A stretch of DNA of 64,000 nucleotides from Chloroflexota bacterium (GTDB lineage Bacteria > Chloroflexota > UBA6077), in contig DAHVXI010000045.1 of assembly GCA_027356795.1 (NCBI GenBank), positions 4,303 to 68,302 on the forward strand. Reading direction: 5' to 3'. The translations under genes were made by a program, and so were the position numbers. The notes beneath the pieces are model-generated. The model worked only from the letters and a program-made list of their open reading frames with translations, did no database searches and had not been told where the DNA came from. Numbering within the stretch: the first letter of the stretch is position 1; each line of letters begins with the position of its first letter. This document shows positions 1-64,000 of this stretch, piece after piece.

Positions 1-449
1 TCAGGGCCCCAGTAGCTGGTGGTGGCGATGCCGGTCTTCACCAGGTAGGCCTCGGCCTTCTTGGCTACGTGGCGGGGATCCCTGGAGTATGGCACCCCCT
101 TGATGGGATCCATCACGTCGCAGACGACGACGAGCGTGGGCACGTCGAGGGTGGGATCCACGAAGGCCGAAGCGGCATCGGGCATCAGCAGCATGTCGCT
201 CTCGTGGATCTTCTGGAAGCCCCGGATGCTGGAACCGTCGAAGCCCAGCCCGGACTTGAAGCAGTCGGCTTCGAACTCCTGGACGGGCGTGGAGAAGTGC
301 TGCCAGGTGCCGGGCAGGTCCACGAAGCGATAGTCGATCATCTTCACGCCCTGTGCCCGGGCGAAAGCCACTATCTCCTCGGGCTCGGTCAGGGTCGCCT
401 TCTCCTTGCCCGGGAGCGAGATGCCAGGAATGTCAGACGTTATTGCCAC
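1..449 (-). CDS. glnA: Glutamine synthetase type I, N-terminal part (gene continues beyond left edge of window)
   Basis: Minus-strand translation from GTG at 449 gives VAITSDIPG...VKMIDYRFVDLPGTWQHFS...GFDGSSIRGFQKIHESDMLLMPDAASAFVDPT..LVVVCDVMDP, the GS beta-grasp N-domain. GGAGG sits 7 nt upstream. The frame is open to position 1. Confidence 0.8.
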   Translation of the reverse strand, partial: MAITSDIPGISLPGKEKATLTEPEEIVAFARAQGVKMIDYRFVDLPGTWQHFSTPVQEFEADCFKSGLGFDGSSIRGFQKIHESDMLLMPDAASAFVDPTLDVPTLVVVCDVMDPIKGVPYSRDPRHVAKKAEAYLVKTGIATTSYWGP

Positions 450-509
450 CTACCGTACCTCCCCTCACTGCTTATTGGATGATCGCTCCAGGAAAGGCTG
501 GAGCGGCCC

Positions 510-710
510 TCAGTCTTCTATGCAGGCCCGCTCGTAGCGGGCGTGGAAGTCCACCAGTTCCTGCTCGAGAGCCGGCTGCCACTGTCCGCTACCCTGGGAG
601 AGATTCAGCGCAAAAGGTCGGAGCCAGGTGAGCCTCTGGTCCACGACCGCCGCTCCGCTTCTCACGCCGTCGCCCTTGTCCACCTTCCAACCGTGAATGC
701 TCTCGGACAT
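510..710 (-). CDS. Small hypothetical protein (66 aa) in glnA-nadE spacer
   Basis: ORF MSESIHGWKVDKGDGVRSGAAVVDQRLTWL... with GGAGG 8 nt upstream of the ATG. No recognisable family, so it could be spurious. Confidence 0.3.
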   Translation of the reverse strand: MSESIHGWKVDKGDGVRSGAAVVDQRLTWLRPFALNLSQGSGQWQPALEQELVDFHARYERACIED

Positions 711-846
711 AGCCAGCCTCCAATGCAGAACTGCACGATAGGTAGGCTAACAGTGGGGAGTCAAGGGGTCTACGTGCAGGGCGTCAGAAAAGCGGGGGCG
801 GGTGTTTGTGCAAAGTGCACAAAGGAGACGGGGCGACGGGGAGGTT

Positions 847-942
847 CCCTCTCCCTCTGGGAGAGGGTCGGGGTGATGAGGTCTCCCTCTCCCAGAGGGA
901 GAGGCGGGGGACCGAGGGCGGCCTCTCCTAGGGGGAGAGGCG
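847..942. repeat. Three tandem copies of the REP-like palindrome CCCTCTCC(C)-loop-GGGAGAGG (847-867, 884-905, 921-942)
   Basis: Direct reading finds ccctctccctctgggagaggg, tccctctcccagagggagagg and cctctcctagggggagagg. The same element recurs at 22028 and 33651. Confidence 0.7.
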
Positions 943-962
943 AAGACGGCCTCTCTCCTGAG

Positions 963-2696
963 TCAGCCCTTCTCCACGTACCGGTTGGTTATCGGCAGCC
1001 GCCGGTCGCGGCCGAAGGCGCGGGGGGTTACCTTGATGCCGGGCGGCGCTTGGCGGCGCTTGTACTCGGCCCGGTCCACCATGGCAGCCACCCGGCGGAC
1101 GATCGCCTCCGGGTAACCGAGGGCTACGATCTCCTCGATGCTGCGATCTTCCTCCACGTAGGCCTGGAGAATGGGATCGAGGGTCGAGTAGGGGGGCAGG
1201 CTGTCCACGTCTCGCTGATCGGGCCTCAGCTCCGCGGAGGGCTCCTTCACCATCACGCTCTCGGGGATCACCGGCGAGACGCTGTTGCGGTACTCGGACA
1301 GTTGGTACACCAGGGTCTTGGGGACATCCTTGATCACCGCGAAGCCGCCGGCCATGTCCCCGTACAGGGTGGCGTAGCCCGTGGCCATCTCGCTCTTGTT
1401 GCCGGTGGTTAGCACCAGGTAGCCGAACTTGTTGGAGAGGGCCATCAGGGTGTTCCCCCGCACCCGGGCCTGGAGGTTCTCCTCGGCGATGTTGGGCTCC
1501 GTCCCTCGGAAGGGCTCCTCCAGCATCTGGAGCAGCCCCTGGAAGGCCGGCTCGATGGGGATGGTCATCATCTCGATGCCCAGCCTGCGGGCCAGCTCGG
1601 CGGCGTCGTCACGGCTCCCCTTGGAGGAGTAGCGGGAGGGCATGGAGACACCGGAGACGTTGCCGGCTCCCAGGGCGTCCACCGCGATGGCGGCCGTCAG
1701 GCTGGAGTCGATCCCGCCGGAGAGCCCGATGACCACCTTCTGGAAGCGATTCTTTCGGGCGTAGTCTCGCGTGCCCAGCACGAGGGCCGCGAAAACCTCG
1801 GCCGGGCCCTCCAGGAGGGTTGCCTCCTCCTTCGGCAGGGGAGCTTTCTTGGCCACGGCCGGCTGTTCGGAGAGCACGATCCTGGGCGTCGGCATGCCGG
1901 CCGGCACGGGGAAGACGGGCTCCTCCCGCCGGCGAGGGTCGTGAAGCCTGGATCGGAAGACGGCTTCCACGTCCAGGTCGGCGATCAGCAGCTCCTCCTC
2001 GAACTGCTTCGCGTGGGCCACCAACCGGCCAGTCTGGTCGTACACGAAGCTGGCGCCGTCGAAGACCAGCTCGTCCTGCCCCCCCACGGCGTTCACGTAG
2101 CAGACCAGCACCTCGTTATCCACGGCTCGGGTGGCCACCATCCGCTCCCGGCGAGCTCGCTTGCCCATGTCGTAAGGAGAGGAGTTGATGTTCACCAGCA
2201 GTTGGGCTCCCGCCTGGGACTGGATGGCGGCGGGGCCGGTGGGATACCAGATGTCCTCGCAGACGCTGACCCCTACCTTCACCCCGGCTATGACGAAGGT
2301 GGGTTGCTCCATTCCCCGCCGGAAGTAGCGCTCCTCGTCGAAGACCCCGTAGTTGGGGAGGAACACCTTGTGATAGACGTGGGCCAGGGAGCCGTCGTGA
2401 AGGACGGCGGCGGCGTTGTAGATGTCGTCGTCGGCGTCCACGAACCCCAGTACCGCGGTGATGCCCTTGGCCCTGGCGGCGATCTCCTGGATGCAGGCCA
2501 GGTTGTCCTTGATGAACTGGGGCTTCAGCAGCAGGTCCTCCGGGGGATAGCCGGTGAGGGCCAGCTCCGGGAAGGCCACGAGGTCGGCCCCCGACTGGCG
2601 GGCTTGGTCCATGTAGTCCAGTATCTTGGCCTGGTTGCCCTCCAGGTCTCCCACGGTGGGATTGATCTGGGCCAGAGCCACCCTCAGGGAAAGCAT
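963..2696 (-). CDS. nadE: Glutamine-dependent NAD+ synthetase (N-terminal nitrilase/CN-hydrolase domain plus NAD synthase domain)
   Basis: 577 aa. The N-terminus LRVALAQINPTVGDLEGN..FPELALTGY is nitrilase-like. The C-domain carries SGGIDSS (PP-loop) and ...LVLTTGNKSEMATGYATLYGDMAGG. Confidence 0.95.
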   Translation of the reverse strand: MLSLRVALAQINPTVGDLEGNQAKILDYMDQARQSGADLVAFPELALTGYPPEDLLLKPQFIKDNLACIQEIAARAKGITAVLGFVDADDDIYNAAAVLHDGSLAHVYHKVFLPNYGVFDEERYFRRGMEQPTFVIAGVKVGVSVCEDIWYPTGPAAIQSQAGAQLLVNINSSPYDMGKRARRERMVATRAVDNEVLVCYVNAVGGQDELVFDGASFVYDQTGRLVAHAKQFEEELLIADLDVEAVFRSRLHDPRRREEPVFPVPAGMPTPRIVLSEQPAVAKKAPLPKEEATLLEGPAEVFAALVLGTRDYARKNRFQKVVIGLSGGIDSSLTAAIAVDALGAGNVSGVSMPSRYSSKGSRDDAAELARRLGIEMMTIPIEPAFQGLLQMLEEPFRGTEPNIAEENLQARVRGNTLMALSNKFGYLVLTTGNKSEMATGYATLYGDMAGGFAVIKDVPKTLVYQLSEYRNSVSPVIPESVMVKEPSAELRPDQRDVDSLPPYSTLDPILQAYVEEDRSIEEIVALGYPEAIVRRVAAMVDRAEYKRRQAPPGIKVTPRAFGRDRRLPITNRYVEKG

Positions 2697-2807
2697 CGCT
2701 GCACCTCTCGCCAGTCTGTTCGCACGGGGATTCTACAGTTTCTTGCCGGATGCCGCTACCTTACGCAGGGAAAGGGTTCGATCCCCCCACCGTGGCCTGG
2801 GGGGTGA

Positions 2808-4472
2808 TTGCCGCCGACACCCGTGGCTCGCATCTTGGTATCCAGGCCTCGTGGCGAAATCATGGATGGGGAGGGCGGGACTGTGCCCAGAGAGCGGCGC
2901 CCGAAGCTGGAGGGGGGACAGCCCGACCAAGGCACTCTGGCTGAGCGAGCCCTGCTGGCCGCGGTCAGCGAGTGCTCCGAGTGTGCCATCTTCGGCAAGA
3001 CCCTGGATGGCATCATCAACAGCTGGAACGCCGCCGCCGAAGGGCTTTTCGGCTACTCGGCCGAGGAGGCCATCGGGAAACCGTCCTCCATCCTCATCCC
3101 TCCGGACCGTACCCACGAGTTGCCGAACATCTTGGATCGGATCGGGAGAGGTGAGCGGCTGGAGCGCCACCAGACCGTCTGGCTGCGCAAGGACGGCCAC
3201 GGGATCGACGTAGCGGTGAGCGTGACCCCGATTAAGGACGATCGCGGCCGCGTAGTGGGTGCCGCCACCATTGCCCGGGACATTACCGAGCAAAAGCGAA
3301 CGGAGGAAGAACGGGAGCGGCTGCTGGCGGAGCTGAAGGAAGCCAACCAGCGGCTGGTGGCGGCCAACCGGCGAGGGCGAGAGCTGGCCGATCAGGCGCA
3401 GCGATGGGCAGCGGAACTGGATGCGGTGATCGAAGGAGTGGGTGAGGGGATCACCATTGCCGACGGCAATGGACGGATTCTGCGGCGCAACCGGGTGGGC
3501 AGGGAGATCCTGGGCCCTTCGCCGCAGATCGAGGAGGAGCAAAGGTGGACCGACTACGCCGGGCGCTTCGGCGTCCGTTACCTCGACAACCGGTCTGTGC
3601 CCTCGGAGCAGTTTCCCCTGGCCCGAGCCGTACGAGGGGAGGCGATCAGCGGTGAGGAGCTCATCCTCGTTCGCCCGGATGGGAGGAGACTCCATCTGCT
3701 CTTCAGCACCAGCGCCGTTCGGGACGAAGAGGGCCGTGTGGCTCTGGCCATGAGCATATACCGGGACATCACCCCCATACGGCTGCTGGAACAGGCTCGG
3801 GAGGAGTTCATCTCGCTGGTGGCCCACGATCTCCGCTCCCCCCTCACGATCATCACCGGCTTCGCCGGTCTGCTCCAACGTCTCCCACCTGAACAGCACG
3901 GCCGGACTCAGGAGCGCAAAGCGGTGGAAAGCATCCTCTCCAGCGCCAAACGGTTGGAGAGGATGGTCGCCGATCTTCTGGATGCCTCTCGCATCGAGAG
4001 CAACCGGCTCACGCTGGCGAAGGAGCCGGTGGACCTGCCGAGGTTGGTGGAGGAGTTGGTGGAGAGGACGGCGGAGATCACCAAGGGCCATCCCGTCCGG
4101 ATCGACGTCCACGGTCCCGTGCCCGCCGTCCTAGCGGATCCCACCCGTCTGGAGCAGGTGTTGGTGAACCTGCTCTCCAACGCTGCCAAGTACTCCTTCC
4201 CCCGCTGCGAGATCCTGCTGGAGCTCCAGCCTCGAGCTGGGGAAGTGTTGATCTCGGTGACCAATCGGGGTCTGGGGATAGCCCCGGAGGACCGTGACAT
4301 GATCTTCACCCGCTTCCATCGCACTCGAGCCGCCATCAAGGAGAAGGTGCCTGGGCTGGGGCTCGGCCTGTACATCAGCAAGGGGCTGGTGGAGGCCCAC
4401 GGGGGACGGATCTGGGTGGAGAGCGAGATGGGGAAGTCCACCTCCTTCCGCTTCACCCTGCCCGCGGCCTAG
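2808..4472 (+). CDS. PAS-domain sensor histidine kinase (two PAS domains + HisKA + HATPase_c)
   Basis: The PAS segments carry DITEQK and YRDIT. The H-box is LVAHDLRSPLT. The N and G boxes are LLSNAAKYS and GLGLGLYISKGLVEAHGG. The real start is probably the internal ATG at ~2862 (MDGEGG). Confidence 0.85.
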   Translation: MPPTPVARILVSRPRGEIMDGEGGTVPRERRPKLEGGQPDQGTLAERALLAAVSECSECAIFGKTLDGIINSWNAAAEGLFGYSAEEAIGKPSSILIPPDRTHELPNILDRIGRGERLERHQTVWLRKDGHGIDVAVSVTPIKDDRGRVVGAATIARDITEQKRTEEERERLLAELKEANQRLVAANRRGRELADQAQRWAAELDAVIEGVGEGITIADGNGRILRRNRVGREILGPSPQIEEEQRWTDYAGRFGVRYLDNRSVPSEQFPLARAVRGEAISGEELILVRPDGRRLHLLFSTSAVRDEEGRVALAMSIYRDITPIRLLEQAREEFISLVAHDLRSPLTIITGFAGLLQRLPPEQHGRTQERKAVESILSSAKRLERMVADLLDASRIESNRLTLAKEPVDLPRLVEELVERTAEITKGHPVRIDVHGPVPAVLADPTRLEQVLVNLLSNAAKYSFPRCEILLELQPRAGEVLISVTNRGLGIAPEDRDMIFTRFHRTRAAIKEKVPGLGLGLYISKGLVEAHGGRIWVESEMGKSTSFRFTLPAA

Positions 4473-4599
4473 CGGGGCAGCCATGCCAGGATGCCGGCCA
4501 CGACCCCGGCCGGCAATGGACGCCAGTAGATAAGCCAGCATCAATCTGTTAATATGTGCTAGCGTCAGCATAACTCTCCGGCGAAGGCGGATCGCGAAT

Positions 4600-5826
4600 C
4601 TGATTCCAGCAGGGCCGAACAACCACAACTGGGGCAACTACGACTTCTCCAGGCGCACCATCGAGATTCTCGACACCTCCCTCCGTGATGGACTGCAGGA
4701 TGCCGAGATCCGCCATCCCACCCTCGACGAGAAGATGCAGCTCCTTCATCGCCTGCTTGACGTAGCCGTCGATGCGGTCGACATCGGAATCCCCGTTGCG
4801 GGGGGGCCCCATCTGAGGGATGCCATCAGACTGGCGAGCGAGCTGCCGGAGGAGGTGCAGGCGGTATGCCTGGCCAGGACCCTCGAGGCGGACGTCAGGG
4901 CGGCGGCGGAAATGGCGCAGCGCAGCGGGAGATCCATCGAGGTTATCCTTTTCGTAGGATCAAGCCCAGTCCGGCGCTGGGTGGAGGGCTGGCACGTCGC
5001 CGACATGATCTCCTGGATGGAGGGGAGCGTCGCCCTCGCCGTCCAGGAGGGGCTGAAACCCACCATCGCCACGGAGCACACCACCGAGACCGAGCCGGAG
5101 GTTATCCGGCAGATATTCCGTGCGGGCCTGGAATGTGGGGGCCAGAGAGTCTGCATCGCCGACACCAGCGGCGCGGCTACCCCGCGCAGTGTGGTCGCAC
5201 TCATCGACTTCTTCGAGGAGAATGTTCTCAACGGGTTTCCCGGCATCCCCATCGACTGGCACGGCCACGACGATCGCGGCCTATCCGTCGTGAACGCTCT
5301 CGCGGCCCTGGAGGCGGGAGCAACGCGGGTTCATGGGACCGTGCTCGGCATAGGGGAGAGGGCGGGGAACACGCCCCTGGAAGCCCTCCTCCTCAACCTC
5401 AAGATCGCTGGCGACCCGAGGCGGCAAGACATCAGCGGGACCACGGCCCTGAGCGAGTGCGGCTCCAGGATGTTCGAGGTGCCTCTCCGGGTGAATTACC
5501 CGGGCATCGGTCAAAAGGTGGGGGTGACGGCTTCCGGCATCCACGCCGCGGCCATGCTCAAGGCAAGACGTCTGGGCGTCGAGGCCGGGTTGCCCTACTC
5601 CGTGGTAGACCAAAGGTGGTTCAACAGGGAGGCCGACGTGAGGATCGGACCGCTGTCCGGTCGGGCAAACGTCGAGTGGGTTGCCCGGAAGCTCGGCATC
5701 CGCTGCTCCGACGAGCTGGTGGAGAAGGCCCTGGCGGCGGCCACGGAGATGAACCGTTTGCTGTCTGAAGAGGATCTAGTCGACATAGCCAACAGCTTGG
5801 AGGGTGGTGGCTATGGCATCTCCTAG
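4600..5826 (+). CDS. Homocitrate/2-isopropylmalate synthase family protein (DRE-TIM metallolyase, no LeuA C-terminal regulatory domain); start codon unresolved
   Basis: The in-frame region upstream of the first ATG (4735) encodes TIEILDTSLRDGLQ, the obligatory N-terminal active-site motif. Later motifs are DTSGAATP and HGHDDRGLSVVNALAALEAGA..VHGTVLGIGERAGNTPLE. The frame has no ATG/GTG/TTG between the stop at 4549 and 4735. Candidate rare starts are CTG 4600 or ATT 4603, after GAAGGCGG. Confidence 0.75.
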   Translation: MIPAGPNNHNWGNYDFSRRTIEILDTSLRDGLQDAEIRHPTLDEKMQLLHRLLDVAVDAVDIGIPVAGGPHLRDAIRLASELPEEVQAVCLARTLEADVRAAAEMAQRSGRSIEVILFVGSSPVRRWVEGWHVADMISWMEGSVALAVQEGLKPTIATEHTTETEPEVIRQIFRAGLECGGQRVCIADTSGAATPRSVVALIDFFEENVLNGFPGIPIDWHGHDDRGLSVVNALAALEAGATRVHGTVLGIGERAGNTPLEALLLNLKIAGDPRRQDISGTTALSECGSRMFEVPLRVNYPGIGQKVGVTASGIHAAAMLKARRLGVEAGLPYSVVDQRWFNREADVRIGPLSGRANVEWVARKLGIRCSDELVEKALAAATEMNRLLSEEDLVDIANSLEGGGYGIS

Positions 5827-6790
5827 CTTCGACCCCAAAGCAGGCAAGAGGGTGGGACACATGAGCGGGAAAGGAACGCGCACCGAGCAGATACCCCTGG
5901 AGGATGGGACACTCAAGGTGGTATCGGTTCTATCCTTCCGGGAGCGTCACCACCTTCCGCAGGTGGTGGACGCGCTGCTGGCCGATGCGCCGGTGGCCTT
6001 TCATGGATGGGGAGTATCGGGCGTTTGTGGCCGGGTCGATGGGGCCAGCTACTTCCAGAAGTTCTGGAGCCTGAAGCAGGGCCGTCCGCCCGGCTCCAAG
6101 ATCCCCCTGCTGGAGCCACCGGAAGAGGTGGTCCGGCACGTGGACTGGCAGAAGGTTCACCCAGCGTACCGCTACCTTCGGGACCCGGCATCTTTGCGAA
6201 GGGTCTGGAAAGGACTTGCCCCTTTCCACCTGATATTCCCCTACAGGGTGGAAGGCGGTACCCTGTCTGAAGCCGTGGTGACGCCGGCCTTCGACCCCGA
6301 CGTTGCCCCGCACACTCCAGTTCCCACGGTTTGCTTCTTCTGGATCGACGACCCAGCCCTGGTTCGGTTGGTGCGGGAGGTGAAGGCGCAGAACCGAGGT
6401 GTGCAGCTTGGCGTCTCTTCCCTAAACGATCCCAAGCAAACGCCACCCTTCAACACCCCGGATCTCCTCGCCTACCTGAAGAGTCGCGGCATCGGCAGGT
6501 ACGACGTCGTCATAGAGGATCCGGTGGTGGAACCCATCGGCATCGCCAGCTCCCATTCGCAGTTCGTGGCTCCGCTGGAAGGAGAGGAGCCGGTGTGGGT
6601 GATGAAGCGGCGAGGCAGCTTCTCCGCACACGGCTTCACGATGCGGACCGGCTTTCCGGTCATCGGGGCTGAGACCGCCAAGGTTGCCGCGAGGCAGGCG
6701 GACCCGGAGCGAGACCTGGATGCCGAGGTGGAGGAGTGTGCGAGGAGGATTCGTCGTTGGCGCCTCAGGGAGACGTTTCACTGGTTCTGA
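5804..6790 (+). CDS. Hypothetical protein with divergent YrdC/Sua5-like (TsaC-fold) signature
   Basis: PVAFHGWGVSGVCG..KFWSLKQGRPPGSKIPLL..HLIFPY aligns with the TsaC motifs (YPTETVYGLG..LKQRP..LIL..FVFPA) but lacks the conserved T-E. The protein is 328 aa, and its start overlaps the 3' end of the upstream synthase by 23 nt. Confidence 0.5.
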   Translation: MVAMASPSFDPKAGKRVGHMSGKGTRTEQIPLEDGTLKVVSVLSFRERHHLPQVVDALLADAPVAFHGWGVSGVCGRVDGASYFQKFWSLKQGRPPGSKIPLLEPPEEVVRHVDWQKVHPAYRYLRDPASLRRVWKGLAPFHLIFPYRVEGGTLSEAVVTPAFDPDVAPHTPVPTVCFFWIDDPALVRLVREVKAQNRGVQLGVSSLNDPKQTPPFNTPDLLAYLKSRGIGRYDVVIEDPVVEPIGIASSHSQFVAPLEGEEPVWVMKRRGSFSAHGFTMRTGFPVIGAETAKVAARQADPERDLDAEVEECARRIRRWRLRETFHWF

Positions 6791-6924
6791 GCCCCTCCAC
6801 AGCTACTTACTACCTGATGGGGTGGGATCCGGAGACCGGCGTGCCAACCCGGCTTACCCTGGAGCGGCTGGGGCTGGACTGGGTGGCAGAGGATCTGGCC
6901 CTGCGTGGCAAGCTGCCCGGATAA
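6736..6924 (+). CDS. Short ORF resembling the extreme C-terminus of aldehyde:ferredoxin oxidoreductase (possible gene remnant)
   Basis: YYLMGWDPETGVPTRLTLERLGLDWVAEDL resembles the AOR-family C-terminal tail (YY.RGWD..G.P...TL..LGL). It overlaps the preceding ORF in a different frame. Confidence 0.3.
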   Translation: MCEEDSSLAPQGDVSLVLSPSTATYYLMGWDPETGVPTRLTLERLGLDWVAEDLALRGKLPG

Positions 6925-6927
6925 GGG

Positions 6928-6962
6928 CAGGAGGCGCGCGGCGAGACGCCGCGCGCCTCCTG
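6928..6962. terminator. Perfect 15-bp stem-loop between convergent genes (bidirectional terminator candidate)
   Basis: caggaggcgcgcggcg-agac-gccgcgcgcctcctg read directly. It lies between the + ORF ending at 6924 and ttrA ending at 6997. Confidence 0.6.
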
Positions 6963-6996
6963 TGGAAGACCGATTTGGCCTCAACTGGGTGGTGGC

Positions 6997-9900
6997 TCAG
7001 ACCTTCATCACCTTTACTCGGGTGTCGTAGAAGGAGGCGCTCCCACCGATAGGATCCGTGAGGCAGGTGGTCTTGGTTCCCTGATCCAGGGCCAGCAGGG
7101 CGTTGGTGCAGAGACCTGTTCCCCGCCGCGGGTCGGCGGGCACCCGCTGTCCGTCCACTTCGGTCTCTCGAGCGCCATAGGCCCAGTGGCCATAGGACCA
7201 GGATACCTGGACGGTTCCAGGCCTCACCCCCTCGACCGTCTGCACCTTGCCGACGATCACCTCCGGCTTGCCGGCCACCACCTCTATGGTGCCATCGGGG
7301 TTGGTGCGGGAGGAGAAGCGAACCAGGTCGCCGTCCTTGAGGCCCAGAGCTGCCAGGTCTTTGGGGTTCATCCGCACCCGGTTCTCGGGAAGCACGCCTC
7401 CCTGCGACCAGTAGTTGCCGGGCGTGCGGGATTGTCCGCCGGTGACCTCCTTGAAGGTCACCAGGTAGAAGGGATACTCCTCGTCCTTCACCGGCTCCCC
7501 GTTGCTGTTCTTCACCGGGTCGTAGCGGGTGATGCCGGAGTGCGGCTTGCCGGTGATGGAGTCCTTCCCTGCCGCCACCGGCTCCACGTAGAGGTTCAAC
7601 AGCTTTCCGTAGGGATGGCCGAGGTAGTTGCCGCTGTACGCCTTGTCGTACCCCTCGAAGCGGCCTCCCCGGTTGAGGACGTAAACGGTGCGCGCCCAGT
7701 TGGCTTCTCCCACGGCCCGCTTCCACTTGGCTTCGTCGAAAACCGCGGGGGGCATCGACTTGCGCGCTTCCCGGAAGATCCGCAGCTCCTCGGCGTCGGC
7801 TTGAGGCACACCGTCGGTGGGAGCATCGCCGGCCGCGATGTTCGCCACCGCCTTGAGGTAGTAGTCCTCCGGTCGGGTGAAATCCAGTCCCGAGTCGAAG
7901 CCGCCCTTTCCGTAGCCGGGTGTGCCCAGTGCCTCCGCGAAGGCGAGCATCATCGACTCCATGGAGATGGGCATCTCTTCGCCATACACGGTGACGATCT
8001 CCGGGATCGGGCCGACGATGGGCTGGCGTACCTTGACCCCCTTGGTCTTCTCGCTGGGGGTGAGCCCCAGGAAGGCCCAGCGCTCGGCGAAGGTCAGGTC
8101 CGGGAAGAGGTAGTCCGCGTACATGGAGGTCTCGCCGATCACCACGTCGTCGGCGATGAAGAGCGGCACCCTGTCCAGGTCGCGCAGCATCCGGATCTGG
8201 TCCCCGCCGCCTGGAACCGCCAGGGCAGGTGTCCCCATGTGCAGCCACAGGACCTTCGCCGGATAGGGATACTGGGCGTCGATGGCCGGGATGACCTCCT
8301 GGTATACGTTGGAGGTGTAGGGATAGAAGGGCCGAGGCGCGGGATAGCCTTTGAACAGGGTGGTGGCCTCGTACTGGACGCCCTCCCGGGTGATCTTGAC
8401 GCCGAAGGCAGCCATCTTGCCCGTGTGCTGCTTGTTCAGATCGAAGGGCTGCCCCTGCTTCCCTCCGTAGGAGGCCCACGCGCCGCCACCGGCGTTCAGT
8501 CCACCCTTCCAGTCGACGTTACCCACCATCAGATTGAGGGTGACCAGCGCCTGCGCGGTGTAGTAGCCGTTGGTGTGCTGGACCGCGCCGCGGTAGAACT
8601 CGACGGCGGCTTTCTTGCCGTGGCTGGTGAACTCCCGGGCAACGGCCTCGATCTGCCTCACCGGGATGCCGGCTATCTGGGCGTACTCCTCCAGGCTCTT
8701 GCCGGCTGCCTCTTCCTTGAGAAGCTGGAAGGCCGTCTTCGCCCGAAAGCCCTGGCCTTGCGCCTCGGCCAGCAGTTCGCCTTCCACGGGGTTCTTGTCG
8801 TCGTTGGGATCCACCGCCAGCAGTTGGCCGCCCTTGCTGACCACGAAGAGGTGGGCCGGGTCCTTACCTTCCGGCGCTGCCAGCCCCGCGTCCTTGGCCC
8901 GCAACAGCTTGCCCGGCAGGCCCTGGTCGTCGAGCTTCACCAGGTAGCTGGCATTGCTCCAGCTCTTCTCTTTCGCCGCTACGGCGGCCGCCTTGTTGGC
9001 GTTCTGAAGGAAGCCCTTGTCGTATCGCTGGTTATCGATGATCCACCGGATCATACCCATGGCCAGGGCGCTGTCGCCGTCGCCGGGCTTGACCGGCAGC
9101 CAGTACCTGGCCTTGGCGGCGGTCTTGGATAGCCGCGGGTCCACCACGGCGATCTGCATGCCCCGCTCCACCATTCCCCGGGTGACCTGTTCGGTCATGG
9201 AGGTGGGACCGAAGTTCGCCTCGAAGGGGCTCGTGCCCCAGAAGATCACGAACTCGGCGGCGGTGAAGTCGGGCTTCATGTGGTTGGGGCCCGGCGACCA
9301 GGCTCCCTTGTCGTACTGGGCGGTCATCCAGCTGTAGGCGATGTGATGGGACTGCTCGCAGATGGTGGTGTGGTCGTACCAGTTGTTGGAGCCGAAGCCG
9401 TTGATGACCCACCGCTTGGCGAAGTCGTTGCGGCCGGGCTCGATGCGGCCGGCCTGGAAGACGAGCTGGTTGTTCTTCGGCCCGAGATCCGGGTGATCGG
9501 GGTCGATCAGGAGGGACAGCTCGGAGGCATGCTTGGCCTTGAACTCCTCCAGGGTCATGGTCTTTTTCGCCACGGCCGCCGCGTCGTCGGCCAGGGCCTT
9601 GATCGTCTTGGCATCTTTGGCGGCGAAGATGTCCTTCAGACCGGGAATGGCGCGATCCTCGCCGACAGCTGCGAACAGCTTACCGCCCTGGACTATCTCC
9701 TTGATCGCCTGATCGAAGGGGATCGCCTGCCATCGGTTTGAGCCGCGGGGTCCGGCTCGCTTGAGCACCTTGCGGATGCGGTAGGGATCGTAGACGGTCT
9801 GGACGGTGGCCTGGCCCTTGGGGCACAGCTTCCCGTCCACCCTCGCTGCCTGGTCGAGGGGGGTGTCGTAGCTGATCTGCGGTAGCATGTTCTGCGGGCC

Positions 9901-10170
9901 GTAGGGGTTCCCGTCCAGCTTGATCAGCACACCGTTCAACGTCTTGCCCTTGAAGGAGCACTGGGTGTTGCACTGGAGGCAGACGCCGTACAGCACGCTC
10001 TCGGGCTGGGCCAGACTGTATACCTCCTCGGGGCTCGGCTCGGCGCGAACCAGGGCCTCGGGCAGCAGGCCGCTTAGCAGAGCGGAGCCACCCAGGAATA
10101 CACCGCCTTTCAGCAGGTCGCGCCGGCTGATCTCCTGGTCCAGCGGCTTCCTTTTCTCACTCATTCTCAT
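6997..10170 (-). CDS. ttrA: Molybdopterin oxidoreductase catalytic subunit, tetrathionate-reductase-like (TtrA-like), Tat-exported
   Basis: 1057 aa with the twin-arginine signal SRRDLLKGGVFLGGSAL. The N-terminal Cys cluster CLQCNTQC...C binds an FeS. The protein has MopB/molybdopterin dinucleotide-binding character. Gene order B-C-A and the adjacent TtrS/R-like regulators support Ttr rather than Psr/Phs. Confidence 0.6.
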   Translation of the reverse strand: MRMSEKRKPLDQEISRRDLLKGGVFLGGSALLSGLLPEALVRAEPSPEEVYSLAQPESVLYGVCLQCNTQCSFKGKTLNGVLIKLDGNPYGPQNMLPQISYDTPLDQAARVDGKLCPKGQATVQTVYDPYRIRKVLKRAGPRGSNRWQAIPFDQAIKEIVQGGKLFAAVGEDRAIPGLKDIFAAKDAKTIKALADDAAAVAKKTMTLEEFKAKHASELSLLIDPDHPDLGPKNNQLVFQAGRIEPGRNDFAKRWVINGFGSNNWYDHTTICEQSHHIAYSWMTAQYDKGAWSPGPNHMKPDFTAAEFVIFWGTSPFEANFGPTSMTEQVTRGMVERGMQIAVVDPRLSKTAAKARYWLPVKPGDGDSALAMGMIRWIIDNQRYDKGFLQNANKAAAVAAKEKSWSNASYLVKLDDQGLPGKLLRAKDAGLAAPEGKDPAHLFVVSKGGQLLAVDPNDDKNPVEGELLAEAQGQGFRAKTAFQLLKEEAAGKSLEEYAQIAGIPVRQIEAVAREFTSHGKKAAVEFYRGAVQHTNGYYTAQALVTLNLMVGNVDWKGGLNAGGGAWASYGGKQGQPFDLNKQHTGKMAAFGVKITREGVQYEATTLFKGYPAPRPFYPYTSNVYQEVIPAIDAQYPYPAKVLWLHMGTPALAVPGGGDQIRMLRDLDRVPLFIADDVVIGETSMYADYLFPDLTFAERWAFLGLTPSEKTKGVKVRQPIVGPIPEIVTVYGEEMPISMESMMLAFAEALGTPGYGKGGFDSGLDFTRPEDYYLKAVANIAAGDAPTDGVPQADAEELRIFREARKSMPPAVFDEAKWKRAVGEANWARTVYVLNRGGRFEGYDKAYSGNYLGHPYGKLLNLYVEPVAAGKDSITGKPHSGITRYDPVKNSNGEPVKDEEYPFYLVTFKEVTGGQSRTPGNYWSQGGVLPENRVRMNPKDLAALGLKDGDLVRFSSRTNPDGTIEVVAGKPEVIVGKVQTVEGVRPGTVQVSWSYGHWAYGARETEVDGQRVPADPRRGTGLCTNALLALDQGTKTTCLTDPIGGSASFYDTRVKVMKV

Positions 10171-11441
10171 GCCTCCTCGTCGGTCTTGCTAACCAGCGGC
10201 AAGTTGCTGTAGCCGATGGTGAACAGCAGGATGGCCATGGACACCACGAAGAGGCCAACCAGCCACTCGCCGCTGCTGGGTATGTACTGGAAGGAAAGAC
10301 CCGCCTCCTGGTAGGCCGCCTCCAGCCCACGGATCTCCGGGATCACCTGGCCCGGAACGACGATGTCGATACGCACTGCCAGGAATGTCACCGCCATCAG
10401 GAAGCCGGCCAGACCGACCGAACCGACAGAGCGGGACCGAAAGACCAGCAAGAGGATGGGCACCAGAGAGCCGACGGCGAGGTGCACCAGCCAGAAGACC
10501 CACCAGTTGGAACCGAACAGCATCTCACGGTAGGCGCCGGCAGCCGCGGGGATGGAGGCATACAGGTTGATGGAGATCTCGGCCCACTCGAAAAGGAGAT
10601 CCAGGGCGAGCAGCGCCAGGGTGATTCGGCCGAGCAGGCTCACCAGGTTGCGGAACTCGGCCGACCGGCGGGAGGGCCAGAGGGCGGCGACCACGAAGGT
10701 GAGGAGGGCCCCACCCGAGGCGAGGGCGGACACCAGGAAGAGTATCGGGTAGAGCGGCGAGTTCCAGTAGGGGCGAGCCCCGATCACACCGAACAGGGCG
10801 CCGACCCCGCCGTGGAAGGCGATGGCCAGGGGGATGCCCAGTGTGCCCAGCAGCTTGAGGACCTTCCGGTCGCGATCCCGTGCGACCGTCGAGGAATCGT
10901 AGTTGCCGAAGGAGAGCAGTCGAGCGAGGAGCCCCGCGAGACCTCGATGGCTTCTCCAGGTCACCAGGTCGGCTCGGATGGCGAACCACATCTCCACCAG
11001 GACCAGGATAAAGTAGGCGGTGTAGAGCCAGACCATCCAGGCCATCATGGAGAAGGGGTTGGGTCGGGTGTACACCTCCCAGAACCTCTCCTGGTGGCCG
11101 AGGTCGAGCCAGATGGTCAGCAGCCCCGAAACCAGGGTGATGAAGGCGGTGAAAAGCGCCAGCTTGCCGATGCGCTCCAACCGCTGAACGCCTCCGACGT
11201 AGATCAGCGAGGAGAGCAGGAAAGCGCCGGCCGAGAGGCCGATGAAGTAGATGTACATGGCCACCCACAGCCCCCACGGCACGTAGCTGCCATAGTTGGC
11301 GATTTCGTGGCCCAAGGTGAACCTTTGAACCAGTCCGTAGGTGCCGGCGGCGAAGGCGGCGGCCCACACCAGGGCCAGAACCACCTTCCAACCGTGCATG
11401 CCGCCGGACTGGCGAGTTGCCGAGATCGCTGACATCTTCAC
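10167..11441 (-). CDS. ttrC: NrfD/PsrC-family integral membrane quinol-interacting subunit (TtrC-like)
   Basis: 424 aa and highly hydrophobic with about 8-10 TM helices. It overlaps ttrA by 4 nt and lies 4 nt after ttrB. Confidence 0.7.
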   Translation of the reverse strand: MKMSAISATRQSGGMHGWKVVLALVWAAAFAAGTYGLVQRFTLGHEIANYGSYVPWGLWVAMYIYFIGLSAGAFLLSSLIYVGGVQRLERIGKLALFTAFITLVSGLLTIWLDLGHQERFWEVYTRPNPFSMMAWMVWLYTAYFILVLVEMWFAIRADLVTWRSHRGLAGLLARLLSFGNYDSSTVARDRDRKVLKLLGTLGIPLAIAFHGGVGALFGVIGARPYWNSPLYPILFLVSALASGGALLTFVVAALWPSRRSAEFRNLVSLLGRITLALLALDLLFEWAEISINLYASIPAAAGAYREMLFGSNWWVFWLVHLAVGSLVPILLLVFRSRSVGSVGLAGFLMAVTFLAVRIDIVVPGQVIPEIRGLEAAYQEAGLSFQYIPSSGEWLVGLFVVSMAILLFTIGYSNLPLVSKTDEEA

Positions 11442-11445
11442 CCTC

Positions 11446-12381
11446 CTAGACCAGATAGTAGACCCTGGGGTTGGTGCCCAGCTCTTCCTTGAGACGCATA
11501 ACGTTTGGCGAGGCGATCAGCTCGGACACCAGGCTGTCAGGCAGGTTGGCGTCGCCGAAGTAGGTGGCGCCGCCGATGCAGGTGGTGGTGCAGGCGGGCA
11601 GCATGCCCGCATCGAGCCGGTGGAGGCAGAAGGTGCACTTACGGACGTTGCCCACGGGCGAGCCCTTGGCTCGGTCCCACCGCTTGCCGTACTCGAAGTT
11701 GGCCTGCTTCTCGTAGGGCTGCTGTGCGGGCGTGCTCTTGGTGTAGTAGAAACCGGAATCGAAGGTGCGCGCCGAGTAGGGACATGCTGTGATGCAGTAG
11801 CGGCAACCGATGCAGATGTCGTAGTCGATTTCCACCATGCCGTCGGGTCGCTTGTAGGTTGCCCCCACGGGACATACCTGCGTGCAGGGTGGGTTGTCGC
11901 ACTGCATGCAGGGGCGCGGGGTGAAGCGGCGCGAGACGTTGGGGTAGCTGCCGATCTCCTCCTCGATGACGGGTCGGTATACGACTCCGGGCGGGAGCTG
12001 GTTCTCCGCCTTGCAGGCGACGGTGCAGGAGGAGCAGCCGACGCACTTACGCAGGTCGATGACCATGACCCAGCGCCGCTGGTCGACCGGCTTAGCCAGG
12101 GCGCGCTGGAGACCGTTCTGCATGCGCAGCAGCAGGTTCTCAAAGTCAGGGGAGGAGGGCGCGGAGGGGACCGGAGGTGAACTCCCCGCTCCCGGGGCGG
12201 ATTGGGAGGCTGTAGTTGATTGGCGTGAGCCGGCGGCCTCGGCCGCGACCGTTCTGCTGGCCGCGCCGCCGACGGCAGCCGCCGCGGCCAGCCCCAGCCA
12301 CTTTAGGAAGCTGCGCCTTTCGCCGGCCGGCACCTCTTCTTCGGGGGCCGAAGCGGGCGAGGGTTGGTTGTCTGTGGTCAT
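11446..12381 (-). CDS. ttrB: 4Fe-4S ferredoxin-type subunit of DMSO-reductase-family complex (TtrB-like), Tat signal
   Basis: Four Cys clusters: [45 protein letters not shown]. The Tat motif is [16 protein letters not shown]. The likely start is the ATG at 12381, with AGGAGG 9 nt upstream. The ORF extends to 12477. Confidence 0.75.
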
Positions 12382-12488
12382 AGTTCGCCACCTCCTGCGA
12401 GCCAACTTGGATCCGGGCAACTGGACAGACTGAACCCGGGGCGTAGATGCCTGGGTCACGGGGGAATCGTCGTCCAAGGGAGGCCCAT

Positions 12489-12565
12489 CGGGGAGAGTAG
12501 AATCCCGCAGACTCTGGGTGGCTCAGTGCGGGTAGTCCGCAGGCATGCGCCACCTGAGTTGCGGG
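12489..12565. promoter_or_regulatory. Cluster of TGCGG..CCGCA palindromes upstream of ttrB (candidate response-regulator operators)
   Basis: gaatcccgcag (12489-12499), tgcgggtagtccgca (12517-12531) and ttgcgggattcccgcaa (12549-12565, 16/17 palindromic). All lie in the ttrB-regulator spacer. Confidence 0.45.
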
Positions 12566-12591
12566 ATTCCCGCAAGATATGGAGACGGGGC

Positions 12592-13242
12592 TTAGTCCTC
12601 GGACAGGAGCCCCTGCTGGCGGGCGTACTGCACCAGCGCGCGTCGCCCGCGGACCCCCAGCTTCTCCATCAGGCGCGTCTTGTGCACCTCGACCGTCCGC
12701 ACGCTGAGGTAGAGCTCGGTGGCGATCTCAGGGGTCGTGTACCCGTGGGCGATGAGGCGGAGAACCTCGGTCTCGCGCTCGGTCAGGGGCTCTATCGGGG
12801 CGGTCTGGGGGTGCTGGCGCGGCCCCCAGCTCTCCTCGACCAGGACCCGAGTTAGCGACGGGTGCAGGTATACTTCCCCGCGGACGACGGCCCGAATCGC
12901 CTGCAGCAGCTCCTGGCCCCCGGTCCGCTTCAGCGCATATCCCGAGGCGCCGGCGGCCAGGGCCTGGTGAAGATACACCGGGTCGTCGTACTGGCTGAGG
13001 ATCAGAACTCGCAGTTCGGGGCGCTCCGCCTTCATCCGCCGGGTCGCTTCCAGGCCGCCGCCAGGCATGCGGACGTCCACCAGGGCGACGTCCGGGCGCA
13101 GTTCCCGCGCCTGTCGGACGGCGTCCTCGGCGTCCGCTGCCTCGCCGACCACCATCAGATCGGGCTGAGCGTCGAGGAGGCTCCCCAACCCTGCCCGAAG
13201 CACGCCGTGGTCATCCGCCAACAACACCTTGAGCTTGTTCAT
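12592..13242 (-). CDS. NarL/FixJ-family response regulator (REC + LuxR-type HTH), TtrR-like
   Basis: MNKLKVLLADDHGVLRAG...DVALVDVRMPGG..LILSQYDD and a C-terminal LTERETEVLRLIAHGYTTPEIATELYLSVRTVEVHKTRLMEKLG. The start overlaps the upstream kinase gene by 32 nt. Confidence 0.9.
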   Translation of the reverse strand: MNKLKVLLADDHGVLRAGLGSLLDAQPDLMVVGEAADAEDAVRQARELRPDVALVDVRMPGGGLEATRRMKAERPELRVLILSQYDDPVYLHQALAAGASGYALKRTGGQELLQAIRAVVRGEVYLHPSLTRVLVEESWGPRQHPQTAPIEPLTERETEVLRLIAHGYTTPEIATELYLSVRTVEVHKTRLMEKLGVRGRRALVQYARQQGLLSED

Positions 13243-15193
13243 CGCTGTTTGCCACCAGTAGGTTGTCGGCCAGGGGCACGGTAACGAAGATCGTCGTGCC
13301 CTGGCCGGGCTGCGACTCCATAGTCAGTCGGCCGCCGACCAGCGCAGCCCTCTCGGCTATGCCGGCGAGCCCCAGCCGTTCCCTCAGAGGGGCCGAGGCA
13401 ACGAGGTCTGGCTCGAAGCCGCAGCCGTCGTCCTCTACCACCGCCACCATATCGGCCCCGCGCCGTTCCAGGAGGACGCTCACCCCCCGTGCCCGAGCGT
13501 GGCGGGCGACGTTGGTGAGCGCCTCCTGGACGATCCGGAACACGGCCGTCTCGGCCGCCGGCAGGAGCCGCAGCCCGTCGACACCGACCGTCCTGAAATC
13601 GACCTCGAGGTCGTGCCGCTGTCCGTACTCCCGCAGGTAACGGCCGATCCCGGGCACCAGGCCGGCATCGTCCAGGGCGCTCGGCCGCAGCTCCACGGAT
13701 AGGTGGTGGACCCCCTCCAGCGCCCCCGATGCCACTGCCCGCAGCTGGTCGGCCCGTTCCTGAGCTGCCCGCGACAGACCCGACTCTCCCGCCAGCCCCT
13801 CCAGCCCCAGGACCAACGAGGTCAGCACCTGGCTGGTGTCGTCGTGGAGCTCCCGGGCGATCCGCCTGCGCTCCTCCTCCTGGGCGCCGATGATGCTGTC
13901 CAGCAGTTGGTGCTGCACCTCCTGCTTTCTAAGCAGTTCCTCCCAGAGCCGGGCGTTCTCGATGGCCACGCCGATCTGGCTGCTGATGGCCCCCAGGATG
14001 TCCAGCTCCTCTTGAGCGAACTCCCTGCGCTCGGCCGTTGTCGCCAGGTTCATCACCCCCAGAGCCCGTCCCTTGGCGATCAGGGGCACGGTGAGGTGCC
14101 CCTGGAGGCCTTCCGAACCCAGCAGGGCACAGCGGCCGCTGGAGGCATCGACGAAGCAGGCCTGGCCGATGGCAATGGCATCCCGACACGCGCAGGCCCG
14201 CTGAGACCCGTCTGCAACCAGAAGCCGCGCCTCCGGAGGGAGTCCAACCTGCGAGCCCAGTTGCAGGGAGTCCGCGTCGCTATCGAGGAGCCAGATCCAG
14301 CCCGCCGTCAGGGAGGTCAACTGCAGAGCGCGATCCAGGGCGGCGCCCAGCACCTCCTGGAGCGTCCGGGATTGGCCCACCGCCGATGCCATCAGGTTCA
14401 GGGCCGAGAGCTCGCGGTTCCGCCGGAGGAGCCGCTGGTTGAACTCCTCGGTCTGGGCCTGGGACCTGGACAGGCTCTCAGCCATGGAGTTGAATGCCTG
14501 CCCCAGCACGCCGATCTCGTCGCGGGTCCGCGGCCGCACCCGGGTGCCCAGGTCCCCTCGCTCCACCCCTCGGACCACACGGACCATGTCCGAGATGGGT
14601 CGGGTCAGGATCAGGGTGAGCAGATAGGCCACCCCGAGACCCACCAGGCTGACCGCTCCGGTCATCAACAGGAGCTCGCGGGTGGCCGTCTCCAGCTCTG
14701 TCTGAAGACGCCGGTCTGAGAGCCCGACCCTGGCGATGCCGGCGCGGCCATCGAAGATGGGAACGGCCGCATCCCGGACAAGCCCCTCCTGGGTGCTGAG
14801 GATCTCCAGGTGGTACCGATCCTGAGACCCGACGGCGTTCGCCTCCACCAGCTCCGCCGGCAGATGTCCACCGAAGGTGTGGACCAGGGGGGAGCCGTCG
14901 GGCCCCAGGACGAGCACGTACCGAACGTCCGGGTTGTTCTCCAGGGTGTCCCTCGCCAACTCGTAGAGGCCGAAGGTGTTGTTGGTCAGAATGAGGTCAC
15001 TGGAGCGGGCGGCCAGGTCTCGGGCGATGGACACGGCCCGCTGGTCCAGCTCGCGTCCGAGGGCGGCGGCGTTGCGCTGGCGCAGCTCGTAGGTGGCTCC
15101 CAGCCCCAGGAGCAGGATGAGCCCGACCACGATGCCCATGATCTTGGTCTGGACGCCGACGCTATCGGCCAGCACCAGCAGCTTTCCGATCAT
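13211..15193 (-). CDS. Sensor histidine kinase: 2 TM + extracytoplasmic domain + HAMP + GAF + HisKA_3 + HATPase_c (NarX/TtrS-like)
   Basis: The TM helices are MGIVVGLILLLGLGA and LLLMTGAVSLVGLGVAYLLTLILT. The HAMP region is DEIGVLGQAFNSM. The HisKA_3 H-box is RRRIARELHDDTSQ. The ATPase G-box is VEDDGCGF...GLAGIAERAALVGG. Confidence 0.9.
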   Translation of the reverse strand: MIGKLLVLADSVGVQTKIMGIVVGLILLLGLGATYELRQRNAAALGRELDQRAVSIARDLAARSSDLILTNNTFGLYELARDTLENNPDVRYVLVLGPDGSPLVHTFGGHLPAELVEANAVGSQDRYHLEILSTQEGLVRDAAVPIFDGRAGIARVGLSDRRLQTELETATRELLLMTGAVSLVGLGVAYLLTLILTRPISDMVRVVRGVERGDLGTRVRPRTRDEIGVLGQAFNSMAESLSRSQAQTEEFNQRLLRRNRELSALNLMASAVGQSRTLQEVLGAALDRALQLTSLTAGWIWLLDSDADSLQLGSQVGLPPEARLLVADGSQRACACRDAIAIGQACFVDASSGRCALLGSEGLQGHLTVPLIAKGRALGVMNLATTAERREFAQEELDILGAISSQIGVAIENARLWEELLRKQEVQHQLLDSIIGAQEEERRRIARELHDDTSQVLTSLVLGLEGLAGESGLSRAAQERADQLRAVASGALEGVHHLSVELRPSALDDAGLVPGIGRYLREYGQRHDLEVDFRTVGVDGLRLLPAAETAVFRIVQEALTNVARHARARGVSVLLERRGADMVAVVEDDGCGFEPDLVASAPLRERLGLAGIAERAALVGGRLTMESQPGQGTTIFVTVPLADNLLVANSDEQAQGVVGG

Positions 15194-16152
15194 CTCTGGC
15201 CCCTCACCTTCCGGAGCATCTCCCGCACGGACTCGTAGGCAGCCTGGTCGGGCACGACGAAGCGGTCGATCATCAGCCCTTCCAGGATGGTCCGCCCCCT
15301 GGGATCGGCGTCCATGCCGAGGAGGATCTTCCGCAGCCGCTCCTTCAGATCCATCGACAGGCGGGGATGCACCACCACCGGGGGTGATCCGAAGGGCTCG
15401 GAACGCCAGATCACCCGGGTGTGCTCGGCGAACTCGGGGGTTTGGGACAGCAGGTAATCGTAGACCAGGCTGTCGACCGAGGCGCCATCGACCAGCTTGT
15501 CGGCGACAGCCTTGATAGAGTTGTCGTGGCTGTAGGTGTAAACGACCCTGCGGAAGAAGCCCTCGGGGGTCTGCCCCATCTGCCAGAGGAGATAGGTGGG
15601 GACCAGCCGGCCGCTGTTGGAGTCCGGGTCGGTGAAGGCGAAGATCTTGCCTTGAAGCTGGTCGAGCCGCTCTACCGGGCTGTCGGCCGGGACGATGAGG
15701 TAGGAGCGATAGAGGGCTTCGCCCCGAACCTCCGGCGCGGCGAGCAGCTCCATCCCGAAGTCCTGCTGGCCCTGGACGTAGGCCTCGCTGCAGACGAAGG
15801 CCAGGTCGATGCCGCCCGCCCGGATCAGGTCATTCACCTCCGCGTAGCTCTTGCGCTGGACCAGCTCGACGGGGCGGTCCAATTGCGCGCCAAGGTACCG
15901 GAGGAAGTCCTGGTAGGTCTTATAGGTTTCTTTTGGGGAGATGACGCCGGCGACCGCCACTCGCAGGGGAGCGAGAACCGGCCGTGATGCCGACACGAGT
16001 TGCGGCTGCCCGGCAGCGGGGAGCAGCACTCGCTTGTACTGGGGGCCGGGGGAGCAGGCAGCGGCGAGCACCACGAGAACCATCAGGACGAGCGACGCGA
16101 CGCCCGTTCCGGGGAATGTGGGTGGGACTATCCGGCCGATGCTGTGACCCAC
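15190..16152 (-). CDS. PhnD/SsuA-like periplasmic substrate-binding lipoprotein, probable accessory sensor for the kinase
   Basis: The signal plus lipobox is LVLMVLVVLAAACS. The PhnD-like body carries LRVAVAGVISPKETYKTYQDFLRYL...DLAFVCSEAYV...IFAFTDPDSNSG. The ATGA overlap with the kinase start implies co-translation. Confidence 0.75.
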   Translation of the reverse strand: MGHSIGRIVPPTFPGTGVASLVLMVLVVLAAACSPGPQYKRVLLPAAGQPQLVSASRPVLAPLRVAVAGVISPKETYKTYQDFLRYLGAQLDRPVELVQRKSYAEVNDLIRAGGIDLAFVCSEAYVQGQQDFGMELLAAPEVRGEALYRSYLIVPADSPVERLDQLQGKIFAFTDPDSNSGRLVPTYLLWQMGQTPEGFFRRVVYTYSHDNSIKAVADKLVDGASVDSLVYDYLLSQTPEFAEHTRVIWRSEPFGSPPVVVHPRLSMDLKERLRKILLGMDADPRGRTILEGLMIDRFVVPDQAAYESVREMLRKVRGQR

Positions 16153-16257
16153 AGTCGTTTCCTGTTGCCATGACTTGACCAGTACGCTGCTGCATTATAG
16201 CTGCGCAAGGCAACTTGGCAACAATCGCCGTAGCTCACCCCGGCTGTCGCTCCGCTC

Positions 16258-16569
16258 TTACCGGCTCACGAGGGCCGCCGTTGCGATCACCCCGATAGAC
16301 AGCAGCAGCATCACCAGGCCCGCCACCGCCAGGATCAGGGGCGACACGTTGAAGAAGGCGCCGGCCAGCACGCTCGCCGTCTCCGCCGCCCCCAGAACCA
16401 GCAGCCAGGGAGCGGTCAAGTAGTTGGCTCGCCGGACCCTGGCTGTCTCTTCCTCGTTGTGGGGTATCCGCACCCCTACCCAGACTCGCTCGGCCCGCCT
16501 CAGCATGGTTACCCCCAATATGGAGAGACCGAGGCCGACCAGCATGTTGGTCATCAGGACAAGGATCAT
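16258..16569 (-). CDS. Small membrane protein (3 TM), hypothetical
   Basis: The 103-aa hydrophobic ORF overlaps the upstream aminotransferase stop by 4 nt. Confidence 0.5.
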   Translation of the reverse strand: MILVLMTNMLVGLGLSILGVTMLRRAERVWVGVRIPHNEEETARVRRANYLTAPWLLVLGAAETASVLAGAFFNVSPLILAVAGLVMLLLSIGVIATAALVSR

Positions 16570-17924
16570 ACCTTCTGTAATCCACCTACCGTGTGGGTTA
16601 TGGCATCGCCAACGATGCTGACGATTTCGTCGATCTGCTGCTCGCTGATCACGAAGGGCGGAGCCAGCATGATCACGTCGCCCCGGACCCGGAAGAGAAC
16701 GCCCTGCTCCTGTGCGTACCGCCGGATCTTCTCGCCGGCCGCCAGCGAGGCCGGCAGCGGCGTCCCCTGCTTGTCGGCTGCCAGCTCTACCGCCACCATC
16801 AGGCCGAGCCCTCGCACCTCGCCGACGCCCTCCGCCTCCTCCAACTCCTCGAGCTTCGCCTTGAGCCGCTCGCCCATGGCCGCGGCGCGCGCTACCAGCT
16901 CTTCCTCTTCCAGGATGTCGAGATTCCTGAGGCCGACGGCGCAGCAGACGGGGTGGAGGGAATAGGTGTAGGCGTGGTTGAAGCTACCCCCCGGCGGCAG
17001 GTTGCGGAAAGCCCTGTGCACTCGCTCGTTCACCATGACACCGCCCAGCGGCTGGTAGCCGCTGGTGATCCCTTTGGCGAAGGACATGATGTCGCAGTTT
17101 ACGCCCCAGTGCTCCAACCCGAACATCTTGCCGGTCCGTCCGAAGCCGGTGATCACCTCGTCGGCGATGAAGAGCACGTCGTACTTATCGCAAATCTCCC
17201 GTATCTTCGGGAAGTACTCGGGCGGGGCGGTTACCACCCCTCCGCCTCCGTGCACCGGCTCGGCGATGAAGGCAGCAACGGTCTCGGGATCCTCGGCCAG
17301 GATTTGCTGCTCCAGGGTACTGGCACATGCGATGCCACAACCCGGATAGCTCTTGTGCAGGGGGCAATGGAAGCAATCGTGGGTGGGGATGTGGAAGAAG
17401 CCCCACTGGATCGGGTCGAAGTGCTGCCAGTACTGCCGCATGCCGGTGGCGACCATGGCGGCCCCTGTGGTGCCGTGGTAGCCGAGCTGGAGCGCGACGA
17501 TCTTCACCTTGTCCGGCTTGCCGTTCATCTTCCAGTAGAAGCGGGCGATCTTGAAGGCCGTCTCGTTGGATTCGGCGCCCCCCGTGGTGAAGAAGGTTGC
17601 TTTCAGATCGCCCGGCGCCAGATCCGCCAGCCGGTCGGCCAGCTCGATAGCGGGCGGGTTGGACATGCCGGCGTAACCCGAGGCGTAGGCCAGGGTGCGC
17701 ATCTGCTCGGCGGCGGCTTCGGCCAGCTCCGCCCGGCCATGGCCCACGTTGACGTTCCAGAGCCCGGCGAAGGCGTCTATGTACTCCTTGCCGGCCGCGT
17801 CGACGACGGTGGCGCCTTTGCCCCGGACGAGAACCAGCGGACCGGTGGTGTTGTGGGCGTGGCTGTGCATCGGATGCAGGACGTGCTCCAGATCCTTCTG
17901 AACCAACGACTCCGGTTCGTACAT
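16566..17924 (-). CDS. Class III (omega) aminotransferase, PLP-dependent
   Basis: Motifs are FAGLWNVNVGHGR, FIADEVITGFGRTGKMFG and SFAKGITSGYQPLG, which carries the PLP Lys. A Cys-rich insert reads HDCFHCPLHKSYPGCGIAC. Confidence 0.9.
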   Translation of the reverse strand: MYEPESLVQKDLEHVLHPMHSHAHNTTGPLVLVRGKGATVVDAAGKEYIDAFAGLWNVNVGHGRAELAEAAAEQMRTLAYASGYAGMSNPPAIELADRLADLAPGDLKATFFTTGGAESNETAFKIARFYWKMNGKPDKVKIVALQLGYHGTTGAAMVATGMRQYWQHFDPIQWGFFHIPTHDCFHCPLHKSYPGCGIACASTLEQQILAEDPETVAAFIAEPVHGGGGVVTAPPEYFPKIREICDKYDVLFIADEVITGFGRTGKMFGLEHWGVNCDIMSFAKGITSGYQPLGGVMVNERVHRAFRNLPPGGSFNHAYTYSLHPVCCAVGLRNLDILEEEELVARAAAMGERLKAKLEELEEAEGVGEVRGLGLMVAVELAADKQGTPLPASLAAGEKIRRYAQEQGVLFRVRGDVIMLAPPFVISEQQIDEIVSIVGDAITHTVGGLQKV

Positions 17925-17940
17925 CGCTCCACTCCTTCGC

Positions 17941-18828
17941 TTAATCGGATTCTCGGCTCCGACTCCAACTAGATTTTACCTCTCGCCTCAACTCCGCCAC
18001 CAGCATTCCGGCCAGGATCAGCCCGCACCCCAGGAACTCCCGCGGCCCCAGCCTCTCGCCGGCCAGCAGGTAGGCGAACAACGCCCCGAAGACCGGCTCC
18101 AGGGAGAGGACCAGGGCGGTGTGGGTGGGGGTGGTGAAGGCCTGAACCCGGTTCTGGACCGTGAAGGCGAAGGCCGTGGCGACGATCCCCATGAGGGCCG
18201 CCACCAGGACGGTGCTCCAGCCTATGGTCGCGGGCAGCGGCTCCAGCAGCGCCGTCGAGGCCGTGCCGGCCAGCGCGACCACCCCGATCTGGACGGTGGT
18301 GAGCGTCATGGTATCCATCTTGGGGGCAAACCGGCTGATGGCCACGAAGTGCAGGGCGAAGGAGGCGGCGCAGCCCAATACCAGCAGGTCCCCCATCGCC
18401 AGGGTCAGATCGTCCACCAGGGAGAGCAACCCCAGCCCCATGGTCGCCAGCGATACCCCAACCATCGCCAGGCGAGAGGGGGTCTGGCCCAGCAGGAGAC
18501 GCGCGAAGAGGGGTGCCAGCACGACGCATAGGCCCGTGATGAAGGCGGCCTTTGAGGCGGTGGTGTAGCGCAGCCCCACGGTCTGCAGTGCGTAGCCCCC
18601 GAAGAGGAAGACCCCTATCAGCGCGCCCGCGGCCAGCTGCTGCCGGCTGGAGCGAACCAGGGCTCGGCCCGTCAGGAGGGCCATGAAGAGGAAGGCAAAG
18701 GTGAAGCGAAGGGCGACGAAGGCCAGCGGGCCGATGTTGGCCAGTTCGTTCTTGACCACCACGAAGGTGCTGCCCCAAATCAGGGTGACCAGCGCAAGCC
18801 ACAGATCGGCCTGTAGTTGCCTGCTCAA
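17941..18828 (-). CDS. EamA/DMT-family transporter (10 TM)
   Basis: There are two EamA-like halves, with LVTLIWGSTFVVVK at the N-terminus. Confidence 0.8.
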   Translation of the reverse strand: MSRQLQADLWLALVTLIWGSTFVVVKNELANIGPLAFVALRFTFAFLFMALLTGRALVRSSRQQLAAGALIGVFLFGGYALQTVGLRYTTASKAAFITGLCVVLAPLFARLLLGQTPSRLAMVGVSLATMGLGLLSLVDDLTLAMGDLLVLGCAASFALHFVAISRFAPKMDTMTLTTVQIGVVALAGTASTALLEPLPATIGWSTVLVAALMGIVATAFAFTVQNRVQAFTTPTHTALVLSLEPVFGALFAYLLAGERLGPREFLGCGLILAGMLVAELRREVKSSWSRSRESD

Positions 18829-19002
18829 CAGCTCTTGCCCTCACGCTGATTACTGAGTGACGTGGAGACGGGGTGACATGGAGAAGGGGCGAAGGTGTCG
18901 CTTCTCCCCGTCTCCCACTCTCCCCGTCACACCGTCGTGGTTTGGCTGCCTCTGCTACACTATAGGATACCATTTGATCATCGATGTGACGGGAGAAGGG
19001 TC

Positions 19003-19239
19003 ATGGACATGCGGGACTTGGAGGCCGAAGTGCAGCGGCTCATCGGCTACGACTGCTTCGTCACCAGCGGGGTCGCCAACAAAGGGCCCTTCGTCAGCTT
19101 CAATGCCAGGCAGCGGCTGCTCCGGATCTGGATCCCCCGCCAGGGTGCCGATGCCAAGCGGATCGCGGAGATGGCCCGCTCCTACCTGTCGTCGCCTGAC
19201 GAGCCGGCCTACAAGGAGATCGACTACAAGGCGAAGTAG
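19003..19239 (+). CDS. Small hypothetical protein (78 aa)
   Basis: MDMRDLEAEVQRLIGYDCFVTSGVANKGPFVSFNARQRLLRIWIP... preceded by GGGAGAAGGG. No family recognised. Confidence 0.4.
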   Translation: MDMRDLEAEVQRLIGYDCFVTSGVANKGPFVSFNARQRLLRIWIPRQGADAKRIAEMARSYLSSPDEPAYKEIDYKAK

Positions 19240-19363
19240 GAGCCGGCTCCTCCCGGCGAGACCTGTTGATGGGCGGCCATTCTGGCGAACACGAGGTTCG
19301 CCCCTGCCGTCCCGTGACGGGCGCGGATTCCCGTCCCTACGTTCCCCAGCCGTGGAGGCCATT

Positions 19364-20545
19364 ATGGCTGCCGTTACGACCCTACTCTGCTCCAGCTGCC
19401 GGCGGAGCTTCCCGGCGACGGAGGCTATCTGGAGCTGTCCGACCTGCGGCTCCATGCTGGAGCTCCAGCCGGATCCTCACCTGCTCGGCCCTGAGGGGAG
19501 ATCCGAGCTGCTGAAGGCCGCGAAGGCCGGAGGCGGCGGGCGGGGCGTCTGGCGATATGCCTCCCTGATGCAGGTTGACGGCTCCGATCCGGTGACCCTC
19601 GGGGAGGGCGACACGCCGGTAGTGCCCCTCGGGGCCCTGGGGCGCCGGCTGGGGCTTGCCCGCCTTTACGCCAAGCTGGAGTACTTCGCCCCCACCGGCT
19701 CCTTCAAGGATCGAGGTGCCACCGCCACGGTGACCCAGGCCCGAGCCCTGGGGGTGACCCGCCTGGTGGAGGACTCGTCGGGCAACGCCGGGGCCTCCTT
19801 CGCCGCCTACTGCGCGGCTGCCGGCGTCGGGGCCAGCATCTACGTCCCCGCCTCGGCCCCGACCGCCAAGAAGGCCCAGATCGCGTTCTACGGTGCCGAG
19901 GTGGTGGCCGTGGAGGGGACTCGGGAGGCGGTTGCCGAGGCTGCACTGGAGCGGTGCCGCCGCGAGGAGGGCGCCTACTACGGCTCCCACAACTGGAACC
20001 CCTTCTTCCTGGAGGGGACCAAGACCTTCGCCTACGAGGTCGCCGCCCAGTTCGGTTTCGACCCGCCGGAGCAGCTGATAATGCCGGTGGGCAACGGGTC
20101 GCTCTTCCTGGGGGCCTGGAAGGGGTTCCGGGAGCTGCGGACCATGGGGCTGCTGGAGAGGCTCCCCAGGCTGAACGTCGCCCAGGCGACGGGGTGCATG
20201 CCCATCGTGGACGCCTCCATCCGGGGTCTCGATCGCACGGAGGGCATCCCCACCTACCCGACCGTCGCGGGCGGGATCTCGATCGCCCGGCCGAGCCGGG
20301 GCCACCTGATCCTGAAGGGCATGAGGGAGACCGGAGGGAGCGGCGCTGCGGTGACCGACCAGGAGATCCTGGATTACCAGCGGGCCCTGGCCTCACTGGA
20401 GGGGATCTTTTGCGAGCCAACCTCGGCCGCCGCCTTCGCCGCCCTGGCCCACCTGGTCCGGCAGGGCGCCATCGCGCCGGAGGAGAGGGTGCTGGTGGCC
20501 GTCACCGGCATGGGGCTGAAGGACACCAGCGTGTTGAGCGCTTAG
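19364..20545 (+). CDS. thrC: Threonine synthase (short, archaeal/Thermus-type)
   Basis: The PLP Lys is in TGSFKDRGA. An N-terminal Zn-ribbon-like CSSC..CPTC is present. The start at ATG 19364 is preceded by GGAGGCC. The 562-aa ORF from 18857 is an artefact of the open GC-rich frame. Confidence 0.85.
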   Translation: MAAVTTLLCSSCRRSFPATEAIWSCPTCGSMLELQPDPHLLGPEGRSELLKAAKAGGGGRGVWRYASLMQVDGSDPVTLGEGDTPVVPLGALGRRLGLARLYAKLEYFAPTGSFKDRGATATVTQARALGVTRLVEDSSGNAGASFAAYCAAAGVGASIYVPASAPTAKKAQIAFYGAEVVAVEGTREAVAEAALERCRREEGAYYGSHNWNPFFLEGTKTFAYEVAAQFGFDPPEQLIMPVGNGSLFLGAWKGFRELRTMGLLERLPRLNVAQATGCMPIVDASIRGLDRTEGIPTYPTVAGGISIARPSRGHLILKGMRETGGSGAAVTDQEILDYQRALASLEGIFCEPTSAAAFAALAHLVRQGAIAPEERVLVAVTGMGLKDTSVLSA

Positions 20546-20550
20546 AGTAG

Positions 20551-20571
20551 GGCGGGGCGCTCTGCCCCGCC
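20551..20571. terminator. GC-rich hairpin after thrC stop, between convergent genes
   Basis: ggcggggc-gctct-gccccgcc read directly, 6 nt after the TAG. Confidence 0.5.
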
Positions 20572-20651
20572 GCGTCGCGCGTTCATAGTGCCGGGTGGCA
20601 GGGCACAGGGCCCTGCCCTACATTGGGAGCGCGGGGCAGAGCCGCTGGCTC

Positions 20652-22022
20652 CTACACTGTTGTTAGATCGGCTGTCTTCTGCCATCGGGCTACCTCACCC
20701 AGCAACGTCTCTCCTGCCCCCCATCGGGCCACCATCTCCACCAGGTAGCCCACCGTCCAAGCCTGAACGCGGCAGGCGTGGGCCGGGCGCCCCCAGACGT
20801 CCAGGAACTCCGTGGAGGGCGCGTCCTCGCCCTCACGGTAGACGTACAACTCTGCCGGGCAGCCCAGCAGGGCCAGGGCCCTCAGCACCGCGGTGTTCAG
20901 GGCGACAGCCTCCCCTTCCATGCCGAGCCTGCGCAGGGCGGAGGCGGCTACCCAGTTGTCCCAGGGCCAGATGGAGCCCCGGTGGTAGCGGAGGGGCGCG
21001 TAGTTGGGCGAGGAGGAGCTGAGGGTCCGCAGGCCGAAGGGGGTCCGCAGGTCGGGCCCCAGCAGCCGCCGGGCAGCCCGACGGAAGCGGCGGGGGCGTA
21101 CCGGACCCAGCCACAGCCAGTGGAAGGCGTTGGAGGTGACGTCGGCCAGCGGGCGCTTCCGGGCATCCAGGGCCTGGGCGTAGCAGCCGGCCTTCGGCAG
21201 CCAGAAGCGCCGCTCGAAGCGGTCTGCCAGCCGCCGGGCCCAGGAGGATAGCTCGTCGGCGCCGGCCGGGTCCTCTTCTCGTCTCAGTGAGGCCTCTCCC
21301 ATCACCGCCCGATAGCAGTAGGCCTGCACCTCGGAGTAGGCCACCGGGTAGAGGGGCATGGAGCCGCCGACGGCCAGGAGGGAATCGCGGCTGTCCTTCC
21401 AGTTCTGGTTGATCAGCGATCTACGCTCCTGGTTTCGCTGTAGGAACTCCACCAGCCCGTCGCCGTCCAGGTCCCCTCGTTCCAGGATCCAGGCCAGAGT
21501 CCGGTCCCGGGCCCCCCTCAGCTCCTCCAGAAGGCCCCCCTCTCCACCTCTGCCGGCGGCGTACTCGTGCAGTGCCATCAGGAAGAGGGGCGTGGAGTCC
21601 ACGCTGGCGTAGTAGGCGCCGGGGAAGTCGCCCGACGCCCCGGGGTTGTACTCGTGGACGATCTTGCCCGGCTCCTCCTCCGTCCAGGGGTCATCCATCA
21701 CCCCCTGGAGGGCCGCCAGTGCCCGGAGGCTCCCCGCGATCGGAGGCAACAGGATATGCGCCAGGGAGGGATCCAGCCGGACGGCCGACAACAGCTGGAG
21801 GGAGGTGATCAGGGAGTCGCGACCGAAGAGCCGGCCGAAGGAGTCGGAGCGGGAGCTGGCCAGCAGGAAGTCACCGGACGCTACCTCGGCGAGGCCCTCG
21901 GCGGCCATACGAACGGCGACCTCCAACTCGTGGGCAGTTGGCCGACGGGGGGTGCCCTTCGAAGATGTAGTGGCCGGCGTCTCTGCCGGCCCTTCGGTGC
22001 ACTGCATGCAATCAACCCTCAC
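20652..22022 (-). CDS. Glycogen-debranching-enzyme-like / (alpha/alpha)6-barrel glycoside hydrolase (GDE_C family)
   Basis: 456 aa. FGRDSLITSLQ, ...SIWPWDNW... and the acidic residues are typical of amylo-alpha-1,6-glucosidase-like or GH63-like hydrolases. Confidence 0.6.
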   Translation of the reverse strand: MRVDCMQCTEGPAETPATTSSKGTPRRPTAHELEVAVRMAAEGLAEVASGDFLLASSRSDSFGRLFGRDSLITSLQLLSAVRLDPSLAHILLPPIAGSLRALAALQGVMDDPWTEEEPGKIVHEYNPGASGDFPGAYYASVDSTPLFLMALHEYAAGRGGEGGLLEELRGARDRTLAWILERGDLDGDGLVEFLQRNQERRSLINQNWKDSRDSLLAVGGSMPLYPVAYSEVQAYCYRAVMGEASLRREEDPAGADELSSWARRLADRFERRFWLPKAGCYAQALDARKRPLADVTSNAFHWLWLGPVRPRRFRRAARRLLGPDLRTPFGLRTLSSSSPNYAPLRYHRGSIWPWDNWVAASALRRLGMEGEAVALNTAVLRALALLGCPAELYVYREGEDAPSTEFLDVWGRPAHACRVQAWTVGYLVEMVARWGAGETLLGEVARWQKTADLTTV

Positions 22023-22027
22023 CCCGA

Positions 22028-22048
22028 CCCTCTCCCTCTGGGAGAGGG
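22028..22048. repeat. REP-like palindrome CCCTCTCCC-tctg-GGGAGAGGG (same family as 847-942)
   Basis: The sequence exactly matches the element at 847-867 and lies in the spacer between two glycosidase genes. Confidence 0.7.
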
Positions 22049-22153
22049 AATCGCCTCCTCACCCCGTGGCGCGAGTAATTCCGTAGCCGCCCTGCGCCAG
22101 GCGTGCGGCCAGCGGCGGGGGATAAACCCCCGCCCTACGGAAGAACGACGCAG

Positions 22154-24763
22154 TTAGCGATGTCTCAGACGGAAGCTGGCGATGCGACCGCCCTCCAGCA
22201 GCCCGGGAGTGGGATCCGCCTCCGGCTCCTCGTCCAGCCGGCAGGGCTCCACGGAGTAATCCCCCAGGATCGCCACGGACCCGACCCGACCGCCGGGGTT
22301 GTAGACCCGGAGGATGGAGTCTTCGCCCTCCTCGGCGCCCTTCAGCGCCGCCAGGCAGAAGCTCTCCCCCTCCAGCTGCAGGGGCATCCTGGCCGGCAGC
22401 CCGGCCGGCCCGGCCACCAGGCCAAACCGGTAGTCGTGGGACCTACGCACCAACTCGACCTCTTCGAGCCCCTCGACCAGCGCCAGGGCGTACTCGAAGC
22501 GGTGGACGCCGGGGCATTGAGCCTCGGGGGTGGCGAGATGGGGCCCGGCGCCGCCGGGGCGGGTGGAGAGGTCGTCTCGGGACAGCCACCCTACGCAGCG
22601 GAGCAGGGTCAGGGCGATCTCCGTCCCCTGGGCGGTGGGGCGTGCCTCGTACTCCGGCAGCCCTCGTCCGAAGAGGGCCACGCCTCCCAACTCCACGGCC
22701 CCCAGGGTGTGGTGGGTGGCCGCCGGGGGTTCTTTCCAGTCGGGCCCGTGGACGGGAGCTCCCACCGGCCGGTGCAGCAGGGCGTAATGGCCTTCGGCCC
22801 GCACCTCCGTCGCCGGCGCCGCCGGGAACACCACCCGCAGCCGGTGGTCCTCGGCCCGGTTCTCCACGGTGGTGACGAACTCCACCCGCTCCACGCCGGC
22901 CACCAGCCGGATCTCGACCCGGATCGGGCAGGCCGCGGTGGAGCGCCGCCGCGCTCGGCGGTCGGCCCTCAGTCCGTGCGGGAGGCGCGCCTCCATCTCC
23001 AGCAGCAGGGATGCCGCGGCCGGGCCGCGCAGGCCGGGCCGCACCCGCACCCTGTGCTGCCGGCTATCCCAGGGGCCGTCGCCCTCCACGGGACAGAAGT
23101 TGTACTCGTCGCCCCGATCCGCCACGTCCTCGAACCAGTGGCCGCCGGTGAGCTTCCTTCCGCTGGCCTTGTGGATCACTTCCAGGGTGCCATCGGCCTG
23201 AACGGCAACCCGGTAGTGCTCGTTCTCTATGGCCCTGTATCCCGCCTGGTGCGCCCCCTCCCTCTGGGAGCGCCCGGAGCGAAGCCGGATGGCGGTTGCC
23301 CCGAAGCCCTCTGCCTGGGCTGCCACCAGGGCCACCGGCCCGTTGGGCTCGCGCACCACCTGGGCCGGCAGCTCGCCCGCGGGTCCCTCGGCCCGCACCG
23401 TCCTGGCGTGGGCCAGCTCGTTGGGGAGCGGCAGCTCCACCAGCCCGGCCCGCCGCCAGGGCATGAGGTTCACCGCGGTGCGGTTCACGTTGGGGCGCTC
23501 ACGGTAGGACCAGATGGCCTCGCCGCCGGCCAGCTTCCAGAGGGCTTCCCGCCGCAGCCGCAGAGCCAGCTGCTCCGCGGCGTCGAATCGCCACGCCATA
23601 TCCCGGTGGACCTCGTCGACGGAGCAGCCACAGATGGAGTCGTGGGGATGGTTGAGCAGCAGATGCTGCCAGGCCATCCGCAGGTCCTCCGTCGGATAGG
23701 GTGCATCCGCCACCAGGTGAGCCAGGGAGGCGGCTATCTCGGCTTCGGCCAGAGCCCGCTCCACCGCCTCGTTCCGCTGCTTCAGCGGCATTCGGGCGGA
23801 GTTCACCCCGCGCAGAACCGGCGCATCCTTCCCCTCGCACATCTCCCCCTCGTAGATCTCCAGGTAGGGGAGCCGATCGCGGATCTCGGCGACGTAGTCG
23901 TCCAGACCGGCGATGCGGAACTCGGCCTCGGGCCAGGCGAGGCCGGCGGCCGCGAGGAGCGAGGGCAGGTCGGTCTGTACCAACTGGTGGTCGGTGCCGT
24001 TGCCCGCCAGCAGATCGATCACCCCCGAGCGCTCCAGGTAGGGGGCCGCGATGTCGCGCAGCTCCTTCAGCCGGCGGAGTGCCATCTCCGGGTACTGGGC
24101 GGGATCGGTGGCTCGAACCCCGTTCCGGGTCCAGCGACCCAGGTTGTCGACGGCGCCGTAGCCATCGATTTGCCGGATCGCCAGCAGCTCGCTGCCGTCG
24201 GGGCCCCGCCATCGGAAGGCCACCCCCAGCCGATCGGAGTCGTCGCCCAACCCCCGCCAGAAGACGAAGCTGTCCATGCCGAATCCACGCACTATCTGGG
24301 GCATCTGGGCCACGTGGCCGAAGGTATCGGGGTAGTAGGCCACCGGGGTCTCCCTCCCGAACTGGCGGCACAGCTGCCGGCCCAGGAGGAGGTTGCGGAC
24401 CAGCGACTCCTGGCCCACCAGGTACTCGTCGGGGAGGATGTAGGAGGGGCCGATGCGAATGCGTCCCTGCTGTATCAGGCGGGCGATCCTGTCTCTGGAT
24501 TCGGGGCGGGCGGCCAGGTAGTCCTCCAACACCACCGCCTGTCCGTCCAGAGTGAAGGAAGAGAAAGAGGGATCGGCCTCCAGGGTGTCCATCAGCTCGT
24601 CGACCATGCGCACCAGCTTCAGCCGGATGACCTGGAAGGGGATGAACCACTCCCGGTCCCAGTGGGTGTGCGGGACTACCCAGAAGCGGGTTTCCGGTGC
24701 GGGCTGAGCGAGGCGAAGCTCTGCCTCCCCCTCGCCACGAACAGCTGTCGTCGGCCTATCCAT
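22154..24763 (-). CDS. Glycoside hydrolase family 38 alpha-mannosidase
   Basis: FWVVPHTHWDREWF (the GH38 N-terminal signature), YYPDTFGH and HPHDSICG. The start is taken at the internal ATG at 24763, with GAGGGA 7 nt upstream. The longer ORF to 24925 adds a non-homologous 54 aa. Confidence 0.85.
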   Translation of the reverse strand: MDRPTTAVRGEGEAELRLAQPAPETRFWVVPHTHWDREWFIPFQVIRLKLVRMVDELMDTLEADPSFSSFTLDGQAVVLEDYLAARPESRDRIARLIQQGRIRIGPSYILPDEYLVGQESLVRNLLLGRQLCRQFGRETPVAYYPDTFGHVAQMPQIVRGFGMDSFVFWRGLGDDSDRLGVAFRWRGPDGSELLAIRQIDGYGAVDNLGRWTRNGVRATDPAQYPEMALRRLKELRDIAAPYLERSGVIDLLAGNGTDHQLVQTDLPSLLAAAGLAWPEAEFRIAGLDDYVAEIRDRLPYLEIYEGEMCEGKDAPVLRGVNSARMPLKQRNEAVERALAEAEIAASLAHLVADAPYPTEDLRMAWQHLLLNHPHDSICGCSVDEVHRDMAWRFDAAEQLALRLRREALWKLAGGEAIWSYRERPNVNRTAVNLMPWRRAGLVELPLPNELAHARTVRAEGPAGELPAQVVREPNGPVALVAAQAEGFGATAIRLRSGRSQREGAHQAGYRAIENEHYRVAVQADGTLEVIHKASGRKLTGGHWFEDVADRGDEYNFCPVEGDGPWDSRQHRVRVRPGLRGPAAASLLLEMEARLPHGLRADRRARRRSTAACPIRVEIRLVAGVERVEFVTTVENRAEDHRLRVVFPAAPATEVRAEGHYALLHRPVGAPVHGPDWKEPPAATHHTLGAVELGGVALFGRGLPEYEARPTAQGTEIALTLLRCVGWLSRDDLSTRPGGAGPHLATPEAQCPGVHRFEYALALVEGLEEVELVRRSHDYRFGLVAGPAGLPARMPLQLEGESFCLAALKGAEEGEDSILRVYNPGGRVGSVAILGDYSVEPCRLDEEPEADPTPGLLEGGRIASFRLRHR

Positions 24764-25016
24764 GTAATGTTCCCTCGATTCAGAGCACGAAACCACGCGT
24801 GCTACCGCCACATCACGCAAGGTTTGCGGATGGCGAAGCGGCAGCCCGAGTGGCGTGGGAGAAGCAGCGCATGAGCGGCTAGCCAGCGCTAACGCCAGCA
24901 TACCAGCTGTACATAAGGGGGTCAAGGTCTATAGAAGAAGCGGGAATCAGGACCCCCTCCCCGTTTTCGGAGAGGGGGTAAGGGGGAGAGGTCTGCTGGG
25001 CGCGTACGATACGCCC

Positions 25017-25823
25017 CTACTTGAAGCCAAAGAGCCTGGCCAAAGCGCCCGGCTTGGCCTCCTCGGCCTCCTTGGTCTCCCAAGGCTCCTTGGGGGGAGG
25101 TGGCGTGAATTCCGCTTCTACCACGTCGACCAACCCGCCCTTGATCAGACGGTAGGCTACCTGGCGCACCGCGAATTCATCCAGCCCCAGTCGGTGGGCG
25201 ACCTCCTTGAGGGGGATGCTGCCGGCGAGGCTGGCGACCATCCGCCACTCCTCCAGGCTGAGGCAGATCTCCTTCAGCTGCTGCCTCGGCTCGGGCAGTA
25301 GCCGGAGAGGCTGTTCCAGGCTGGGTATGTAGGAGGTGAGGAGCTGCCATTCCTCCAGGTAGCCGCGTCCCTTTTCCAGGACGGGACCCAGCTCGGTGGT
25401 GGCCAGGATGTCTTCCTCGGCCGGTGAGGCATCCACGTCGAACCGGAAGCTCCCCTCGGGCCAGGTCAGCAGGGAGTAGAGGTCGGCCAGCGCTTTCTCA
25501 CGAACGAACTCCACTATCTGCTCTCGGGAAAGCCGCCCCTGATCCTCCAGGAGGAGGCCCACCGCCTGCTCCGATGGCGGCGTCTCGGAGCTGATCAGCT
25601 CGTACTGCTCTTTGTCGATCCGTCCCGCTCGATACAGAAGGGTTGCCAGGCCCTCGGAGCGAGACTCGGGCGGTCTGACCTTGGTCATCTGCCCGTTGTC
25701 GAAGTAGATGGTCGCGCTTTCGCCGGCCCGTTGCAGGGTCAGCGCGCCGGTCTTGTGGGTCACCTGGACCAGGGTAAGAAGCTGGAGAAGGCCGAAATCC
25801 TTGAGGTCTCCGCTCAGTGCCAC
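25017..25823 (-). CDS. DUF4388 domain protein
   Basis: ALSGDLKDFGLLQLLTLVQVTHKTGALTL is the DUF4388 signature. The start is moved to the GTG at 25823, because the ORF-track start at 25871 would leave only 6 bp to the divergent kinase gene. Confidence 0.6.
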   Translation of the reverse strand: MALSGDLKDFGLLQLLTLVQVTHKTGALTLQRAGESATIYFDNGQMTKVRPPESRSEGLATLLYRAGRIDKEQYELISSETPPSEQAVGLLLEDQGRLSREQIVEFVREKALADLYSLLTWPEGSFRFDVDASPAEEDILATTELGPVLEKGRGYLEEWQLLTSYIPSLEQPLRLLPEPRQQLKEICLSLEEWRMVASLAGSIPLKEVAHRLGLDEFAVRQVAYRLIKGGLVDVVEAEFTPPPPKEPWETKEAEEAKPGALARLFGFK

Positions 25824-26000
25824 TGCTCCCCATAACCTCCGAGCCTGTAGGGTGGGCCGAGCCGAGGGCATTATACTATGGAACTTCCCCTGGTCAAGCG
25901 ACAGACCTATTCAAAGGCCAGATTGTGCCGTACTATTTGGAATAGCAGCGATGTACAGGGCTGCATCTCCTGCCTCGCGAATCTCTGCCGCTCGGCTCCT

Positions 26001-29000
26001 ATGGAGGATGCTCTGGTGGGTCTACGACGAATCCGGGCACAGGCGTCTCCTGGCAACGGCAAGGTCAGGCGGCCGCCGAAGAGAAGTGCCAGAGAGACGC
26101 TGATGGTGTCGGTAGCCTGGGTGGCTGCTACCCTCAACTCGGAGCACGATCCGGAGAAGGCGCTGGAGCTGATCTGTCGTGAAGCCCTTACCCTCTTCGC
26201 TGCCCACACGACGATCCTCTGGGAACCCCAGGATGACCAGCTGGTGGCGACGAACGCCCAGGGGGTTCTTAGCCAGCAGATCCAAGGTTACCGCATCCCC
26301 ATCGACGATCCCGATACCTTTGCCTGCCGCTGTTTCCGGGAGCAGGCGCCGATCCTCGAAAACGAGCTGTTGGGGGGGAGAGAGGGGAACCGGGTGATGG
26401 CGCAGATGGCGCCCGCGGTGGCGGTACTGTGCGTCCCACTGATCCATCGGGATGAGGTTCTGGGGGTGCTGGGGCTGCGGGATTGCGAGGATCCCTACCG
26501 CTACACCGAGGCCGACCTGGAGGCAGCCTCACTCTTCGCGGATCTGGCAGCGGTGGCCGTCGCCAACGCCCGACTCCAGGAGGAGGCCGAGAAGCGGGCG
26601 CGAGAGGCAGCCGTGCTCAACAGGATCGGCCAGATCGTTGCTTCCGGCCGGGACCTGGCGGAGACCTCGGAGGCTTTTGCCCGAGAGCTGCGCAACCTGC
26701 TGTTCTTCCACCGGGTGGCCATCGCGGTGCTGGAGGGCGACGAGCAGTACAGGGTGTTCCTGGCCACCGGGATGGATGCTAGCGAGTTCCGCCCGGGCGC
26801 GGTCGGGGCGCTGGCCGGCTCCGGCGTGGAATGGGTGGTCAGATGCAGGCAGCCCCACGTGATCTACGATCTGGAGCTGGAGCAGGCCTTCCCCTCGGAT
26901 CGCGCCTATGCCGCCGCCCGCATGCGCTCCGTAGTCCGGGTGCCGCTGATCGAGAGGGGAGAGGCTCTCGGCGCCCTCACCCTGGTCTCGGCATCGCCGG
27001 GCGCCTATGGGACGCGAGAGGTCGGGCTGCTGGAACAGGTGGCGGGACAGATCGCCGGGGTGTTCGCCAATGCTCAGATGGTCGAGGTCGAACGGGGCCT
27101 GGTGGCCCGGCTTTCCTCCCTTCATCGGGTGACCGACGCGGCGCTATCTACCCTCGACCTGGACAGCCTGCTGGATTCCCTCCTGGAGCGATGCATCGAG
27201 ATCGTGGGGGCAGACAGCGGGATCATCCTGCTGCTGGACGAGACCGGCGAGGAGCTCACCGTTCGGGGCGCTCGATGGATGCCGGAGGAGGGGCCCTGGG
27301 AGATCCGGCGCAGGCTGGGGCAGGGGATTTCGGGCAAGGTGGCCCTGCAGGGGGTGCCCCGTCTCATCCTCGAGGTGGACGAGGAGGATCCCGCGGACGT
27401 GGTCGTCACCCAGCGGAGGGGCATCCACTCGGTGCTGGCGGTGCCGCTGAAAGCCCGAGGGAAGACCATCGGCGTCTTCCGTCTGGAGAGCCGCCGGCCC
27501 GCTCACTTTCACCAGGATCAGATGCGGTTGATGGAGGTGGCGGCCGAGAGAATGGCCCTGGCCATCGACAACGCTCGTCTCCTCCAGGAGGCTCGCGAGC
27601 GGGCCACCCACGAGACCCTGATCCACCACATCGCCTCGGCCATAGGCTCTTCTCTCGACCTCAATCAAGTCATGGACAGGGCCGTGCAGGAGCTGTTGCA
27701 CGCGACTGAGGCTTCGCGGTGCCTGGTGGTCCTGAGCGACGTTAAGAACGAGATTGTCCAGTGGCAATGGGAGGCCTGTGCTCCCGAAGTTGCCCCCTCG
27801 GCGTCGGTGCAGATCCCCTGGGGGAATATGCCTGTGCGGGCGATGCTGATGCGGTCGGGGCCCGCGGCTATCAACGATATGGAGAGCTTCCCGCTCGTTG
27901 AGGACATGCGGAAGGTAATGGATGAGCTGGGTGTGAGATCCCTGCTGGTCGCTCCCCTGCTGCGAGGAGACGAGCCGGTCGGGATGGTGATGCTCCAGCA
28001 AACCGACCGGCCCCGCCAGTGGACCCGGTGGGAATCGGAGCTGGTCCGATCGGTTGCAGCGCAGCTGGTGGTGGCGGTGCAGAACGCCCGTCTCTACGGC
28101 GAGACCGACGAGAGGATGAGGGCCCGTGTGCGGGAGCTGGGGAGCCTCCTCCGGCTCGGTAAGGCGGTGAGCGAGCAGCTCAGCCTGGACGTGGTGATGG
28201 AGCGGGCCGTGGAGGAGGGTGTCAGGGCGCTCAACGCCGACCGCTGCACCCTGACCACCATGGACTGGGGACGGCGGGTCCTGACGGTGAGGGCCGTCTC
28301 CCACCGAACCGGTGACGTTGGAAACGGGGTTGGGATAGAGCTGCGTCTGTCCGATTTTCCCCACTCGGCGAGGGCCATGGCCAACCGTGAGACTACCGTT
28401 CTCACCGTGGGCCACGACACGGTGTCGCGAGCAGAAGAGGCGCTGCTTCGGAGCCTGGACATGGTGACGGCCATCGTGGTGCCCCTGGTTGTCGGTGATC
28501 GGGCCATCGGCACGGCCTTCTCCGGGCGAAAAGGGGACAAGCCCGCCTTCTCCGAGGACGAGGTGGCGCTGGCTCGGGCCATGGCAGGACAGGTTGCGGT
28601 GGCCATGGAGAACGCCCGATTATTCCAGGAGGTGCAGGCCCAGAAGGCCCGAACGGATGCGCTGCTGGCCTCCATGAGTGAAGGAGTCTGCGCCACCGAC
28701 GGGGACAAGCTCATCACTGCCGTTAACCCCTGGTTGGAGGCGATGGTGGGGCGCCGGGCCGAGGATATGGTGGGTAAGCGGTGCCGGGACCTGCTGCGGC
28801 ATACCGACGAGGAGGGCAACTCCCTGTGCCAGACCGCCTGTCCACTCCGGGAGGCGTTGGGCCAAGGAAAACCGACGGACCCGACCCTGATGTTCGCCCA
28901 GACAGCCTGGGGCGATTGGATTCCCACCATGGTGAGTGTGGCCCCCATCCGCAACGAGTTGATGGAGATCATCGGCGCCGTCTCGGTCTCCCGCGACGTC

Positions 29001-29741
29001 AGCCGAGAATGGCAGATGGACAAGCTGAAGTCCAACATCATCTCCGTGGTGTCTCACGAGTTCCGCACCCCCCTCACCAGCATCATTGGCTTCTCCGAGC
29101 TGTTGGTTACTCGCGACCAATCGGAGGAGGAGCGAAAGAGCTGCGCCGAATACATCTACAACGAGGGGTTGAAGCTGGAGGCGTTGGTCAACGACTTCCT
29201 GGACGTCTCCCGTCTCGATGCCGGCCGGGTGATGCTAAACCCCGAGCCCCTGGAGGTGGCCGTCGTGGTGGAGAACAGCCTTGGCGCTGCACGTCCCCGG
29301 ACGGCCGAGCATCAACTGCTGGCGGAGGTGCAGGAAGGGCTTCCACTGGTGGAGGCGGATCCCGAGCGGCTGGCGCAGGTGATGGAGAATCTCCTCTCGA
29401 ACGCCACCAAGTACTCGCCTGCTGGGGCGGAGATCGTGGTGCGCGCCAGGGCGGGGCGGGAAGATGGCGACGGCGGCATCCGGATCGACGGGGACCCTCG
29501 GGGACCGTGGGTGGTCTTCTCCGTGGAGGATCACGGCTATGGGATCCCCGAGGATCAGCTTCCGGACATCTTCACCCCCTTCCACCGGGTTCAGGGGGAG
29601 TTGACCCGGCGCATTCGGGGCACCGGGCTGGGGCTGTCCATCGTCAAGAGCCTGGTGGAGCTTCACGGTGGAAAGGTGTGGGTGGAGAGCCGGGTCGGGG
29701 TGGGCAGCAAGTTCCACGTCGCCCTGAAAGCTATCAGCTGA
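26001..29741 (+). CDS. Giant multi-GAF/PAS sensor histidine kinase (no TM segments evident; cytoplasmic)
   Basis: At least four GAF-like repeats, then a PAS domain, an H-box VVSHEFRTPLTSIIGFSELL and an ATPase domain (LLSNATKYS..GTGLGLSIVKSLVELHGG). The start is uncertain (ATG 26001 or 26103; the ORF opens at 25878). Confidence 0.85.
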   Translation: MEDALVGLRRIRAQASPGNGKVRRPPKRSARETLMVSVAWVAATLNSEHDPEKALELICREALTLFAAHTTILWEPQDDQLVATNAQGVLSQQIQGYRIPIDDPDTFACRCFREQAPILENELLGGREGNRVMAQMAPAVAVLCVPLIHRDEVLGVLGLRDCEDPYRYTEADLEAASLFADLAAVAVANARLQEEAEKRAREAAVLNRIGQIVASGRDLAETSEAFARELRNLLFFHRVAIAVLEGDEQYRVFLATGMDASEFRPGAVGALAGSGVEWVVRCRQPHVIYDLELEQAFPSDRAYAAARMRSVVRVPLIERGEALGALTLVSASPGAYGTREVGLLEQVAGQIAGVFANAQMVEVERGLVARLSSLHRVTDAALSTLDLDSLLDSLLERCIEIVGADSGIILLLDETGEELTVRGARWMPEEGPWEIRRRLGQGISGKVALQGVPRLILEVDEEDPADVVVTQRRGIHSVLAVPLKARGKTIGVFRLESRRPAHFHQDQMRLMEVAAERMALAIDNARLLQEARERATHETLIHHIASAIGSSLDLNQVMDRAVQELLHATEASRCLVVLSDVKNEIVQWQWEACAPEVAPSASVQIPWGNMPVRAMLMRSGPAAINDMESFPLVEDMRKVMDELGVRSLLVAPLLRGDEPVGMVMLQQTDRPRQWTRWESELVRSVAAQLVVAVQNARLYGETDERMRARVRELGSLLRLGKAVSEQLSLDVVMERAVEEGVRALNADRCTLTTMDWGRRVLTVRAVSHRTGDVGNGVGIELRLSDFPHSARAMANRETTVLTVGHDTVSRAEEALLRSLDMVTAIVVPLVVGDRAIGTAFSGRKGDKPAFSEDEVALARAMAGQVAVAMENARLFQEVQAQKARTDALLASMSEGVCATDGDKLITAVNPWLEAMVGRRAEDMVGKRCRDLLRHTDEEGNSLCQTACPLREALGQGKPTDPTLMFAQTAWGDWIPTMVSVAPIRNELMEIIGAVSVSRDVSREWQMDKLKSNIISVVSHEFRTPLTSIIGFSELLVTRDQSEEERKSCAEYIYNEGLKLEALVNDFLDVSRLDAGRVMLNPEPLEVAVVVENSLGAARPRTAEHQLLAEVQEGLPLVEADPERLAQVMENLLSNATKYSPAGAEIVVRARAGREDGDGGIRIDGDPRGPWVVFSVEDHGYGIPEDQLPDIFTPFHRVQGELTRRIRGTGLGLSIVKSLVELHGGKVWVESRVGVGSKFHVALKAIS

Positions 29742-29769
29742 TAGCTGGCGGCTGATCGCTGATAGCTAC
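29730..29769. repeat. REP-like palindromic element AGCTATCAGCTGATAGCT (two tandem copies), overlapping the kinase stop codon
   Basis: agctatcagctgatagctggcggctgatcgctgatagct. The core is a perfect 18-bp palindrome with stop codons in several frames. Confidence 0.7.
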
Positions 29770-29937
29770 CTGCTCCGTTTCCTTGCGGCGACCGGTGGGG
29801 AGTTGTAGAATCCCTCGTGACAGAAGGCCAGGTGGGCTTCTTGCCGAGAGCGTGCCGAGGGTAGTATCGTCCCAGGTTGGGGCGGTGAGGTCGGGCGTTC
29901 TAGGGGCGGTCAACCGCTGGACAGCAGCTCCGGAGAT

Positions 29938-30888
29938 ATGCCGACGATACGAGCCATTCGCCCCACGGACTTTGTGTCGCTGATATCCTTCTTCCGTCAC
30001 GATGCCCGCTGCGAAGTGACGGCCCCCATTTGGCCCGACGTATGGGAAGAATCCAACGGCCGTGGTCGCTGGAGCTTCCTATCCAAGCTGATTACACGGG
30101 GCAGCGGCTCCCAGGTCTGGCTCTCCTCGAACGGGGGCCACGTGCGAGGTCTCGCGATCGCCCATCCCAGGGCAGGGAAGCTGGCCTGGGACGTGGAAGA
30201 CCTCTTCGTGGCCGAGAACGATCATTCGGCCGGGGTGGACCTGCTGGAGCACCTGGCCGCGGAAGCGGCACGGCGAGGGGCCAGGAGACTCTTCCTGGTC
30301 ACCCGTGTGGACGGCGACATGGCTCGGATCGCCAGCCACGCCGGCTTCGTGAACTACACGTCCGAGACTCTCTACTCCGCGCGGCTGCCCTCGGCCATCA
30401 GCGACGGCGGACTCCGTCGGGCGCGGCCACGCCTCCGCCAGGACACTCCGGCACTTTTCCAGCTTTACAACGCCGCGGTGCCCTGCAACGTGCGCAGCGC
30501 GGAGGCGATGACCATCGACGAATGGTTGTCGCTGGAGCGGGGGGGCAGGCTGTGGACGCCGAGCCTGGGGGGGAGCCGGCAGCATTTCGTTTGGGAGAGC
30601 GGAAACAGCCTGGCGGGGTGGCTGCACATCACCTTCGGCAACAAGAGCCAGCACCTGGAGTTGCTGGTGCATCCGGGCGAGCGGGCGGCCACCGAGGAGA
30701 TGCTTCTCTATTCCCTGAGCCAGACCAGCACCCGGGCATCGGTCTACGTCACCTTGCGGGATTACCAGCCCGAGCTGGCCTCCCTGCTGGAAGCCCGGGG
30801 CTTCATACCGGCGGCCGACTACCTGGTCTTTGCCCGGCAGCTGGCGGTGCGGGTTCACGGCCGGGCCCTGGTGCCGGCGAGGGCGTAA
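29938..30888 (+). CDS. GNAT-family acetyltransferase-like protein
   Basis: [15 protein letters not shown]...GLAIAHP...[16 protein letters not shown] is a GNAT-like fold signature. The protein is 316 aa. Confidence 0.5.
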
Positions 30889-31022
30889 CCGGGAGATTTG
30901 GAGTGCGGTGGCCGGCTGGCAAGCTTTATGCGCCTCCCAATCGGGCTGATCGATCGCCCGCTTTCGTCGCTCTGGAGCGACGGGGGCAGCGGGGCAACGC
31001 TGGCCCTTTGAGGTTGAACGGG

Positions 31023-32627
31023 ATGCATATGGAAGAGTTGCATCAAACGACTGCGCAGCAGGCGGTCACGGACGACATCGACGCCCTTCTGGACGCCCTT
31101 CCCCCTCACATCAGCGATCCCCTCAAGGCCGCAGGCAACCGAAGCGCCCTGCTGGAGGTTGTCATGGACCTGGGACGTCCTCCGGAGGCCCGGTTCCCCG
31201 ACGAGGAGACCATCTTGAGCCCCCACGACGTCACCGAGGAGGATCTGGACTACGTTATCGAGCGGATAGGGGCCTTTGGGGACGACAATCGGGCCGGGAT
31301 CGAGCGCACCCTTCACCGCATCTCGGCCATTCGCAACCGCTCCGGCAAGATCATCGGGCTCACCTGCCGGGTGGGGCGGGCCGTCTTCGGGACCATCGCG
31401 GTCATTCGCGACATGGTGGAATCGAGCAGGAGTATCCTGCTGTTGGGCCGCCCCGGCGTTGGCAAGACCACCATGCTGCGGGAGGTGGCCAGGGTGTTGG
31501 CCGACGAGTTCCGCAAGCGAGTGATCATCGTGGACACCTCCAACGAGATCGCCGGTGACGGGGACATCCCGCACCCGGCCATCGGGCGGGCGCGACGGAT
31601 GCAGGTGGTTACCCCCAGCATGCAGCACGCGGTGATGATCGAGGCGGTGGAGAACCACATGCCTGAAGTCATCATCATCGACGAGATCGGTACGGAGCTG
31701 GAAGCTGCCGCGGCTCGCACCATTGCCGAGCGCGGGGTCCAGCTAGTGGGCACGGCCCACGGCAACACCCTGGACAACCTGATGATGAATCCCACCCTCT
31801 CCGACCTGATAGGCGGGATCCAAAGCGTCACCCTGGGCGACGAGGAGGCCAGGCGCAGGGGCACGCAGAAGTCGATCCTGGAGCGGAAGGCTCCGCCCAC
31901 CTTCGACGTGGTGGTGGAGATCATCGATCGGGATCGAGTGGCCGTTCATGCAAGCGTGGCCGAGGTGGTAGACTCCATCCTGCGGGGGAACCCCGTGGTT
32001 CCCGAGGAGCGCTACCGGACGCCGGACGGGGAGGTGCACATCGAGCGACAGCGGGCCCTGCGGCCGGTGCCGGCCGAGCGGGTTGGTGCCGCCCGTCCGT
32101 CGGCGGCCGCGGAGCGGGCCGCGCCGGCTCCGGCTCCCTTCGTGGGACGGCAGAAGGCCGAAGGGAAGCCCGCCCGGATATATCCCTTCGGCATCAGCCG
32201 GGATCGGCTGGAGAACATGATCCACTCGCTCAGGCTTCCCGTGAACATAGTCCGAGATCCCGGTTCCTCGGATGTGGTGCTCACCTCCAAGAACTATTAC
32301 CGGCGGAAGCCCCAGGCTCTTCGGGAGGCCGAGGCGGCGGGGATCCCCGTCTACGTCATCAAGAGCAACACCGACGCCCAGATCGAGGGGGCGCTGATCA
32401 ACATCTTCGAGCTGGAGACGGCCGACCCTACGGCCTACGCCCTCCAGGAGGCCGAGGATGCGGTGTCCCAGGTGCTGGCCAGCAACAAGCCCGTGGAGCT
32501 ATCGCCTCAGAGCGCCTACATCCGCCGGCTGCAGCACCAATTGGCCGAGCAGTACAATCTGGCCAGCCGCAGCAAGGGCAGGGAGCCCTATCGGCGGGTA
32601 AGAATCTTCAAGGCAGAGCAGGAGTAA
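31023..32627 (+). CDS. SpoIIIAA/Ycf45-like AAA ATPase with C-terminal R3H nucleic-acid-binding domain
   Basis: Walker [13 protein letters not shown] and Walker [10 protein letters not shown]. The C-terminal stretch is R3H-like. The start at ATG 31023 follows GAGG. The ORF-track N-terminal extension from 30030 is a GC-frame artefact overlapping the GNAT gene. Confidence 0.75.
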
Positions 32628-33290
32628 GTGGGGGCATTTCTGGTTTTCGAGGGCCCGGAGGGTGGCGGGAAGTCCAGCCAGGCCAGGGCGTTGGCCGATC
32701 GGCTCACCGGGGTGGGCTACCCTGTGGTCCTCACTCGGGAGCCCGGCGGCACGCCGCTGGGGGACGCCATCCGGCAGATCCTTCTCCCCGCCACCTCCGT
32801 GGCCATCTCCCCCAGGAGCGAAGTCCTTCTCTATAGCGCCTCGCGGGCGCAGCTGGTGGAGGAGGTAATCTGCCCGTCGCTGGACCAGGGGCAGGTGGTG
32901 GTATCCGATCGCTTCAGCTACTCCACCATCGCCTACCAGGGTTACGGCCGCGGCCTGGGGGTGGAGCCGGTTGCCTCGGTGGTCCGCTTCGCCACCGGCT
33001 CCCTGGAACCCGACCTGATCATCCTGCTGGACCTGGAGCCTCGGGTGGGGCTGGAGAGGAAGCGGGGCGATTTCCTGGCCGGCAGCACCGAGGAGTGGAA
33101 CCGCTTCGAGGAGGAGGAGCTGGCCTTCCACCAGAGGGTGCGGGAGGGCTACCTGGCGATGGCCAAGGCCGACCCGGAGCGTTGGCTGGTGCTGGACGCT
33201 TCATTGCCCTTTGGGACACTTCAAGATAGAATTATGGAGACAGTGTCCATCCTGCTGGACCGTAAGCGGGTGCTGCGGCGGCCGGCGTAG
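32628..33290 (+). CDS. tmk: Thymidylate kinase
   Basis: FLVFEGPEGGGKSSQ (P-loop), LTREPGGTP and DRF. GTG start immediately after the upstream stop. Confidence 0.9.
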   Translation: MGAFLVFEGPEGGGKSSQARALADRLTGVGYPVVLTREPGGTPLGDAIRQILLPATSVAISPRSEVLLYSASRAQLVEEVICPSLDQGQVVVSDRFSYSTIAYQGYGRGLGVEPVASVVRFATGSLEPDLIILLDLEPRVGLERKRGDFLAGSTEEWNRFEEEELAFHQRVREGYLAMAKADPERWLVLDASLPFGTLQDRIMETVSILLDRKRVLRRPA

Positions 33291-33305
33291 CGACGGGAGG
33301 AGAGG

Positions 33306-33635
33306 ATGAAGCTGGTCGTGGCCATCGTGCAGAGGGAGGATGCCGGCACCCTTATCGATGCGCTCACGGAGAAGGGATATCGGGCCACCCGGATCAATAC
33401 CGCCGGCGGCTTTCTGAAGGAGGGGAACGCCACGGTCCTGGTAGGGGTTGAGGACCCGGCGGTCGATGAAGTTCTCTCCCTGGTGGAAGCCAGCTGCAAC
33501 ACTCGGACCCAGTACATCAACCCTCTCCCGCCGGTAATGGAGCCTGGCGAGTTCTACATGCCGTATCCCGTTGAGGTGCAGGTAGGCGGAGCCACGGTCT
33601 TTGTCCTGAACGTGGAGCGCTGCGAGCGGCTCTAG
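33306..33635 (+). CDS. darA: PII-like cyclic-di-AMP receptor protein (DarA/YaaQ family)
   Basis: MKLVVAIVQREDAGTLIDALTEKGYRATRINTAGGFLKEGNATVLVGVED is DUF970/DarA-like. Its position directly after tmk matches the tmk-yaaQ synteny. Confidence 0.65.
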   Translation: MKLVVAIVQREDAGTLIDALTEKGYRATRINTAGGFLKEGNATVLVGVEDPAVDEVLSLVEASCNTRTQYINPLPPVMEPGEFYMPYPVEVQVGGATVFVLNVERCERL

Positions 33636-33650
33636 GGAGACCCCATTCTT

Positions 33651-33670
33651 CCCTCTCCCTTTGGGAGAGG
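33651..33670. repeat. REP-like palindrome CCCTCTCCC-tttg-GGAGAGG (family A)
   Basis: Read directly after the darA stop. Confidence 0.6.
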
Positions 33671-33773
33671 CGTGGACCGGCCACAGGGCAGGTCCGCGGG
33701 GTGAGGGCTGAAGTCTGGCCTCGAGCCCCATAGCCTCTGCTTATCCCCTTTCCGTTGCGTAGAGAGGATCAGC

Positions 33774-34505
33774 TTGACCGGAACGGTTCTCAATGTGTCC
33801 ACGGTCCTGCTGGGTGGGACCGTGGGGGCGCTTGTTGGCGAGCGGCTGCCGGATCGCTTCAGGGAGACGGCGCTGCACGCCATAGGCCTGATGACCCTTC
33901 TAATAGGCTTCCAAATGGCGCTCGGCACTCGGAGCGCCATCATCGTGCTTGGAAGCGTTGTGATCGGAGCCCTTCTCGGCGAGGCGGCAGGGATCGACGA
34001 TGGCCTGAAAGCCCTGGGCGATTGGGTGGAGGCGAAGGTTCAAGAGATTAGCGCTGGCGCGAATCGTGCAACAGTTGCAGGGGGACGAGGCAAAGGTGAG
34101 TCCCTCTTCAGCAAGGGTTTCGTTACCGCTAGTCTCGTGTTCTGCGTCGGCCCCATGACCATTCTAGGTTCCTTTCAGGATGGCCTCACCGGCGTCTACG
34201 ACACACTGGCGGTGAAATCCGTGCTTGATGGATTCACGGCAGTGGCACTGGCATCCTCCCTTGGATGGGGGGTGGTTCTCTCCTCCGCTGTGGTGCTGGT
34301 CTATCAGGGCGCGTTGACCCTGGGTGCGGTATGGGCGAAACCCCTCCTTTCTGAGTCCGTGGTGACAGAAATGACGGCCGCCGGTGGGCTCCTCATCGTG
34401 GGTATCGGGCTGAACATCCTGGGAATCACCAAGATCCGGGTCGCCAACATGTTGCCTGCTCTGGTGATAGCCCCGCTGCTGGTGGCGCTAGTAGGCCCCA
34501 GGTAG
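33774..34505 (+). CDS. DUF554 (YqgA-like) membrane protein
   Basis: TTG start. Motifs are LLGGTVGALVGERLP..GLMTLLIGFQMAL and GFTAVALASSLGWGV. Confidence 0.65.
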   Translation: MTGTVLNVSTVLLGGTVGALVGERLPDRFRETALHAIGLMTLLIGFQMALGTRSAIIVLGSVVIGALLGEAAGIDDGLKALGDWVEAKVQEISAGANRATVAGGRGKGESLFSKGFVTASLVFCVGPMTILGSFQDGLTGVYDTLAVKSVLDGFTAVALASSLGWGVVLSSAVVLVYQGALTLGAVWAKPLLSESVVTEMTAAGGLLIVGIGLNILGITKIRVANMLPALVIAPLLVALVGPR

Positions 34506-34529
34506 AACCTTGGAACGTGGGAGTAGCCG

Positions 34530-36173
34530 ATGACCAAGTACATTTTCGTCACGGGTGGTGTGGTGTCCTCGGTGGGAAAGGGGATCACCGTTGCCTCGTT
34601 GGGCCGGATCCTGAAAAGCCGCGGCATTACCGTCTCCGTCCAGAAGCTGGATCCCTACATCAACGTCGACCCGGGCACCATGAGCCCCTTCCAGCACGGA
34701 GAGGTGTTCGTCACCGACGACGGTGCCGAGACCGATCTGGACCTCGGCCACTACGAGCGGTTCATCGACGTGAGCCTCACCCGTGCCAGCAACGTCACCT
34801 CCGGCCAGATCTACAAGAGCGTCATCGGTCGGGAGCGTCGCGGAGATTTCCTCGGTGGCACCATCCAGGTGATCCCCCACATAACCAACGAGATCAAGGA
34901 GCGGATCACCCGGGTTGCGAAGCAGACGGGCGCCCAGGTGGTCATCGTCGAGGTAGGGGGCACGGTGGGCGACATCGAGAGCCTGCCCTTCATGGAGGCG
35001 ATCAGGCAGATGCGGCGGGACGTCGGGGAGGACAACGCCCTGTACATCCACCTGACGCTGCTCCCCTACATCGGCTCGACCCACGAGTTGAAGACCAAGC
35101 CCACGCAGCATTCGGTCAAGGAGCTTCGGGGCATCGGCATCCAGCCCGACGTGATCGTGTGCCGGTCCGACTACCCGGTTAGCGACGAGCTGAAGGAGAA
35201 GATCGCCCTCTTCTGCAACGTGGAGAAGCGGGCGGTGGTTCCCCTGGAGACCGTTCCCAGCATCTACCAGGTCCCCCTGATCCTGGAGGAGGCCGGGCTG
35301 GGCGATTTCGTGGTGGAGCGGCTGGGGTTGCCCGATCGCAAGGCCGAGCTGGCCGAGTGGCAGGCAATGGTGGAGGGGAGCCAGCAGCTCAAGGACGAGA
35401 TAATAGTGGGGGTGGTCGGCAAGTACGTGGGGCTGCACGACTCCTACCTGAGCGTCAAGGAGGCCCTCTTCCACGCCGGCCTTCACGAGAACCGGCGGGT
35501 GCGCCTCGTCTGGATCGACTCGGAGGATCTGGAGCGGGAGGGGGACGACCGCCTCAAGGAGTTGAACGGCATCGTGGTGCCGGGCGGTTTTGGGTATCGA
35601 GGAGTCGAGGGGATGATCCAGGCCGCTCGCTACGCCCGCGAGCACGACATCCCCTACTTCGGGCTGTGCCTGGGCATGCAGATCATGGTGATAGAGCTGG
35701 CCCGGTACGTGCTGGGTACCTCCGAGCCGAACAGCACCGAGTTCAACATGTTCAGCGGCCATCCGGTGATAGACCTGCTGCCGGAGCAGAGGGATGTGGG
35801 GGATAAGGGAGGCACCATGCGGCTTGGCCAGTACCCCTGCCAGTTGATCCCCGGCACCAGGGCCGGCGATGCCTACAACACCAACAACATCATCTTCGAG
35901 CGTCACCGGCACCGCTACGAGTTCAACAACGATTACCGGGAGTTGCTGGGGGTTGCCGGCCTGGTCTTCAGCGGCCTCTCCCCCGATGGCCGCTTGGTGG
36001 AGATCTCGGAGTTGGCCGGGCATCCCTGGATGCTGGGCACCCAGTTCCACCCGGAGTTCAAGTCGAGGCCGAACCGGCCTCATCCCCTGTTCGCCGCCTT
36101 CATTCGCGCCTGCAAGGTTAGCCTCCGAGAGGGCGACCAGAGGCCGTTGCCCCTCGAGAGAACGATAAGCTGA
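34530..36173 (+). CDS. pyrG: CTP synthase
   Basis: [19 protein letters not shown], and a glutamine amidotransferase C-domain with GLCLGMQ. Confidence 0.97.
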
Positions 36174-36187
36174 GGAGAGTTCAAGCG

Positions 36188-36835
36188 ATGGAGCTGTTCG
36201 TTGACACGGCCGACATCAAGGAGATTGAGGAGGCCGTTGGCTGGGGAATAATCAGCGGCTGTACCACCAATCCTACCCTGGTGTCGGTGCAGGGCAAGGT
36301 GGACTTCAAGGGCCACATCCAGCGGATCTGCGAGTTGGTCCAGGGTCCGGTTAGCGCCGAGGTTGTGAGCCTGGATGCCGAGAGCATGATCAAAGAGGCC
36401 CGGAATATCGCCACCTGGTCCCCCCACGTGGTGATCAAGATCCCCATGACCTGGGAAGGGATCAAGGCCACCAAGGCCCTCTCCCGAGAGGGCATCAAGA
36501 CCAACGTGACCCTGGTGTTCTCCCCCAATCAGGCGCTGCTGGCTGGTCTGGCGGGAGCCACCTACGTTAGCCCCTTCCTGGGCCGACTGGACGACGCCGG
36601 CCACGATGGCATGGCGGTCGTCGGCGAGATAGTGGAGGTCTTCCGGAAGAGCGGCATCACCACGAAGGTGCTGGCCGCCAGCATCCGGCATCCCCTCCAC
36701 GTGGTCCAGGCCGCCAAGATCGGGGCCGACGTGGCTACGGTGCCTTTCAAGGTCCTGAAGCAGATGGTCAAGCACCCGCTCACCGACGTTGGGATCGAGC
36801 GGTTCCTCAGCGATTGGAAGAAGGTAACCGGTTAA
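36188..36835 (+). CDS. tal: Transaldolase / fructose-6-phosphate aldolase (short TalC/FSA type)
   Basis: [24 protein letters not shown] and [12 protein letters not shown], which carries the Schiff-base Lys. 215 aa. Confidence 0.9.
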
Positions 36836-36840
36836 GCCAC

Positions 36841-36873
36841 CAGCTATCAGTCTGAAGGAGAGGCTGATAGCTG
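36841..36873. terminator. Hairpin formed by REP family B half-sites (cagctatcag / ctgatagctg) directly after tal stop
   Basis: cagctatcag-tctgaaggagagg-ctgatagctg is a 10-bp stem. Confidence 0.55.
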
Positions 36874-37006
36874 TTAGCTTCTGGATATGTACGGCAGGGG
36901 ATAAATCCCTGCCGCCCGGCCCTGCCGTCGCTCGGGGGCGGCGGGGGACAAGCCCCCGCCCTACGTCATGGATTTGCCGCACGCACCACTCAATTGAATA
37001 GGGAGG

Positions 37007-38005
37007 TTGTTCATGGGCCAGCCCATAGGTCGCAACCTTGGTTTCGACTTGGTGCGGGTCACCGAGTCGGCGGCGCTGTCGGCGGCTCGATGGCAGGGAC
37101 GCGGGGACAAGAACGCCGTGGACCGGGCCGCCGTGGAGGCGATGCGCTACGTACTGCAGTGGGTACCCATGGATGGAGTGGTCGTGATCGGCGAGGGGGA
37201 GAAGGACGAGGCCCCCATGCTGTACATCGGCGAGCAGATCGGAACAGGGGTCTCGCCCAGGGTGGACGTGGCGGTAGACCCGGTGGATGGCACTACCCTC
37301 ACCTCCAAAGGGCTCCCCAACGCTGTCTCCGTAGTGGCCCTCGCTTCCCGAGGAAGCATGTTCTACGCTCCCGGCATCGTGTACATGGAGAAGATCGCCG
37401 TGGGCCCCGAGGCCAAAGGCTGCATCCACCTGGACGCCCCCGTGGCCGAGAACATCAGGTGCGTCGCCCAGGCCAAGGGTCTTCAGCCATCGGAGGTCAC
37501 GGTGGTGATCCTGGATCGCCCCAGGCACGAGCAGTTGATTCGGGAGGTGAGGGATGCCGGCGCCCGGATCAAGCTGATCAGCGACGGCGACGTGGCCGGC
37601 GTCATCATGGCGGCGATGGACGGTACCGGCGCCGACATCCTGATGGGGATCGGCGGCTCGCCCGAGGCGGTGATCGCGGCCTGCGCTCTGAAGTGCATGT
37701 GCGGAGAGATCCAGTGCCGGATCTATCCTCGGAACGAGGAGGAGCGACGGCAGGCGATCGCGGCAGGCCACGATCCCGCCAAGATCCTGACCACCGACGA
37801 TCTGGTCAGCGACGACGACGTTTTCTTTGCCCTCACAGGGGTTACGGGCGGAGAGTTGGTACGCGGGGTGCGGTATACCTCTCGCGGGGCGGAGACGGAG
37901 ACGCTAATGATGCGCTCTCGCTCCGGCACAATCCGCAGGATCGAGTCAAGCCACAACTTTGATAAGCTGATGAAGATCACCAGCGTTCCCTATCAAAAGC
38001 CTTGA
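37007..38005 (+). CDS. glpX: Fructose-1,6-bisphosphatase class II
   Basis: RVTESAALSAARWQGRGDKNAVDRAAVEAMR, VAVDPVDGTT and GGSPEAV are GlpX signatures. Confidence 0.9.
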   Translation: MFMGQPIGRNLGFDLVRVTESAALSAARWQGRGDKNAVDRAAVEAMRYVLQWVPMDGVVVIGEGEKDEAPMLYIGEQIGTGVSPRVDVAVDPVDGTTLTSKGLPNAVSVVALASRGSMFYAPGIVYMEKIAVGPEAKGCIHLDAPVAENIRCVAQAKGLQPSEVTVVILDRPRHEQLIREVRDAGARIKLISDGDVAGVIMAAMDGTGADILMGIGGSPEAVIAACALKCMCGEIQCRIYPRNEEERRQAIAAGHDPAKILTTDDLVSDDDVFFALTGVTGGELVRGVRYTSRGAETETLMMRSRSGTIRRIESSHNFDKLMKITSVPYQKP

Positions 38006-38270
38006 CAATGTTCTTAGTCGACTGCTATGCTCCAAGCTGGATAGTCAGGAAGTTCATCACACATGCCTCTAAAGTAGGGACCATACAGTTATCCTCGGAG
38101 ACTGTTCCCCGCAAGTGGGCGACAGACGATATACCGCCTGGGATCCCATTTTACCCCACAGCACGTTGTTTTCCACCGAATCTTGGCGAGCTGACACCGG
38201 CCACGCTGGGCAGGCAGCACGAGGTGCCTAGGACCATCGATGGTTGGGCGTGTCCGAATCGGAGTGAGTC

Positions 38271-39518
38271 GTGAACATAGCTGAACTTGAGACGAAGACC
38301 AGAGACGAACTTCAGGAGATGGCCAAGGAACTGGGCATCGCTGGTGTCAGTACGCTGCGCAAGCAGGATCTGATCTTCCGGTTGTTGCAGGCCCAGACGG
38401 AGCAGCAGGGCAATATCTTCCGCGGCGGCGTCTTGGAGATCGTTGAGGATGGGTTTGGCTTCTTGCGGCAGGAGAGATACCTTCCGGGCAGCAACGACGT
38501 GTACGTCTCCCAGTCCCAGATCCGGAGGTTCGGCCTGCGCACCGGCGACATGATCACCGGGCAGGTGCGGCCTCCCAAGGACAGTGAGAAGTACTACGGC
38601 CTGCTGCGGGTCGAGGCGGTCAACAGTCTCGATCCGGAAGTGGCCAAGAAGCGACCTCACTTCGATACCCTGACGGCCATCTTCCCCCGAGAGATGATCA
38701 ACCTCGAGACCGAGTCCAAGAACCTGACCCAGAGGCTGATAAACCTGGTGGCGCCCATCGGCCGGGGGCAGCGGGGGCTCATCGTGTCGCCGCCCAAGGC
38801 CGGAAAGACCACCATCCTGAAGCACATCGCCAACGGGATCACCAGCAACTACTCGGACGTCCATATGATGGTGCTGCTCATCGGCGAGCGCCCGGAGGAA
38901 GTCACCGACATGAAGCGCTCCGTCAGGGGAGAGGTGATCAGCTCCACCTTCGACGAGCCGGTGGAGGACCACACCACCGTGGCGGAGATGGCTCTCAACC
39001 GGGCCAAGCGGCTGGTGGAGTGCGGACGGGACGTGGTGATCCTGCTGGATAGCATCACCCGTCTGGCCAGGGCCTATAACCTGGCGATGCCACCCAGCGG
39101 GCGCACCCTCTCCGGTGGTATCGATCCCATCGCCCTCTACCCGCCGAAGCGCTTCTTCGGCGCCGCCAGAAACATCGAGGAGGGCGGGAGCCTCACCGTC
39201 ATCGCTACCTGCCTGGTGGACACGGGCAGCCGGATGGACGACGTGATCTACGAGGAGTTCAAGGGCACCGGCAACATGGAGCTGCACCTGGACCGCAAGA
39301 TCGCCGAGCGGCGCACCTTCCCGGCCATCGATGTGGCGAGGTCCGGTACCCGCCGCGAGGAGCTGCTGCTGGACGAGTGGACCCTGAAGCAGGTGTGGAC
39401 CATGCGCCGGATGCTGACGGCCATCGGTACCACCGAGGGGGTCGAGCTGGTGCTCTCCCGGATGTCCAAAACGGGCAACAACAAGGAGTTCCTATCCACC
39501 CTCACCAAGGATGTCTGA
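38271..39518 (+). CDS. rho: Transcription termination factor Rho
   Basis: [14 protein letters not shown] is in the N-terminal RNA-binding domain. The P-loop is [16 protein letters not shown]. The R-loop and Q-loop regions are present. GTG start; 415 aa. Confidence 0.95.
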
Positions 39519-39804
39519 GGGATACACCGGCGTAGGCGCGGCCTCCTGTTCGCGATCACCATCTGCAGGCGCGATCTCCCGCTCGCGATCGCCGGCAGGA
39601 GCCGGCTCCTACGTTCCAGACGCGGGTGCGGGGCGCCACCCCGGCGCCTCCCACCCGGCCTTTCCTACTCTCTTTCTTCTTCCGCACGGTGAATTGCATA
39701 TCGAGAGGAGATAGGGCCGGCTCGGCAGGAACCTGCCGAGCTTTACCCCCGGCCAAGTTCTGGTTGTAGCCGGCTGGAGGGTTGCGCCCCGACCTTGAGT
39801 AGTA

Positions 39805-41040
39805 ATGCAGTTGCAGGTTCCTTCCGGACGAGCGGCCGAGCTGTTCGAGTACCTTCGCCCGGCAGCCACTTGGATTCAATCGTGCCTGGATCGGGCCTCT
39901 AGGATCCCGAGCCGGGTCGACCTCCCATCGGCATGGCCATCGCTTCGGCTGCGGCTCGACTCCGCCACGGTTCTCCTCAAGGCCCGCCTCCCCGTCGGGC
40001 TGGGCGAGGCGAAGCATCTCTCTCTCCTGCAGCATCTGGCCGTCTTTTCCCTGGTGGTCGCTTCGGTGCTGGCGGCCCAGTCGGGCTCCTTTGCCCGGAG
40101 GGGGAACTCCCTGCCGGCGTTCCCCCTCCGGGAGCAGTTTCGGCCCGATCTGCTGATCTCCCAGCCCCTGCCCTTGCCCGCGGCGGCCTCCAAGACCGCC
40201 ACCAACGCGGCCGGTGACTCCGCTGCACAGGCAAAGGACTCCGCGTCGCTCGCAGCCGCCACGGCGTTGCCGGACCAGCGGCAGCCTTCGGGCGAGAGCT
40301 CCAGGCCCAGGACTCCCATCAAGTACAGGGTGGCGCCGGGGGACACGCCCGGCGAGATCGCCGAGCGGTTCGGCATCAGCACCGACACCGTCCTGCAGGC
40401 CAACAACCTGACCAACCCTGAGGGGCTGCAGATCGGGGAGGAGCTGCTGATCCTGCCGGTATCCGGGGTTATGCACACGGTGACCAGTGGGGACAACGTC
40501 CACGATCTGGCGGTTCTGTACGGGGTCACTCCGGAGAGCATAGCGGAGTTCAACCAGTTGGCGGACCCGAACTCCCTCCAGATGGGGGACAAGCTGGTGG
40601 TGCCGGGAGGGAAGATCCAGGTGGTTCGGGCCAGCGGCAGCAGCCGGGGAGGCCGCCCGGCGGCCACCGCCTCGGCCAGCGGCTCCGTCCGTTGGCCGGC
40701 CGGCGGCAGCATCACCCAGTACTTCGGGGAAAACGGCCACACCGGCATCGACTTGGCCAACGGCGCCGGAAGCCCCGTGTACGCGGCCGACGGTGGAGTT
40801 GTGGTGACGGCCCTGAAGCTGGGCTACGGCTACGGATGGCATCTGGTGATCGACCACGGGAACGGCTACAAGACCCTCTACGCCCACCTCAGCGCCTTCT
40901 TCGCAGACTACGGCGAGCGGGTCAACAAGGGCGACCGGATCGGCTCCGTGGGCAGCACCGGCCTCAGCACCGGTCCACACCTCCACTTCGAGCTGTTTCA
41001 GGACGGGACCCGTGTGAACCCCCTGAAGTTCTTGCCCTAA
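39805..41040 (+). CDS. LysM-domain M23 (LytM-type) peptidoglycan endopeptidase, membrane-anchored
   Basis: Two LysM repeats (YRVAPGDTPGEIAERFGIS; HTVTSGDNVHDLAVLYGV). The M23 motifs are HTGIDLA and GSTGLSTGPHLHFE. The N-terminal TM is LAVFSLVVASVLAA. The exact start is uncertain. Confidence 0.85.
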   Translation: MQLQVPSGRAAELFEYLRPAATWIQSCLDRASRIPSRVDLPSAWPSLRLRLDSATVLLKARLPVGLGEAKHLSLLQHLAVFSLVVASVLAAQSGSFARRGNSLPAFPLREQFRPDLLISQPLPLPAAASKTATNAAGDSAAQAKDSASLAAATALPDQRQPSGESSRPRTPIKYRVAPGDTPGEIAERFGISTDTVLQANNLTNPEGLQIGEELLILPVSGVMHTVTSGDNVHDLAVLYGVTPESIAEFNQLADPNSLQMGDKLVVPGGKIQVVRASGSSRGGRPAATASASGSVRWPAGGSITQYFGENGHTGIDLANGAGSPVYAADGGVVVTALKLGYGYGWHLVIDHGNGYKTLYAHLSAFFADYGERVNKGDRIGSVGSTGLSTGPHLHFELFQDGTRVNPLKFLP

Positions 41041-41231
41041 CCAGGCCTTGTAGGCGCGACGCCTCGAAGATCGCCTCGCACTCCTTCGCCGATGTCCAGG
41101 ATCTCCGCTCCCGGCCGCTGGCACCGGCCGTAGTCCTCCACAACAGAAGCCAACTCTCTCGTTCGACCGAAGCCGCTGTCATTAGGGTAGAAGACGATGG
41201 AGAAGCATTTATCATAAATAGACTCACTAAG

Positions 41232-41260
41232 TTGACAAGAGACGGCCAGCCCTGTACCAT
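41232..41260 (+). promoter_or_regulatory. Sigma70-like promoter (TTGACA-17-TACCAT) inside an AT-rich island containing a TTTATCATAAA palindrome, upstream of the wHTH regulator
   Basis: Read directly. The region is conspicuously AT-rich in a GC-rich background. Confidence 0.4.
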
Positions 41261-41334
41261 GCGGAAGAGCCTGGGTCCGGCTCCGCCGGGGTTTTGGACA
41301 TGTCTAGCAGCGCCGCACCCTGTCCACGGGCCGG

Positions 41335-41973
41335 GTGAGGATTGAAACAGGGGAGGACTCGATGCAGAGGACTCGACGGCAGATCCTGGACATCCTTAAG
41401 AAGCGGGGCCGCGCCACCCTGGAGGAGTTGGCCCGAGAGGTGGCTCTCTCCCCCGTCACCGTCCGGGTGCACCTCTCCGTGCTTCAGCGCGACGACCTTG
41501 TGAACGTGGAAGAGGTGCGTGGTAGGGTGGGCAGGCCCTATTTCGTCTACTCCCTCACCGAGGAGGCCGAGGATCTATTCCCCAAGCGGTACCACGTCCT
41601 GGCCAACCGGTTGATGGTGGGGATCGACGAGGTGCTGTCGCCCGAGCTGCGAGGCTCGCTGTTGGGCCACATCGCGGAGAAGTGGGCTGCCGAGCGGAGC
41701 CCCCGACTGGCCGGGAAGGGGCTGACCGAGAAGGTGGCGGAGATCGCCCAGATCCGCACCGAGGAGGGGGCCATCGCCGATTGGGAGAAGGTGGAGGGTG
41801 GCTACCTGCTGCGGCAGTACAACTGTCCCAACCTGCTGGTGTCCCGGGCTCACTCCCAGGTGTGCGCCATCGAGGAGGACTACCTCGGTAGGTTGGTTGG
41901 TGCTCCCCTGGTTAGGCAGGGCTGCATCGGCCAGGGCGACCGGGTCTGCTCTTTCCTGATCCCCGAGGCGTGA
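41335..41973 (+). CDS. Winged-helix (ArsR-like) transcriptional regulator with Cys-rich C-terminal domain
   Basis: RRQILDILKKRGRATLEELAREVALSPVTVRVHLSVLQRDDLV is a wHTH. The C-terminus carries CPN..C..C..C. Confidence 0.6.
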   Translation: MRIETGEDSMQRTRRQILDILKKRGRATLEELAREVALSPVTVRVHLSVLQRDDLVNVEEVRGRVGRPYFVYSLTEEAEDLFPKRYHVLANRLMVGIDEVLSPELRGSLLGHIAEKWAAERSPRLAGKGLTEKVAEIAQIRTEEGAIADWEKVEGGYLLRQYNCPNLLVSRAHSQVCAIEEDYLGRLVGAPLVRQGCIGQGDRVCSFLIPEA

Positions 41974-42182
41974 TCGGGCAGAAGGCGAACCCCTCCCGGT
42001 CGATTTGCAAGTCAGCGCTAGCTAAACTTTGCATTACGTCCGTGATTCTGCTATCATCGATGGTGGAGACGCACGACGCGCCTCCACCTGGCGCCTCCTC
42101 GATGGCCGCGCCGCCGCACCCTCTGTGGGTGGGCCGGACGGCTGGTGACAGGGGTGGTGACGACGAGGTTGGTGCTGCTATC

Positions 42183-42521
42183 ATGAAGAAGCTTAGCAAG
42201 AGCACCCTGCGATGGTACATTGGGACCAAGAGCTTGATGCCCATCGTGGAGATCCGCCGTCGTTTTGGCATCGACGGGGACGAGGTGACCGTCCTCGAGG
42301 ACGAGCGTGGCAGGCTGTACGTCGGTCTGCCCCAGCAGGCGGCGCAGGCTCTGGAGGAGCTGCGCCAGGCTGGTAAGATCGGCTACGAGGAATCGGTGGA
42401 TTTCCACGCCCGCGTGTTGATCGGCGCCTACGTCATCTTGCGAAGGAAGGGCGAGGAGCCCAGGCCGGAGCAAGAGGAAGAGGAGGCCACACCGGAGCCG
42501 GAACCTCTGCACGCGGCGTAG
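42183..42521 (+). CDS. Hypothetical protein (112 aa) with acidic C-terminal tail
   Basis: MKKLSKSTLRWYIGTK...EEEEATPEPEPLHAA. The start sits inside the longer ORF 41970-42521, and the upstream extension looks like a GC artefact. Confidence 0.4.
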   Translation: MKKLSKSTLRWYIGTKSLMPIVEIRRRFGIDGDEVTVLEDERGRLYVGLPQQAAQALEELRQAGKIGYEESVDFHARVLIGAYVILRRKGEEPRPEQEEEEATPEPEPLHAA

Positions 42522-42539
42522 GGTAGCTGACTGCTCTTC

Positions 42540-43538
42540 TCAGCCCCCGATCTGTGACAGAGCCCGCAGGTTGCAGTTGGATTGTCCCACCACCAGGTGG
42601 TGCCGCTCGGGCTTCGTCAGGATGGCCCGCTGGAACAGTCGCACGATCTCCTCTGTGGAGGCCCCGTTGCGCAGAGGGGTTCGCAGGTCGATCTCCTGGT
42701 CGGCGAAGAGGCAGAGTCGCAGCCGGCCGTCGGCCGCCAGCCTCACCCGGTTGCAGCTCTCGCAGTAGTAGTGGCTCATGGGGCTGATGACCCCCACGGT
42801 TCCCCGGGCCCCTGGGACCCGGTAGTATCGGGCGGGACCGTTGCCGTCGGGTCCCGAGCAGCCCTCCAACTCCCCCAGCTCCCCGAGCCTCTCCATGATC
42901 TCGTCGGCGGAGACGAACCCCTCCTCCTCCACGTGCAGGTTGCCGTCCAGCGGCATCGCCTCGATGTACCGGATGTGCCAGGGGCGCCCCAGTGTCAGCA
43001 GGGCCAGATCCAGCAACTCGTCGTCGTTCACGCCTCGCAGCACCACGGCGTTGATCTTTATGGGGGCCAGCCCGGCCCGCTCGGCGGCCTCGATTCCGGC
43101 CATCACCTGGCCCAGGTCGCCACCTCGAGTGATGCGGGCGAACCGCTCCGGCCGGAGGGTGTCCAGGCTGACGTTGATTCGCTGGAGGCCGGCTCGGGCC
43201 AGGGGCTCGGCAAACTGGGGCATCAGGACGGCGTTGGTGGTCATGGAGATGTCTTCGATGCCGGGGACGGCCGACAGGCGGGCGATCAGTTGGACCAAGT
43301 CGCGGCGAACGAGGGGCTCGCCACCGGTGATCCGGATCTTGCGCATCCCCACCGTCGCCGTGGCCTGGACGATCCGCTCGATCTCCTCGAAGGTGAGGAC
43401 GTCCGGGTGAGGGATCCAGGGCACCCCCTCCGGGGGCATGCAGTAGACGCACCGCAGGTTGCACCGGTCGGTGACGGAGATCCGCATGTAGTTGATGGCG
43501 CGCCGGAAACCGTCCTGAAGGTGACGCTCGGGGGCCAT
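42540..43538 (-). CDS. moaA: GTP 3',8-cyclase (radical SAM), molybdenum cofactor biosynthesis
   Basis: ISVTDRCNLRCVYCMP (the CxxxCxxC motif), a C-terminal second FeS Cys triad and a GG tail. Confidence 0.95.
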   Translation of the reverse strand: MAPERHLQDGFRRAINYMRISVTDRCNLRCVYCMPPEGVPWIPHPDVLTFEEIERIVQATATVGMRKIRITGGEPLVRRDLVQLIARLSAVPGIEDISMTTNAVLMPQFAEPLARAGLQRINVSLDTLRPERFARITRGGDLGQVMAGIEAAERAGLAPIKINAVVLRGVNDDELLDLALLTLGRPWHIRYIEAMPLDGNLHVEEEGFVSADEIMERLGELGELEGCSGPDGNGPARYYRVPGARGTVGVISPMSHYYCESCNRVRLAADGRLRLCLFADQEIDLRTPLRNGASTEEIVRLFQRAILTKPERHHLVVGQSNCNLRALSQIGG

Positions 43539-43550
43539 GGACCCTACTTT

Positions 43551-44054
43551 CTAGCGGGCCGAGGAGGCCCAGTCCCGAAGGGCGCTGACGGTGCTCGGGA
43601 AGGCCAGCTCCTCCCAGGGGATCTCGTCGGGGCGGAAGAAGCGTCCCTCTAACGCCTCCGAGGTCGCCCTCGGCTCCCCCTCGATCAGCTTTGCCAGGTA
43701 CACGATGGTGACGATGCCCACCGCGGGACGGCTGTACACCCCGAGAAGCCGGAGCCCATCGACCTCGATCTCCAGTTCCTCCCGGGCCTCCCGGCGGGCA
43801 CCCTCCTCGGCGGTCTCGTACATCTCCAGGAAGCCGCCCGGGTAGCTCCACATCCCGTAGCGCGGCTCGATGCCCCGCCGCAACAGCAGCACCTTGCTGT
43901 CCACCACGGGGAGTGTGCCCACCACCACCTTGGGGTTGATGTAGGTGATCTGGCCGCAGGTGGGGCAAACCAGGCGGCTTCGGTCATCCCCCGGCGGCAC
44001 CTGCTCCACCAGGGTTCCGCCGCAATCCATGCAGTAAGACACGACGTCTCCCAT
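43551..44054 (-). CDS. NUDIX hydrolase with N-terminal zinc ribbon
   Basis: CMDCGG..CPTCG and the Nudix box GGFLEMYETAEEGARREAREELEI. Confidence 0.85.
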   Translation of the reverse strand: MGDVVSYCMDCGGTLVEQVPPGDDRSRLVCPTCGQITYINPKVVVGTLPVVDSKVLLLRRGIEPRYGMWSYPGGFLEMYETAEEGARREAREELEIEVDGLRLLGVYSRPAVGIVTIVYLAKLIEGEPRATSEALEGRFFRPDEIPWEELAFPSTVSALRDWASSAR

Positions 44055-44060
44055 GAGCTA

Positions 44061-44732
44061 TCAGTTTCCCAGGCCCAGCCACACCTCGCCGTCGGCGTAG
44101 ACCTCTTTCTTCCAGACCGGAACCGTCTCCTTCAGCCGATCGATGGCGTAGTGGCAGGCCTCGAAGGCCACCCCCCGGTGGGGCGCGGCCACGGCGATCA
44201 CCACGCTGGCCTCGCCGACCTCCATCCGGCCCACCCGATGGACGATGGCCACGTGGCGCAGCCCCCACCGCTGGGCGATCTCCTCGCCGATCTCCTGCAT
44301 CTTGCCGGCGGCCATCTCCCGATATGCCTCGTACTCCAGGTGGAGCACGGCCTTTCCCCGGTTCTCGTTGCGGACTATTCCGACGAAGGTCACCACCGCC
44401 CCGTCCTCATCCTCCCGGACCCCTTCGACCACCCGATTCACGTCGATCGGCTGCTCGGTGACCTCGAAGGCCGAGCCCCCGCTGACGGGCGGGATGAACA
44501 CCACCTCGTCCCCCTCCTTCAAGGAGGTGTTGGGATCGACGTACTGGCCGTTGATGGCAAAGCGGGTGTGGGGCAGGTTGGGCGCCAGTTGCGGGTGGCT
44601 CTCGGCGAAGGAACGCCAGACGTCCAGCGCCGTGGAGCCCGGGGGCAGATCGGCCTGGGTTTCCCGCAGGCCGACCAGCTCCCTATAGAGGGCGAAGAAC
44701 TTGACCTTGACTTTCAAGGAGGCAATATCCAA
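44061..44732 (-). CDS. moaDE: Fused molybdopterin synthase sulfur-carrier (MoaD) + catalytic (MoaE) subunits
   Basis: The N-terminal ThiS/MoaD fold ends VVFIPPVSGG (Gly-Gly), followed by the MoaE domain (GAVVTFVGIVRN..HRVG). The start is TTG. Confidence 0.8.
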   Translation of the reverse strand: MDIASLKVKVKFFALYRELVGLRETQADLPPGSTALDVWRSFAESHPQLAPNLPHTRFAINGQYVDPNTSLKEGDEVVFIPPVSGGSAFEVTEQPIDVNRVVEGVREDEDGAVVTFVGIVRNENRGKAVLHLEYEAYREMAAGKMQEIGEEIAQRWGLRHVAIVHRVGRMEVGEASVVIAVAAPHRGVAFEACHYAIDRLKETVPVWKKEVYADGEVWLGLGN

Positions 44733-44945
44733 TCGAGGTATTACCCTTCAATCAGCGGCTTCTCGTGCTTCAGCAACTACTTCCGGTGAGCGCCGACCTG
44801 CCTGCCGAATACGCCAGGCAGGTCCATTGTACCCAGTTGGCTTCCCTTTGAAAAGGCTACACTTTGCAAAAGGGGGATTGATGCGGGGAATGGAGCGGAT
44901 CTGGACAGGCTGAGCGCAAACGACGCGCCTTCCCACGAGCACAAT

Positions 44946-46046
44946 CTACGCGGGGTAGCTGCCCTCCAGGGCGGCGTCGATGTGGGCCACCAGGGCGGGG
45001 CCGGCGTGGAGCGGCATCCCGGTCTGGCGCACCAACAGCTGCGGGATGGAATAGATCAGCTCCGACAGGGCGGCGAAGGCCAGGTCTCGTTTGCTGGCTC
45101 CGGGCTTGTGGCGGATCGCCTCGGTGACGGCCCGGTGGATGCTGTCCGCCACCCGGACGGACTCCTGCAGGAACATGGCGACCCCATTGCCGGTGCGGGT
45201 AGGGGAGTTGACCAGGGTTCCGCCGATGTAGGCGTGTCCGGCGCAGAGGGTGCGGATGTCCAGCTTGGCCAGGGCCATCAGCGACCGCCGGTAATCCCGG
45301 GCGTTGAAGTAGTAGGGATAGCTGCCTGGCCGGGCTCCCTGCCCCTGGATGGCGTCTCCGGAGATCAGCACCCCCTCGGGTTCCCAGTAATAGCATACGT
45401 GGCCGGGGCTGTGGCCGGGGCTGTGGACGACCCGCAGCTGCACTCCGGCCCCCAGATCCACTATCTCCCCATCCGTCAGCACCACGTCGGCGCCGGCCGC
45501 CGGACCCGAGTTCCTGATGACGTAGTCCGCTCGCTCCTGGATGGTCTCGGCGGGGAACTCCAGCACCCGCAGCGGGGCTATGTGGAACTCCACCTGGGTC
45601 TCGGTGGACTGGGCCATCATCAGGTCCGAGGCATGGACGTGGATGGGGGCGCCGGAGGCGCGCTTGGTCTCCAGGTTGCCGCCCGAGTGGTCCAGGTGGG
45701 CGTGGGTGTTGAGGATCAGGTCGACGTCGGAGAGGCCCATGCCGAACTCCGCCAGGGCCGGCTCGAGAACCTCGCGGGGGGAGTCGACGGCACCGGTGTC
45801 CACCAGTGCGACCCGGTCCCCCTTCACCAGATAGAGGAATACCGTTCCCGTCTTGTCGAAGGGGGTGGCGATCCTGTAGAGGGCAGAGTTGATCCGCTCG
45901 ATTCTCACAGCCGTGGCCTCCGTTCCCGGTCCGTCGTCCTCGATCTCCAGCCGGAAGCAGTCTCGGAGTCCATTGTACAAAGTTGCAATCCCCCTGTGAA
46001 GGCAAAACGCCGGTTTTCGCTTCGTATTGGTCTGATATGCCCACAT
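44946..46046 (-). CDS. MBL-fold metallo-hydrolase
   Basis: HAHLDHSGG (the HxHxDH motif), HSPGHSPGH and GD..Q. Confidence 0.8.
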   Translation of the reverse strand: MWAYQTNTKRKPAFCLHRGIATLYNGLRDCFRLEIEDDGPGTEATAVRIERINSALYRIATPFDKTGTVFLYLVKGDRVALVDTGAVDSPREVLEPALAEFGMGLSDVDLILNTHAHLDHSGGNLETKRASGAPIHVHASDLMMAQSTETQVEFHIAPLRVLEFPAETIQERADYVIRNSGPAAGADVVLTDGEIVDLGAGVQLRVVHSPGHSPGHVCYYWEPEGVLISGDAIQGQGARPGSYPYYFNARDYRRSLMALAKLDIRTLCAGHAYIGGTLVNSPTRTGNGVAMFLQESVRVADSIHRAVTEAIRHKPGASKRDLAFAALSELIYSIPQLLVRQTGMPLHAGPALVAHIDAALEGSYPA

Positions 46047-46082
46047 TTGTGCAGGTTGCCGTTATGCGGAGCCCTCCGTCGG

Positions 46083-46235
46083 GGATCCAGTCGCCACGGG
46101 GACGAGGGGAATCCGGACAGGACTCGGACGGAATCCGGACGGCGGTTGGGGGAGGGGGATCGGACGGCATGCGGACGGAATCCGGACACCAGGGCCGCCG
46201 CGATGGGGACAGAATCCGGACAGGATCCGGACGGA
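46083..46235. repeat. Array of ~7 degenerate direct repeats of (G)RATCCGGACRG in the MBL-hydrolase upstream region
   Basis: gaatccggacagg (46109), gaatccggacggc (46131), gatcggacgg (46169), catgcggacgg (46179), gaatccggacacc (46188), gaatccggacagg (46212), gatccggacgg (46224). Coordinates are approximate to within a few nt. Confidence 0.6.
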
Positions 46236-46273
46236 GGCGATAGAGCGGCCCGCCAGGGCTGGCAGATCCGCCC

Positions 46274-47725
46274 CTACTTCGGCGGCTCGAAGTCCCGCAG
46301 GATGTAGCATCGGCTCTTGGTGCTGCCCAGGCTGATCAGGTGGCCCGTCTCCACCAGCTGCGTCAGGTCGCGGCGGGCGGTGCGCACATCGATGCCGGGG
46401 TTCAGCTCCGCGTACTGCTGGGCCGTGATCTCCCCGGTCATTTTCATGTACTCCAGCGCCTTCTTCTGCCGCTCGTTGAGGCGGGTAGGCGGCTGCAGCG
46501 GGGCCTGGGGTTGGGGCGGGACACCCCGCTGCCTGGGCTGCTCGGGAGCCGCTGCCCGTCCGGAGGCGCCGTTCCGCAGGGTGACCACCACGGAGTAACC
46601 CTGCTCACGGAACTGGGGCTCTTCCAGGCCGTAGGAGGACATCTCGTCGATCATCCGGTCGACCCCCTCGCCCAACTCCCGCACGAAGCCGAACTCGGTC
46701 AGCACACGGGCGATGCGTGGGTTGCGGGAGTAGTGGGACTGGCGGAGGTTCGCCAGCCTCACCAGGCCGGGGAGCCGGCCGGGGCTCTCCACCTCCATCC
46801 GGTCGTCGAAGAGCCGCACCTCGATCTGGCTGCCGGAGATGGAGTAGGCACGATGGCAGACGGCGTTCACGATCGCCTCCTGCCAGGCGAAGGGGGGATA
46901 CTCGGGCACCGTCTCGAACAGCCCCTTGGGACCGAGGCGGGTGAAGTCCCGCAGCTGCGCCGAGATGCTCCGCTGGGCCTCCACGATCAGGGTGGGCAGC
47001 GGCAGCTCCAGGATGACGTCCTTCACCAGGTTCATCCGGGGACCGGTCTCGGTGGAGGTACCCTCGTAGCGCAGGATCCGCAGGCCCGGCCTCGGGAGGA
47101 AGGTGGAGGGGTCCTCGGCGAAGAGCAGGATTCCGGCGCAGTTCACCCTGAGCTCTCCATCCTGCCGCCTCGCCAGCCCTCGAGCCAGCAGCAGCTCTGC
47201 CGGCTCCAGGCTGGTCTCCAACCGACCGGCGTACTCCCTCAGCAGACCCGGCTCCAGATCCTCCAGGGTCGCCTGCCCTACCTCCGTCAGCTCGTAGGAA
47301 GCCTCGCCCCGGTCGTAGACCAGCTGTAGCCGCTCCTCGAAGTCCAGCTTCCGGGTGCGGTCGCCCTCCCGCAGGTACACCTCGTCCTTGCTGTTGGAGT
47401 GGATCTTCTCGCCGGGCTGGATCTCCACCGCCAGGACCCTGTCCTCCAGCCCTCGGCGGTTGGTGCAGGGGAGCCAGAAGGGCTGCACCCGCACCGGCGG
47501 CCGGCAGAAGGCCAGGGCCGCGGGGAGAAGGGAATCCACCTTGCCCTCGTACTGGAGGAAGCCCTCCACTGCCCCCTCCTCCACCCCCAGCAGCAGGGTG
47601 CCCCCGTCGGCGTTGGCGAAGCCAATCAGCAGGTTGGCCAGGTCGCGAGGACTGAGACGGGCGCTCTTGCGGGCCAGCAGCTGGCCCTCTGGTAGCTTCA
47701 GCAGCTCCTGGAGATCTCTGCGCAT
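46274..47725 (-). CDS. AlbA_2 (Schlafen-like, 'divergent AAA') + HATPase_c_4 putative transcriptional regulator (RecG C-terminal-like family)
   Basis: LLLGVEEGAV..EV is the AlbA_2 region. The central region is NAVCHRAY. The C-terminal HTH-like reads LNERQKKALEYMK.TGEITAQQYAEL. The start is taken at internal Met (MRRDLQELL). The ORF extends to 47842. Confidence 0.6.
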   Translation of the reverse strand: MRRDLQELLKLPEGQLLARKSARLSPRDLANLLIGFANADGGTLLLGVEEGAVEGFLQYEGKVDSLLPAALAFCRPPVRVQPFWLPCTNRRGLEDRVLAVEIQPGEKIHSNSKDEVYLREGDRTRKLDFEERLQLVYDRGEASYELTEVGQATLEDLEPGLLREYAGRLETSLEPAELLLARGLARRQDGELRVNCAGILLFAEDPSTFLPRPGLRILRYEGTSTETGPRMNLVKDVILELPLPTLIVEAQRSISAQLRDFTRLGPKGLFETVPEYPPFAWQEAIVNAVCHRAYSISGSQIEVRLFDDRMEVESPGRLPGLVRLANLRQSHYSRNPRIARVLTEFGFVRELGEGVDRMIDEMSSYGLEEPQFREQGYSVVVTLRNGASGRAAAPEQPRQRGVPPQPQAPLQPPTRLNERQKKALEYMKMTGEITAQQYAELNPGIDVRTARRDLTQLVETGHLISLGSTKSRCYILRDFEPPK

Positions 47726-48004
47726 CGTCCTTCTCGGTTGGAGGGGATGGGGGTTAGTGAGCCCGGCGCGGGTAGCCCACGGATTGTAGCACCCACCGTG
47801 CAAGTTGAGTAGGGCGGGGTCTCGTGCCGGCCCCGACCGCACAACCGCCGGCCCTATCGTAGGGACTGGCGGCGAGGTATACTAGTGCCCAGGCAGTTGA
47901 GAAGGTGATCCGGCGAGCCAGACCTCGCTCTTCGAGACATCCTTCTTTCGATCTTGCTCTCCAGCTTCTTTGAGGGCGAAGACGCCCTGGTGGGAGGTTT
48001 GCTT

Positions 48005-49039
48005 GTGAGAATCGGACTTCTAACCGGCGGGGGTGACGCACCCGGACTGAACGCGGCGATCCGAGCTGTGGTGAGGCGCGCCCTCAGCCTCGACTTCGAC
48101 GTCCTTGGCGTCCGGAACGGGTGGGCGGGACTGCTGGGCGGCGGCAACTTTCAAAGACTGGACTGGCGGTCGGTGTCTGGCATACTGCATCAGGGTGGCA
48201 CCATCCTGGGGACCTCCCGCACCAACCCGGTGAAGCGACCGGAGGAGCTGGAGCAGGTTCAGGCCAACGTGAAGGCCTTCGGCATAGACGGCCTGGTGGT
48301 GATCGGCGGGCGGGATAGCCTCTGGGTGGGTGCCGAGCTGCACGATCGGTGGGGAAAGGTCGTTGGGGTGCCCAAGACCCTGGACAACACCCTGGTGGGC
48401 ACCGACCAGTGCATAGGCCACAGCTCGGCCGTCGCCCTGGTGGCGGAGGCGCTGGATCGGCTGCACACCACGGCCAGCGCCCATCACCGGGTGATGGTGG
48501 TGGAGGTTATGGGCGGCGACGCCGGTTGGGTGGCCATCGACGGCGGTCTGGCCGGGGGCGCGGATCTCATCGTGGTCCCGGAGGTCCCCACCGACCTGGA
48601 GTCCATCTGCAATCACGTCCTCGCCCGGCGCGCCCAGGGCAGGGAGTTCAGCATCATCGTGGTGGCGGAATCGGCCAGTATCAGCGATTTCTCCGACGAG
48701 GCGATCGACCTGGGCAAACCCGACCCCTTCGGCCGGTACAAGCTGGATCGCCGGAACATGGGCGAGCGGCTGGCGGCGGAGATCGAGCACCGGACCGGCC
48801 TGGAGACCCGCTTCATCGTCCTGGGCTATTTGCAGAGGGGTGGCTCGCCGACGGCGGAGGACCGGCTGCTGGCGACCCGGCTGGGGGTGGCCGCGGTAGA
48901 CTACGTGGCCGAGGGCCGCTTCGGCTACGTGCCCTGCCTCAACTGTGGCTCTGTGGTGCCGGTGCCCATACGGGAGGTGGTGTCCCAGACTCGGCCCGCC
49001 GACATGGAGCTGTACGAGCTGGCGAGACTGTTCTTCTAG
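48005..49039 (+). CDS. pfk: 6-phosphofructokinase family protein with atypical active-site motifs
   Basis: RIGLLTGGGDAPGLNAAIR. The canonical GGDGS is IGGRDS here, and MGR is MGG. The GTG start at 48005 follows GGGAGG. Confidence 0.8.
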   Translation: MRIGLLTGGGDAPGLNAAIRAVVRRALSLDFDVLGVRNGWAGLLGGGNFQRLDWRSVSGILHQGGTILGTSRTNPVKRPEELEQVQANVKAFGIDGLVVIGGRDSLWVGAELHDRWGKVVGVPKTLDNTLVGTDQCIGHSSAVALVAEALDRLHTTASAHHRVMVVEVMGGDAGWVAIDGGLAGGADLIVVPEVPTDLESICNHVLARRAQGREFSIIVVAESASISDFSDEAIDLGKPDPFGRYKLDRRNMGERLAAEIEHRTGLETRFIVLGYLQRGGSPTAEDRLLATRLGVAAVDYVAEGRFGYVPCLNCGSVVPVPIREVVSQTRPADMELYELARLFF

Positions 49040-49054
49040 CGGCCCATGCCGCAG

Positions 49055-49077
49055 GAATCGTGGAGGGACGGGTCTAA
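49055..49077. terminator. Hairpin after pfk (ggacgggtc-taag-gacccgtcc)
   Basis: A perfect 9-bp stem read directly. Confidence 0.55.
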
Positions 49078-49115
49078 GGACCCGTCCCCACCTGTGTCTG
49101 CCGCTCTCGTTCCGC

Positions 49116-49424
49116 TCAACATCTCCTGGCCACGAAGGCCTCGAGACCGCCGTCGCGGATCTCTCGGAGGTTCTCCATCCGCCGGGACCGGAAGATCGTC
49201 GCGAAGAGCCTGCTGACGAAGTTGTTCAACTTCTCGCAGGATTCCATCTCCTGGCACTCGGCGCAGGTGGTGAAGCCCCGCTCCAGGGTGCAGAGGCGCA
49301 CCCGGCACCCGGCGAAGCCGCCCCCTGCCCTGCAGCCCTCGCATCTCCCCTCCCTTGAGGCCCCACAGGCAGCGCAGTAGAGTCCACAGTAGGCCACGTC
49401 CAGCGTCGGGCCGCTGCTTCCCAT
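49116..49424 (-). CDS. DUF3795-type Cys-rich zinc-binding protein
   Basis: YCGLYCAACG...CEGC...C..C..C..C. 102 aa. Confidence 0.6.
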   Translation of the reverse strand: MGSSGPTLDVAYCGLYCAACGASREGRCEGCRAGGGFAGCRVRLCTLERGFTTCAECQEMESCEKLNNFVSRLFATIFRSRRMENLREIRDGGLEAFVARRC

Positions 49425-49608
49425 CGCCGTCTCCCCTCCTCCTGGCCAGGGTCAGGATCTACGTGCGGCCGGGGCACACCCGGCCGTGCCGGGACTATCC
49501 GCCACAACTCGGCGGTCGCAGCCTCGCCATTCATGAGAACCATACTGGGGAGCACGACACCAGTGTAGCGATAGTTGGGTCGCTTGCCAATCCTCGATCG
49601 GTGGCCGG

Positions 49609-49646
49609 AATCGAAAGGGGGCGGCTGAGGCCGTCCCCTTTCGATT
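49609..49646. terminator. Perfect 12-bp stem-loop (aatcgaaagggg / cccctttcgatt) with nested inner hairpin, between two zinc-ribbon genes
   Basis: Read directly. Confidence 0.55.
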
Positions 49647-49664
49647 GTCGTGTCTTGTGAGAGG

Positions 49665-50024
49665 CTACCAGCGGCCTCGGCCGCCCCCGCTGCTCGGTCG
49701 CCGGTCGTACCCGCCCCCCCTACTGGGACGCTGGGAGGAATAGCAGTCGGAGCAGTAGACAGGCTTGTCGAGGCGGGGCTGGAAGGGGACCTGGGTCTCC
49801 TTCCCGCACTGGGCGCACACCGCGGGGTACATCTCGCGATCCCGATGGCCGCCGAAGGAGCCGCCATCGCCGCGGGTGGCCTTGCGGGTCGCGCGGCACT
49901 CGGGACAGCGGCCGGGGTCGTTGGTGAAACCCTTCTGAGCGAAGAATTGCTGCTCGCTTACAGTGAAGAGGAACTCGCGGCCACAATCGCGGCAGGTGAG
50001 GGTCTTGTCTTGCATGGCGGTCAC
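49665..50024 (-). CDS. Zinc-ribbon protein (CxxC..CxxC x2) with Gly/Arg-rich tail
   Basis: CRDCG..CPEC and CAQCG..CSDC. The likely start is GTG 50024 (AGGAG 5 nt upstream) or ATG 50015. The ORF opens at 50039. Confidence 0.6.
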   Translation of the reverse strand: MTAMQDKTLTCRDCGREFLFTVSEQQFFAQKGFTNDPGRCPECRATRKATRGDGGSFGGHRDREMYPAVCAQCGKETQVPFQPRLDKPVYCSDCYSSQRPSRGGGYDRRPSSGGGRGRW

Positions 50025-50265
50025 GCTGACTCCTAACACTGAATTACTTGGAACGATCCGTCAGCGCATTGACGATCAGGGGCGTGGGCCCGAATAACCC
50101 ATCACCAGCCCGGCCGCTTTGACGATCTGCGGAAACGACCAGCTCTATGACTATACTCTAGTTAGCTAGAGCATGCAATAGCGAAACTGAAGTTGGTGTG
50201 GTGCTGTTCGTGGGAGACAGTCGGCGGGCTGCACGGCTCGCTACCCTCGGCCCCTCTCTCGTGCC

Positions 50266-50580
50266 TCATCGGTTCTGCCAGGCGGGCATCTTGGCCATGC
50301 AATCCCTGGCGGCCAACTCCGCCTGCTGCGGCGCCATCCCCTGCGTCTTCTGGAAGAAGGCGCTCATCCCAATCAGTGCCTCCTCGTAGGATCGCATCGA
50401 GCCGCCCTCGCGACTGCAGTGGACGCAGTAGTCTTTGCTGGTGTCTCCCTTCCAGAAGTCCTCAGTGCCCCTCAGGGGCATCCCACACGAGATGCAGAAA
50501 CGCTCCTTCCCAGTGTCAGCCATTTTCCCATTCTCCTTCCTGTACGACTTGGTGTCAGGGTTGCCCAGTTGGACGAGCAA
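50266..50580 (-). CDS. Zinc-ribbon domain protein
   Basis: CISCG...CVHC. The start is possibly the internal Met (MADTGKERF). Confidence 0.5.
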   Translation of the reverse strand: MLVQLGNPDTKSYRKENGKMADTGKERFCISCGMPLRGTEDFWKGDTSKDYCVHCSREGGSMRSYEEALIGMSAFFQKTQGMAPQQAELAARDCMAKMPAWQNR

Positions 50581-50594
50581 TAGTATTAATGAAG

Positions 50595-52418
50595 TCAGCT
50601 CGCCAAAGAGGGCGTGGCGGCTTTCTCCTCCACGTCCCGGAACTGGCGCCGGTAGAGGTCGGCGTACAGCCCGCCCTGTTCCAGCAGCTGATCGTGGGTT
50701 CCCCGCTCCACGATGCGACCCTCGTCGATCACCAGCACCTGGTCCGCGTTCCGAATGGTGCTGAGCCGGTGGGCGATCACGAAGCTGGTCCGCCCCTGGA
50801 GCAGCTGCTCCAGCGCCTGCTGGATCAGCATCTCGGTCCGGGTATCCACGCTGCTGGTGGCCTCGTCCAGGATCAGGATCCGCGGGTTGGCCAGGATCGC
50901 CCGGGCGAAGGCGACCAACTGGCGCTGACCCTGGCTGAGGGAGTTGCCCCGCTCGCCCAGCACCGTGTCGTAGCCCTGGGGCAGCCGCAGGATGAAGTCG
51001 TGGGCGTTGGCGAGGCGCGCGGCCTGCTCCACCTCCTCGTCGGTGGCCTCCAACTGGCCGTAGCGGATGTTGTCGGCCACGGTGCCGGAGAAGAGGAAGC
51101 TGTTCTGGGGGACGATCCCCAGCTGGCTCCGCAGGGAGTCCAGGCTCGCATCCCGCACATTCATCCCGTCGATGGTCACCCGGCCCCCCGTCACGTCGTA
51201 GAAGCGGGCGATCAGGTTGGCGACGGTGGTCTTGCCGGCCCCTGTGGGGCCCACCAGAGCCACCGTCTGGCCCGGCTCGGCCGCCAGGTCGACCCGGTGC
51301 AGCACGGGGTGCAGGGGATCGTAGGCGAAGTCCACCTTCTCGAAGACCACCCTCCCCTGGATGTGGGGAATCGTCTTGGCCCCGGCGGCGTCCACCATGT
51401 CCTCCTCGGTGTCCAGCAGGTCGAAGATCCGCTCGGCGCCCGCCATGGCCGACTGGGCCTGGGTGTAGATCTGGCTGATCTGCTGGATCGGCCAGAAGAA
51501 CTGCTGCACGTAGCCGAGGAAGGCCACCACCAGGCCGATGGTTACCATCCCCTCCATCGCCAGGTAGCCGCCGAAGGTCACCACGATGATGGTCGCGACG
51601 GTGCTGAGGAGGTCCATCGTGGGGGAGAAGGCCGAGGTTATCGCCGTGGCACCCACGTTGGCATCCCGGTTGGCGGCGTTGCGCTGGGCGAAGCGGGCCT
51701 GGTTCAGTCCCGTCCGGTTGAAGGCCTGGGCCACCTTGATGCCGGCGATGTCCTCCTGGAGGTCCGCCGAGACGTCTCCGATGGTCTCTCGGGTCTTTCG
51801 GAAGGCCCTGCGGGCCATCTTGGCGAAGAGGTTGGTGGTTATCAGCATCACCGGTATGACCGAGGAGGCCGCCAGGGCGAGAGGCCAGTAGAGGCCGAAC
51901 ATAGCCAGCAGGATGCCCGTGAGCGACAACGCCCCTGAGATGGCTTGAACCAACCCCATGCTGAGCAGGTTGTTGATGGTGTCCACGTCGTTGACCAGCC
52001 TCGACATCAGGTCGCCGGCGTCGTGCTTGTCGAAGTACTGGAGGGAGAGCCGCTGCAGCTTATGGAAGATCTTGCCCCGCAGCAGGGCCAGGGTGTTCTG
52101 GCCCACCCAGCCCATCAGGTAGCCCTGCAGCATCCGGGCGCCCAGGCCGGCCAGGTAGACGCCCAGCAACAGCAGCATATTGATCGCCAGCCCGGTCCTG
52201 TCGCCGACGGCGATGAAGCTGTCGACGGCCCTGCCCACCAGGTAGGGGCCTCCGGCCGCCGAGGCGGCACCTATCAGGGTGAGGAGCAGCACTACGACCA
52301 GCCGCAGCCGGTAGGGGGCCAGGTAGCCCAGCAGCCTCCCCACGACCGCTTTGCCGTTGGCAGCCTTCTCCTCGCGTATGCTCGCTTGATGTTGGAAGTG
52401 GCCTCCGAACATCTTCAC
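50595..52418 (-). CDS. ABC exporter, fused permease/ATPase (half of heterodimer)
   Basis: A 6-TM domain plus a nucleotide-binding domain with Walker A GPTGAGKTT, signature LSQGQRQ and Walker B ILILDEATS. Confidence 0.9.
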   Translation of the reverse strand: MKMFGGHFQHQASIREEKAANGKAVVGRLLGYLAPYRLRLVVVLLLTLIGAASAAGGPYLVGRAVDSFIAVGDRTGLAINMLLLLGVYLAGLGARMLQGYLMGWVGQNTLALLRGKIFHKLQRLSLQYFDKHDAGDLMSRLVNDVDTINNLLSMGLVQAISGALSLTGILLAMFGLYWPLALAASSVIPVMLITTNLFAKMARRAFRKTRETIGDVSADLQEDIAGIKVAQAFNRTGLNQARFAQRNAANRDANVGATAITSAFSPTMDLLSTVATIIVVTFGGYLAMEGMVTIGLVVAFLGYVQQFFWPIQQISQIYTQAQSAMAGAERIFDLLDTEEDMVDAAGAKTIPHIQGRVVFEKVDFAYDPLHPVLHRVDLAAEPGQTVALVGPTGAGKTTVANLIARFYDVTGGRVTIDGMNVRDASLDSLRSQLGIVPQNSFLFSGTVADNIRYGQLEATDEEVEQAARLANAHDFILRLPQGYDTVLGERGNSLSQGQRQLVAFARAILANPRILILDEATSSVDTRTEMLIQQALEQLLQGRTSFVIAHRLSTIRNADQVLVIDEGRIVERGTHDQLLEQGGLYADLYRRQFRDVEEKAATPSLAS

Positions 52419-52426
52419 CTCATTCT

Positions 52427-52481
52427 AGCTATCAGCGGTCAGCTGTCAACTGCGAAGGTTGCTGACTGCTGATGGCTATCG
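52427..52481. repeat. REP family-B-derived long inverted repeat between the two ABC genes
   Basis: agctatcagcggtcagc ...17 nt... gctgactgctgatggct (15/17 complementary). Confidence 0.55.
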
Positions 52482-54202
52482 TCTCTCAGCTGCGACGACA
52501 CGATCTCCCCATACAGGTGGTTGGTGGCCAGCAGCTCCTCGTGGGTGCCCTGGGCCACCACGTGAGCCCCGTCCAGCAGCAGGATCTTGCCGGCGTTGCG
52601 GACGGTGCTGATCCGCTGGGCCACGATGAAACTGGTGCGGCCCACCATCAGGTCGTCCATGGCCTGCTGGATCTGGTACTCGGTCTCGGCGTCCACCGAG
52701 GAGGTGCTGTCGTCCAGAATCAGCACCTTCGGGTTCAGCAGCAGCGCCCGCGCGATGGCGATCCTCTGCATCTGGCCGCCGCTCAGCCCCACGCCGCCCT
52801 CCCCAATGCGGGTGTCGTAGCCCTGGGGCTGCTCCAGGATGAACTCGTGGGCCTGGGAGATCTTCGCCACGGCCTCCACCTCCTCCTGGGTCGCCTCCGG
52901 CGCCCCGTAGGCGATGTTCTCCCGAATGGTGCCGCTGAACAGCACCGTCTCCTGGAGCACGATCCCGATCTGGGATCTCAGGCTCTCCAGTGTCACCTCC
53001 CGCACGTCGTGGCCGTCGATGGTGGCCCTTCCGCTCCGGACGTCGTAGAAGCGGGGGATGAGATTGATGATGGTGCTCTTGCCGGCCCCCGTGGTGCCCA
53101 CCACGGCCACCGTCTGTCCCGGTTCCGCCGCGAAGCTGACGTGGCTCAGGGCATCGTGCTCGGCCCCGGCGTAGCGGAAGCTGACGTCCTCGAAGGCCAC
53201 CCTGCCCTGGATGGCGGGCAGCGGACCGGCGTCCGGCCTATCCTGCACCTCGCTCTCGGCGTCCAGCACCTCGAAGACCCGTTGGGCGGAGGCACCGGCG
53301 CGGGTCATGGTGGCCATGATCATCCCCAGCATGAAGATGGGGAACATCAGGAAGCCCAGGTAGGCGTTGAAGGCGACCAGCTGTCCCAGGGAGAGGGAGC
53401 CGCCGATCACCTCGTTCCCGCCGTACCAGACCACCAGGAAGGTGCCCACGTTCCCAAAGAAGAAGATCACCGGGAAGGTGGTGTTCAAGGCCCTGGTGAC
53501 CCGTATGTTCTCGGCCAGCAGGTCGGCGTTGGCCCGGCCGAACCTCTTCGTCTCGTGCTGCTCCCGGGCGAAGGCCTTCACCACCCGCACGCCGGCCAGG
53601 TTCTCCTGGAGGATGGTGTTCAGCGCCCCCAGCTTCTGCTGGACCTGGCGGAAGAGGGGCTGGACGTTCCGGACGAAGCGGGCGAACACCAGGAGGATCC
53701 CGGGGATGATGGTCAGCGACACCAGGGCCAACCGCCAGTTCATGACGAACAGCACCAGGGAGCTTCCCGCCAGCATCACCAGGGCGCCCATCAGCTGGAG
53801 GAAGCCCTGGCCGATGAACTGGCGCACCATCTCCACGTCGCTGGTGACCCGGGTCATGAGCTGTCCGGTCTGGGCCTGGTCGTGGTAGCTGAAGCTGAGG
53901 CCCTGCAGCTTGGCGTAGATCTCGTTCCGCAGATCGTAGGCAACCCCCTGAGAGGCCTTCTCCGATAGGTAGCCCTGGAGGAAGGTGAAGACGCCCCGAA
54001 CGGCCGCCACCCCCAGCAGACCGCCAGCGGCCCACAGGATGGCACTCCACTGATGCCCGACGACACCGCCGTCGATGGCCAGCCGCAGAAACTGGGGGGA
54101 GGCCAGGTTGGTGGCCGAGACCAGCACGAGGCTGAGGAAGGCGGCGGAGGCCGTCGTCCAGTAGGGGAACAGGTACTTGAGCGCGCGGCGTAGCGATTTC
54201 AT
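52439..54202 (-). CDS. ABC exporter, fused permease/ATPase (second half of heterodimer)
   Basis: Walker A GTTGAGKST, signature LSGGQMQ and Walker B LILDDSTS. Confidence 0.9.
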   Translation of the reverse strand: MKSLRRALKYLFPYWTTASAAFLSLVLVSATNLASPQFLRLAIDGGVVGHQWSAILWAAGGLLGVAAVRGVFTFLQGYLSEKASQGVAYDLRNEIYAKLQGLSFSYHDQAQTGQLMTRVTSDVEMVRQFIGQGFLQLMGALVMLAGSSLVLFVMNWRLALVSLTIIPGILLVFARFVRNVQPLFRQVQQKLGALNTILQENLAGVRVVKAFAREQHETKRFGRANADLLAENIRVTRALNTTFPVIFFFGNVGTFLVVWYGGNEVIGGSLSLGQLVAFNAYLGFLMFPIFMLGMIMATMTRAGASAQRVFEVLDAESEVQDRPDAGPLPAIQGRVAFEDVSFRYAGAEHDALSHVSFAAEPGQTVAVVGTTGAGKSTIINLIPRFYDVRSGRATIDGHDVREVTLESLRSQIGIVLQETVLFSGTIRENIAYGAPEATQEEVEAVAKISQAHEFILEQPQGYDTRIGEGGVGLSGGQMQRIAIARALLLNPKVLILDDSTSSVDAETEYQIQQAMDDLMVGRTSFIVAQRISTVRNAGKILLLDGAHVVAQGTHEELLATNHLYGEIVSSQLRDDSHQQSATFAVDS

Positions 54203-54211
54203 GATCGGCTA

Positions 54212-54757
54212 TCAGTCCTCAGCTTTCAGCTTCTCGGTGCGTGACATAAAGTGCCGACGTCGACCCTCGCCGTTCCCGCCGGGCGCCCCCTCGGGCTGCG
54301 CGGCCGCATGCTGATGGCTAGCGGCTGATAGCTGATGGCCGACACCCCTCCACAGGCTGTCCAGCAGCCTCTCCAGCTGCGGCCTTTCCTCGGGATCCAG
54401 CTCCTGGGTGAGGGCGTCGGAGATCGCATGGATCTCCTCTGACAATTCCCGCGCCAGACTATGGCCGGCATCGGTCAGAAAGAACAGATGGGCGCGGCCG
54501 TCGGTGGGATGGGGCCTTCGCTCCAGCAGGCCGAGGCGCTCCAGGGACTGGAGGGTTCGCGTTACGTTGGCCGGCTCGACACCGGCAGGAACGGACAGAT
54601 CCAGGGCCTGAAGCCCCGGGTGGCGGCTCAGCGCGGTCATGATGATGGTCTGGGTGCGATTCAGCCCCCGGCTGGCGAGGCGGTGCTCCAGCAGATACCC
54701 GACGTGCTTCCCCAGGAACACCAGCTTCAGGGCCAGGGGCGGCCTCTCTCCGTGCAA
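54212..54757 (-). CDS. MarR-family transcriptional regulator
   Basis: LTRTQTIIMTALSRHPGLQALDLSVPAGVEPANVTRTLQSLERLGLLERRPHPTDGRAHLFFLT is a MarR wHTH. Confidence 0.8.
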   Translation of the reverse strand: MHGERPPLALKLVFLGKHVGYLLEHRLASRGLNRTQTIIMTALSRHPGLQALDLSVPAGVEPANVTRTLQSLERLGLLERRPHPTDGRAHLFFLTDAGHSLARELSEEIHAISDALTQELDPEERPQLERLLDSLWRGVGHQLSAASHQHAAAQPEGAPGGNGEGRRRHFMSRTEKLKAED

Positions 54758-54936
54758 AGCGAAACCCCTCAGCGAGTTAGTTGCGTGCGCAAGTAAGTAT
54801 ATGCCGAAGGGGGGGCGGAGGGCAAGGGGAATGAGAACAGGCAGCCAGGTTGACCATCATGCTAGATGAGGCGAGAATATGTACAGGCGTCCTCCGGCCT
54901 CGGCTTGACGATGGATGACTCAACGAGGAATCAGCA

Positions 54937-55413
54937 GTGGCGACTACGCTTTCGCAACAGATCATAGAGACTCTTGACCAGGCGGAGCAGCTCTACAATC
55001 GCCTGGTTCTGGTGGTAGGACCTCCTGGCACCGGGAAGACGGCCGCCCTGAGGCAAGTATCCAAGAGTAAGGGGCTCCCCTTGGTGAACGTCAATCTGGA
55101 GCTGAGCCAGAGACTGCTGGAGTTGACGGAGAAGCAGCGGGCTCTGCGATGCGGACAGATCGTGCGAGAGATCGTCGACCAGGCGGGTGGTTCCGCCGTC
55201 TTGCTGGACAATCTGGAGGTGGTCTTCGATCCCGCGCTGCGGCAAGATCCTCTTCGGCTGCTCCAAGGACTCTCCCGCAATCGGACAATCGTTGCCAGCT
55301 GGAACGGACAGGTCGCGGATGGCTACCTTGTTTACGCCGAGCCCGGCCACCTTGAGTACGGGCGATATCCGATCTCGGGCCTCTTGATGGTGGCAGCGTC
55401 AACGGTCGAGTGA
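54937..55413 (+). CDS. brxF: Small P-loop ATPase, BrxF-like (BREX type 3 first gene)
   Basis: Walker [13 protein letters not shown] and Walker B AVLLDNLE. 158 aa with a GTG start. It sits immediately upstream of the BrxC-like giant ATPase. Confidence 0.5.
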
Positions 55414-55447
55414 GGACGGGACTCTAGGCATTTGGAGGAAGGGCGCG

Positions 55448-58400
55448 ATGAAGTACCGCGAGCTGATCCAGTTCCATCCCATCACGGCCAATATCGAGCT
55501 TCGTGACGCCGATCAGGAGGATCGCGCCCGGCAACTGGTGTCGACCTACGTCGTCTCGCAAGAGATGGCCGACCGGCTGATTCACGTTGCCTTCAACCAG
55601 CTCCAGTACGACACGCCCGCCGACAACAAGGGGCTTCTGGTGGTCGGCAACTACGGCACAGGCAAGTCTCACCTGATGTCGGTAGTCTCGGCTGTGGCCG
55701 AGCGCGCCGACCTGGCAGCCGATCTCCAGAATAAGAGAGTCGCTGACGCCGCGGCGAAGATCGCCGGGAAGTTCAAGGTGATTCGGACGGAGATCGGGGC
55801 CACCACGATGCCACTCCGCGAGATAGTGGTGGGTGAGCTGGAGGATCGGCTGGCGGACATGGGAGTCCACTACAGCTTTCCTGCCATCGATCAGGTCCAC
55901 ACAAACAAGCCTGCCTTCGAGGCCATGATGGCCGCCTTCCACCAGGTGTATCCGGACCATGGTCTTCTGATGGTGGTGGATGAGCTGCTGGACTACCTGC
56001 GCGAGCGGAAGGACCAGGAGTTGATCCTCGATCTGACTCTACTGCGAGAGATCGGAGAGGTGTGCGGGGACATCCGGTTCCGCTTCGTGGCCGGCGTGCA
56101 GGAGGCGATCTTCGACAGCCCGCAGTTTGCCTTCGCCGCCGACACCCTGAGAAGGGTGAGAGACCGGTTCGAGCAGATCCACATCGCCCGGCGGGACGTG
56201 AAGTACGTGGTGGCGGAGAGGCTGCTGAAGAAGACGACGGATCAGCAGGTGAAGATCCGCGAGCACCTCGCACCCTTCGCCCGCTTCTACGGCGACATGA
56301 ACGCCAAGATGGACGAGTTCGTTCGTCTCTTCCCGGTGCATCCCGACTACATAGACGTGTTCGAGCGCATCACCCTGGCCGAGAAGCGGGAGGTGCTTCG
56401 CACCATCTCTCGATCGATGGACCGGCTGCTGGACGAGGATGTTCCCCAGGATAGCTCCGGTCTCGTCGGCTTCGATAGCTACTGGGAAGTGATCAAGGAC
56501 AACCCTGTGGTGCGGGCGATACCGGACGTACGGCTCGTGACGGACTGCAGCGCCAAGCTGGAGGACCTGGTGAACGTCGGCTATCCGAAGGGCAAGAGCA
56601 AAGAGATGGCCCGAAGGATCATTCGTGGTCTGAGCGTCTACCGGCTGGCGGTAGGGAGCGTCGATTCGCCGGTTGGGCTGAGCGCCGAGCAACTCCGAGA
56701 CGTGTTGTGCCTGTACGATCCTCTCGTCGGAGAGCTGGGGGGCGATGCCGCCGAGGACCTGCGCGGAGAGATCGAGACAGCTCTACGGCTGATCAGCACC
56801 ACGGTGAGCGGCCAGTTCATTTCCGCGACGGAGCGGGATGAGAAGGGACGGCTGGGCGGCCAGTTCTACCTGGACGTCTACAAGACCCAGGACTACGATG
56901 CGGACATAGACAAAGAAGCAGAGGTTCTCGGGAAGAACACCCTGGACAGGTACTACTACCAGGCTCTTCGTCGCGCCATGGAGTGTTCCGATCAGACCTA
57001 CGTGTCTGGCTTCAACATATGGGAGCACGAGTTGGAGTGGCGCGAGAAGAAGGCGATGAGGCAGGGGTACCTGTTCTTCGGAGCGCCCAACGAGAGGTCG
57101 ACGGTTGCACCGCCCAGGGACTTCTACGTGTACTTCCTCCAGCCCCACGATCCGCCGGTGTACAGGGACGAGAAGAAGGCAGACGAGCTGTTCTTCAGAC
57201 TGGCCGGCGCCGACGATCTGTTCAGAGCGACGCTGAAGAGGTACGGAGCGGCGCTGGAGTTGGCGAACAGGGAGTCCGCGGGCCTGGCGAAGTCCGCGTA
57301 CACGTCGAAGGCCGACGCCCACCTGCAGTCGCTGGTCAAGTGGCTCCAGAAGCAGATGGCCACTGCTTACCAGGCAACCCACCAGGGGCGGGTCCGCCCT
57401 CTGATGGAGTGGCTGAAGGACGCGGCGGTGTCCGGGCAGGCGCACTCCCAGGCAGCCGGCGGCAACGTGCGAGACACGGTGAACGCGGTTGCGTCCGAGT
57501 GCCTGGCCCCGCACTTCCAGGAGCAGGCGTCGGAGTATCCCACCTTCTCGATCCTGGTCACCGTGAAGAGTCGGGGACAGGCGGCACAGGATGCTCTGCG
57601 CTACGTGGCGGGGGGAGCACGGACCAAGACGGCCGCGGCTGTGTTGGACGCTTTGGAGCTGCTGGACGGAGAGAGAGTAACTGCCAACGCTTCCAGGTAT
57701 GCCGGTTACGTTCGGGGGCTGCTTCAGAAGAAGGGGCAGGGGCAGGTGCTGAACCGGGGAGAGCTGATCCAGAACGTCTCCGGCGTAGAGTTCATGGCGC
57801 CGGAGAGCTACAGGCTCGAGCCCGAGTGGGTGGTAGTGGTGCTGGCAACACTGGTGCATGCCGGAGAGCTGGTGCTGGCGATACCCGGGAAGAAGTTCGA
57901 GGCCGGCGATCTGGGGATGCTGGCGGCGACGCCGCTCCAGGATCTCGTCGGTTTCAAGCACGTCGAGGCGCCGAAGGAGCCGAACCTCCCCGCGCTGAAG
58001 GCACTGTTCGAGCTGCTGGGGCTCGGCCCGGGCAGGGCAATCCAGGTGACCCAAGGGGACGAGAATGCGGTTCAAGATCTTCGACAACAGGCGGCAGAGA
58101 GAGTAGGAAGGCTGGTTATGGCTCGCCAGCATCTCCAGGGTGGGCTGCCGTTCTGGGGAAGGACGCTGCTAAGCGAGCAGGAGCAGGCAGACTATGGGAG
58201 CCGTCTGGAGGGGACAAAGGCGTTTCTGGAGTCGCTCCAGGCTTACTCGACGCCCGGGAAGCTGAAGAACTTCAACCAGACAGTCGAGCAGGTGAACAGC
58301 CACAAGGCCGGGCTGCAAACGTTGCGGGAGGTGGAGGAACTGCACGGGCTGGTAAACGACCTGGCGTCCGCGGCCTCCTATCTGTCTTCCGCCGAGCTGA

Positions 58401-59191
58401 CGCTGCCCACCGAGCACTCATGGGTTGCGAAGGTCAGGCCGGCCAGGGAAGAGGTTGTGGCCCGCGTTTTGGACCCCGGCAAGAGGGCTGCGGATGGATT
58501 CCGGCAGGCAGTGCTCCTGGACCTCGCCGGCCTGAAGAAGGAGTACGTGGACATCTACATGCCGGCGCACTCCAGGGCGCGGCTGGGAGCGAAGGAAGAC
58601 CAGAAGAGGGCGGCCCTGCTCCATGACGACCGTCTGGAGCAGCTGAGGAAGCTGGCGACGATAGACCTGATGCCGGTGCAGCATCTGACCGACTACCAGA
58701 ACCGGCTGGCAGAATTGCCGTCCTGCTTCGCGCTGACACCGAGAGAACTCGAAAGCTCTCCTGTATGCCACTGCGGGTTCAAGCCGAATCTGGAGCCGGC
58801 AGCCGCGTCGGCAGCTGCTCAGCTGGCTGCCCTGGACGGCGAGTTGGACACGCTCCATGCGAACTGGACGCAGACCCTGGTGGCGAACCTGGAAGACCCG
58901 ACGGTGCAGGGGAATCTAGCGCTGCTGAAGCCGGACCAGAAGAAGCTGATAGATGCGTTTCTGGCCAGTCGCAAGCTGCCGGACGCATTGGATCAGCAGT
59001 TCCTACAGGCGGTTCGCGAGGCGCTGTCGGGGCTGGTCAAGGTGGCGGTAAAGGTGGAGACGCTTAGGGATGCGTTGATCGCGGGCGGATCGCCAGCGAC
59101 GCTGGCGGAGATGAGGCAGCGATACGAGGGGTTCCTGGCAGAACTGGTCAAGGGAAAGGACACAGCCAAGGTCCGGCTGGTAGTGGAGTAA
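55448..59191 (+). CDS. brxC: BrxC/PglY-like large ATPase (1247 aa)
   Basis: N-terminal Walker [13 protein letters not shown] and Walker [12 protein letters not shown]. The size and the neighbouring small ATPase and PF01555-type MTase fit BREX type 3. The assignment comes from motifs and architecture, not from a search. Confidence 0.6.
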
Positions 59192-59220
59192 CGGTGCCCG
59201 GCTGGCTCGGGAGCTGCAAT

Positions 59221-59250
59221 AGCTTTCAGTTATGAGCTATAATCTGAAAG
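59221..59250. repeat. Hairpin of REP family B type (tagctttcag ... ctgaaag) after brxC stop
   Basis: tagctttcagttatgagctataatctgaaag read directly. Confidence 0.5.
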
Positions 59251-59293
59251 GCAACTCCCGGGAGATGTCCCGGCTATCGGGGAGAGGACGACA

Positions 59294-59701
59294 ATGAAGG
59301 CGGGCGTGAGTGCTTCCCTCTTGGACGAACTGGAGGAGCTGAAGCGCGAGATGGAGTCCCAGGGCCGCGCGTCAAAGGCCAGAGCCCTCCGGGAGGCTCT
59401 CGTGGCGCTGGCCAGGCCTGCTCGGGGCTGGATCACCACCGGGCAGGCAGCAGAGCAGCTCGGCATAACGATACCAACCGTCAAGGCCTGGATCCTTCGC
59501 GGTGCTCTGGTCGGCCGGCAGGTAGGGGATCGCTGGTGGGTGTCGCGGGAGAGCGTGGACGAGGTGCTGAGCTTCGGCAGCGGCGTCGTCCAGTTGGAGC
59601 AGGAGGGCTCTTCGACCGAGGAAGAGGCCAGCGAGATGACCAGGGAGGCCCGCCGCCAGATGGGGGCGGAGAAGAGGGCAGCCGGTGGGCGCCAGCGGTA
59701 G
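59294..59701 (+). CDS. Excisionase/MerR-type HTH DNA-binding protein (putative antitoxin)
   Basis: WITTGQAAEQLGITIPTVKAWILRGALVGRQVGDRWWVSRESV matches the excisionase-family HTH. GGAGAGGA precedes the ATG. Confidence 0.6.
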   Translation: MKAGVSASLLDELEELKREMESQGRASKARALREALVALARPARGWITTGQAAEQLGITIPTVKAWILRGALVGRQVGDRWWVSRESVDEVLSFGSGVVQLEQEGSSTEEEASEMTREARRQMGAEKRAAGGRQR

Positions 59702-59741
59702 CGAGAAAGGGAACATTCTACCTGCTTCATTGCTGTCCCTG

Positions 59742-60308
59742 ATGGTCCTGGACCGGGTGACGTTGGACACCGGCATTCTGGTGGGCCCCAGGAGTCCGGA
59801 GTTCGCCATTGCCGCCCGCCTCGGGTACTATCGGGGGCATTGGAGCAACTGGATCGTAGCGGAGTTCAGCCGGGTCAGGACCGAGATGATCCTTCGGCGA
59901 GCCAGGCGGGAGCTGGGAATCACGCGGGAGAACGAGGAGGATGGGGCGATCCAGGAGGAGCTGGAGCAACGGCTGCTCAGGTCCAGGGCCAGGGTGAACG
60001 CCGCCATCGACGACTTCAGCAGGGTGCTGGTCAGCGTGGATTACCAGGAGGCGGAAGAGGCCGACCTCGCCTGGCTGAAGGACGAGGACGACCACCCGAT
60101 CATGCAAACGGCGATAGCCGCCGGGGTACCCGGCGTCCTGGTGACGGACAACTGGCGGGACTTCCCAATAGGCGAGGCTCGCAACGGGATCCTGATCGTG
60201 TCGGGCAGGATGTTCCTGGACTACCTGTATCAGACCTATCCCGAAGCCGAGGCGGTGATCACGAGGTACGCCGAGCGCCGCCGCCAGGCCATCAGCGAGG
60301 GAAAGTAG
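59742..60308 (+). CDS. PIN-domain protein (putative toxin)
   Basis: MVLDRVTLDTGILVG carries the first acidic residue; ..DDHPIMQTAIAAGVPGVLVTDNWRDF is the PIN core. It lies 40 nt after the HTH gene. An alternative start at 59685 overlaps by 17 nt. Confidence 0.55.
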   Translation: MVLDRVTLDTGILVGPRSPEFAIAARLGYYRGHWSNWIVAEFSRVRTEMILRRARRELGITRENEEDGAIQEELEQRLLRSRARVNAAIDDFSRVLVSVDYQEAEEADLAWLKDEDDHPIMQTAIAAGVPGVLVTDNWRDFPIGEARNGILIVSGRMFLDYLYQTYPEAEAVITRYAERRRQAISEGK

Positions 60309-60451
60309 CCAAGACACGGGTGCTGAGTATCCTCGCACATCTCCGGATGGCAGCGCGAACGGAAATGCGGGGTCGCATAGCTGTGCTCTATTGCCCCCGC
60401 TCGATGCTCGTTTCAATGCCTATCGTAGATCCAGCCGTGCGAGGGGGAGAC

Positions 60452-63346
60452 ATGGCCAAGAGACGTGAGTCGCAACAGGTGGGCCCGAGGCTGTTCCGCA
60501 CGAGCGATCAGTTGAATTTCGCGGACGAGCCTTCGCTAGAAGAGCAGGTCGGGGAAGATGCCGGTGGAAACGATGGCTCGGGGCAAGGGGCGCCACGCAG
60601 GGTGCGATCCGTCGAGTGCCTCGGGATGACCTTCGAGAGCGAGGAGGCAAGGCGAGACTACTTCACCGAGAGGCTGCGGGAGAAGCTGAAGGATCCCGAG
60701 TTTCGGAAGATTGAGGGCTTCCCCGTCAGTTCGGACGATGACATCCTGGCCCTGTCCGATCCACCCTACTACACTGCGTGCCCCAACCCATTCATCGCGG
60801 ATTTCCTATGCCACTACGGCAAACCCTACGAGCCGAGCGAATCGTACAACCGGGAACCGTTTGCGGCGGATGTCAGTGAAGGAAAGCAGGACCCGATATG
60901 CATGGCCCATACTTACCACACGAAGGTGCCATACCGTGCTATCATGCGGTATATCCTTCACTACACTAGCCCCGGTGATGTGGTCCTCGACTCATTCGCT
61001 GGCACAGGCATGACAGGATTGGCGGCACAGCTCTGCGCCAACCCCCAGCCGGATTTCCGAGATGCAGTCGAGGCCGAATGGACCAGCGCGGGTCAAACGC
61101 TGCCGAAATGGGGGCGGCGCGTTGCAGTCTTGTATGACCTGTCCCCATTCGCCACCTTTCTCGCTCGCAACTTCAACTCTGACTTAGACGCCAACACATT
61201 CGCCAAAGAAGCGACAGCTCTACTAGGTGATTCAGAGCGTGCACTTGGCTGGATGTACGAGACTGATCTACATGGATCGAAGACGAAGGGGCAGCTGCAG
61301 TATGTCATTTGGACGGAGTCGCTCTACTGCGAATGCGGTCATGAACTGCTGTTCTGGCATCCCAAGGACCCGAGTGGCCAGCTACCCGAGCCTGAGCACT
61401 CATTCCGGTGCCCCAATTGTGACGCGGAAGTTAGCAAACGCAGTGCTAGCCGAGCCACCTCGACTGTAGCCGACTCTCTTCTCGGAACCACGATTCGACA
61501 GAACAGGCGTCTGCCTGTTCTTGTCGAGGCCAAGTTCGGCGACGCGCTTGTGAAGAAGTCACCAACGCGATTCGACCTCGAACTTATGCAGAGAATTGAA
61601 CAGCAGGGACACACCCATTACGTCCCAACGCAACCCATGATGTTCGACGGGACGGCGTGGGGAGATATGTTCCGAGCAGGCTATCACTTCGGGATCACTC
61701 ACGTTCACCACTTCTGGACGAAGCGAAACCTTCTCGTCCTTTCGGATCTCATGGAGCGAGCAAGGAAGTCCAGCGTACCACTTGAAATGCTCTTTCTCTG
61801 CACCTCGTTCGCAGTTAAGACAGGCAGCCGGATGCACAACGTCGGTTTCAGTAGTGGGAAGCTGAACCTAGCCGGCCAAATCTACAACACCCTCCAGTTG
61901 ACCAGCATCAGCGCTGAGCGCAACCTGTATGTGCTTGGGAGGGGCAAAGTCGAGGACATCAGGAGCGTCTTCGACGTAAGAAAACTTCGAGGCTCGACGG
62001 CAATCTCGACCAGCTCGGCAACACAGCTCGCAGGCGTCCCAGACAACATGGTTGACTATGTATTCGTTGATCCGCCCTTCGGTGACAACATCATGTACTC
62101 CGAACTTAGTTTCCTCTACGAGGCTTGGTTGCGGGTATTCACGAACCAGAGAACCGAAGCAATCATGTCGGCCACACAGGAAAAGTCCCTGCATGAGTAT
62201 CAGATTCTCATGCTTCGAGCCTTCAGGGAACTCAATCGCGTCCTAAAGCCGGGTCGTTGGATTACGGTCGCTTTCCACAACAGCAAGAATGCCGTTTGGA
62301 ATGCGATACAAGAGGCTTTGTGGCATGCAGGCTTCGTGGTCGCTGACGTTCGCACACTTGACAAGGGGCAAGGGACGTACAAGCAGATGACCACGGCTGG
62401 GGCCGTCAAGCAAGACTTAGTCATTTCCGCCTACAAACCCAGTGGCGGCCTTGAGGGGCGCTTCAGGCTCACGGCCGGTACCGAAGAAGGCGTGTGGGAC
62501 TTCGTCCGCAATCACCTGGGGCAACTTCCGGTCTTCGTTCCCGTCGACGGCCATGCCGAGGTGGTGGCGGAGAGAGCCGGCTACCTGCTGTTCGACCGGA
62601 TGGTCGCGTTCCACGTCCAAAGAGGTGTGCTGGTGCCGATGTCGGCCGCGGAGTTCTACGCCGGGCTGAAGGAGAGGTTTCCCGCGCGGGACGGCATGTA
62701 CTTCCTGCCCGATCAGGTGGTCGAATACGACCGGAAGCGGCAGGGTGTCAAGGAAGTCTTTCAGCTGCAACTCGTCCCCACCGACGAGGCGACGGCTATC
62801 CAGTGGCTCCGCCAGCAGCTGGAGAGGAAGCCCCAGACGTTCCAGGAGATACATCCAGAGTTCATCCGAGCCATTGCCGGCTGGGAGCGGCACGAGCAGC
62901 CGTTGGAGCTGCGCGAGATGCTGGCCCACAACTTCCTCCGCTACGAAGGCTCCGGTGCGATCCCCGAGCCGATTTGGGCATGGATGCAGAAGAGCGCGAC
63001 CTTGCGCGAGCTGATGAAGGGACAGGACAGGGAGAGCCCGAGCGCTGCTTTGAGGGAAGAGGCGAAGGACAGGTGGTACATGCCCGATCCGAGCAGGGCA
63101 CAGGACCTGGAGAGGCTGAGGGAGAAGGCTCTTCTGAAGGAGTTCGAGGAGTACAGGGCCTTCAAGGGCAGGCAGATGAAGGTGCTCAGGCTGGAGGCGG
63201 TGCGAACCGGCTTCAAGAAGGCGTGGCAGGAGAGGGACTACCAGACGATCATCGACGTGGCCGGCAAAATACCCGAAGAGGTGTTGCAGGAGGACCCTAA
63301 GCTCCTGATGTGGTACGACCAGGCACTGACCAGGAGCGGCGCGTAG
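60452..63346 (+). CDS. pglXI: N6-adenine/N4-cytosine DNA methyltransferase, PglXI-like (PF01555-type motifs), ~964 aa
   Basis: Motif I VLDSFAGTGMTGLAA (~aa 170), motif IV DYVFVDPPFG (~aa 545), and an additional N-terminal LSDPPYY (~aa 100). The start at ATG 60452 follows GAGGGGGAG. The ORF-track start at 59840 overlaps the PIN gene. Confidence 0.75.
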   Translation: MAKRRESQQVGPRLFRTSDQLNFADEPSLEEQVGEDAGGNDGSGQGAPRRVRSVECLGMTFESEEARRDYFTERLREKLKDPEFRKIEGFPVSSDDDILALSDPPYYTACPNPFIADFLCHYGKPYEPSESYNREPFAADVSEGKQDPICMAHTYHTKVPYRAIMRYILHYTSPGDVVLDSFAGTGMTGLAAQLCANPQPDFRDAVEAEWTSAGQTLPKWGRRVAVLYDLSPFATFLARNFNSDLDANTFAKEATALLGDSERALGWMYETDLHGSKTKGQLQYVIWTESLYCECGHELLFWHPKDPSGQLPEPEHSFRCPNCDAEVSKRSASRATSTVADSLLGTTIRQNRRLPVLVEAKFGDALVKKSPTRFDLELMQRIEQQGHTHYVPTQPMMFDGTAWGDMFRAGYHFGITHVHHFWTKRNLLVLSDLMERARKSSVPLEMLFLCTSFAVKTGSRMHNVGFSSGKLNLAGQIYNTLQLTSISAERNLYVLGRGKVEDIRSVFDVRKLRGSTAISTSSATQLAGVPDNMVDYVFVDPPFGDNIMYSELSFLYEAWLRVFTNQRTEAIMSATQEKSLHEYQILMLRAFRELNRVLKPGRWITVAFHNSKNAVWNAIQEALWHAGFVVADVRTLDKGQGTYKQMTTAGAVKQDLVISAYKPSGGLEGRFRLTAGTEEGVWDFVRNHLGQLPVFVPVDGHAEVVAERAGYLLFDRMVAFHVQRGVLVPMSAAEFYAGLKERFPARDGMYFLPDQVVEYDRKRQGVKEVFQLQLVPTDEATAIQWLRQQLERKPQTFQEIHPEFIRAIAGWERHEQPLELREMLAHNFLRYEGSGAIPEPIWAWMQKSATLRELMKGQDRESPSAALREEAKDRWYMPDPSRAQDLERLREKALLKEFEEYRAFKGRQMKVLRLEAVRTGFKKAWQERDYQTIIDVAGKIPEEVLQEDPKLLMWYDQALTRSGA

Positions 63347-63356
63347 GGGTAGGGGA

Positions 63357-63980
63357 GTGACCGAGTCCGTGCATCAAGATATGAACCATGTGTTCACCAT
63401 CGGACACTCGAACCACCCCCTCGATACGTTCATTGGCCTTCTGAAGCAGCACGGCATCGAAGTGTTGGTCGACGTGAGATCCCAGCCGCACTCGCGGTAT
63501 AGCCCGCAGTTTGATGCGCCGGAGCTGAAGATCTCGCTGCCTGAAGCCGGGATCAGCTACCTGTTCCTGGGCCGGGAGCTGGGTGGAAGGCCCGAGGGCG
63601 AGCAGTTCTACGACGATGATGGCTACGTGCTGTACTCTCGCATTGCCGAGACGCCACTGTTCCACGAGGGGATCGCGCGGCTCGAGCGAGGCGTGGAGCA
63701 GTACCGGGTGGCGGTCATGTGCAGCGAGGAGAACCCGACAGGGTGCCACCGGCGGCTGCTCATCGGCCGTGTACTTGGCGGGAAGAGCGTGGAAGTCATC
63801 CACATTCGTGGCGACGGGAGGCTACAGCCCGAAGATGAGCTGAAAGCGGAGGAGCGAGCGAGCTCGGCGGAGGCAACCCAGCTTCGACTATTTGGCTCTG
63901 CGCCGTCGGAGGAGAAGCCATGGAGATCTACACGATCGGTTTCACCCAGAGAACCGCAGCGTCCTTCTTCGGAGCCCTAA
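63357..63980 (+). CDS. DUF488-family protein
   Basis: VFTIGHSNHPLDTFIGLLKQHGIEVLVDVRSQPHSRYSPQF..EAGISYLFLGRELGG is the DUF488 signature. It has a low-complexity C-terminal tail. Confidence 0.65.
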   Translation: MTESVHQDMNHVFTIGHSNHPLDTFIGLLKQHGIEVLVDVRSQPHSRYSPQFDAPELKISLPEAGISYLFLGRELGGRPEGEQFYDDDGYVLYSRIAETPLFHEGIARLERGVEQYRVAVMCSEENPTGCHRRLLIGRVLGGKSVEVIHIRGDGRLQPEDELKAEERASSAEATQLRLFGSAPSEEKPWRSTRSVSPREPQRPSSEP

Positions 63981-64000
63981 GGGCGAAGGGGATTCAACGG
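63921..64000 (+). CDS. Second DUF488-family gene, 5' end only (truncated by window edge)
   Basis: MEIYTIGFTQRTAASFFGALRAKGIQR with AGGAG 5 nt upstream. It overlaps the previous gene's tail by 60 nt in another frame. Confidence 0.5.

What the first reader, a model, noticed from the sequence alone, without database searches (positions are those of the whole stretch)
6997..16152. Tetrathionate-reductase-like ttrBCA operon controlled by a split three-component sensor (PhnD-like lipoprotein + GAF kinase + LuxR regulator)
Six co-directional genes are linked by 4-nt overlaps. They are a lipoprotein PhnD/SsuA-like binding protein, a NarX-type HK (HAMP-GAF-HisKA_3), a NarL-type RR, then FeS (Tat), NrfD membrane and molybdopterin catalytic (Tat, 1057 aa) subunits in B-C-A order. 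In Salmonella, TtrS carries the PhnD-like domain fused in its periplasmic region. Here it is a separate lipoprotein, and the kinase keeps its own extracytoplasmic loop plus a Cys-containing GAF domain. The substrate is inferred only from architecture and could be another chalcogen oxyanion (tetrathionate, thiosulfate, polysulfide, arsenate or selenate).
Basis: partly seen in the sequence, partly recalled or inferred. Interest (0 to 1): 0.6.

Follow-up and report, generated by a model that had tools for sequence, protein, structure and literature searches.

The report
Arsenate-type sensor controlling Ttr-like molybdoenzyme operon
This Chloroflexi locus encodes a membrane-bound molybdenum reductase related to tetrathionate reductase, most likely a "Ttr-like" arsenate reductase, switched on by an ArrX/ArrS/ArrR-type three-protein oxyanion sensor; both parts belong to kinds already described, so it is a useful new member and not a new system.

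Summary
The six minus-strand genes are real, but they form two units. X-S-R (16152-12592) has its own sigma70-like promoter. B-C-A (12381-6997) lies behind a 210-nt spacer.

- **Binding protein.** It is not a detached TtrS domain or a phosphonate transporter part. It belongs to the ArrX/AioX arsenic-oxyanion sensor family: 205 bits and 44% identity to ArrX, and all seven pocket residues are kept. In 61 of 61 related loci a histidine kinase follows it.
- **Operator.** The spacer carries palindromes (TTGCGGGAATCCCGCAA and two related sites) of the same type as the TCAGG-N5-6-CCTGA boxes found before the molybdoenzyme genes in related loci. The published putative ArrR site upstream of Chrysiogenes arrA has this form too.
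- **Catalytic subunit.** It lies in the TtrA lineage (100% bootstrap) but outside bona fide TtrA (500 bits against a cut-off of 1750). It carries the Gly-Arg motif reported for arsenic-metabolising enzymes, which the true TtrA sequences compared here lack.
- **Arsenic context.** Orthologous operons sit beside ars genes (Acr3, ArsC, ArsM, ArsR) in 7 of 33 loci, including cultured Moorella.

Best reading: a Ttr-like respiratory arsenate reductase regulated by an ArrXSR-type system. The substrate was not tested. One added feature is an invariant Cys-x-Cys…Cys…His set in the kinase's GAF domain.

The parts
16194..16221 (-). sigma70-like promoter (TTGCCA-16 nt-TATAAT, 11 of 12) upstream of the X gene; putative promoter of the XSR unit
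   Evidence: consensus match only. No R-box within 3 mismatches lies here, so XSR is probably not autoregulated.
15190..16152 (-). X: ArrX/AioX-family extracytoplasmic oxyanion-binding sensor protein, probable lipoprotein (Cys33), 320 aa
   Evidence: ArrX 205 bits (44% id), AioX 150 bits (34% id), PhnD/PtxB 60-69 bits. Pocket residues Y103, C121, Y148, S178, S180, H209 and D227 equal AioX Y88, C106, Y131, S161, S163, H192 and D210. A kinase follows X in 61 of 61 related loci.
13211..15193 (-). S: sensor histidine kinase, 660 aa: TM1, sCache_3_2, TM2, HAMP, GAF, HisKA_3, HATPase
   Evidence: At least 120 homologues share this architecture at 44-100% identity.
14096..14194 (-). Codons for the conserved Cys334-x-Cys336 ... 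Cys355 ... His366 set in the GAF domain of S
   Evidence: the three Cys are invariant and His is at least 90% conserved in 36 diverse homologues. AF2 model has pLDDT 89.6 and a normal GAF fold. The ligand is unknown.
12592..13242 (-). R: NarL/FixJ-type response regulator (receiver + LuxR HTH), 216 aa
   Evidence: ArrR of Chrysiogenes belongs to the same CitB/FixJ-like class (PMC5908839).
12559..12575 (-). R-box 1: perfect palindrome TTGCGGGAATCCCGCAA in the R-B spacer
   Evidence: It is the only match with up to 2 mismatches in the 64-kb window. It has the same architecture as the TCAGG-N5-6-CCTGA boxes in orthologous spacers.
12527..12541 (-). R-box 2: TGCGGACTACCCGCA, 33 nt downstream of box 1
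12503..12509 (-). Half-site TGCGGGA, 32 nt downstream of box 2
   Evidence: read directly from the sequence
11446..12381 (-). B: Tat-exported four-cluster [4Fe-4S] electron-transfer subunit, 311 aa from ATG 12381
   Evidence: Scores: TtrB 176, DsrO 178, ArrB 164 bits. SD AGGAGG lies 9 nt upstream of ATG 12381.
10167..11441 (-). C: NrfD/PsrC-type quinol-oxidising membrane anchor, 424 aa, about 10 hydrophobic segments
6997..10170 (-). A: Tat-exported Mo/W-bisPGD catalytic subunit of the TtrA lineage, 1057 aa; FS0 C64/C67/C71/C116, Mo ligand Cys271, Gly241-Arg242 motif

Best explanation
This is an ArrXSR-type three-component switch driving a Ttr-like respiratory arsenate reductase.

**Proposed mechanism**
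1. The membrane-tethered binding protein X captures an oxyanion outside the cytoplasmic membrane. The ligand is most likely arsenate, and antimonate cannot be separated from it here.
2. Liganded X docks on the sCache domain of kinase S.
3. S phosphorylates the NarL/FixJ-type regulator R.
4. R dimers bind the palindromic boxes at 12503-12575 and activate the B-C-A operon.
5. B and A are exported by Tat and held on the outer face of the membrane by C. C oxidises menaquinol and passes electrons through the four Fe-S clusters of B and FS0 of A to the Cys271-ligated Mo centre, where the oxyanion is reduced.
6. The cytoplasmic GAF domain of S, with its invariant Cys-x-Cys...Cys...His set, probably supplies a second input (redox/O2 through a metal or Fe-S site, or arsenite).

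**Shown:** gene content, family memberships, conserved synteny, the conserved operator type, the active-site motifs and the arsenic-gene neighbourhood of orthologues.

**Inferred:** the ligand, the substrate, the direction of catalysis, the X-S docking and the role of the GAF site.
For: **Sensor**
- X matches ArrX at 205 bits (E 1.5e-59) and AioX at 150 bits, against 60-69 bits for PhnD/PtxB.
- All seven AioX pocket residues are kept, and X has the shorter ArrX-like loop (ISPxET).
- The three characterised family members bound only arsenite or arsenate (ArrX also phosphate, weakly). None bound tetrathionate, thiosulfate or selenate (PMC5908839).
- A kinase follows X in 61 of 61 loci, and a NarL-type regulator follows in 38 of 61.

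**Operator**
- Perfect palindromes of one type lie in the R-B spacers of at least 12 orthologous loci.
- TCAGG-N5-6-CCTGA occurs 17 times in 1.38 Mb of fetched loci. Fourteen of these lie just after R or just before a molybdoenzyme operon.
- The published putative ArrR site upstream of Chrysiogenes arrA is tcaggtttttccctga.
- The window carries the variant TTGCGGGAATCCCGCAA plus two related sites, and box 1 is unique in the window.

**Enzyme**
- TtrA lineage at 100% bootstrap, but outside the bona fide TtrA group, which has 95% support.
- TtrA model 500 bits against a cut-off of 1750.
- Cys271 aligns with the ArrA Mo ligand Cys193.
- Gly241-Arg242 aligns with the GR of an ArrA-like sequence. 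It is present in all 31 members of the window clade and absent from C. freundii TtrA, the Pseudomonas BYT-5 TtrA-annotated enzyme and the Azospirillum homologue. PMC12949373 reports this GR (Arg165 of ArrA) as present in Arr, Arx and Ttr-like arsenate reductases and absent in true Ttr.

**Genomic context**
- Arsenic genes lie within 10 kb of the orthologous operon in 7 of 33 loci. They include ACR3 (464 bits, passing its cut-off), ArsM (340 bits, passing), ArsC and ArsR, in L025, L032, L069, Moorella L081, L085, L091 and L092.
- A sister enzyme sits inside an ars island on enterobacterial plasmids.
Against: - No ars gene lies in this 64-kb window.
- X-family proteins more similar to this X than ArrX is also sit beside PsrA/PhsA-like enzymes. 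The X tree follows host phylum, not enzyme type, so the ligand cannot be read from family membership alone. Badilla et al. state that pocket residues do not set selectivity.
- One PsrA-like outgroup also has GR at the aligned position, so the motif is not exclusive to arsenic enzymes.
- The lineage also holds a selenate reductase (SrdA) and true tetrathionate reductases.
- The sequences of the proven or proposed Ttr-like arsenate reductases (Pyrobaculum aerophilum, Anaeromyxobacter PSR-1, Melioribacter roseus) and of SrdA could not be obtained, so clade membership with them is untested.
- No experiment of any kind supports the substrate.
Confidence: 0.6

Rival explanations
1. It is a reductase for another group 15/16 oxyanion (selenate as for SrdBCA, antimonate or tellurate), with the X sensor retuned to that anion.
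For: - SrdBCA of Bacillus selenatarsenatis has the same B-C-A order and belongs to the same lineage.
- The window clade contains Bacillota.
- X gives 97.6 bits to a putative selenate-binding SBP model.
- Acr3 and ArsR also handle Sb(III) (general knowledge).
- X-family proteins pair with several enzyme clades.
Against: - AioX, ArxX and ArrX did not bind selenate or antimonite.
- The selenate SBP model score is far below its cut-off of 250 and below the ArrX match.
- The neighbours of orthologues are arsenic genes such as ArsM and ArsC.
- The GR motif is shared with arsenic enzymes.
Confidence: 0.2
2. It is a genuine sulfur-compound reductase (tetrathionate, thiosulfate or polysulfide), with X sensing a sulfur oxyanion.
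For: - TtrA is the best-scoring curated family for A, and TtrB is near the top for B.
- The order is B-C-A and both A and B carry Tat leaders, as in Ttr.
- Many X-S-R modules flank PsrA/PhsA-like enzymes.
- Some Ttr homologues have been linked to thiosulfate disproportionation.
Against: - A scores 500 bits against a cut-off of 1750, and it lies outside the bona fide TtrA clade, which has 95% support.
- A carries the GR motif that true Ttr lacks.
- X is unrelated to the TtrS sensor domain beyond the fold, and TtrS has different pocket residues.
- The characterised X proteins did not bind tetrathionate or thiosulfate.
- R scores 58 bits against TtrR, whose cut-off is 290.
Confidence: 0.12
3. The enzyme runs in the oxidative direction, as an Arx-like anaerobic arsenite oxidase, with X sensing arsenite.
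For: - AioX and ArxX, which share the same pocket including the Cys, bind arsenite.
- ArxA is a close relative of ArrA and uses the same kind of subunits.
Against: - X is closer to ArrX (44% id) than to AioX (34% id) and has the short ArrX-type loop.
- All characterised members of the TtrA lineage are reductases.
- Arsenite oxidation to a low-potential menaquinone pool is unfavourable (general bioenergetics; inference).
Confidence: 0.05
4. The PhnD-like protein is a transport component (phosphonate, phosphite or phosphate ABC uptake) that merely sits next to an unrelated two-component system and reductase.
For: - Pfam PF12974 scores 235 bits.
- The broad subfamily model TIGR01098 scores 151 bits, above its cut-off of 112.
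Against: - The PhnD equivalog scores 155 bits against a cut-off of 261.
- No permease or ATPase gene lies nearby.
- A kinase follows X in 61 of 61 loci.
- The ArrX/AioX match is about 140 bits above the transporter SBPs.
Confidence: 0.01

Closest known systems
ArrX-ArrS-ArrR of Chrysiogenes arsenatis (and AioXSR/ArxXSR), the three-component regulators of arsenic-respiring molybdoenzymes (Badilla et al. 2018, PMC5908839; ArrX structures 6x6b etc.)
   Same: - X is 44% identical to ArrX, with all seven pocket residues and the short ArrX-type loop.
- X is followed by a kinase and a CitB/FixJ/NarL-type regulator (as ArrR, unlike the sigma54-type AioR/ArxR).
- The module sits next to a DMSO-reductase-family enzyme.
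- The operator is a palindrome of the same type as the putative ArrR site tcaggtttttccctga.
   Different: - The regulated enzyme is a TtrA-lineage B-C-A complex, not ArrAB.
- X is a probable lipoprotein (its homologues are mainly from Chloroflexota/Bacillota genomes).
- The kinase carries an extra GAF domain with an invariant Cys3-His set.
- The operator half-site is GCGGGA instead of CAGG(G)A.
- Ligand binding was not tested, and ArrS was not available for comparison.
Ttr-like arsenate reductases (Pyrobaculum aerophilum enzyme expressed in Pyrococcus furiosus, Haja 2020; Anaeromyxobacter sp. PSR-1, Muramatsu 2020; Melioribacter roseus, Gavrilov 2017), as summarised in PMC12949373
   Same: - TtrA-lineage catalytic subunit distinct from both true Ttr and true Arr.
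- B-C-A order with Tat leaders on A and B.
- Gly-Arg motif at the position of ArrA Arg165.
- Cys Mo ligand.
   Different: - Their sequences could not be fetched, so it is unknown whether the window enzyme falls in either of their two clades.
- Whether those loci carry XSR genes is unknown to me.
TtrBCA/TtrSR tetrathionate respiration system of Salmonella/Citrobacter (compared here with the C. freundii plasmid copy, L084)
   Same: - B-C-A gene order.
- Tat-exported A and B.
- NrfD-type anchor.
- Cys-ligated Mo and an FS0 cluster.
- A LuxR-type regulator with a kinase that uses a PBP-fold sensor.
   Different: - Identities are A 30%, B 40% and C 26%.
- A is below the equivalog cut-off and outside the TtrA clade.
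- TtrA lacks the GR motif.
- TtrC has about 9 hydrophobic segments (340 aa), against about 10 (424 aa) here.
- The TtrS sensor domain is fused and has other pocket residues.
- TtrR matches at only 58 bits.
SrdBCA respiratory selenate reductase of Bacillus (Mesobacillus) selenatarsenatis SF-1
   Same: Same lineage according to published trees (TtrA/SrdA/alternative arsenate reductase), the same B-C-A order, and a Gram-positive-type host.
   Different: The sequence could not be retrieved, so the relationship to the window clade is untested. Whether it has an XSR-type regulator could not be checked.
NreB-NreC oxygen-sensing system of Staphylococcus (HisKA_3 kinase with a Cys4 [4Fe-4S] PAS domain plus a NarL-type regulator controlling nitrate respiration); named from general knowledge
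   Same: A HisKA_3 kinase paired with a LuxR-type regulator controls an anaerobic respiratory enzyme. The cytoplasmic sensor domain carries a conserved cysteine set. One homologue is auto-annotated 'NreB'.
   Different: - The Cys set here lies in a GAF domain, not PAS, and is Cys3-His, not Cys4.
- No evidence for a cluster exists.
- The kinase also has an extracytoplasmic input through X.

Membership tests
ArrX/AioX/ArxX subfamily of sensing periplasmic binding proteins (XSR systems) | Sequence closer to ArrX/AioX than to transport SBPs (PhnD, PtxB, HtxB) | tested here: met
   ArrX 205 bits and AioX 150-152 bits, against PhnD/PtxB/HtxB 60-69 bits.
ArrX/AioX/ArxX subfamily of sensing periplasmic binding proteins (XSR systems) | Binding-pocket residues Tyr88, Cys106, Tyr131, Ser161, Ser163, His192, Asp210 (AioX numbering), including the Cys absent from PhnD | tested here: met
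   Y103, C121, Y148, S178, S180, H209 and D227. Six are invariant in the 20-sequence alignment; position 180 is Ser or Thr.
ArrX/AioX/ArxX subfamily of sensing periplasmic binding proteins (XSR systems) | Encoded with a sensor kinase and a response regulator next to a DMSO-reductase-family enzyme, without ABC permease or ATPase | tested here: met
   X-S-R-B-C-A here; a kinase follows X in 61 of 61 related loci.
ArrX/AioX/ArxX subfamily of sensing periplasmic binding proteins (XSR systems) | Binds arsenate or arsenite selectively | not testable with these tools
   Needs ITC or a similar assay on purified protein.
ArrR-type regulation | CitB/FixJ-type regulator with a palindromic site of the tcagg-N6-cctga type upstream of the enzyme genes | tested here: met
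   The window has the variant TTGCGGGAATCCCGCAA. The canonical box occurs in orthologous loci, with 14 of 17 matches in a regulatory position. Binding itself was not tested.
Tetrathionate reductase TtrA (NCBIfam NF011567 equivalog) | Score at or above the curated cut-off (1750 bits) | tested here: not met
   500.1 bits.
Tetrathionate reductase TtrA (NCBIfam NF011567 equivalog) | Groups with bona fide TtrA in a tree | tested here: not met
   the group [C. freundii TtrA + the Pseudomonas BYT-5 TtrA-annotated enzyme + Azospirillum + the Citrobacter ars-island enzyme] has 95-98% NJ bootstrap and excludes the window protein.
Tetrathionate reductase TtrA (NCBIfam NF011567 equivalog) | ttrBCA order, Tat leader on both A and B, nine-helix membrane subunit (criteria quoted in PMC12949373) | tested here: inconclusive
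   Order and both Tat leaders are met. A crude hydropathy count gives about 10 segments for C, against 9 for TtrC.
Tetrathionate reductase TtrA (NCBIfam NF011567 equivalog) | Controlled by TtrS/TtrR | tested here: not met
   TtrR model scores 58 bits against a cut-off of 290. X versus TtrS gives no BLASTP hit and a 13.5-bit profile match.
TtrA/SrdA/alternative arsenate reductase lineage (broad) | Closer to TtrA than to the PsrA/PhsA or ArrA/ArxA families; Cys Mo ligand; FS0 cluster | tested here: met
   100% bootstrap for the lineage against PsrA-like and ArrA-like outgroups. Cys271 and the four FS0 Cys are conserved.
Ttr-like arsenate reductases | Gly-Arg motif at the position of ArrA Arg165, absent from true Ttr (PMC12949373) | tested here: met
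   G241-R242 is present in all 31 window-clade sequences and in the ars-island enzyme. It is absent from the two TtrA sequences compared and from the Azospirillum homologue. One PsrA-like outgroup also has GR.
Ttr-like arsenate reductases | Clusters with the Pyrobaculum, Anaeromyxobacter PSR-1 or Melioribacter enzymes | not testable with these tools
Ttr-like arsenate reductases | Arsenate reductase activity or induction by As(V) | not testable with these tools
   Needs an experiment.
Respiratory arsenate reductase ArrA (NF041714) | Score at or above the cut-off (1600 bits) | tested here: not met
   112.9 bits. PDB ArrA 6cz7 gives only 93.7 bits.
Phosphonate ABC transporter PhnD (TIGR03431) | Score at or above the cut-off (261 bits), with phnC/phnE neighbours | tested here: not met
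   155.5 bits; no permease or ATPase genes nearby.
   Fdh-alpha 94.5 bits and QrcB 46.3 bits, far below TtrA at 500.
SrdBCA selenate reductase | Clusters with SrdA of B. selenatarsenatis | not testable with these tools
   No SrdA sequence could be obtained.

The most novel reading that the evidence does not exclude
The kinase may be a coincidence detector of a kind not described for ArrS/AioS-type sensors. It would combine an external input (oxyanion-loaded ArrX-like lipoprotein on the sCache domain) with an internal input read by an invariant Cys-x-Cys...Cys...His site in a GAF domain. That site could be an O2/redox-sensitive Fe-S or metal centre, or a direct arsenite sensor.

In addition, the X-S-R module with its 'ArrR box' may be a general regulator shared by three molybdoenzyme clades (Ttr-like, Psr/Phs-like, Arr-like) across Chloroflexota, Bacillota, Desulfobacterota, Nitrospirota and Methanoperedens. 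If so, this Ttr-like clade would mark a large, overlooked reservoir of arsenate respirers that lack arrA.
Probability: 0.3. Interest if true: 0.6.

Novelty: new member of a known kind. Interest (0 to 1): 0.38.

Why it matters
Surveys of arsenic cycling usually count arrA. If this clade of Ttr-like enzymes reduces arsenate, arsenate respiration would extend to many genomes that arrA-based screens miss. Homologues at 54-100% identity occur in Chloroflexota, Bacillota, Desulfobacterota, Calditrichota and Bacteroidota.

The locus also offers practical markers for finding such operons:
- an ArrX-like gene followed by a kinase;
- the TCAGG-N5-6-CCTGA box;
- the Gly-Arg motif.

Cultured test organisms exist (Neomoorella humiferrea, N. 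glycerini, N. stamsii).

The conserved Cys3-His GAF site gives a concrete hypothesis for how these kinases might combine an external oxyanion signal with an internal redox or arsenite signal.

It is not a new kind of system. XSR sensors and Ttr-like arsenate reductases are both already described.

Tried and rejected
1. **Split TtrS.** Rejected. There is no BLASTP hit, the profile match is only 13.5 bits, and the pocket residues differ.
2. **Phosphonate transporter.** Rejected.
3. **NaoABC antimonite oxidase** (a Symbiobacteriaceae lead, because a Symbiobacteriia homologue exists). Unrelated: it is a NapA-like enzyme with a Rieske subunit.
4. **AnrA antimonate reductase.** The papers held give no family placement. 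The primary paper PMC11206593 is not held. I recall from memory that anr clusters may carry XSR genes; this is unverified and not used.
5. **Reference sequences and papers.** Attempts to obtain SrdA, Pyrobaculum and Anaeromyxobacter sequences or papers failed.
6. **Exact window operator in other loci.** TGCGG-N-CCGCA was not found there. A mistyped pattern gave zero hits. The general palindrome search then revealed the shared box type.
7. **Riboswitches.** Rfam found no RNA family, such as a Moco riboswitch, in 6500-16700.
8. **ars genes in the window.** None were found by tblastn with Moorella and Citrobacter ars proteins.
9. **First NJ tree.** The script using Biopython distances timed out. 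It was redone with numpy.
10. **AF2 model of the GAF domain.** Foldseek returned only generic GAF domains.
11. **X tree against partner enzyme type.** No co-diversification was seen, so the ligand could not be assigned this way.

Full report
**1. What is in the sequence**

Six genes lie on the minus strand between 16152 and 6997.

- **X (15190-16152, 320 aa).** It matches Pfam PF12974 at 235 bits. It has one N-terminal hydrophobic segment followed by a cysteine (Cys33) that is conserved in at least 90% of homologues, so it is a probable lipoprotein.
- **S (13211-15193, 660 aa).** It has two transmembrane segments (12-30 and 174-192) flanking an sCache_3_2 domain. HAMP, GAF (276-412), HisKA_3 and HATPase domains follow.
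- **R (12592-13242, 216 aa).** It is a receiver plus LuxR/GerE regulator.
- **B.** A four-cluster ferredoxin with a Tat motif (RRSFLK).
- **C (10167-11441, 424 aa).** An NrfD-type membrane protein.
- **A (6997-10170, 1057 aa).** It has a Tat motif (SRRDLLK), the FS0 cysteines C64/C67/C71/C116, and the molybdopterin and dinucleotide-binding domains.

R and B are separated by 210 nt if B starts at ATG 12381, which has an AGGAGG 9 nt upstream. The longest ORF from TTG 12477 would still leave 114 nt.

A strong sigma70-like promoter match (TTGCCA-16-TATAAT) lies upstream of X at 16221-16194. The locus is therefore two units, XSR and BCA. Base composition is like that of the flanks, and no Rfam family matches the region.

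**2. The binding protein is an ArrX/AioX-type sensor, not a piece of TtrS or a transporter**

Against all solved structures, X matches as follows:

| Target | Bits |
|---|---|
| ArrX of Chrysiogenes arsenatis | 205 (E 1.5e-59) |
| AioX | 150-152 |
| Transport proteins PhnD, PtxB, HtxB | 60-69 |

In a 20-sequence alignment X is 44% identical to ArrX and 34% to AioX.

Badilla et al. (PMC5908839) define the pocket of this sensing subfamily as Tyr88, Cys106, Tyr131, Ser161, Ser163, His192 and Asp210. X has Y103, C121, Y148, S178, S180, H209 and D227 at these positions. It also shares the shorter, ArrX-like loop (ISPKET against ISPLET in ArrX and LTPVAD in AioX).

The same paper reports the following:
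- AioX and ArxX bind arsenite. ArrX binds arsenate (Kd 1 µM) and phosphate weakly.
- None of the three binds selenate, tetrathionate, thiosulfate, molybdate or phosphonate.
- ArrR is a CitB/FixJ-like regulator, the same class as R here. AioR and ArxR are sigma54 activators.

By contrast, X has no BLASTP hit to a bona fide TtrS (C. freundii plasmid, L084) at 1e-3. A profile of the X family scores TtrS at 13.5 bits, and TtrS has other residues at the aligned Tyr, Cys, Tyr, Ser and Ser positions.

The PhnD equivalog model is missed (155 bits against 261), and no ABC permease or ATPase gene is nearby.

A scan of one genome per species found at least 590 relatives of X. In all 61 fetched loci with enough downstream sequence, X is directly followed by a histidine kinase. 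In 38 of these a NarL-type regulator follows as well.

**3. The operator links XSR to BCA and to ArrR**

The R-B spacer of the window carries three related sites:
- a perfect palindrome, TTGCGGGAATCCCGCAA (12559-12575);
- a second site, TGCGGACTACCCGCA (12527-12541);
- a half-site, TGCGGGA (12503-12509).

They are spaced 33 and 32 nt apart. Box 1 is the only match with up to 2 mismatches in the 64-kb window.

The exact words are not found in other loci. However, a search for perfect palindromes in the R-B spacers of 23 orthologous loci found one shared type in at least 12 of them. Examples are TTGTCAGGGAAACCCTGACAA, ATCAGGGAATTCCCTGAT, TGTCAGGATATTCCTGACA and CCATCGGGAAAAGTCCCGATGG. Moorella has GCCTAAGGGAAAAACCTTAGGC.

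The pattern TCAGG-N5-6-CCTGA occurs 17 times in 1.38 Mb of fetched loci:
- Eight matches lie in the 9.3 kb of R-B spacers.
- Six more lie directly after an R gene or directly before a molybdoenzyme operon.

The putative ArrR site that Badilla et al. reported upstream of arrA in Chrysiogenes is tcaggtttttccctga, the same pattern. In L091 and L092 the XSR genes lie downstream of the operon, yet a box of this type still precedes B.

This is the strongest computational evidence that R controls BCA and that the module is of the ArrXSR kind. Binding itself is inferred.

**4. The enzyme is in the TtrA lineage but is not a true tetrathionate reductase**

NCBIfam scores for A:

| Model | Bits | Cut-off |
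|---|---|---|
| TtrA | 500 | 1750 |
| PhsA | 181 | 694 |
| ArrA | 113 | 1600 |
| Formate dehydrogenase | 94 | 666 |
| QrcB | 46 | 440 |

By BLASTP, A compares as follows:

| Comparison | Identity |
|---|---|
| Moorella humiferrea homologue | 63% |
| Enzyme inside an ars island on a Citrobacter arsenatis plasmid | 35% |
| Bona fide TtrA | 30% |

In a neighbour-joining tree of 39 sequences:
- The TtrA lineage is separated from PsrA-like and ArrA-like outgroups in 100% of bootstraps.
- The group of C. freundii TtrA, the Pseudomonas BYT-5 enzyme annotated as TtrA (a DsrO/NrfD/TtrA-annotated operon), the Azospirillum homologue and the ars-island enzyme has 95-98% support and excludes the window protein.
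- The window protein groups with Chloroflexota and Moorella sequences (74-100% for the inner groups).
- Monophyly of the whole 31-member window clade is weak (47%).

Cys271 aligns with the Mo ligand Cys193 of ArrA and is invariant.

Published trees define a "TtrA/SrdA/alternative arsenate reductase" lineage with versatile substrates (PMC7331816 and PMC10100899).

A 2026 paper (PMC12949373) states that Ttr homologues which are in fact As(V) reductases exist (Pyrobaculum aerophilum, Anaeromyxobacter sp. PSR-1, Melioribacter roseus) and form two clades distinct from true Ttr. It also reports that a Gly-Arg pair, containing the arsenate-binding Arg165 of ArrA, is present in Arr, Arx and Ttr-like arsenate reductases but absent from true Ttr.

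In my alignment G241-R242 of the window protein aligns with the GR of an ArrA-like sequence, with spacing to the Cys ligand of 29 residues against 28. The pair is present in all 31 members of the window clade and in the ars-island enzyme. It is replaced in C. freundii TtrA (TS), the Pseudomonas enzyme (AG) and the Azospirillum homologue (SV). One PsrA-like outgroup also has GR, so the motif is suggestive and not exclusive.

**5. Conserved synteny and arsenic neighbourhood**

Among the 80 loci fetched through X, 19 carry a full-length A at 42-81% identity directly downstream of (or, in two cases, upstream of) X-S-R. Six more end within a B or C of the same type.

Seven loci were fetched through A homologues. 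Six of them have XSR (Moorella L081, L085, L086, L091, L092, L093) and one does not (L087).

Counting the window, that gives 33 loci. Arsenic genes lie within 10 kb in seven of them:
- L025: ArsC, thioredoxin, ArsR.
- L032: Acr3, ArsC.
- L069: Acr3, ArsR.
- Moorella L081: three ArsR-family genes, an ArsP-family permease and ACR3 at 464 bits against a cut-off of 283.
- L085: ArsR plus ArsM at 340 bits against a cut-off of 263.
- L091: an Acr3-type SBF-family gene plus an ArsR-type HTH_5 gene, divergent from B.
- L092: an LMW-phosphatase-type (LMWPc) gene of the ArsC class, an ArsA fragment, thioredoxins and an ArsR-type gene divergent from B.

The window itself has no ars gene. This frequency is far above what a random 20-kb stretch would show; that comparison is my estimate, not a computed background.

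**6. What weakens the arsenate call**

X-family proteins also stand next to other enzymes:
- PsrA/PhsA-like enzymes of 800-870 aa (PhsA model 250-440 bits) in at least 16 loci;
- ArrA-like enzymes in Methanoperedens (ArrA model 482 bits).

A tree of X follows host phylum and not the type of partner enzyme. Either one ligand serves three enzyme clades, or specificity switches often.

A 2026 paper likewise noted arrR/S/X-like genes upstream of an Sre-like enzyme on Methanoperedens elements (PMC13444090).

The position of SrdA and of the proven Ttr-like arsenate reductases relative to the window clade could not be tested.

**7. The GAF domain**

Cys334, Cys336 and Cys355 are invariant, and His366 is at least 90% conserved, in 36 diverse homologues at 36-72% identity over the GAF region.

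An AlphaFold model of residues 255-435 is confident (pLDDT 89.6) and has a standard GAF fold. The four residues fall in the small helices and the strand that line the usual GAF ligand pocket. This is read from the secondary-structure string; distances were not measured.

Many X-linked kinases, such as the 473-aa Moorella protein, lack the GAF domain. The function is unknown. A redox or O2-sensing metal or Fe-S site (by analogy with NreB) or arsenite binding are the obvious candidates.

**8. Verdict**

It is a Ttr-lineage B-C-A reductase under a three-component sensor.
- The sensor is of the known ArrXSR kind and is not a split TtrS.
- The enzyme is best read as a Ttr-like arsenate reductase, a kind already reported since 2020.
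- The pairing, the conserved operator, the wide distribution and the Cys3-His GAF site are useful additions, but they do not make it a new kind of system.

Noticed in passing
window 55448-63980 (+): BREX-type defence genes: BrxC/PglY (DUF6079; PADLOC 1757 bits), a PglXI-type methyltransferase (1264 bits) and a PDC-M45B-like ORF. GC content falls to 58-60% from about 60 kb.
   Followed up: partly
window 25878-29741 (+): A 1287-aa histidine kinase with five GAF domains, a PAS domain and a HisKA/HATPase core.
   Followed up: no
L083 (Citrobacter arsenatis LY-1 plasmid NZ_CP037863.1) 10019-15414; similar hits on many enterobacterial plasmids (E. coli, Salmonella, Enterobacter): A TtrA-lineage B-C-A operon plus a 193-aa ORF sits inside an ars island (arsH, arsD, arsRDABC, a second arsC). 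It is annotated only as DsrO / hypothetical / molybdopterin-dependent oxidoreductase. It carries the Gly-Arg motif and scores 663 bits on the TtrA model (cut-off 1750). It may be a plasmid-borne respiratory arsenate reductase.
   Followed up: partly
L032 10109-19609 and L038 7774-17146 (Chloroflexi groundwater MAGs): Two tandem X-S-R modules precede a single Ttr-like B-C(-A) operon, which suggests two sensed ligands or recent duplication.
   Followed up: no
L015 (Ardenticatenaceae, 10.4-Mb contig) 1069-19704: One X-S-R module is flanked by a Ttr-like B-C-A operon upstream and a B-C-PsrA-like operon downstream. Each operon is preceded by a TCAGGGAA(G/T)TCCCTGA box, so a single sensor appears to serve two different molybdoenzymes.
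   Followed up: partly
L007, L010, L020 (Anaerolineae/Chloroflexota MAGs): Here X-S-R is followed by B and C subunits 58-61% and 42-46% identical to those of the window, but then by a shorter (870 aa) PsrA/PhsA-like catalytic subunit instead of the Ttr-like one. The module appears to swap its catalytic subunit.
   Followed up: partly
L093 13561-19556; L091 and L092 13296-16424: In some orthologous loci the operon is followed by tatA, tatC, Moco biosynthesis genes (MoeA, MobA/B, MoaA), a molybdate transporter, and FmdE-like and TauE-like genes. None of these is adjacent in the window.
   Followed up: no

Follow-up and report, generated by a model that had tools for sequence, protein, structure and literature searches.

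A BREX type 3 operon of a Chloroflexota bacterium with an HTH/PIN pair and a conserved DUF488/dual-OB cassette as probable cargo

The 3' end of a 64,000-nucleotide stretch of Chloroflexota DNA (the window, meaning the whole stretch that was analysed) raised the question of which defence system it encodes and what the genes lying between its core genes are. In the initial annotation, the region was described as a BREX type-3-like defence island with non-canonical insertions, being either a BREX-3 variant with extra modules or a related, uncharacterised PglXI-based system. Among the major BREX types, to our knowledge, type 3 has been studied least. As a class, it is reportedly that of the classification of Goldfarb et al. 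2015. Based on the family matches and the gene order, it was concluded that a complete and apparently intact BREX type 3 operon very probably begins in the 3' part of the window, which holds its 5' two-thirds, and that two additional modules in it are probably cargo. The core genes were as follows:

54937-55413, + strand: brxF, BREX-3 small P-loop protein, 158 aa (PADLOC BrxF 2.3e-62, aa 1-155 on profile positions 1-155 of 158)
55448-59191, + strand: brxC/pglY, large ATPase, 1247 aa (PADLOC BrxC PDLC02482, E=0, 1757 bits, aa 1-1247 on profile positions 1-1231 of 1231)
60452-63346, + strand: pglXI (BrxXI), 964-aa DNA methyltransferase containing a nested target-recognition insert (PADLOC PglXI, E=0, 1264 bits, profile positions 16-917 of 919)
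65062-67878 (extrapolated, outside the window), + strand: brxHII, Swi2/Snf2 helicase, 938 aa (PADLOC PDLC02500, E=0)
67880-69904 (extrapolated, outside the window), + strand: pglZ, alkaline-phosphatase-like, 674 aa (PADLOC PglZ 1.4e-293; Pfam PglZ 1.9e-26)
69901-70641 (extrapolated, outside the window), + strand: brxA, 246 aa (PADLOC BrxA 5.2e-87)

The operon spanned 15.7 kb, and its order was brxF-brxC-[HTH-PIN]-pglXI-[DUF488-DUF488-DuOB]-brxHII-pglZ-brxA, with the canonical order of the core genes, all of them on one strand and tightly packed or overlapping (intergenic gaps of -61 to +143 nt). The open reading frames that had been annotated were all found on the + strand at the same positions. 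All six core proteins gave full-length, very strong matches to the type-3 models of PADLOC and NCBIfam, and at E-values of 0 to 1e-62 chance was not an issue. Intact catalytic or nucleotide-binding motifs were present in BrxF, BrxC, PglXI and BrxHII. The protein annotated as a 158-aa minimal P-loop ATPase was BrxF, which scored 190 bits with NCBIfam BREX_3_BrxF (cut-off 50), carried the Walker A motif GPPGTGKT at aa 28-35 and was encoded upstream of BrxC. The 1247-aa Walker-A/B ATPase, for which BrxC/PglY dimensions had been noticed, was identified as BrxC; Pfam DUF6079 (BrxC-PglY_N) matched it at 1604 bits, and its Walker A (GNYGTGKS, aa 67-74) and Walker B (LMVVDE, aa 174-179) motifs were both in place. 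The methyltransferase, described earlier as having PF01555-type rather than PglX-type motifs, was PglXI, a predicted N6-adenine DNA methyltransferase. It matched PF01555 at 4.6e-15 and started with an ATG preceded by GGGGGAG; its FAGTG (182-186), four cysteines (293/295/320/323) and DPPF (540-543) were invariant among 18 homologues. BrxHII contained the SNF2-rel_dom and Helicase_C domains with the motifs GLGKT and DEAH, and a TUDOR domain at its N terminus.

The operon continued beyond the window edge, as had been expected, and brxHII, pglZ and brxA, as well as DuOB, were read from contigs L001 and L002, which were near-identical to the window. The overlap with the window comprised 9745 identical bases out of 9750 for L001, whose position 1 corresponds to window position 54251, and 4444 out of 4445 for L002, giving at least 99.95% identity for both. 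In these contigs BrxHII, PglZ and BrxA followed in the canonical order within 7.3 kb, inside the 15 kb downstream in which the initial annotation had proposed to look for them. By homology, PglXI would methylate adenines in a specific motif of the host DNA as a self mark, while BrxC (ATPase), PglZ (phosphatase-like), BrxHII (Swi2/Snf2 helicase), BrxA (DNA binding) and BrxF would block the replication of incoming phage DNA that is unmethylated.

A DUF499-type "BREX-related" (BR) system was considered extremely improbable, as was any other PglXI-based system, the second possibility raised in the initial annotation. BR systems do share homologues of BrxC, BrxXI and BrxHII with BREX-3 (PMC12839542); however, the ATPase of the window was a full-length DUF6079/BrxC protein rather than a DUF499 one, and PglZ, BrxA and BrxF were all present. 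The DUF499-type system was excluded because of the DUF6079 ATPase and the presence of PglZ. An SMC-like or condensin-like identity of the large ATPase was also excluded, since no such match was obtained. A decaying BREX remnant was unlikely, since the core proteins span their profiles end to end.

The neighbouring block described previously as a divergent MarR/ABC-exporter block was confirmed in the window, together with promoter-like sites in the divergent intergenic region between MarR and brxF:

54212-54757, - strand: MarR, divergent
52439-54202 and 50595-52418, - strand: two ABC exporter genes, divergent
54850-54878, + strand: promoter-like site TTGACC-17-GAGAAT (consensus match; 600-628 of L001)
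54825-54796, - strand: partner promoter-like site (consensus match; 575-546 of L001)

The promoter-like sites were weak evidence, being consensus matches only, with three found and 2.6 expected. Terminator-like sites inside the operon were fewer than in shuffled sequence. The far flank of the operon consisted of TerC/P-type ATPase genes. The type 3 part of the "BREX type-3-like defence island" was upheld, whereas "defence island" overstated a context of MarR and ABC exporter genes on one side and TerC/P-type ATPase genes on the other.

The first module, the HTH/PIN pair already recognized between brxC and pglXI, was composed of two overlapping genes:

59294-59701, + strand: excisionase/MerR-type HTH protein, 135 aa, putative antitoxin or regulator (Pfam HTH_17 2.1e-07)
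59685-60308, + strand: PIN-like protein, putative toxin RNase, 207 aa from GTG at 59685, or 188 aa from ATG at 59742

The HTH protein also matched the NCBIfam excisionase-family domain at 2.4e-07, and the first 17 nt of the PIN gene lay within the end of the HTH gene, stop codon included. Taken singly, the PIN-like protein of the window gave 1.1e-08 with the NCBIfam RSP_2648-family PIN model, which was below the cut-off, and 0.004 with Pfam PIN_3; among its family, 18 of 19 members matched PIN_3, the best at 8e-12. The conserved acidic residues of the family (188-aa numbering) were D9 in at least 90% of members, the invariant E41 and D117, and D or N at position 114. The family was rare and divergent (68 representatives among 1.84 billion proteins), carried an insert of about 40 residues, and a profile search of the PDB with it found no PIN structure, its matches being at chance level. 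The predicted PIN assignment holds at the family level. We proposed that the excisionase-type HTH protein and the PIN nuclease would form a toxin-antitoxin-like pair, most likely acting as an addiction or abortive-infection backup.

The second module lay between pglXI and brxHII. Two DUF488 genes had been annotated after the methyltransferase; both were found, and a third gene beyond the window, DuOB, completed the insertion:

63357-63980, + strand: DUF488 protein (DUF488a), 207 aa, equal to PDC-M45B (Pfam DUF488 9e-25; PADLOC PDC-M45B 2.8e-58)
63920-64000 (cut by the window end), + strand: DUF488b, 145 aa, DUF488-N3a "active" subclade, equal to PDC-M45C (PADLOC PDC-M45C 3.7e-67)
64368-65075 (extrapolated, outside the window), + strand: DuOB, dual-OB protein, equal to PDC-M45A (PADLOC PDC-M45A 8.2e-42)

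DUF488a carried the motif CSEENPTGCHRR at aa 122-133, and DUF488b began with MEIYTIGF. The three adjacent genes matched the PADLOC candidate PDC-M45 in the order B-C-A, as in at least 61 other loci, and no mention of PDC-M45 was found in a literature search. In more than 60 metagenome loci the cassette formed a rigid DUF488-DUF488-DuOB unit with neighbours that were not conserved. Sequence searches of the PDB with DUF488b, DuOB and the PIN-like protein of the first module returned chance-level matches only. Structure modelling suggests that the cassette combines cysteine-phosphatase-like DUF488 proteins with a single-strand-binding dual-OB protein. DuOB would probably bind single-stranded nucleic acid, the two DUF488 proteins would share the cysteine-phosphatase-like fold, and the most likely task of the cassette may be to process or modify nucleic-acid ends.

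To evaluate the insertions, 80 other BREX-3 loci with the same core order were compared, extra DNA being counted when it exceeded 400 bp. Such DNA was present in the brxC-pglXI slot in 56 of 72 loci, and in the slot that follows pglXI, up to the next core gene, in 51 of 61. Defence-type genes in the slots included Schlafen/HATPase_c_4, NsnB-like ATPase, Ppl, PDC-S02, PDC-S19, PDC-M24 and Mrr-STAND. Both slots were hence filled in about 80% of the loci, and embedded BREX effectors have been published (PMC12839542), so the insertions were not really non-canonical as had been supposed. The HTH/PIN pair was not found in the 80 loci. No clear foreign signal was seen in the GC content per gene (0.58-0.68 against 0.65 for the window), no repeats flanked either insertion, and the window contained no tRNA genes. 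Close relatives exchanged cargo and kept the core. In the relative L178, the HTH copy was 92% identical and in the same position, and the PIN gene had an internal deletion. We consider it quite likely that the two modules are cargo, occupying the two slots that are usually filled with variable accessory genes in BREX-3 loci.

It was also proposed, as a rather unlikely alternative, that the cassette was taken up into this BREX-3 lineage as a functional partner and works with the BrxHII helicase. The cassette lay immediately 5' of brxHII in three diverged loci of the lineage (the window, L170 and L171; 54-82% identity for DuOB and 57-90% for BrxHII), which argues against mere passenger cargo. 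Other cargo genes preceded the cassette in L170 and L171, and none stood between it and brxHII. In L171, as in the window lineage, the DuOB stop codon and the start of brxHII overlapped by 14 nt, and one homologue is named by JGI as a [quoted passage not shown]. However, the cassette occurred in none of the 80 other BREX-3 loci, more than 80 other cassette loci had no BREX genes nearby, the cassette being mostly a stand-alone three-gene unit, and L178, whose BrxC and BrxHII were 87-89% identical to those of the window, carried a different gene pair in the cassette slot. Additionally, as the three loci belong to one lineage, they may descend from one insertion that was inherited. Such a partner might, for example, sense or chemically process the single-stranded ends of DNA that BrxHII exposes, or add a second nucleic-acid mark.

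The orthologous locus of the close relative L172, whose ABC exporter was 90% identical, contained the MarR/ABC block and, after it, an intact DUF488b, with no BREX genes. This could mean that one or both DUF488 genes serve a resident housekeeping function of the chromosomal site, with BREX as a later, dispensable addition around them. The extraordinary conservation of DUF488b (more than 8000 matches, all of 145 aa, at about 70% identity) and the many cassettes lying among housekeeping genes would agree with this. Nevertheless, L172 retained a decayed 5' remnant of DuOB, which indicates a loss in L172 and not a gain in the genome of the window. Two independent insertions of BREX halves around a resident gene would not be parsimonious either, and the same cassette-brxHII junction was found in L170 and L171, each with different cargo before the cassette. 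A resident origin was therefore judged improbable and cargo remained the preferred reading of the cassette, although the retention of DUF488b alone after the loss of BREX hints at a value of this protein independent of defence.

One more intact BREX-3 example adds little by itself. It is useful that both slots are so commonly filled and that closely related operons swap their contents, that only DUF488b remained after the loss of BREX in a close relative, and that a specific, testable association now links BrxHII with an uncharacterised, extremely conserved DUF488/dual-OB cassette. None of these points changes the current picture of BREX. If the cassette did work with BrxHII, BREX would gain a step of nucleic-acid end processing or modification, and this would bear on its restriction step; the locus would also offer a functional handle on DUF488-N3a, which, among uncharacterised families of small proteins, is one of the most conserved.

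Compared with BREX type 3, whose composition and embedded backup effectors have been described (NAR 2026, PMC12839542), the locus had the same six defining genes in the canonical order on one strand, a Swi2/Snf2 helicase BrxHII of about 940 aa, and a PglXI whose nested target-recognition insert and four-cysteine motif match the published architecture; it differed only in its cargo. What is new is the very conserved DUF488/DuOB cassette inside BREX, which was not reported there before, the rest of the operon being ordinary BREX-3; in the accessible part of PMC12839542 and its supplements, DUF488 and DuOB were absent. As with the embedded effectors, among which PIN endoRNases are a rarer class (PMC12839542), the extra genes were located inside the operon between core genes. 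In contrast to those effectors, the cassette had no recognisable nuclease, and its predicted folds were cysteine-phosphatase-like and OB. The HTH/PIN pair resembled VapBC-like type II toxin-antitoxin pairs in having a small HTH gene overlapping a downstream PIN-domain gene, and the PIN-like family kept acidic residues at the usual PIN positions. Unlike in such pairs, the putative antitoxin was of the excisionase/MerR type, and the PIN family was a divergent one. Finally, all three PDC-M45 models (PADLOC-DB v2.0.0) were matched by the cassette, PDC-M45 itself being only a candidate system; the copy described here was nested inside another system, whereas most other copies stand alone.

The initial annotation had described positions 54937-64000 as a BREX type 3-like defence island. 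Seven consecutive + strand open reading frames were found there, at the annotated coordinates:

Genes of the BREX locus within the window
54937-55413, + strand, small P-loop protein (BrxF), 158 aa
55448-59191, + strand, large ATPase (BrxC), 1247 aa
59294-59701, + strand, HTH protein, 135 aa
59685-60308, + strand, PIN-like protein, 207 aa (188 aa if the start is ATG 59742)
60452-63346, + strand, methyltransferase (PglXI), 964 aa
63357-63980, + strand, first DUF488 protein (DUF488a), 207 aa
from 63920, + strand, second DUF488 protein (DUF488b), cut at 64000 and continuing in the near-identical contig L002 (4365-4802)

The 158-aa protein was identified as BrxF (PADLOC, 2.3e-62; NCBIfam BREX_3_BrxF, 190 bits with a cut-off of 50). 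The 1247-aa protein matched the PADLOC BrxC model PDLC02482 along its entire length (E=0, 1757 bits) and also Pfam DUF6079, now labelled BrxC-PglY_N in precomputed tables. Walker motifs were intact in both. The 964-aa protein matched PADLOC PglXI (E=0, 1264 bits) and Pfam PF01555. The genes downstream were read from two contigs running past the window edge, L001 and L002, which were retrieved by exact-sequence look-up of PglXI and were identical to the window over 9745 of 9750 and 4444 of 4445 overlapping bases, respectively. After the two DUF488 genes, they carried:

Genes beyond the window edge, in order (L001/L002)
DuOB (dual OB), 235 aa
BrxHII, 938 aa, with SNF2 and Helicase_C domains (PADLOC E=0)
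PglZ, 674 aa (1.4e-293)
BrxA, 246 aa (5.2e-87)

TerC and a P-type ATPase came after brxA. Together with the core genes of the window, BrxHII, PglZ and BrxA complete the six defining BREX-3 genes, and the spacing of neighbouring genes (-61 to +143 nt) is consistent with a single operon. The type 3 reading was thus upheld, BrxC being full length and the three remaining core genes lying downstream. Judged by homology, from which the functions of all genes of the locus were inferred, this is a BREX type 3 locus in which every defining gene is full length and the canonical order is kept. The divergent upstream block, consisting of a MarR gene and a pair of ABC exporter genes, was also located as annotated. 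The 179-bp MarR|brxF intergenic region contained divergent promoter-like hexamer pairs (window 54796-54878), with a site number not above the shuffled expectation. No tRNA genes were found in the window. Proteins of at least 90% identity came from Chloroflexota MAGs.

The motifs of PglXI, namely FAGTG (182-186), four cysteines (293/295/320/323) and DPPF (540-543), were invariant in all 18 homologues compared (54-82% identity). A second invariant DPP[YF] motif was observed in the N-terminal block SDPPYYTACPNP (aa 102-113), ahead of the SAM-binding FAGTG. In the related BREX-3 locus L178 (1-11666), BrxC, the HTH protein and BrxHII were 87-92% identical to those of the window and PglXI just 62%, which suggests an exchange of the methyltransferase (specificity) gene among BREX-3 operons that are nearly identical in other respects.

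The HTH protein was of the excisionase/MerR type (HTH_17, 2e-07). The PIN-like protein alone was a weak match (NCBIfam RSP_2648-family PIN, 1e-08; Pfam PIN_3, 0.004), and searching the PDB with a profile brought up no PIN structure. An exhaustive search of 1.84 billion proteins recovered only 68 representatives of its family; PIN_3 was matched by 18 of the 19 aligned members (best 8e-12), and D9, E41, D114 and D117 were conserved at the usual PIN positions. The HTH protein of L178 was 92% identical, and its PIN gene lacked residues 57-134 through an internal deletion; by this deletion, the pair appears dispensable for BREX. It was regarded as a putative toxin-antitoxin-like addiction or backup module.

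For comparison, 80 other BREX-3 loci from species-representative genomes were annotated with the window proteins as queries, and the inserted ORFs were clustered and then annotated. Core gene order was kept. The distance exceeded 400 bp between brxC and pglXI in 56 of 72 loci, and from pglXI to the core gene that follows it in 51 of 61. With the inserted ORFs, these gaps define two cargo slots of BREX-3, filled in about 80% of loci. The commonest insert, present in 34 loci between brxC and pglXI, was a Schlafen/AlbA_2-HATPase_c_4-Fic-like_C protein; at ~500-650 aa, it comes close to a seventh quasi-core BREX-3 gene. Further inserts were an NsnB-like AAA_15/21 ATPase with a partner, Ppl, PDC-S02 (DUF1016/YhcG), PDC-S19 (DUF3644), PDC-M24B, an Mrr-nSTAND1 protein and 23S_rRNA_IVP. 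The HTH/PIN pair was absent from all 80, as were DUF488 genes and DuOB.

The DUF488a-DUF488b-DuOB cassette matched the PADLOC candidate PDC-M45 (in gene order, M45B 2.8e-58, M45C 3.7e-67, M45A 8.2e-42). The two closest DuOB relatives both belonged to BREX-3 loci and immediately preceded brxHII: L170, with AAA and S8 peptidase genes before the cassette (DuOB 82%, BrxHII 90% identical), and L171, with NA37 and RelA_SpoT between PglXI and the cassette (54% and 57%). Where other cargo was present, it preceded the cassette, and none separated the cassette from brxHII. This placement would fit a functional partner of BREX/BrxHII rather than a mere passenger. However, L178, whose BrxC and BrxHII share 87-89% identity with those of the window and whose PglXI shares only 62%, has another gene pair at that position, and L169, whose PglXI is 82% identical, has different cargo again. 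A real functional partnership was considered unlikely.

A survey of cassettes through DuOB gave 86 loci, in which gene order was rigid wherever sequence sufficed and just one had BREX-like genes nearby. Contexts included housekeeping regions (e.g. SecDF/TGT/MutS2, the trp operon) and a DarTG/TIR island. No flanking neighbour was conserved except MutS2 (3/48). This MutS2 (MutS_V + Smr) adjoined the stand-alone cassette in L085:8708-11101, L087:2040-4475 and one more locus, and solo DUF488b genes were flanked by UvrC (L173) or Tex (L172); such neighbours may hint at nucleic-acid repair, or be due to chance. The IMG/VR cassettes (L184:3731-8670, L190:2215-7028), with DuOB first, lay in prophage accessory regions and adjoined Peptidase_M78/DUF2924/serine recombinase, or terminase gpA and an mSLOG-DUF4326 gene. 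Mobile elements therefore carry the cassette as cargo too.

DUF488b belonged to the 'active' DUF488-N3a subclade, whose more than 8000 matches were all 145 aa long and ~70% identical, a conservation extraordinary for an uncharacterised protein family. Its motif C116-S-E-x5-C124-H-R-R was invariant, and the fold resembled cysteine phosphatases. The DuOB model (pLDDT 96) had two OB folds resembling RPA, MCM10, Stn1 and SSB, with conserved motifs CLANSRKxGGRCVAG and QPENW. Our best guess, from fold only, is that the cassette would form a complex binding and processing or modifying single-stranded nucleic acid.

The orthologous locus L172 (1-7870) from a close relative, syntenic with window 47974-54828 (63913-64000 was also compared), had no BREX genes; its ABC exporter and MarR were 90% (protein) and 65% identical. 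MarR was followed only by an intact DUF488b (81% identical), a decayed DuOB remnant (~75 nt of the 5' end, start codon lost, 5-nt deletion) and the Tex gene. Most parsimoniously, L172 would have lost the BREX genes and the bulk of the cassette while retaining DUF488b, which agrees with BREX being accessory and with the strong DUF488b conservation.

The architecture of PglXI corresponds to that described for the type-3 methyltransferase, with a nested target-recognition insert and a four-Cys motif (PMC12839542). Effectors embedded inside core BREX loci have already been reported, PIN being a rarer class (PMC12839542, NAR 2026). The text of that report and the supplements examined make no mention of DUF488 or DuOB, and the PDC-M45 (DUF488/DuOB) cassette nested beside brxHII is the one unreported feature of the present locus.

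Follow-up and report, generated by a model that had tools for sequence, protein, structure and literature searches.

A MerR-PIN class toxin-antitoxin-like gene pair as a probable passenger in a variable slot of a Chloroflexota BREX-3 locus

Results

Two small plus-strand genes at 59294-60308 of the window (the whole 64,000-nucleotide stretch of Chloroflexota DNA analysed here) encode a MerR/excisionase-type helix-turn-helix (HTH) protein and a PIN-domain protein. They probably form an autonomous type II toxin-antitoxin (TA)-like cassette of the MerR-PIN class, carried as a passenger in a variable slot of a type 3 BREX locus and not as a BREX component. The initial annotation, made from the letters of the window, had proposed a TA-like pair, and this proposal is supported by the pairing of the two genes, a candidate promoter motif of their own, their mobility and their PIN-MerR-type architecture. 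The arrangement is that of TA modules: two co-oriented, adjacent small genes, the DNA-binding putative antitoxin first, with a short spacer or overlap, in every homologous locus. The two genes are inherited together and have moved between unrelated contexts.

The host operon begins with brxF (54937-55413), which encodes the BREX-3 P-loop protein (NCBIfam NF033453 BREX_3_BrxF, E = 1.3e-56; PADLOC BrxF, E = 2.3e-62), followed by brxC (55448-59191), which encodes a DUF6079-type BrxC/PglY ATPase (Pfam DUF6079, 1604 bits; PADLOC BrxC, 1756 bits). The pair lies between brxC and the BREX-3 adenine methyltransferase gene pglXI (60452-63346; PADLOC PglXI, 1264.8 bits; Pfam N6_N4_Mtase, E = 2.6e-15), all on the plus strand, just where it had been placed at first. 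Downstream, a plus-strand DUF488 gene (63357-63980), matching the PADLOC candidate PDC-M45B (E = 2.8e-58), opens a second embedded cassette, the remainder of which lies beyond the window end. A public contig identical to the window (L007) extends through PDC-M45C, PDC-M45A (DuOB), BrxHII, PglZ and BrxA. Window and contig together hold a complete type 3 BREX locus.

The HTH gene (59294-59701) starts with ATG, encodes 135 aa and is preceded by the Shine-Dalgarno-like GGGAGAGG at 59280-59287. Its product scores above the cut-offs of both Pfam HTH_17 (E = 2.1e-7, 31.6 bits; cut-off 27 bits) and NCBIfam TIGR01764 'excise' (E = 2.4e-7), which bears out the original Xis/MerR-type HTH call. In this protein a truncated MerR/excisionase-type HTH (residues 46-92) follows some 45 conserved N-terminal residues and precedes a charged tail of roughly 40 aa at the C terminus. 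A ribbon-helix-helix fold in the first 45 residues, suspected from the sequence pattern, gained no support from profile or PDB searches. The nearest solved structure is that of mycobacteriophage Xis Gp37 (4j2n, E = 1.2e-4). There are 121 homologs of equal length, almost all from Chloroflexota, and the gene is under purifying selection (dN/dS 0.12-0.37).

The PIN gene ends at 60308 and has two alternative starts. From ATG 59742 it encodes 188 aa after the 40-nt gap described in the initial annotation; from GTG 59685 it encodes 207 aa and overlaps the HTH gene by 17 nt. Both start calls are present in public assemblies; the 19 extra residues are poorly conserved. The window protein itself falls below threshold with Pfam PIN_3 (PF13470; E = 0.0038, 18.5 bits against a cut-off of 27) and with NCBIfam NF046100 (RSP_2648 PIN; E = 7.6e-9, 35.7 bits against a cut-off of 170). 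The PIN assignment nevertheless holds because of the relatives that do match PIN_3, the conserved acidic residues and the structural model. A profile built from 18 close PIN homologs retrieved 212 proteins in a search of 1.84 billion representatives. We aligned the window protein with four close homologs and 51 full-length profile matches; 48 of these 56 PIN relatives matched PF13470 at E ≤ 0.001, the best at 4.4e-15. The predicted active-site residues are D9, E41, D114/D117 and D136 (188-aa numbering). D9, E41, D114 and D117 each show 90% or higher conservation across the 56 sequences, and all 18 close homologs have D136, within a T-D motif. Measured against the predicted strands, the acidic residues occupy the places expected of a canonical PIN domain: behind strand 1, where the helix following strand 2 begins, ahead of the helix that follows strand 3, and behind strand 4. 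An AlphaFold (AF2) model built from the 56-sequence alignment reached a pLDDT of 96.9 (the 18 close homologs alone gave 53, which was unusable) and has a PIN-like order of strands and helices with an inserted helical hairpin; its best PDB matches are PIN domains. PDB sequence searches with the PIN profiles returned spurious matches only (phycocyanin, herpesvirus tegument protein). The gene is under purifying selection (dN/dS 0.16-0.34). The protein is thus a divergent PIN_3 relative with a modelled PIN fold, predicted to be a nuclease. The PIN call made at first sight stands, and the loss of the catalytic acidic residues, which had been named as grounds for withdrawing it, is not seen in the alignment.

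The two genes are obligatorily paired. The HTH gene lies directly 5' of the PIN gene in 6/6 contexts first inspected and in 17/17 metagenome loci with upstream DNA, and an HTH homolog of only 45% identity is likewise followed by a PIN_3 gene. Across loci, the identities of the HTH and PIN proteins co-vary with r = 0.99. More than 25 loci carry a homologous pair, with dN/dS values of 0.12-0.37, which indicates that both are real genes and not chance open reading frames in GC-rich DNA. Most copies lie outside BREX (L001, L003-5, L009, L011, L099-104, L108, L111, L115, L118, L120 and L124), in more than 10 distinct neighbourhoods that include ParA/Wzz, MZB/amidohydrolase, UbiB, CoA-transferase and AbiEii/transposase genes, and often near other TA pairs. 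In L124 the PIN gene is truncated beside an intact HTH gene.

We considered whether the pair is not a TA module at all but a regulator co-transcribed by chance with a nuclease that is non-toxic and serves housekeeping or repair. The PIN branch is divergent, small and Chloroflexota-restricted, carries a long helical insert and scores below curated PIN cut-offs, and PIN proteins with roles other than toxins exist (PMC5499597). However, the gene order, the gene sizes, the overlap or short spacer, a palindromic candidate promoter region of their own and a patchy, mobile spread among TA pairs all fit a type II TA system, and the architecture fits the predicted PIN-MerR TA class (PMC2701414). The broken toxin gene beside an intact partner in L124, and a similar case in L095 where the HTH gene is kept beside a deleted PIN gene, also fit such a system. 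We therefore regard this explanation as very unlikely.

A candidate promoter with operator-like palindromes lies upstream of the HTH gene on the plus strand, at 59214-59250. It comprises a -35-like CTGCAA (59214-59219), an 18-nt spacer and a -10 element TATAAT (59238-59243), and it is overlaid by nested inverted repeats, ATAGCT (59219-59224) with AGCTAT (59235-59240) and CTTTCAG (59223-59229) with CTGAAAG (59244-59250). The motif TGCAnTnnCTTTCAsTnnTnnnnTATAAT is conserved ahead of the HTH gene in 8 loci whose flanking DNA is unrelated, so it travels with the pair; it occurs once in the window, where 0 occurrences are expected by chance. A simple sigma-70 scan called no consensus promoter at the cassette, which we attribute to the weak -35 element. 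Given this negative scan, the promoter call depends on the conservation of the motif across loci, which suggests promoter and operator functions for this segment. An Rfam scan of 58900-60700 gave nothing meaningful.

On the other side of the cassette, the spacer between the PIN stop codon and the pglXI start (60309-60451) lacks any terminator-like hairpin in a plus-strand terminator scan, and it is not conserved in an alignment of the cassette-bearing loci (window, L095 and L096). The lack of a terminator here means that the cassette may affect BREX expression. This would suit a dedicated BREX-3 accessory, in which the HTH protein regulates pglXI, brxHII, pglZ and brxA, as BrxR does in type 1 BREX or mad1 in MADS, or in which the PIN protein is a backup suicidal RNase released upon BREX inhibition. 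Backup roles have been proposed for BREX-embedded PIN, HEPN and Schlafen RNases (PMC12839542). The HTH protein also matches PADLOC mad1, a small HTH protein of a methylation-based defence system (E = 8e-9), but this match covers the generic HTH region alone. Membership in MADS was rejected, since the mad2 and mad8 matches to PglXI and BrxF are likewise generic and marginal (about 1e-3). A second operator near pglXI was rejected as well: the inverted repeat 59216-59234/60376-60394 is 74% complementary, is one of 31 such pairs and is not conserved in L095 or L096.

The distribution of the pair among BREX-3 loci bears more directly on such a dedicated role. From more than 576 DUF6079 loci in a genome scan we fetched 80 BREX-3 loci, of which 69 hold both brxC and pglXI. 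Searches by tblastn (E 1e-5) found neither the HTH nor the PIN gene in the 80 loci, nor in L012 and L013. In 51 of the 69 loci, which come from other lineages, the brxC-pglXI junction holds other cargo, including Schlafen/HATPase genes, MazF and VapC pairs, OLD, Fic and nucleases, PD-(D/E)XK nucleases among them; L017 carries a VapC-type PIN pair there. The two loci with the closest BrxC relatives (89% and 85% identical) lack the pair; in its place one has a Schlafen/HATPase gene and the other a PemK/MazF pair. The slot is bordered by the brxC stop codon and by pglXI. On the left, DNA homology to the BREX-3 loci L012 and L013 ends at 59190-59192; on the right, ahead of pglXI, the match to L006 stops at 60313 and that to L013 begins again at 60423.

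Within one clade the position of the pair is kept. The closest relatives (PIN at least 79% identical; Chloroflexota) form the sole clade with the pair downstream of brxC, and comprise three intact BREX-3 loci (window, L095 and L096-98) and one decayed locus (L006). The pair adjoins brxC in all four contexts despite PglXI identities of only 43-64% among these loci, and there may thus be some functional tie to BREX in this clade. In L006, the pair is intact and under purifying selection beside a frameshifted 3' remnant of brxC, and pglXI is absent; the pair has outlived BREX. In L095, the last 50 codons of brxC are duplicated and lie between two tandem HTH-PIN cassettes, the second of which has an HTH gene next to an internally deleted PIN gene. 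The decay patterns of L006 and L095 are typical of TA modules.

Taken together, the pair behaves unlike a BREX-3 core gene: it is absent from most BREX-3 loci and is not confined to BREX neighbourhoods. Its absence from 69/69 other BREX-3 loci and from those with the two closest BrxC relatives, the presence of the same pair and promoter motif in many non-BREX neighbourhoods, the continued selection on the pair after BREX loss in L006, and the weak, unconserved repeat near pglXI (60376-60394) all argue against a dedicated accessory, which we consider unlikely. These results agree with the early remark that the pair is outside the canonical BREX architecture. Between the two origins then offered, a regulatory or backup module linked to BREX and an independent insertion, they favour insertion and disfavour the dedicated module. 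Conservation of position among BREX-3 loci, proposed in the initial annotation as a check, is found in the small Chloroflexota clade and not in the other 69 loci. The outcome named there for a random insertion is not what we see either, as the junction is a recurrent cargo slot in which the pair persists within its clade, and a search of the window for flanking direct repeats as insertion scars gave short, chance-level repeats only.

The match to phage Xis raises a further question, whether the segment was left behind by an integrative element inserted into the operon, with the HTH protein as a genuine excisionase (recombination directionality factor). Its best family match is to TIGR01764, the 'excisionase family', its closest solved relative is a phage Xis, and the duplicated brxC 3' end in L095 adjoins the cassette. 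Homologous recombination between BREX-3 loci accounts better for that duplication. The gene tables of nine contexts contain no integrase or recombinase genes, and the transposase-family (DDE_Tnp_1) and AbiEii genes of L011 are near the pair and not adjacent to it. Together with the lack of flanking direct repeats in the window, the constant coupling of the HTH gene to a PIN gene and the extra N- and C-terminal segments of its product, these observations make an excisionase extremely improbable.

Discussion

The passenger cassette that we favour would work as follows. Its own promoter would give a bicistronic HTH-PIN message. The HTH protein is predicted to repress this promoter by binding the palindromes that overlie it, and to neutralise the PIN protein through direct binding. 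The PIN_3-like protein would be a metal-dependent endonuclease and, by analogy with VapC, would most likely cleave RNA. Lodged in the slot, the cassette probably stabilises the BREX locus through addiction, and, should infection or a shut-off of host expression deplete the antitoxin, it may provide a backup through abortive infection.

A bolder view of the same data is that the brxC-pglXI junction is a dedicated cassette-exchange site. Cargo would be swapped by homologous recombination through the conserved brxC 3' and pglXI 5' arms, the autoregulated TA promoter would drive the downstream methylase, helicase and PglZ genes, and the toxin would penalise loss of the locus. The brxC duplication in L095 could then be a scar of a swap and the pair that outlived BREX in L006 a selfish end-point, and the expression and stability of BREX-3 would depend on the passenger. 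We think it improbable that the junction has such a dedicated role.

If the passenger reading is correct, the window is a further recorded instance of 'defence inside defence', with a TA-like cassette in a junction that holds varied cargo elsewhere. The pair is a compact candidate PIN-MerR system that can be assayed for toxicity and abortive infection. The turnover of gene content at the junction among BrxC proteins 85-89% identical helps the mining of embedded genes for new defence systems, and L006, with its decay, and L095, with its tandem cassettes, are natural examples of passenger gain, replacement and retention. The current view of how BREX works is unchanged by the pair.

The closest known relative of the pair as a system is the PIN-MerR TA class, predicted computationally by Makarova, Wolf and Koonin in 2009 (PMC2701414). 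Both have a truncated MerR-like HTH antitoxin with a small N-terminal domain, a PIN toxin, the antitoxin gene first and a mobile distribution. The window PIN protein differs in that its small branch is specific to Chloroflexota and has an inserted helical hairpin of about 45 residues, and its partner adds the charged C-terminal tail of about 40 residues. Our literature search found neither a tested member of this class nor a characterised HTH_17/excisionase-PIN_3 pair.

PIN_3 proteins are typically TA toxins (PMC5499597). VapBC and PIN_3 (PF13470/COG1569) TA systems, such as PIN_3-RHH_6 of Tn3-family transposons (PMC7157771; PMC5499597), share with the window pair the PIN fold, four acidic metal-binding residues, a small DNA-binding partner encoded upstream and a passenger position inside another genetic unit. 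Unlike these, the window pair has a putative antitoxin with a MerR/Xis-type HTH and not RHH, AbrB or Phd, and its PIN protein scores below the Pfam gathering cut-off.

Payne et al. (bioRxiv 10.1101/2024.01.29.577857) described genes embedded in loci of BREX, DISARM, type I RM and Hma systems, and a comparative-genomics paper (PMC12839542) deals with 'auxiliary and backup effectors' of BREX, including PIN, HEPN and Schlafen proteins. As in these reports, an extra nuclease cassette lies between core BREX genes of the window and shares their strand; the locus also carries the catalogued embedded candidate PDC-M45, and the alternative cargo at the junction (Schlafen/HATPase, OLD, Fic, PD-(D/E)XK nucleases) fits the published repertoire. 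PIN effectors have been described as 'less commonly observed' in BREX. The HTH-PIN family differs from the catalogued embedded genes in having no PADLOC model, and from the embedded BREX effectors in being a classical two-gene TA-type module with a candidate promoter of its own and not an ATPase-coupled effector. Because BREX-embedded accessory and backup nucleases, PIN proteins included, were already described, the novelty that the pair might imply is reduced; it is a new example of a described pattern and not a new kind of system. Among the functionally linked embedded systems that these two papers cite are PrrC in the EcoprrI type I RM system, BrxU in the BREX of pEFER and PARIS in BREX loci. 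Like the window pair, these lie inside methylation-based defence operons, and the notion of a reserve that acts once the primary defence is blocked is common to both. Unlike them, the window pair exists independently of BREX in most genomes, and any physical or regulatory coupling of it to BREX proteins would be conjectural.

Organization of the BREX-3 locus

The final 9 kb of the window is occupied by a type 3 BREX locus on the + strand, with brxF at 54937-55413 (+; NCBIfam BREX_3_BrxF, E 1.3e-56), brxC at 55448-59191 (+; Pfam DUF6079, 1604 bits; PADLOC BrxC, 1756 bits) and pglXI at 60452-63346 (+; PADLOC PglXI, 1265 bits). On an identical public contig from a Chloroflexota MAG (L007), three small genes and then BrxHII, PglZ and BrxA are found beyond the window, and thus the BREX-3 system is complete. 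The likely start of pglXI is ATG 60452, with a GGGGGAG ribosome-binding site. Its frame is open for about 600 nt 5' of this start (59840-63346), overlapping the PIN gene in another frame, which is an artefact of GC-rich sequence. The first ~50 residues are the least conserved stretch of PglXI among BREX-3 loci. A second embedded cassette, the PADLOC candidate system PDC-M45, lies between pglXI and brxHII (window 63357-63980, continuing past the window end; L007 9107-10825) and encodes two DUF488 proteins and a DuOB protein (matches to B, E 2.8e-58; C, E 3.7e-67; A, E 8.2e-42). Together with the HTH-PIN cassette between brxC and pglXI, this gives the locus passengers at two different junctions.

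The HTH and PIN genes

The HTH gene (59294-59701, +) encodes 135 aa and has GGGAGAGG directly before it. It was initially annotated as an excisionase-type HTH gene, and this holds: residues 46-92 match both HTH_17 and the 'excise' domain above cut-offs, and the nearest solved structure is mycobacteriophage Xis (4j2n, E 1.2e-4). The PIN gene (+) runs to 60308 from either ATG 59742 (188 aa, 40-nt spacer) or GTG 59685 (207 aa, 17-nt overlap). Public annotations include both versions, and the 19 extra residues of the longer one are weakly conserved.

Taken alone, the window PIN protein falls short of the curated thresholds for both PIN_3 (E 0.0038) and an NCBIfam PIN family (E 7.6e-9, 36 bits vs the 170-bit cut-off). 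Its family is small: word-indexed searching recovered 20 members from 5.8 billion proteins, and exhaustive profile searching recovered 212 from 1.84 billion representatives. We aligned the window protein with four close homologs and 51 full-length hits of the profile search. Pfam PIN_3 was matched by 48 of these 56 sequences (best E 4.4e-15), and D9, E41, D114 and D117 (188-aa numbering) are conserved in at least 90% of them; D136, in a T-D motif, is invariant across 18 close homologs. An AlphaFold model from a shallow alignment (pLDDT 53) was replaced by one from the 56-sequence alignment (pLDDT 96.9, pTM 0.90), in which the strand-helix order is predicted to be PIN-like except that a long helical hairpin follows the second strand as an insertion. 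The PIN assignment in the initial annotation, which loss of the acidic residues would have undermined, is thus upheld, and we accept the second gene as a divergent PIN_3-like predicted nuclease with its active site intact.

A self-contained cassette

The 100 nt 5' of the HTH gene are conserved in eight loci with unrelated flanks. This cross-locus conservation points to a promoter-like motif (+) consisting of a TTGCA-like hexamer, 18 nt and TATAAT (59238-59243), which occurs once in the window with none expected by chance. Two nested palindromes, ATAGCT/AGCTAT and CTTTCAG/CTGAAAG, surround the -10 element. The HTH gene was immediately 5' of the PIN gene in all six first contexts (PIN homologs 51-100% identical), five of which lack BREX genes nearby. 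Genes around the pair there encode, among others, ParA/Wzz, a sensor kinase, UbiB, an amidohydrolase, AbiEii and a transposase, and further TA pairs often lie in the vicinity. Another 20 loci came from a metagenome scan; 17 of them include upstream DNA, and HTH preceded PIN in every one of these. BrxC and PglXI were present in only one of the scanned loci, on the same contig as L095, and were absent from six others with 5-12 kb flanks. An HTH homolog of only 45% identity, located in a housekeeping context, likewise has a PIN_3 gene after it. From locus to locus, HTH identity tracks PIN identity (r = 0.99), and dN/dS values of 0.12-0.37 show purifying selection on both genes.

The HTH-PIN pair is a self-contained cassette. 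The constant pairing, the promoter-like motif with its palindromes and the many contexts bear out the earlier description of a toxin-antitoxin-like pair; the layout matches that of an autoregulated type II TA operon, with regulation and toxin function predicted from sequence. The cassette is probably a type II TA module, in which the HTH protein would act both as repressor of its own promoter and as inhibitor of the PIN nuclease. The nuclease would be freed when the antitoxin supply is lost. In a BREX locus such a cassette would stabilise the operon, and it might serve as an abortive-infection backstop. It is less likely that the PIN protein is a non-toxic nuclease, or that the HTH protein is a true excisionase.

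The brxC-pglXI junction as a cargo slot

The borders of the cassette are placed sharply by DNA comparison. The related BREX-3 locus L013 is homologous up to the brxC stop codon (59190) and again from 60423, 29 nt short of pglXI, and homology to L006 extends from within brxC to 60313, 5 nt past the PIN stop. In the closest BrxC relatives the slot is filled differently, with a 570-aa Schlafen/AlbA_2 + HATPase_c_4 gene in L012 (BrxC 89%) and an 83-aa gene plus a PemK/MazF toxin in L013 (BrxC 85%; L013 5954-6535).

Our survey covered 80 further BREX-3 loci of species-representative genomes (BrxC identity 51-61%), and 69 of these loci have both brxC and pglXI. The two genes are adjacent in 18 of the 69 and separated by an insert of 0.4-6.3 kb in 51. 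Classified by clustering and Pfam scans, the inserts comprise Schlafen/HATPase genes (~30 loci), DUF1016/YhcG nucleases, '23S rRNA intervening sequence' proteins, a classical PIN (PF01850) with a 67-aa partner (L017 14161-14773, Candidatus Brocadia MAG), an Rv0623-like antitoxin (L054), Fic with an OLD-family nuclease (L041), UvrD, type IIG methyltransferases, ABC-ATPase modules, a metallophosphatase with an SMC-like ATPase, and several DUFs. These varied inserts and the different cargo of the closest relatives show the junction to be a recurrent cargo slot whose content turns over fast, and the window pair is one among many alternative occupants. The occupants of L013 and L017 are also TA-type pairs. 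About 7 kb upstream of the window's BREX locus, a 522-aa Schlafen/AlbA_2 + HATPase_c_4 + HTH protein (46274-47842, - strand) belongs to the same family as the most frequent slot filler.

History of the pair in the slot

The closest relatives of the pair share the BREX context. In both L095 (BrxC 82%, HTH 91%, PIN 85%, PglXI only 43% identical to the window) and L096-98 (BrxC C-terminus 76%, HTH 85%, PIN 79%, PglXI 57-64%), the pair is located between brxC and pglXI. The position is thus conserved in these loci, but not in L012 or L013, and neither HTH nor PIN was found in any of the 69 surveyed loci holding brxC and pglXI. The earlier suggestion of an independent insertion agrees with this absence and with the non-BREX copies; the pair has nevertheless persisted in the slot of L095 and L096-98. 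L096 has TA-type cargo in both junctions, with a Phd/YefM antitoxin + ParE toxin pair just 3' of pglXI (L096 5083-5725).

These distributions bear on the leading alternative, a functional tie to BREX, in which the cassette promoter regulates pglXI and downstream genes or PIN is a BREX-coupled backup RNase. A terminator scan found none between the cassette and pglXI, and backup RNases have been proposed in general terms (PMC12839542), but the non-BREX copies and the absence of the pair from other BREX-3 loci weaken the tie and we consider it unlikely; it may exist within the Chloroflexota clade.

L006 (HTH 86%, PIN 81%) has an intact pair directly 3' of a frameshifted BrxC C-terminus remnant. 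This is a decayed BREX-3 locus (L006 8949-10624) with BrxC fragments of residues 875-910 and 1074-1247 and neither pglXI nor any other BREX gene. Its pair is under purifying selection (dN/dS 0.20 and 0.25) and has outlived the defence system, as expected of an addictive or independently useful module.

L095 contains tandem cassettes 3' of brxC (L095 1090-2120), in the order second promoter-like motif, 44%-identical HTH gene, PIN gene cut down by internal deletion to its first ~25 and last ~20 codons, duplicate of the last 50 brxC codons, and window-type promoter, HTH and PIN. TA modules usually decay by keeping the antitoxin beside a gutted toxin, and the first HTH-PIN remnant fits this route. 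The brxC 3' duplication suggests homologous recombination between BREX-3 loci as the route of cassette entry. Elsewhere, a frameshift splits the PIN gene (L011 7810-8420; the called product is without the first two acidic residues), and an intact HTH gene is followed by a PIN fragment only (L124 5571-6165); both are possibly toxin decay or assembly errors.

Comparison with known systems

The HTH-PIN finding is real and well defined. Makarova et al. (2009) predicted a 'PIN-MerR' TA class whose antitoxin is a truncated MerR-like HTH with a small extra N-terminal domain (PMC2701414), and the window pair has exactly this make-up. PIN_3 proteins count as typical TA toxins (PMC5499597). The pair does lie inside the BREX operon, as first described, but such embedding is not novel: PIN, HEPN and Schlafen RNases, as well as OLD nucleases, appear in a 2026 survey among the auxiliary or backup effectors of BREX loci, PIN being less common (PMC12839542), and PDC-M45 in the same locus is a catalogued embedded candidate. 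The HTH-PIN family has no PADLOC model. Thus only the family is previously uncatalogued, and the type of position is already known.
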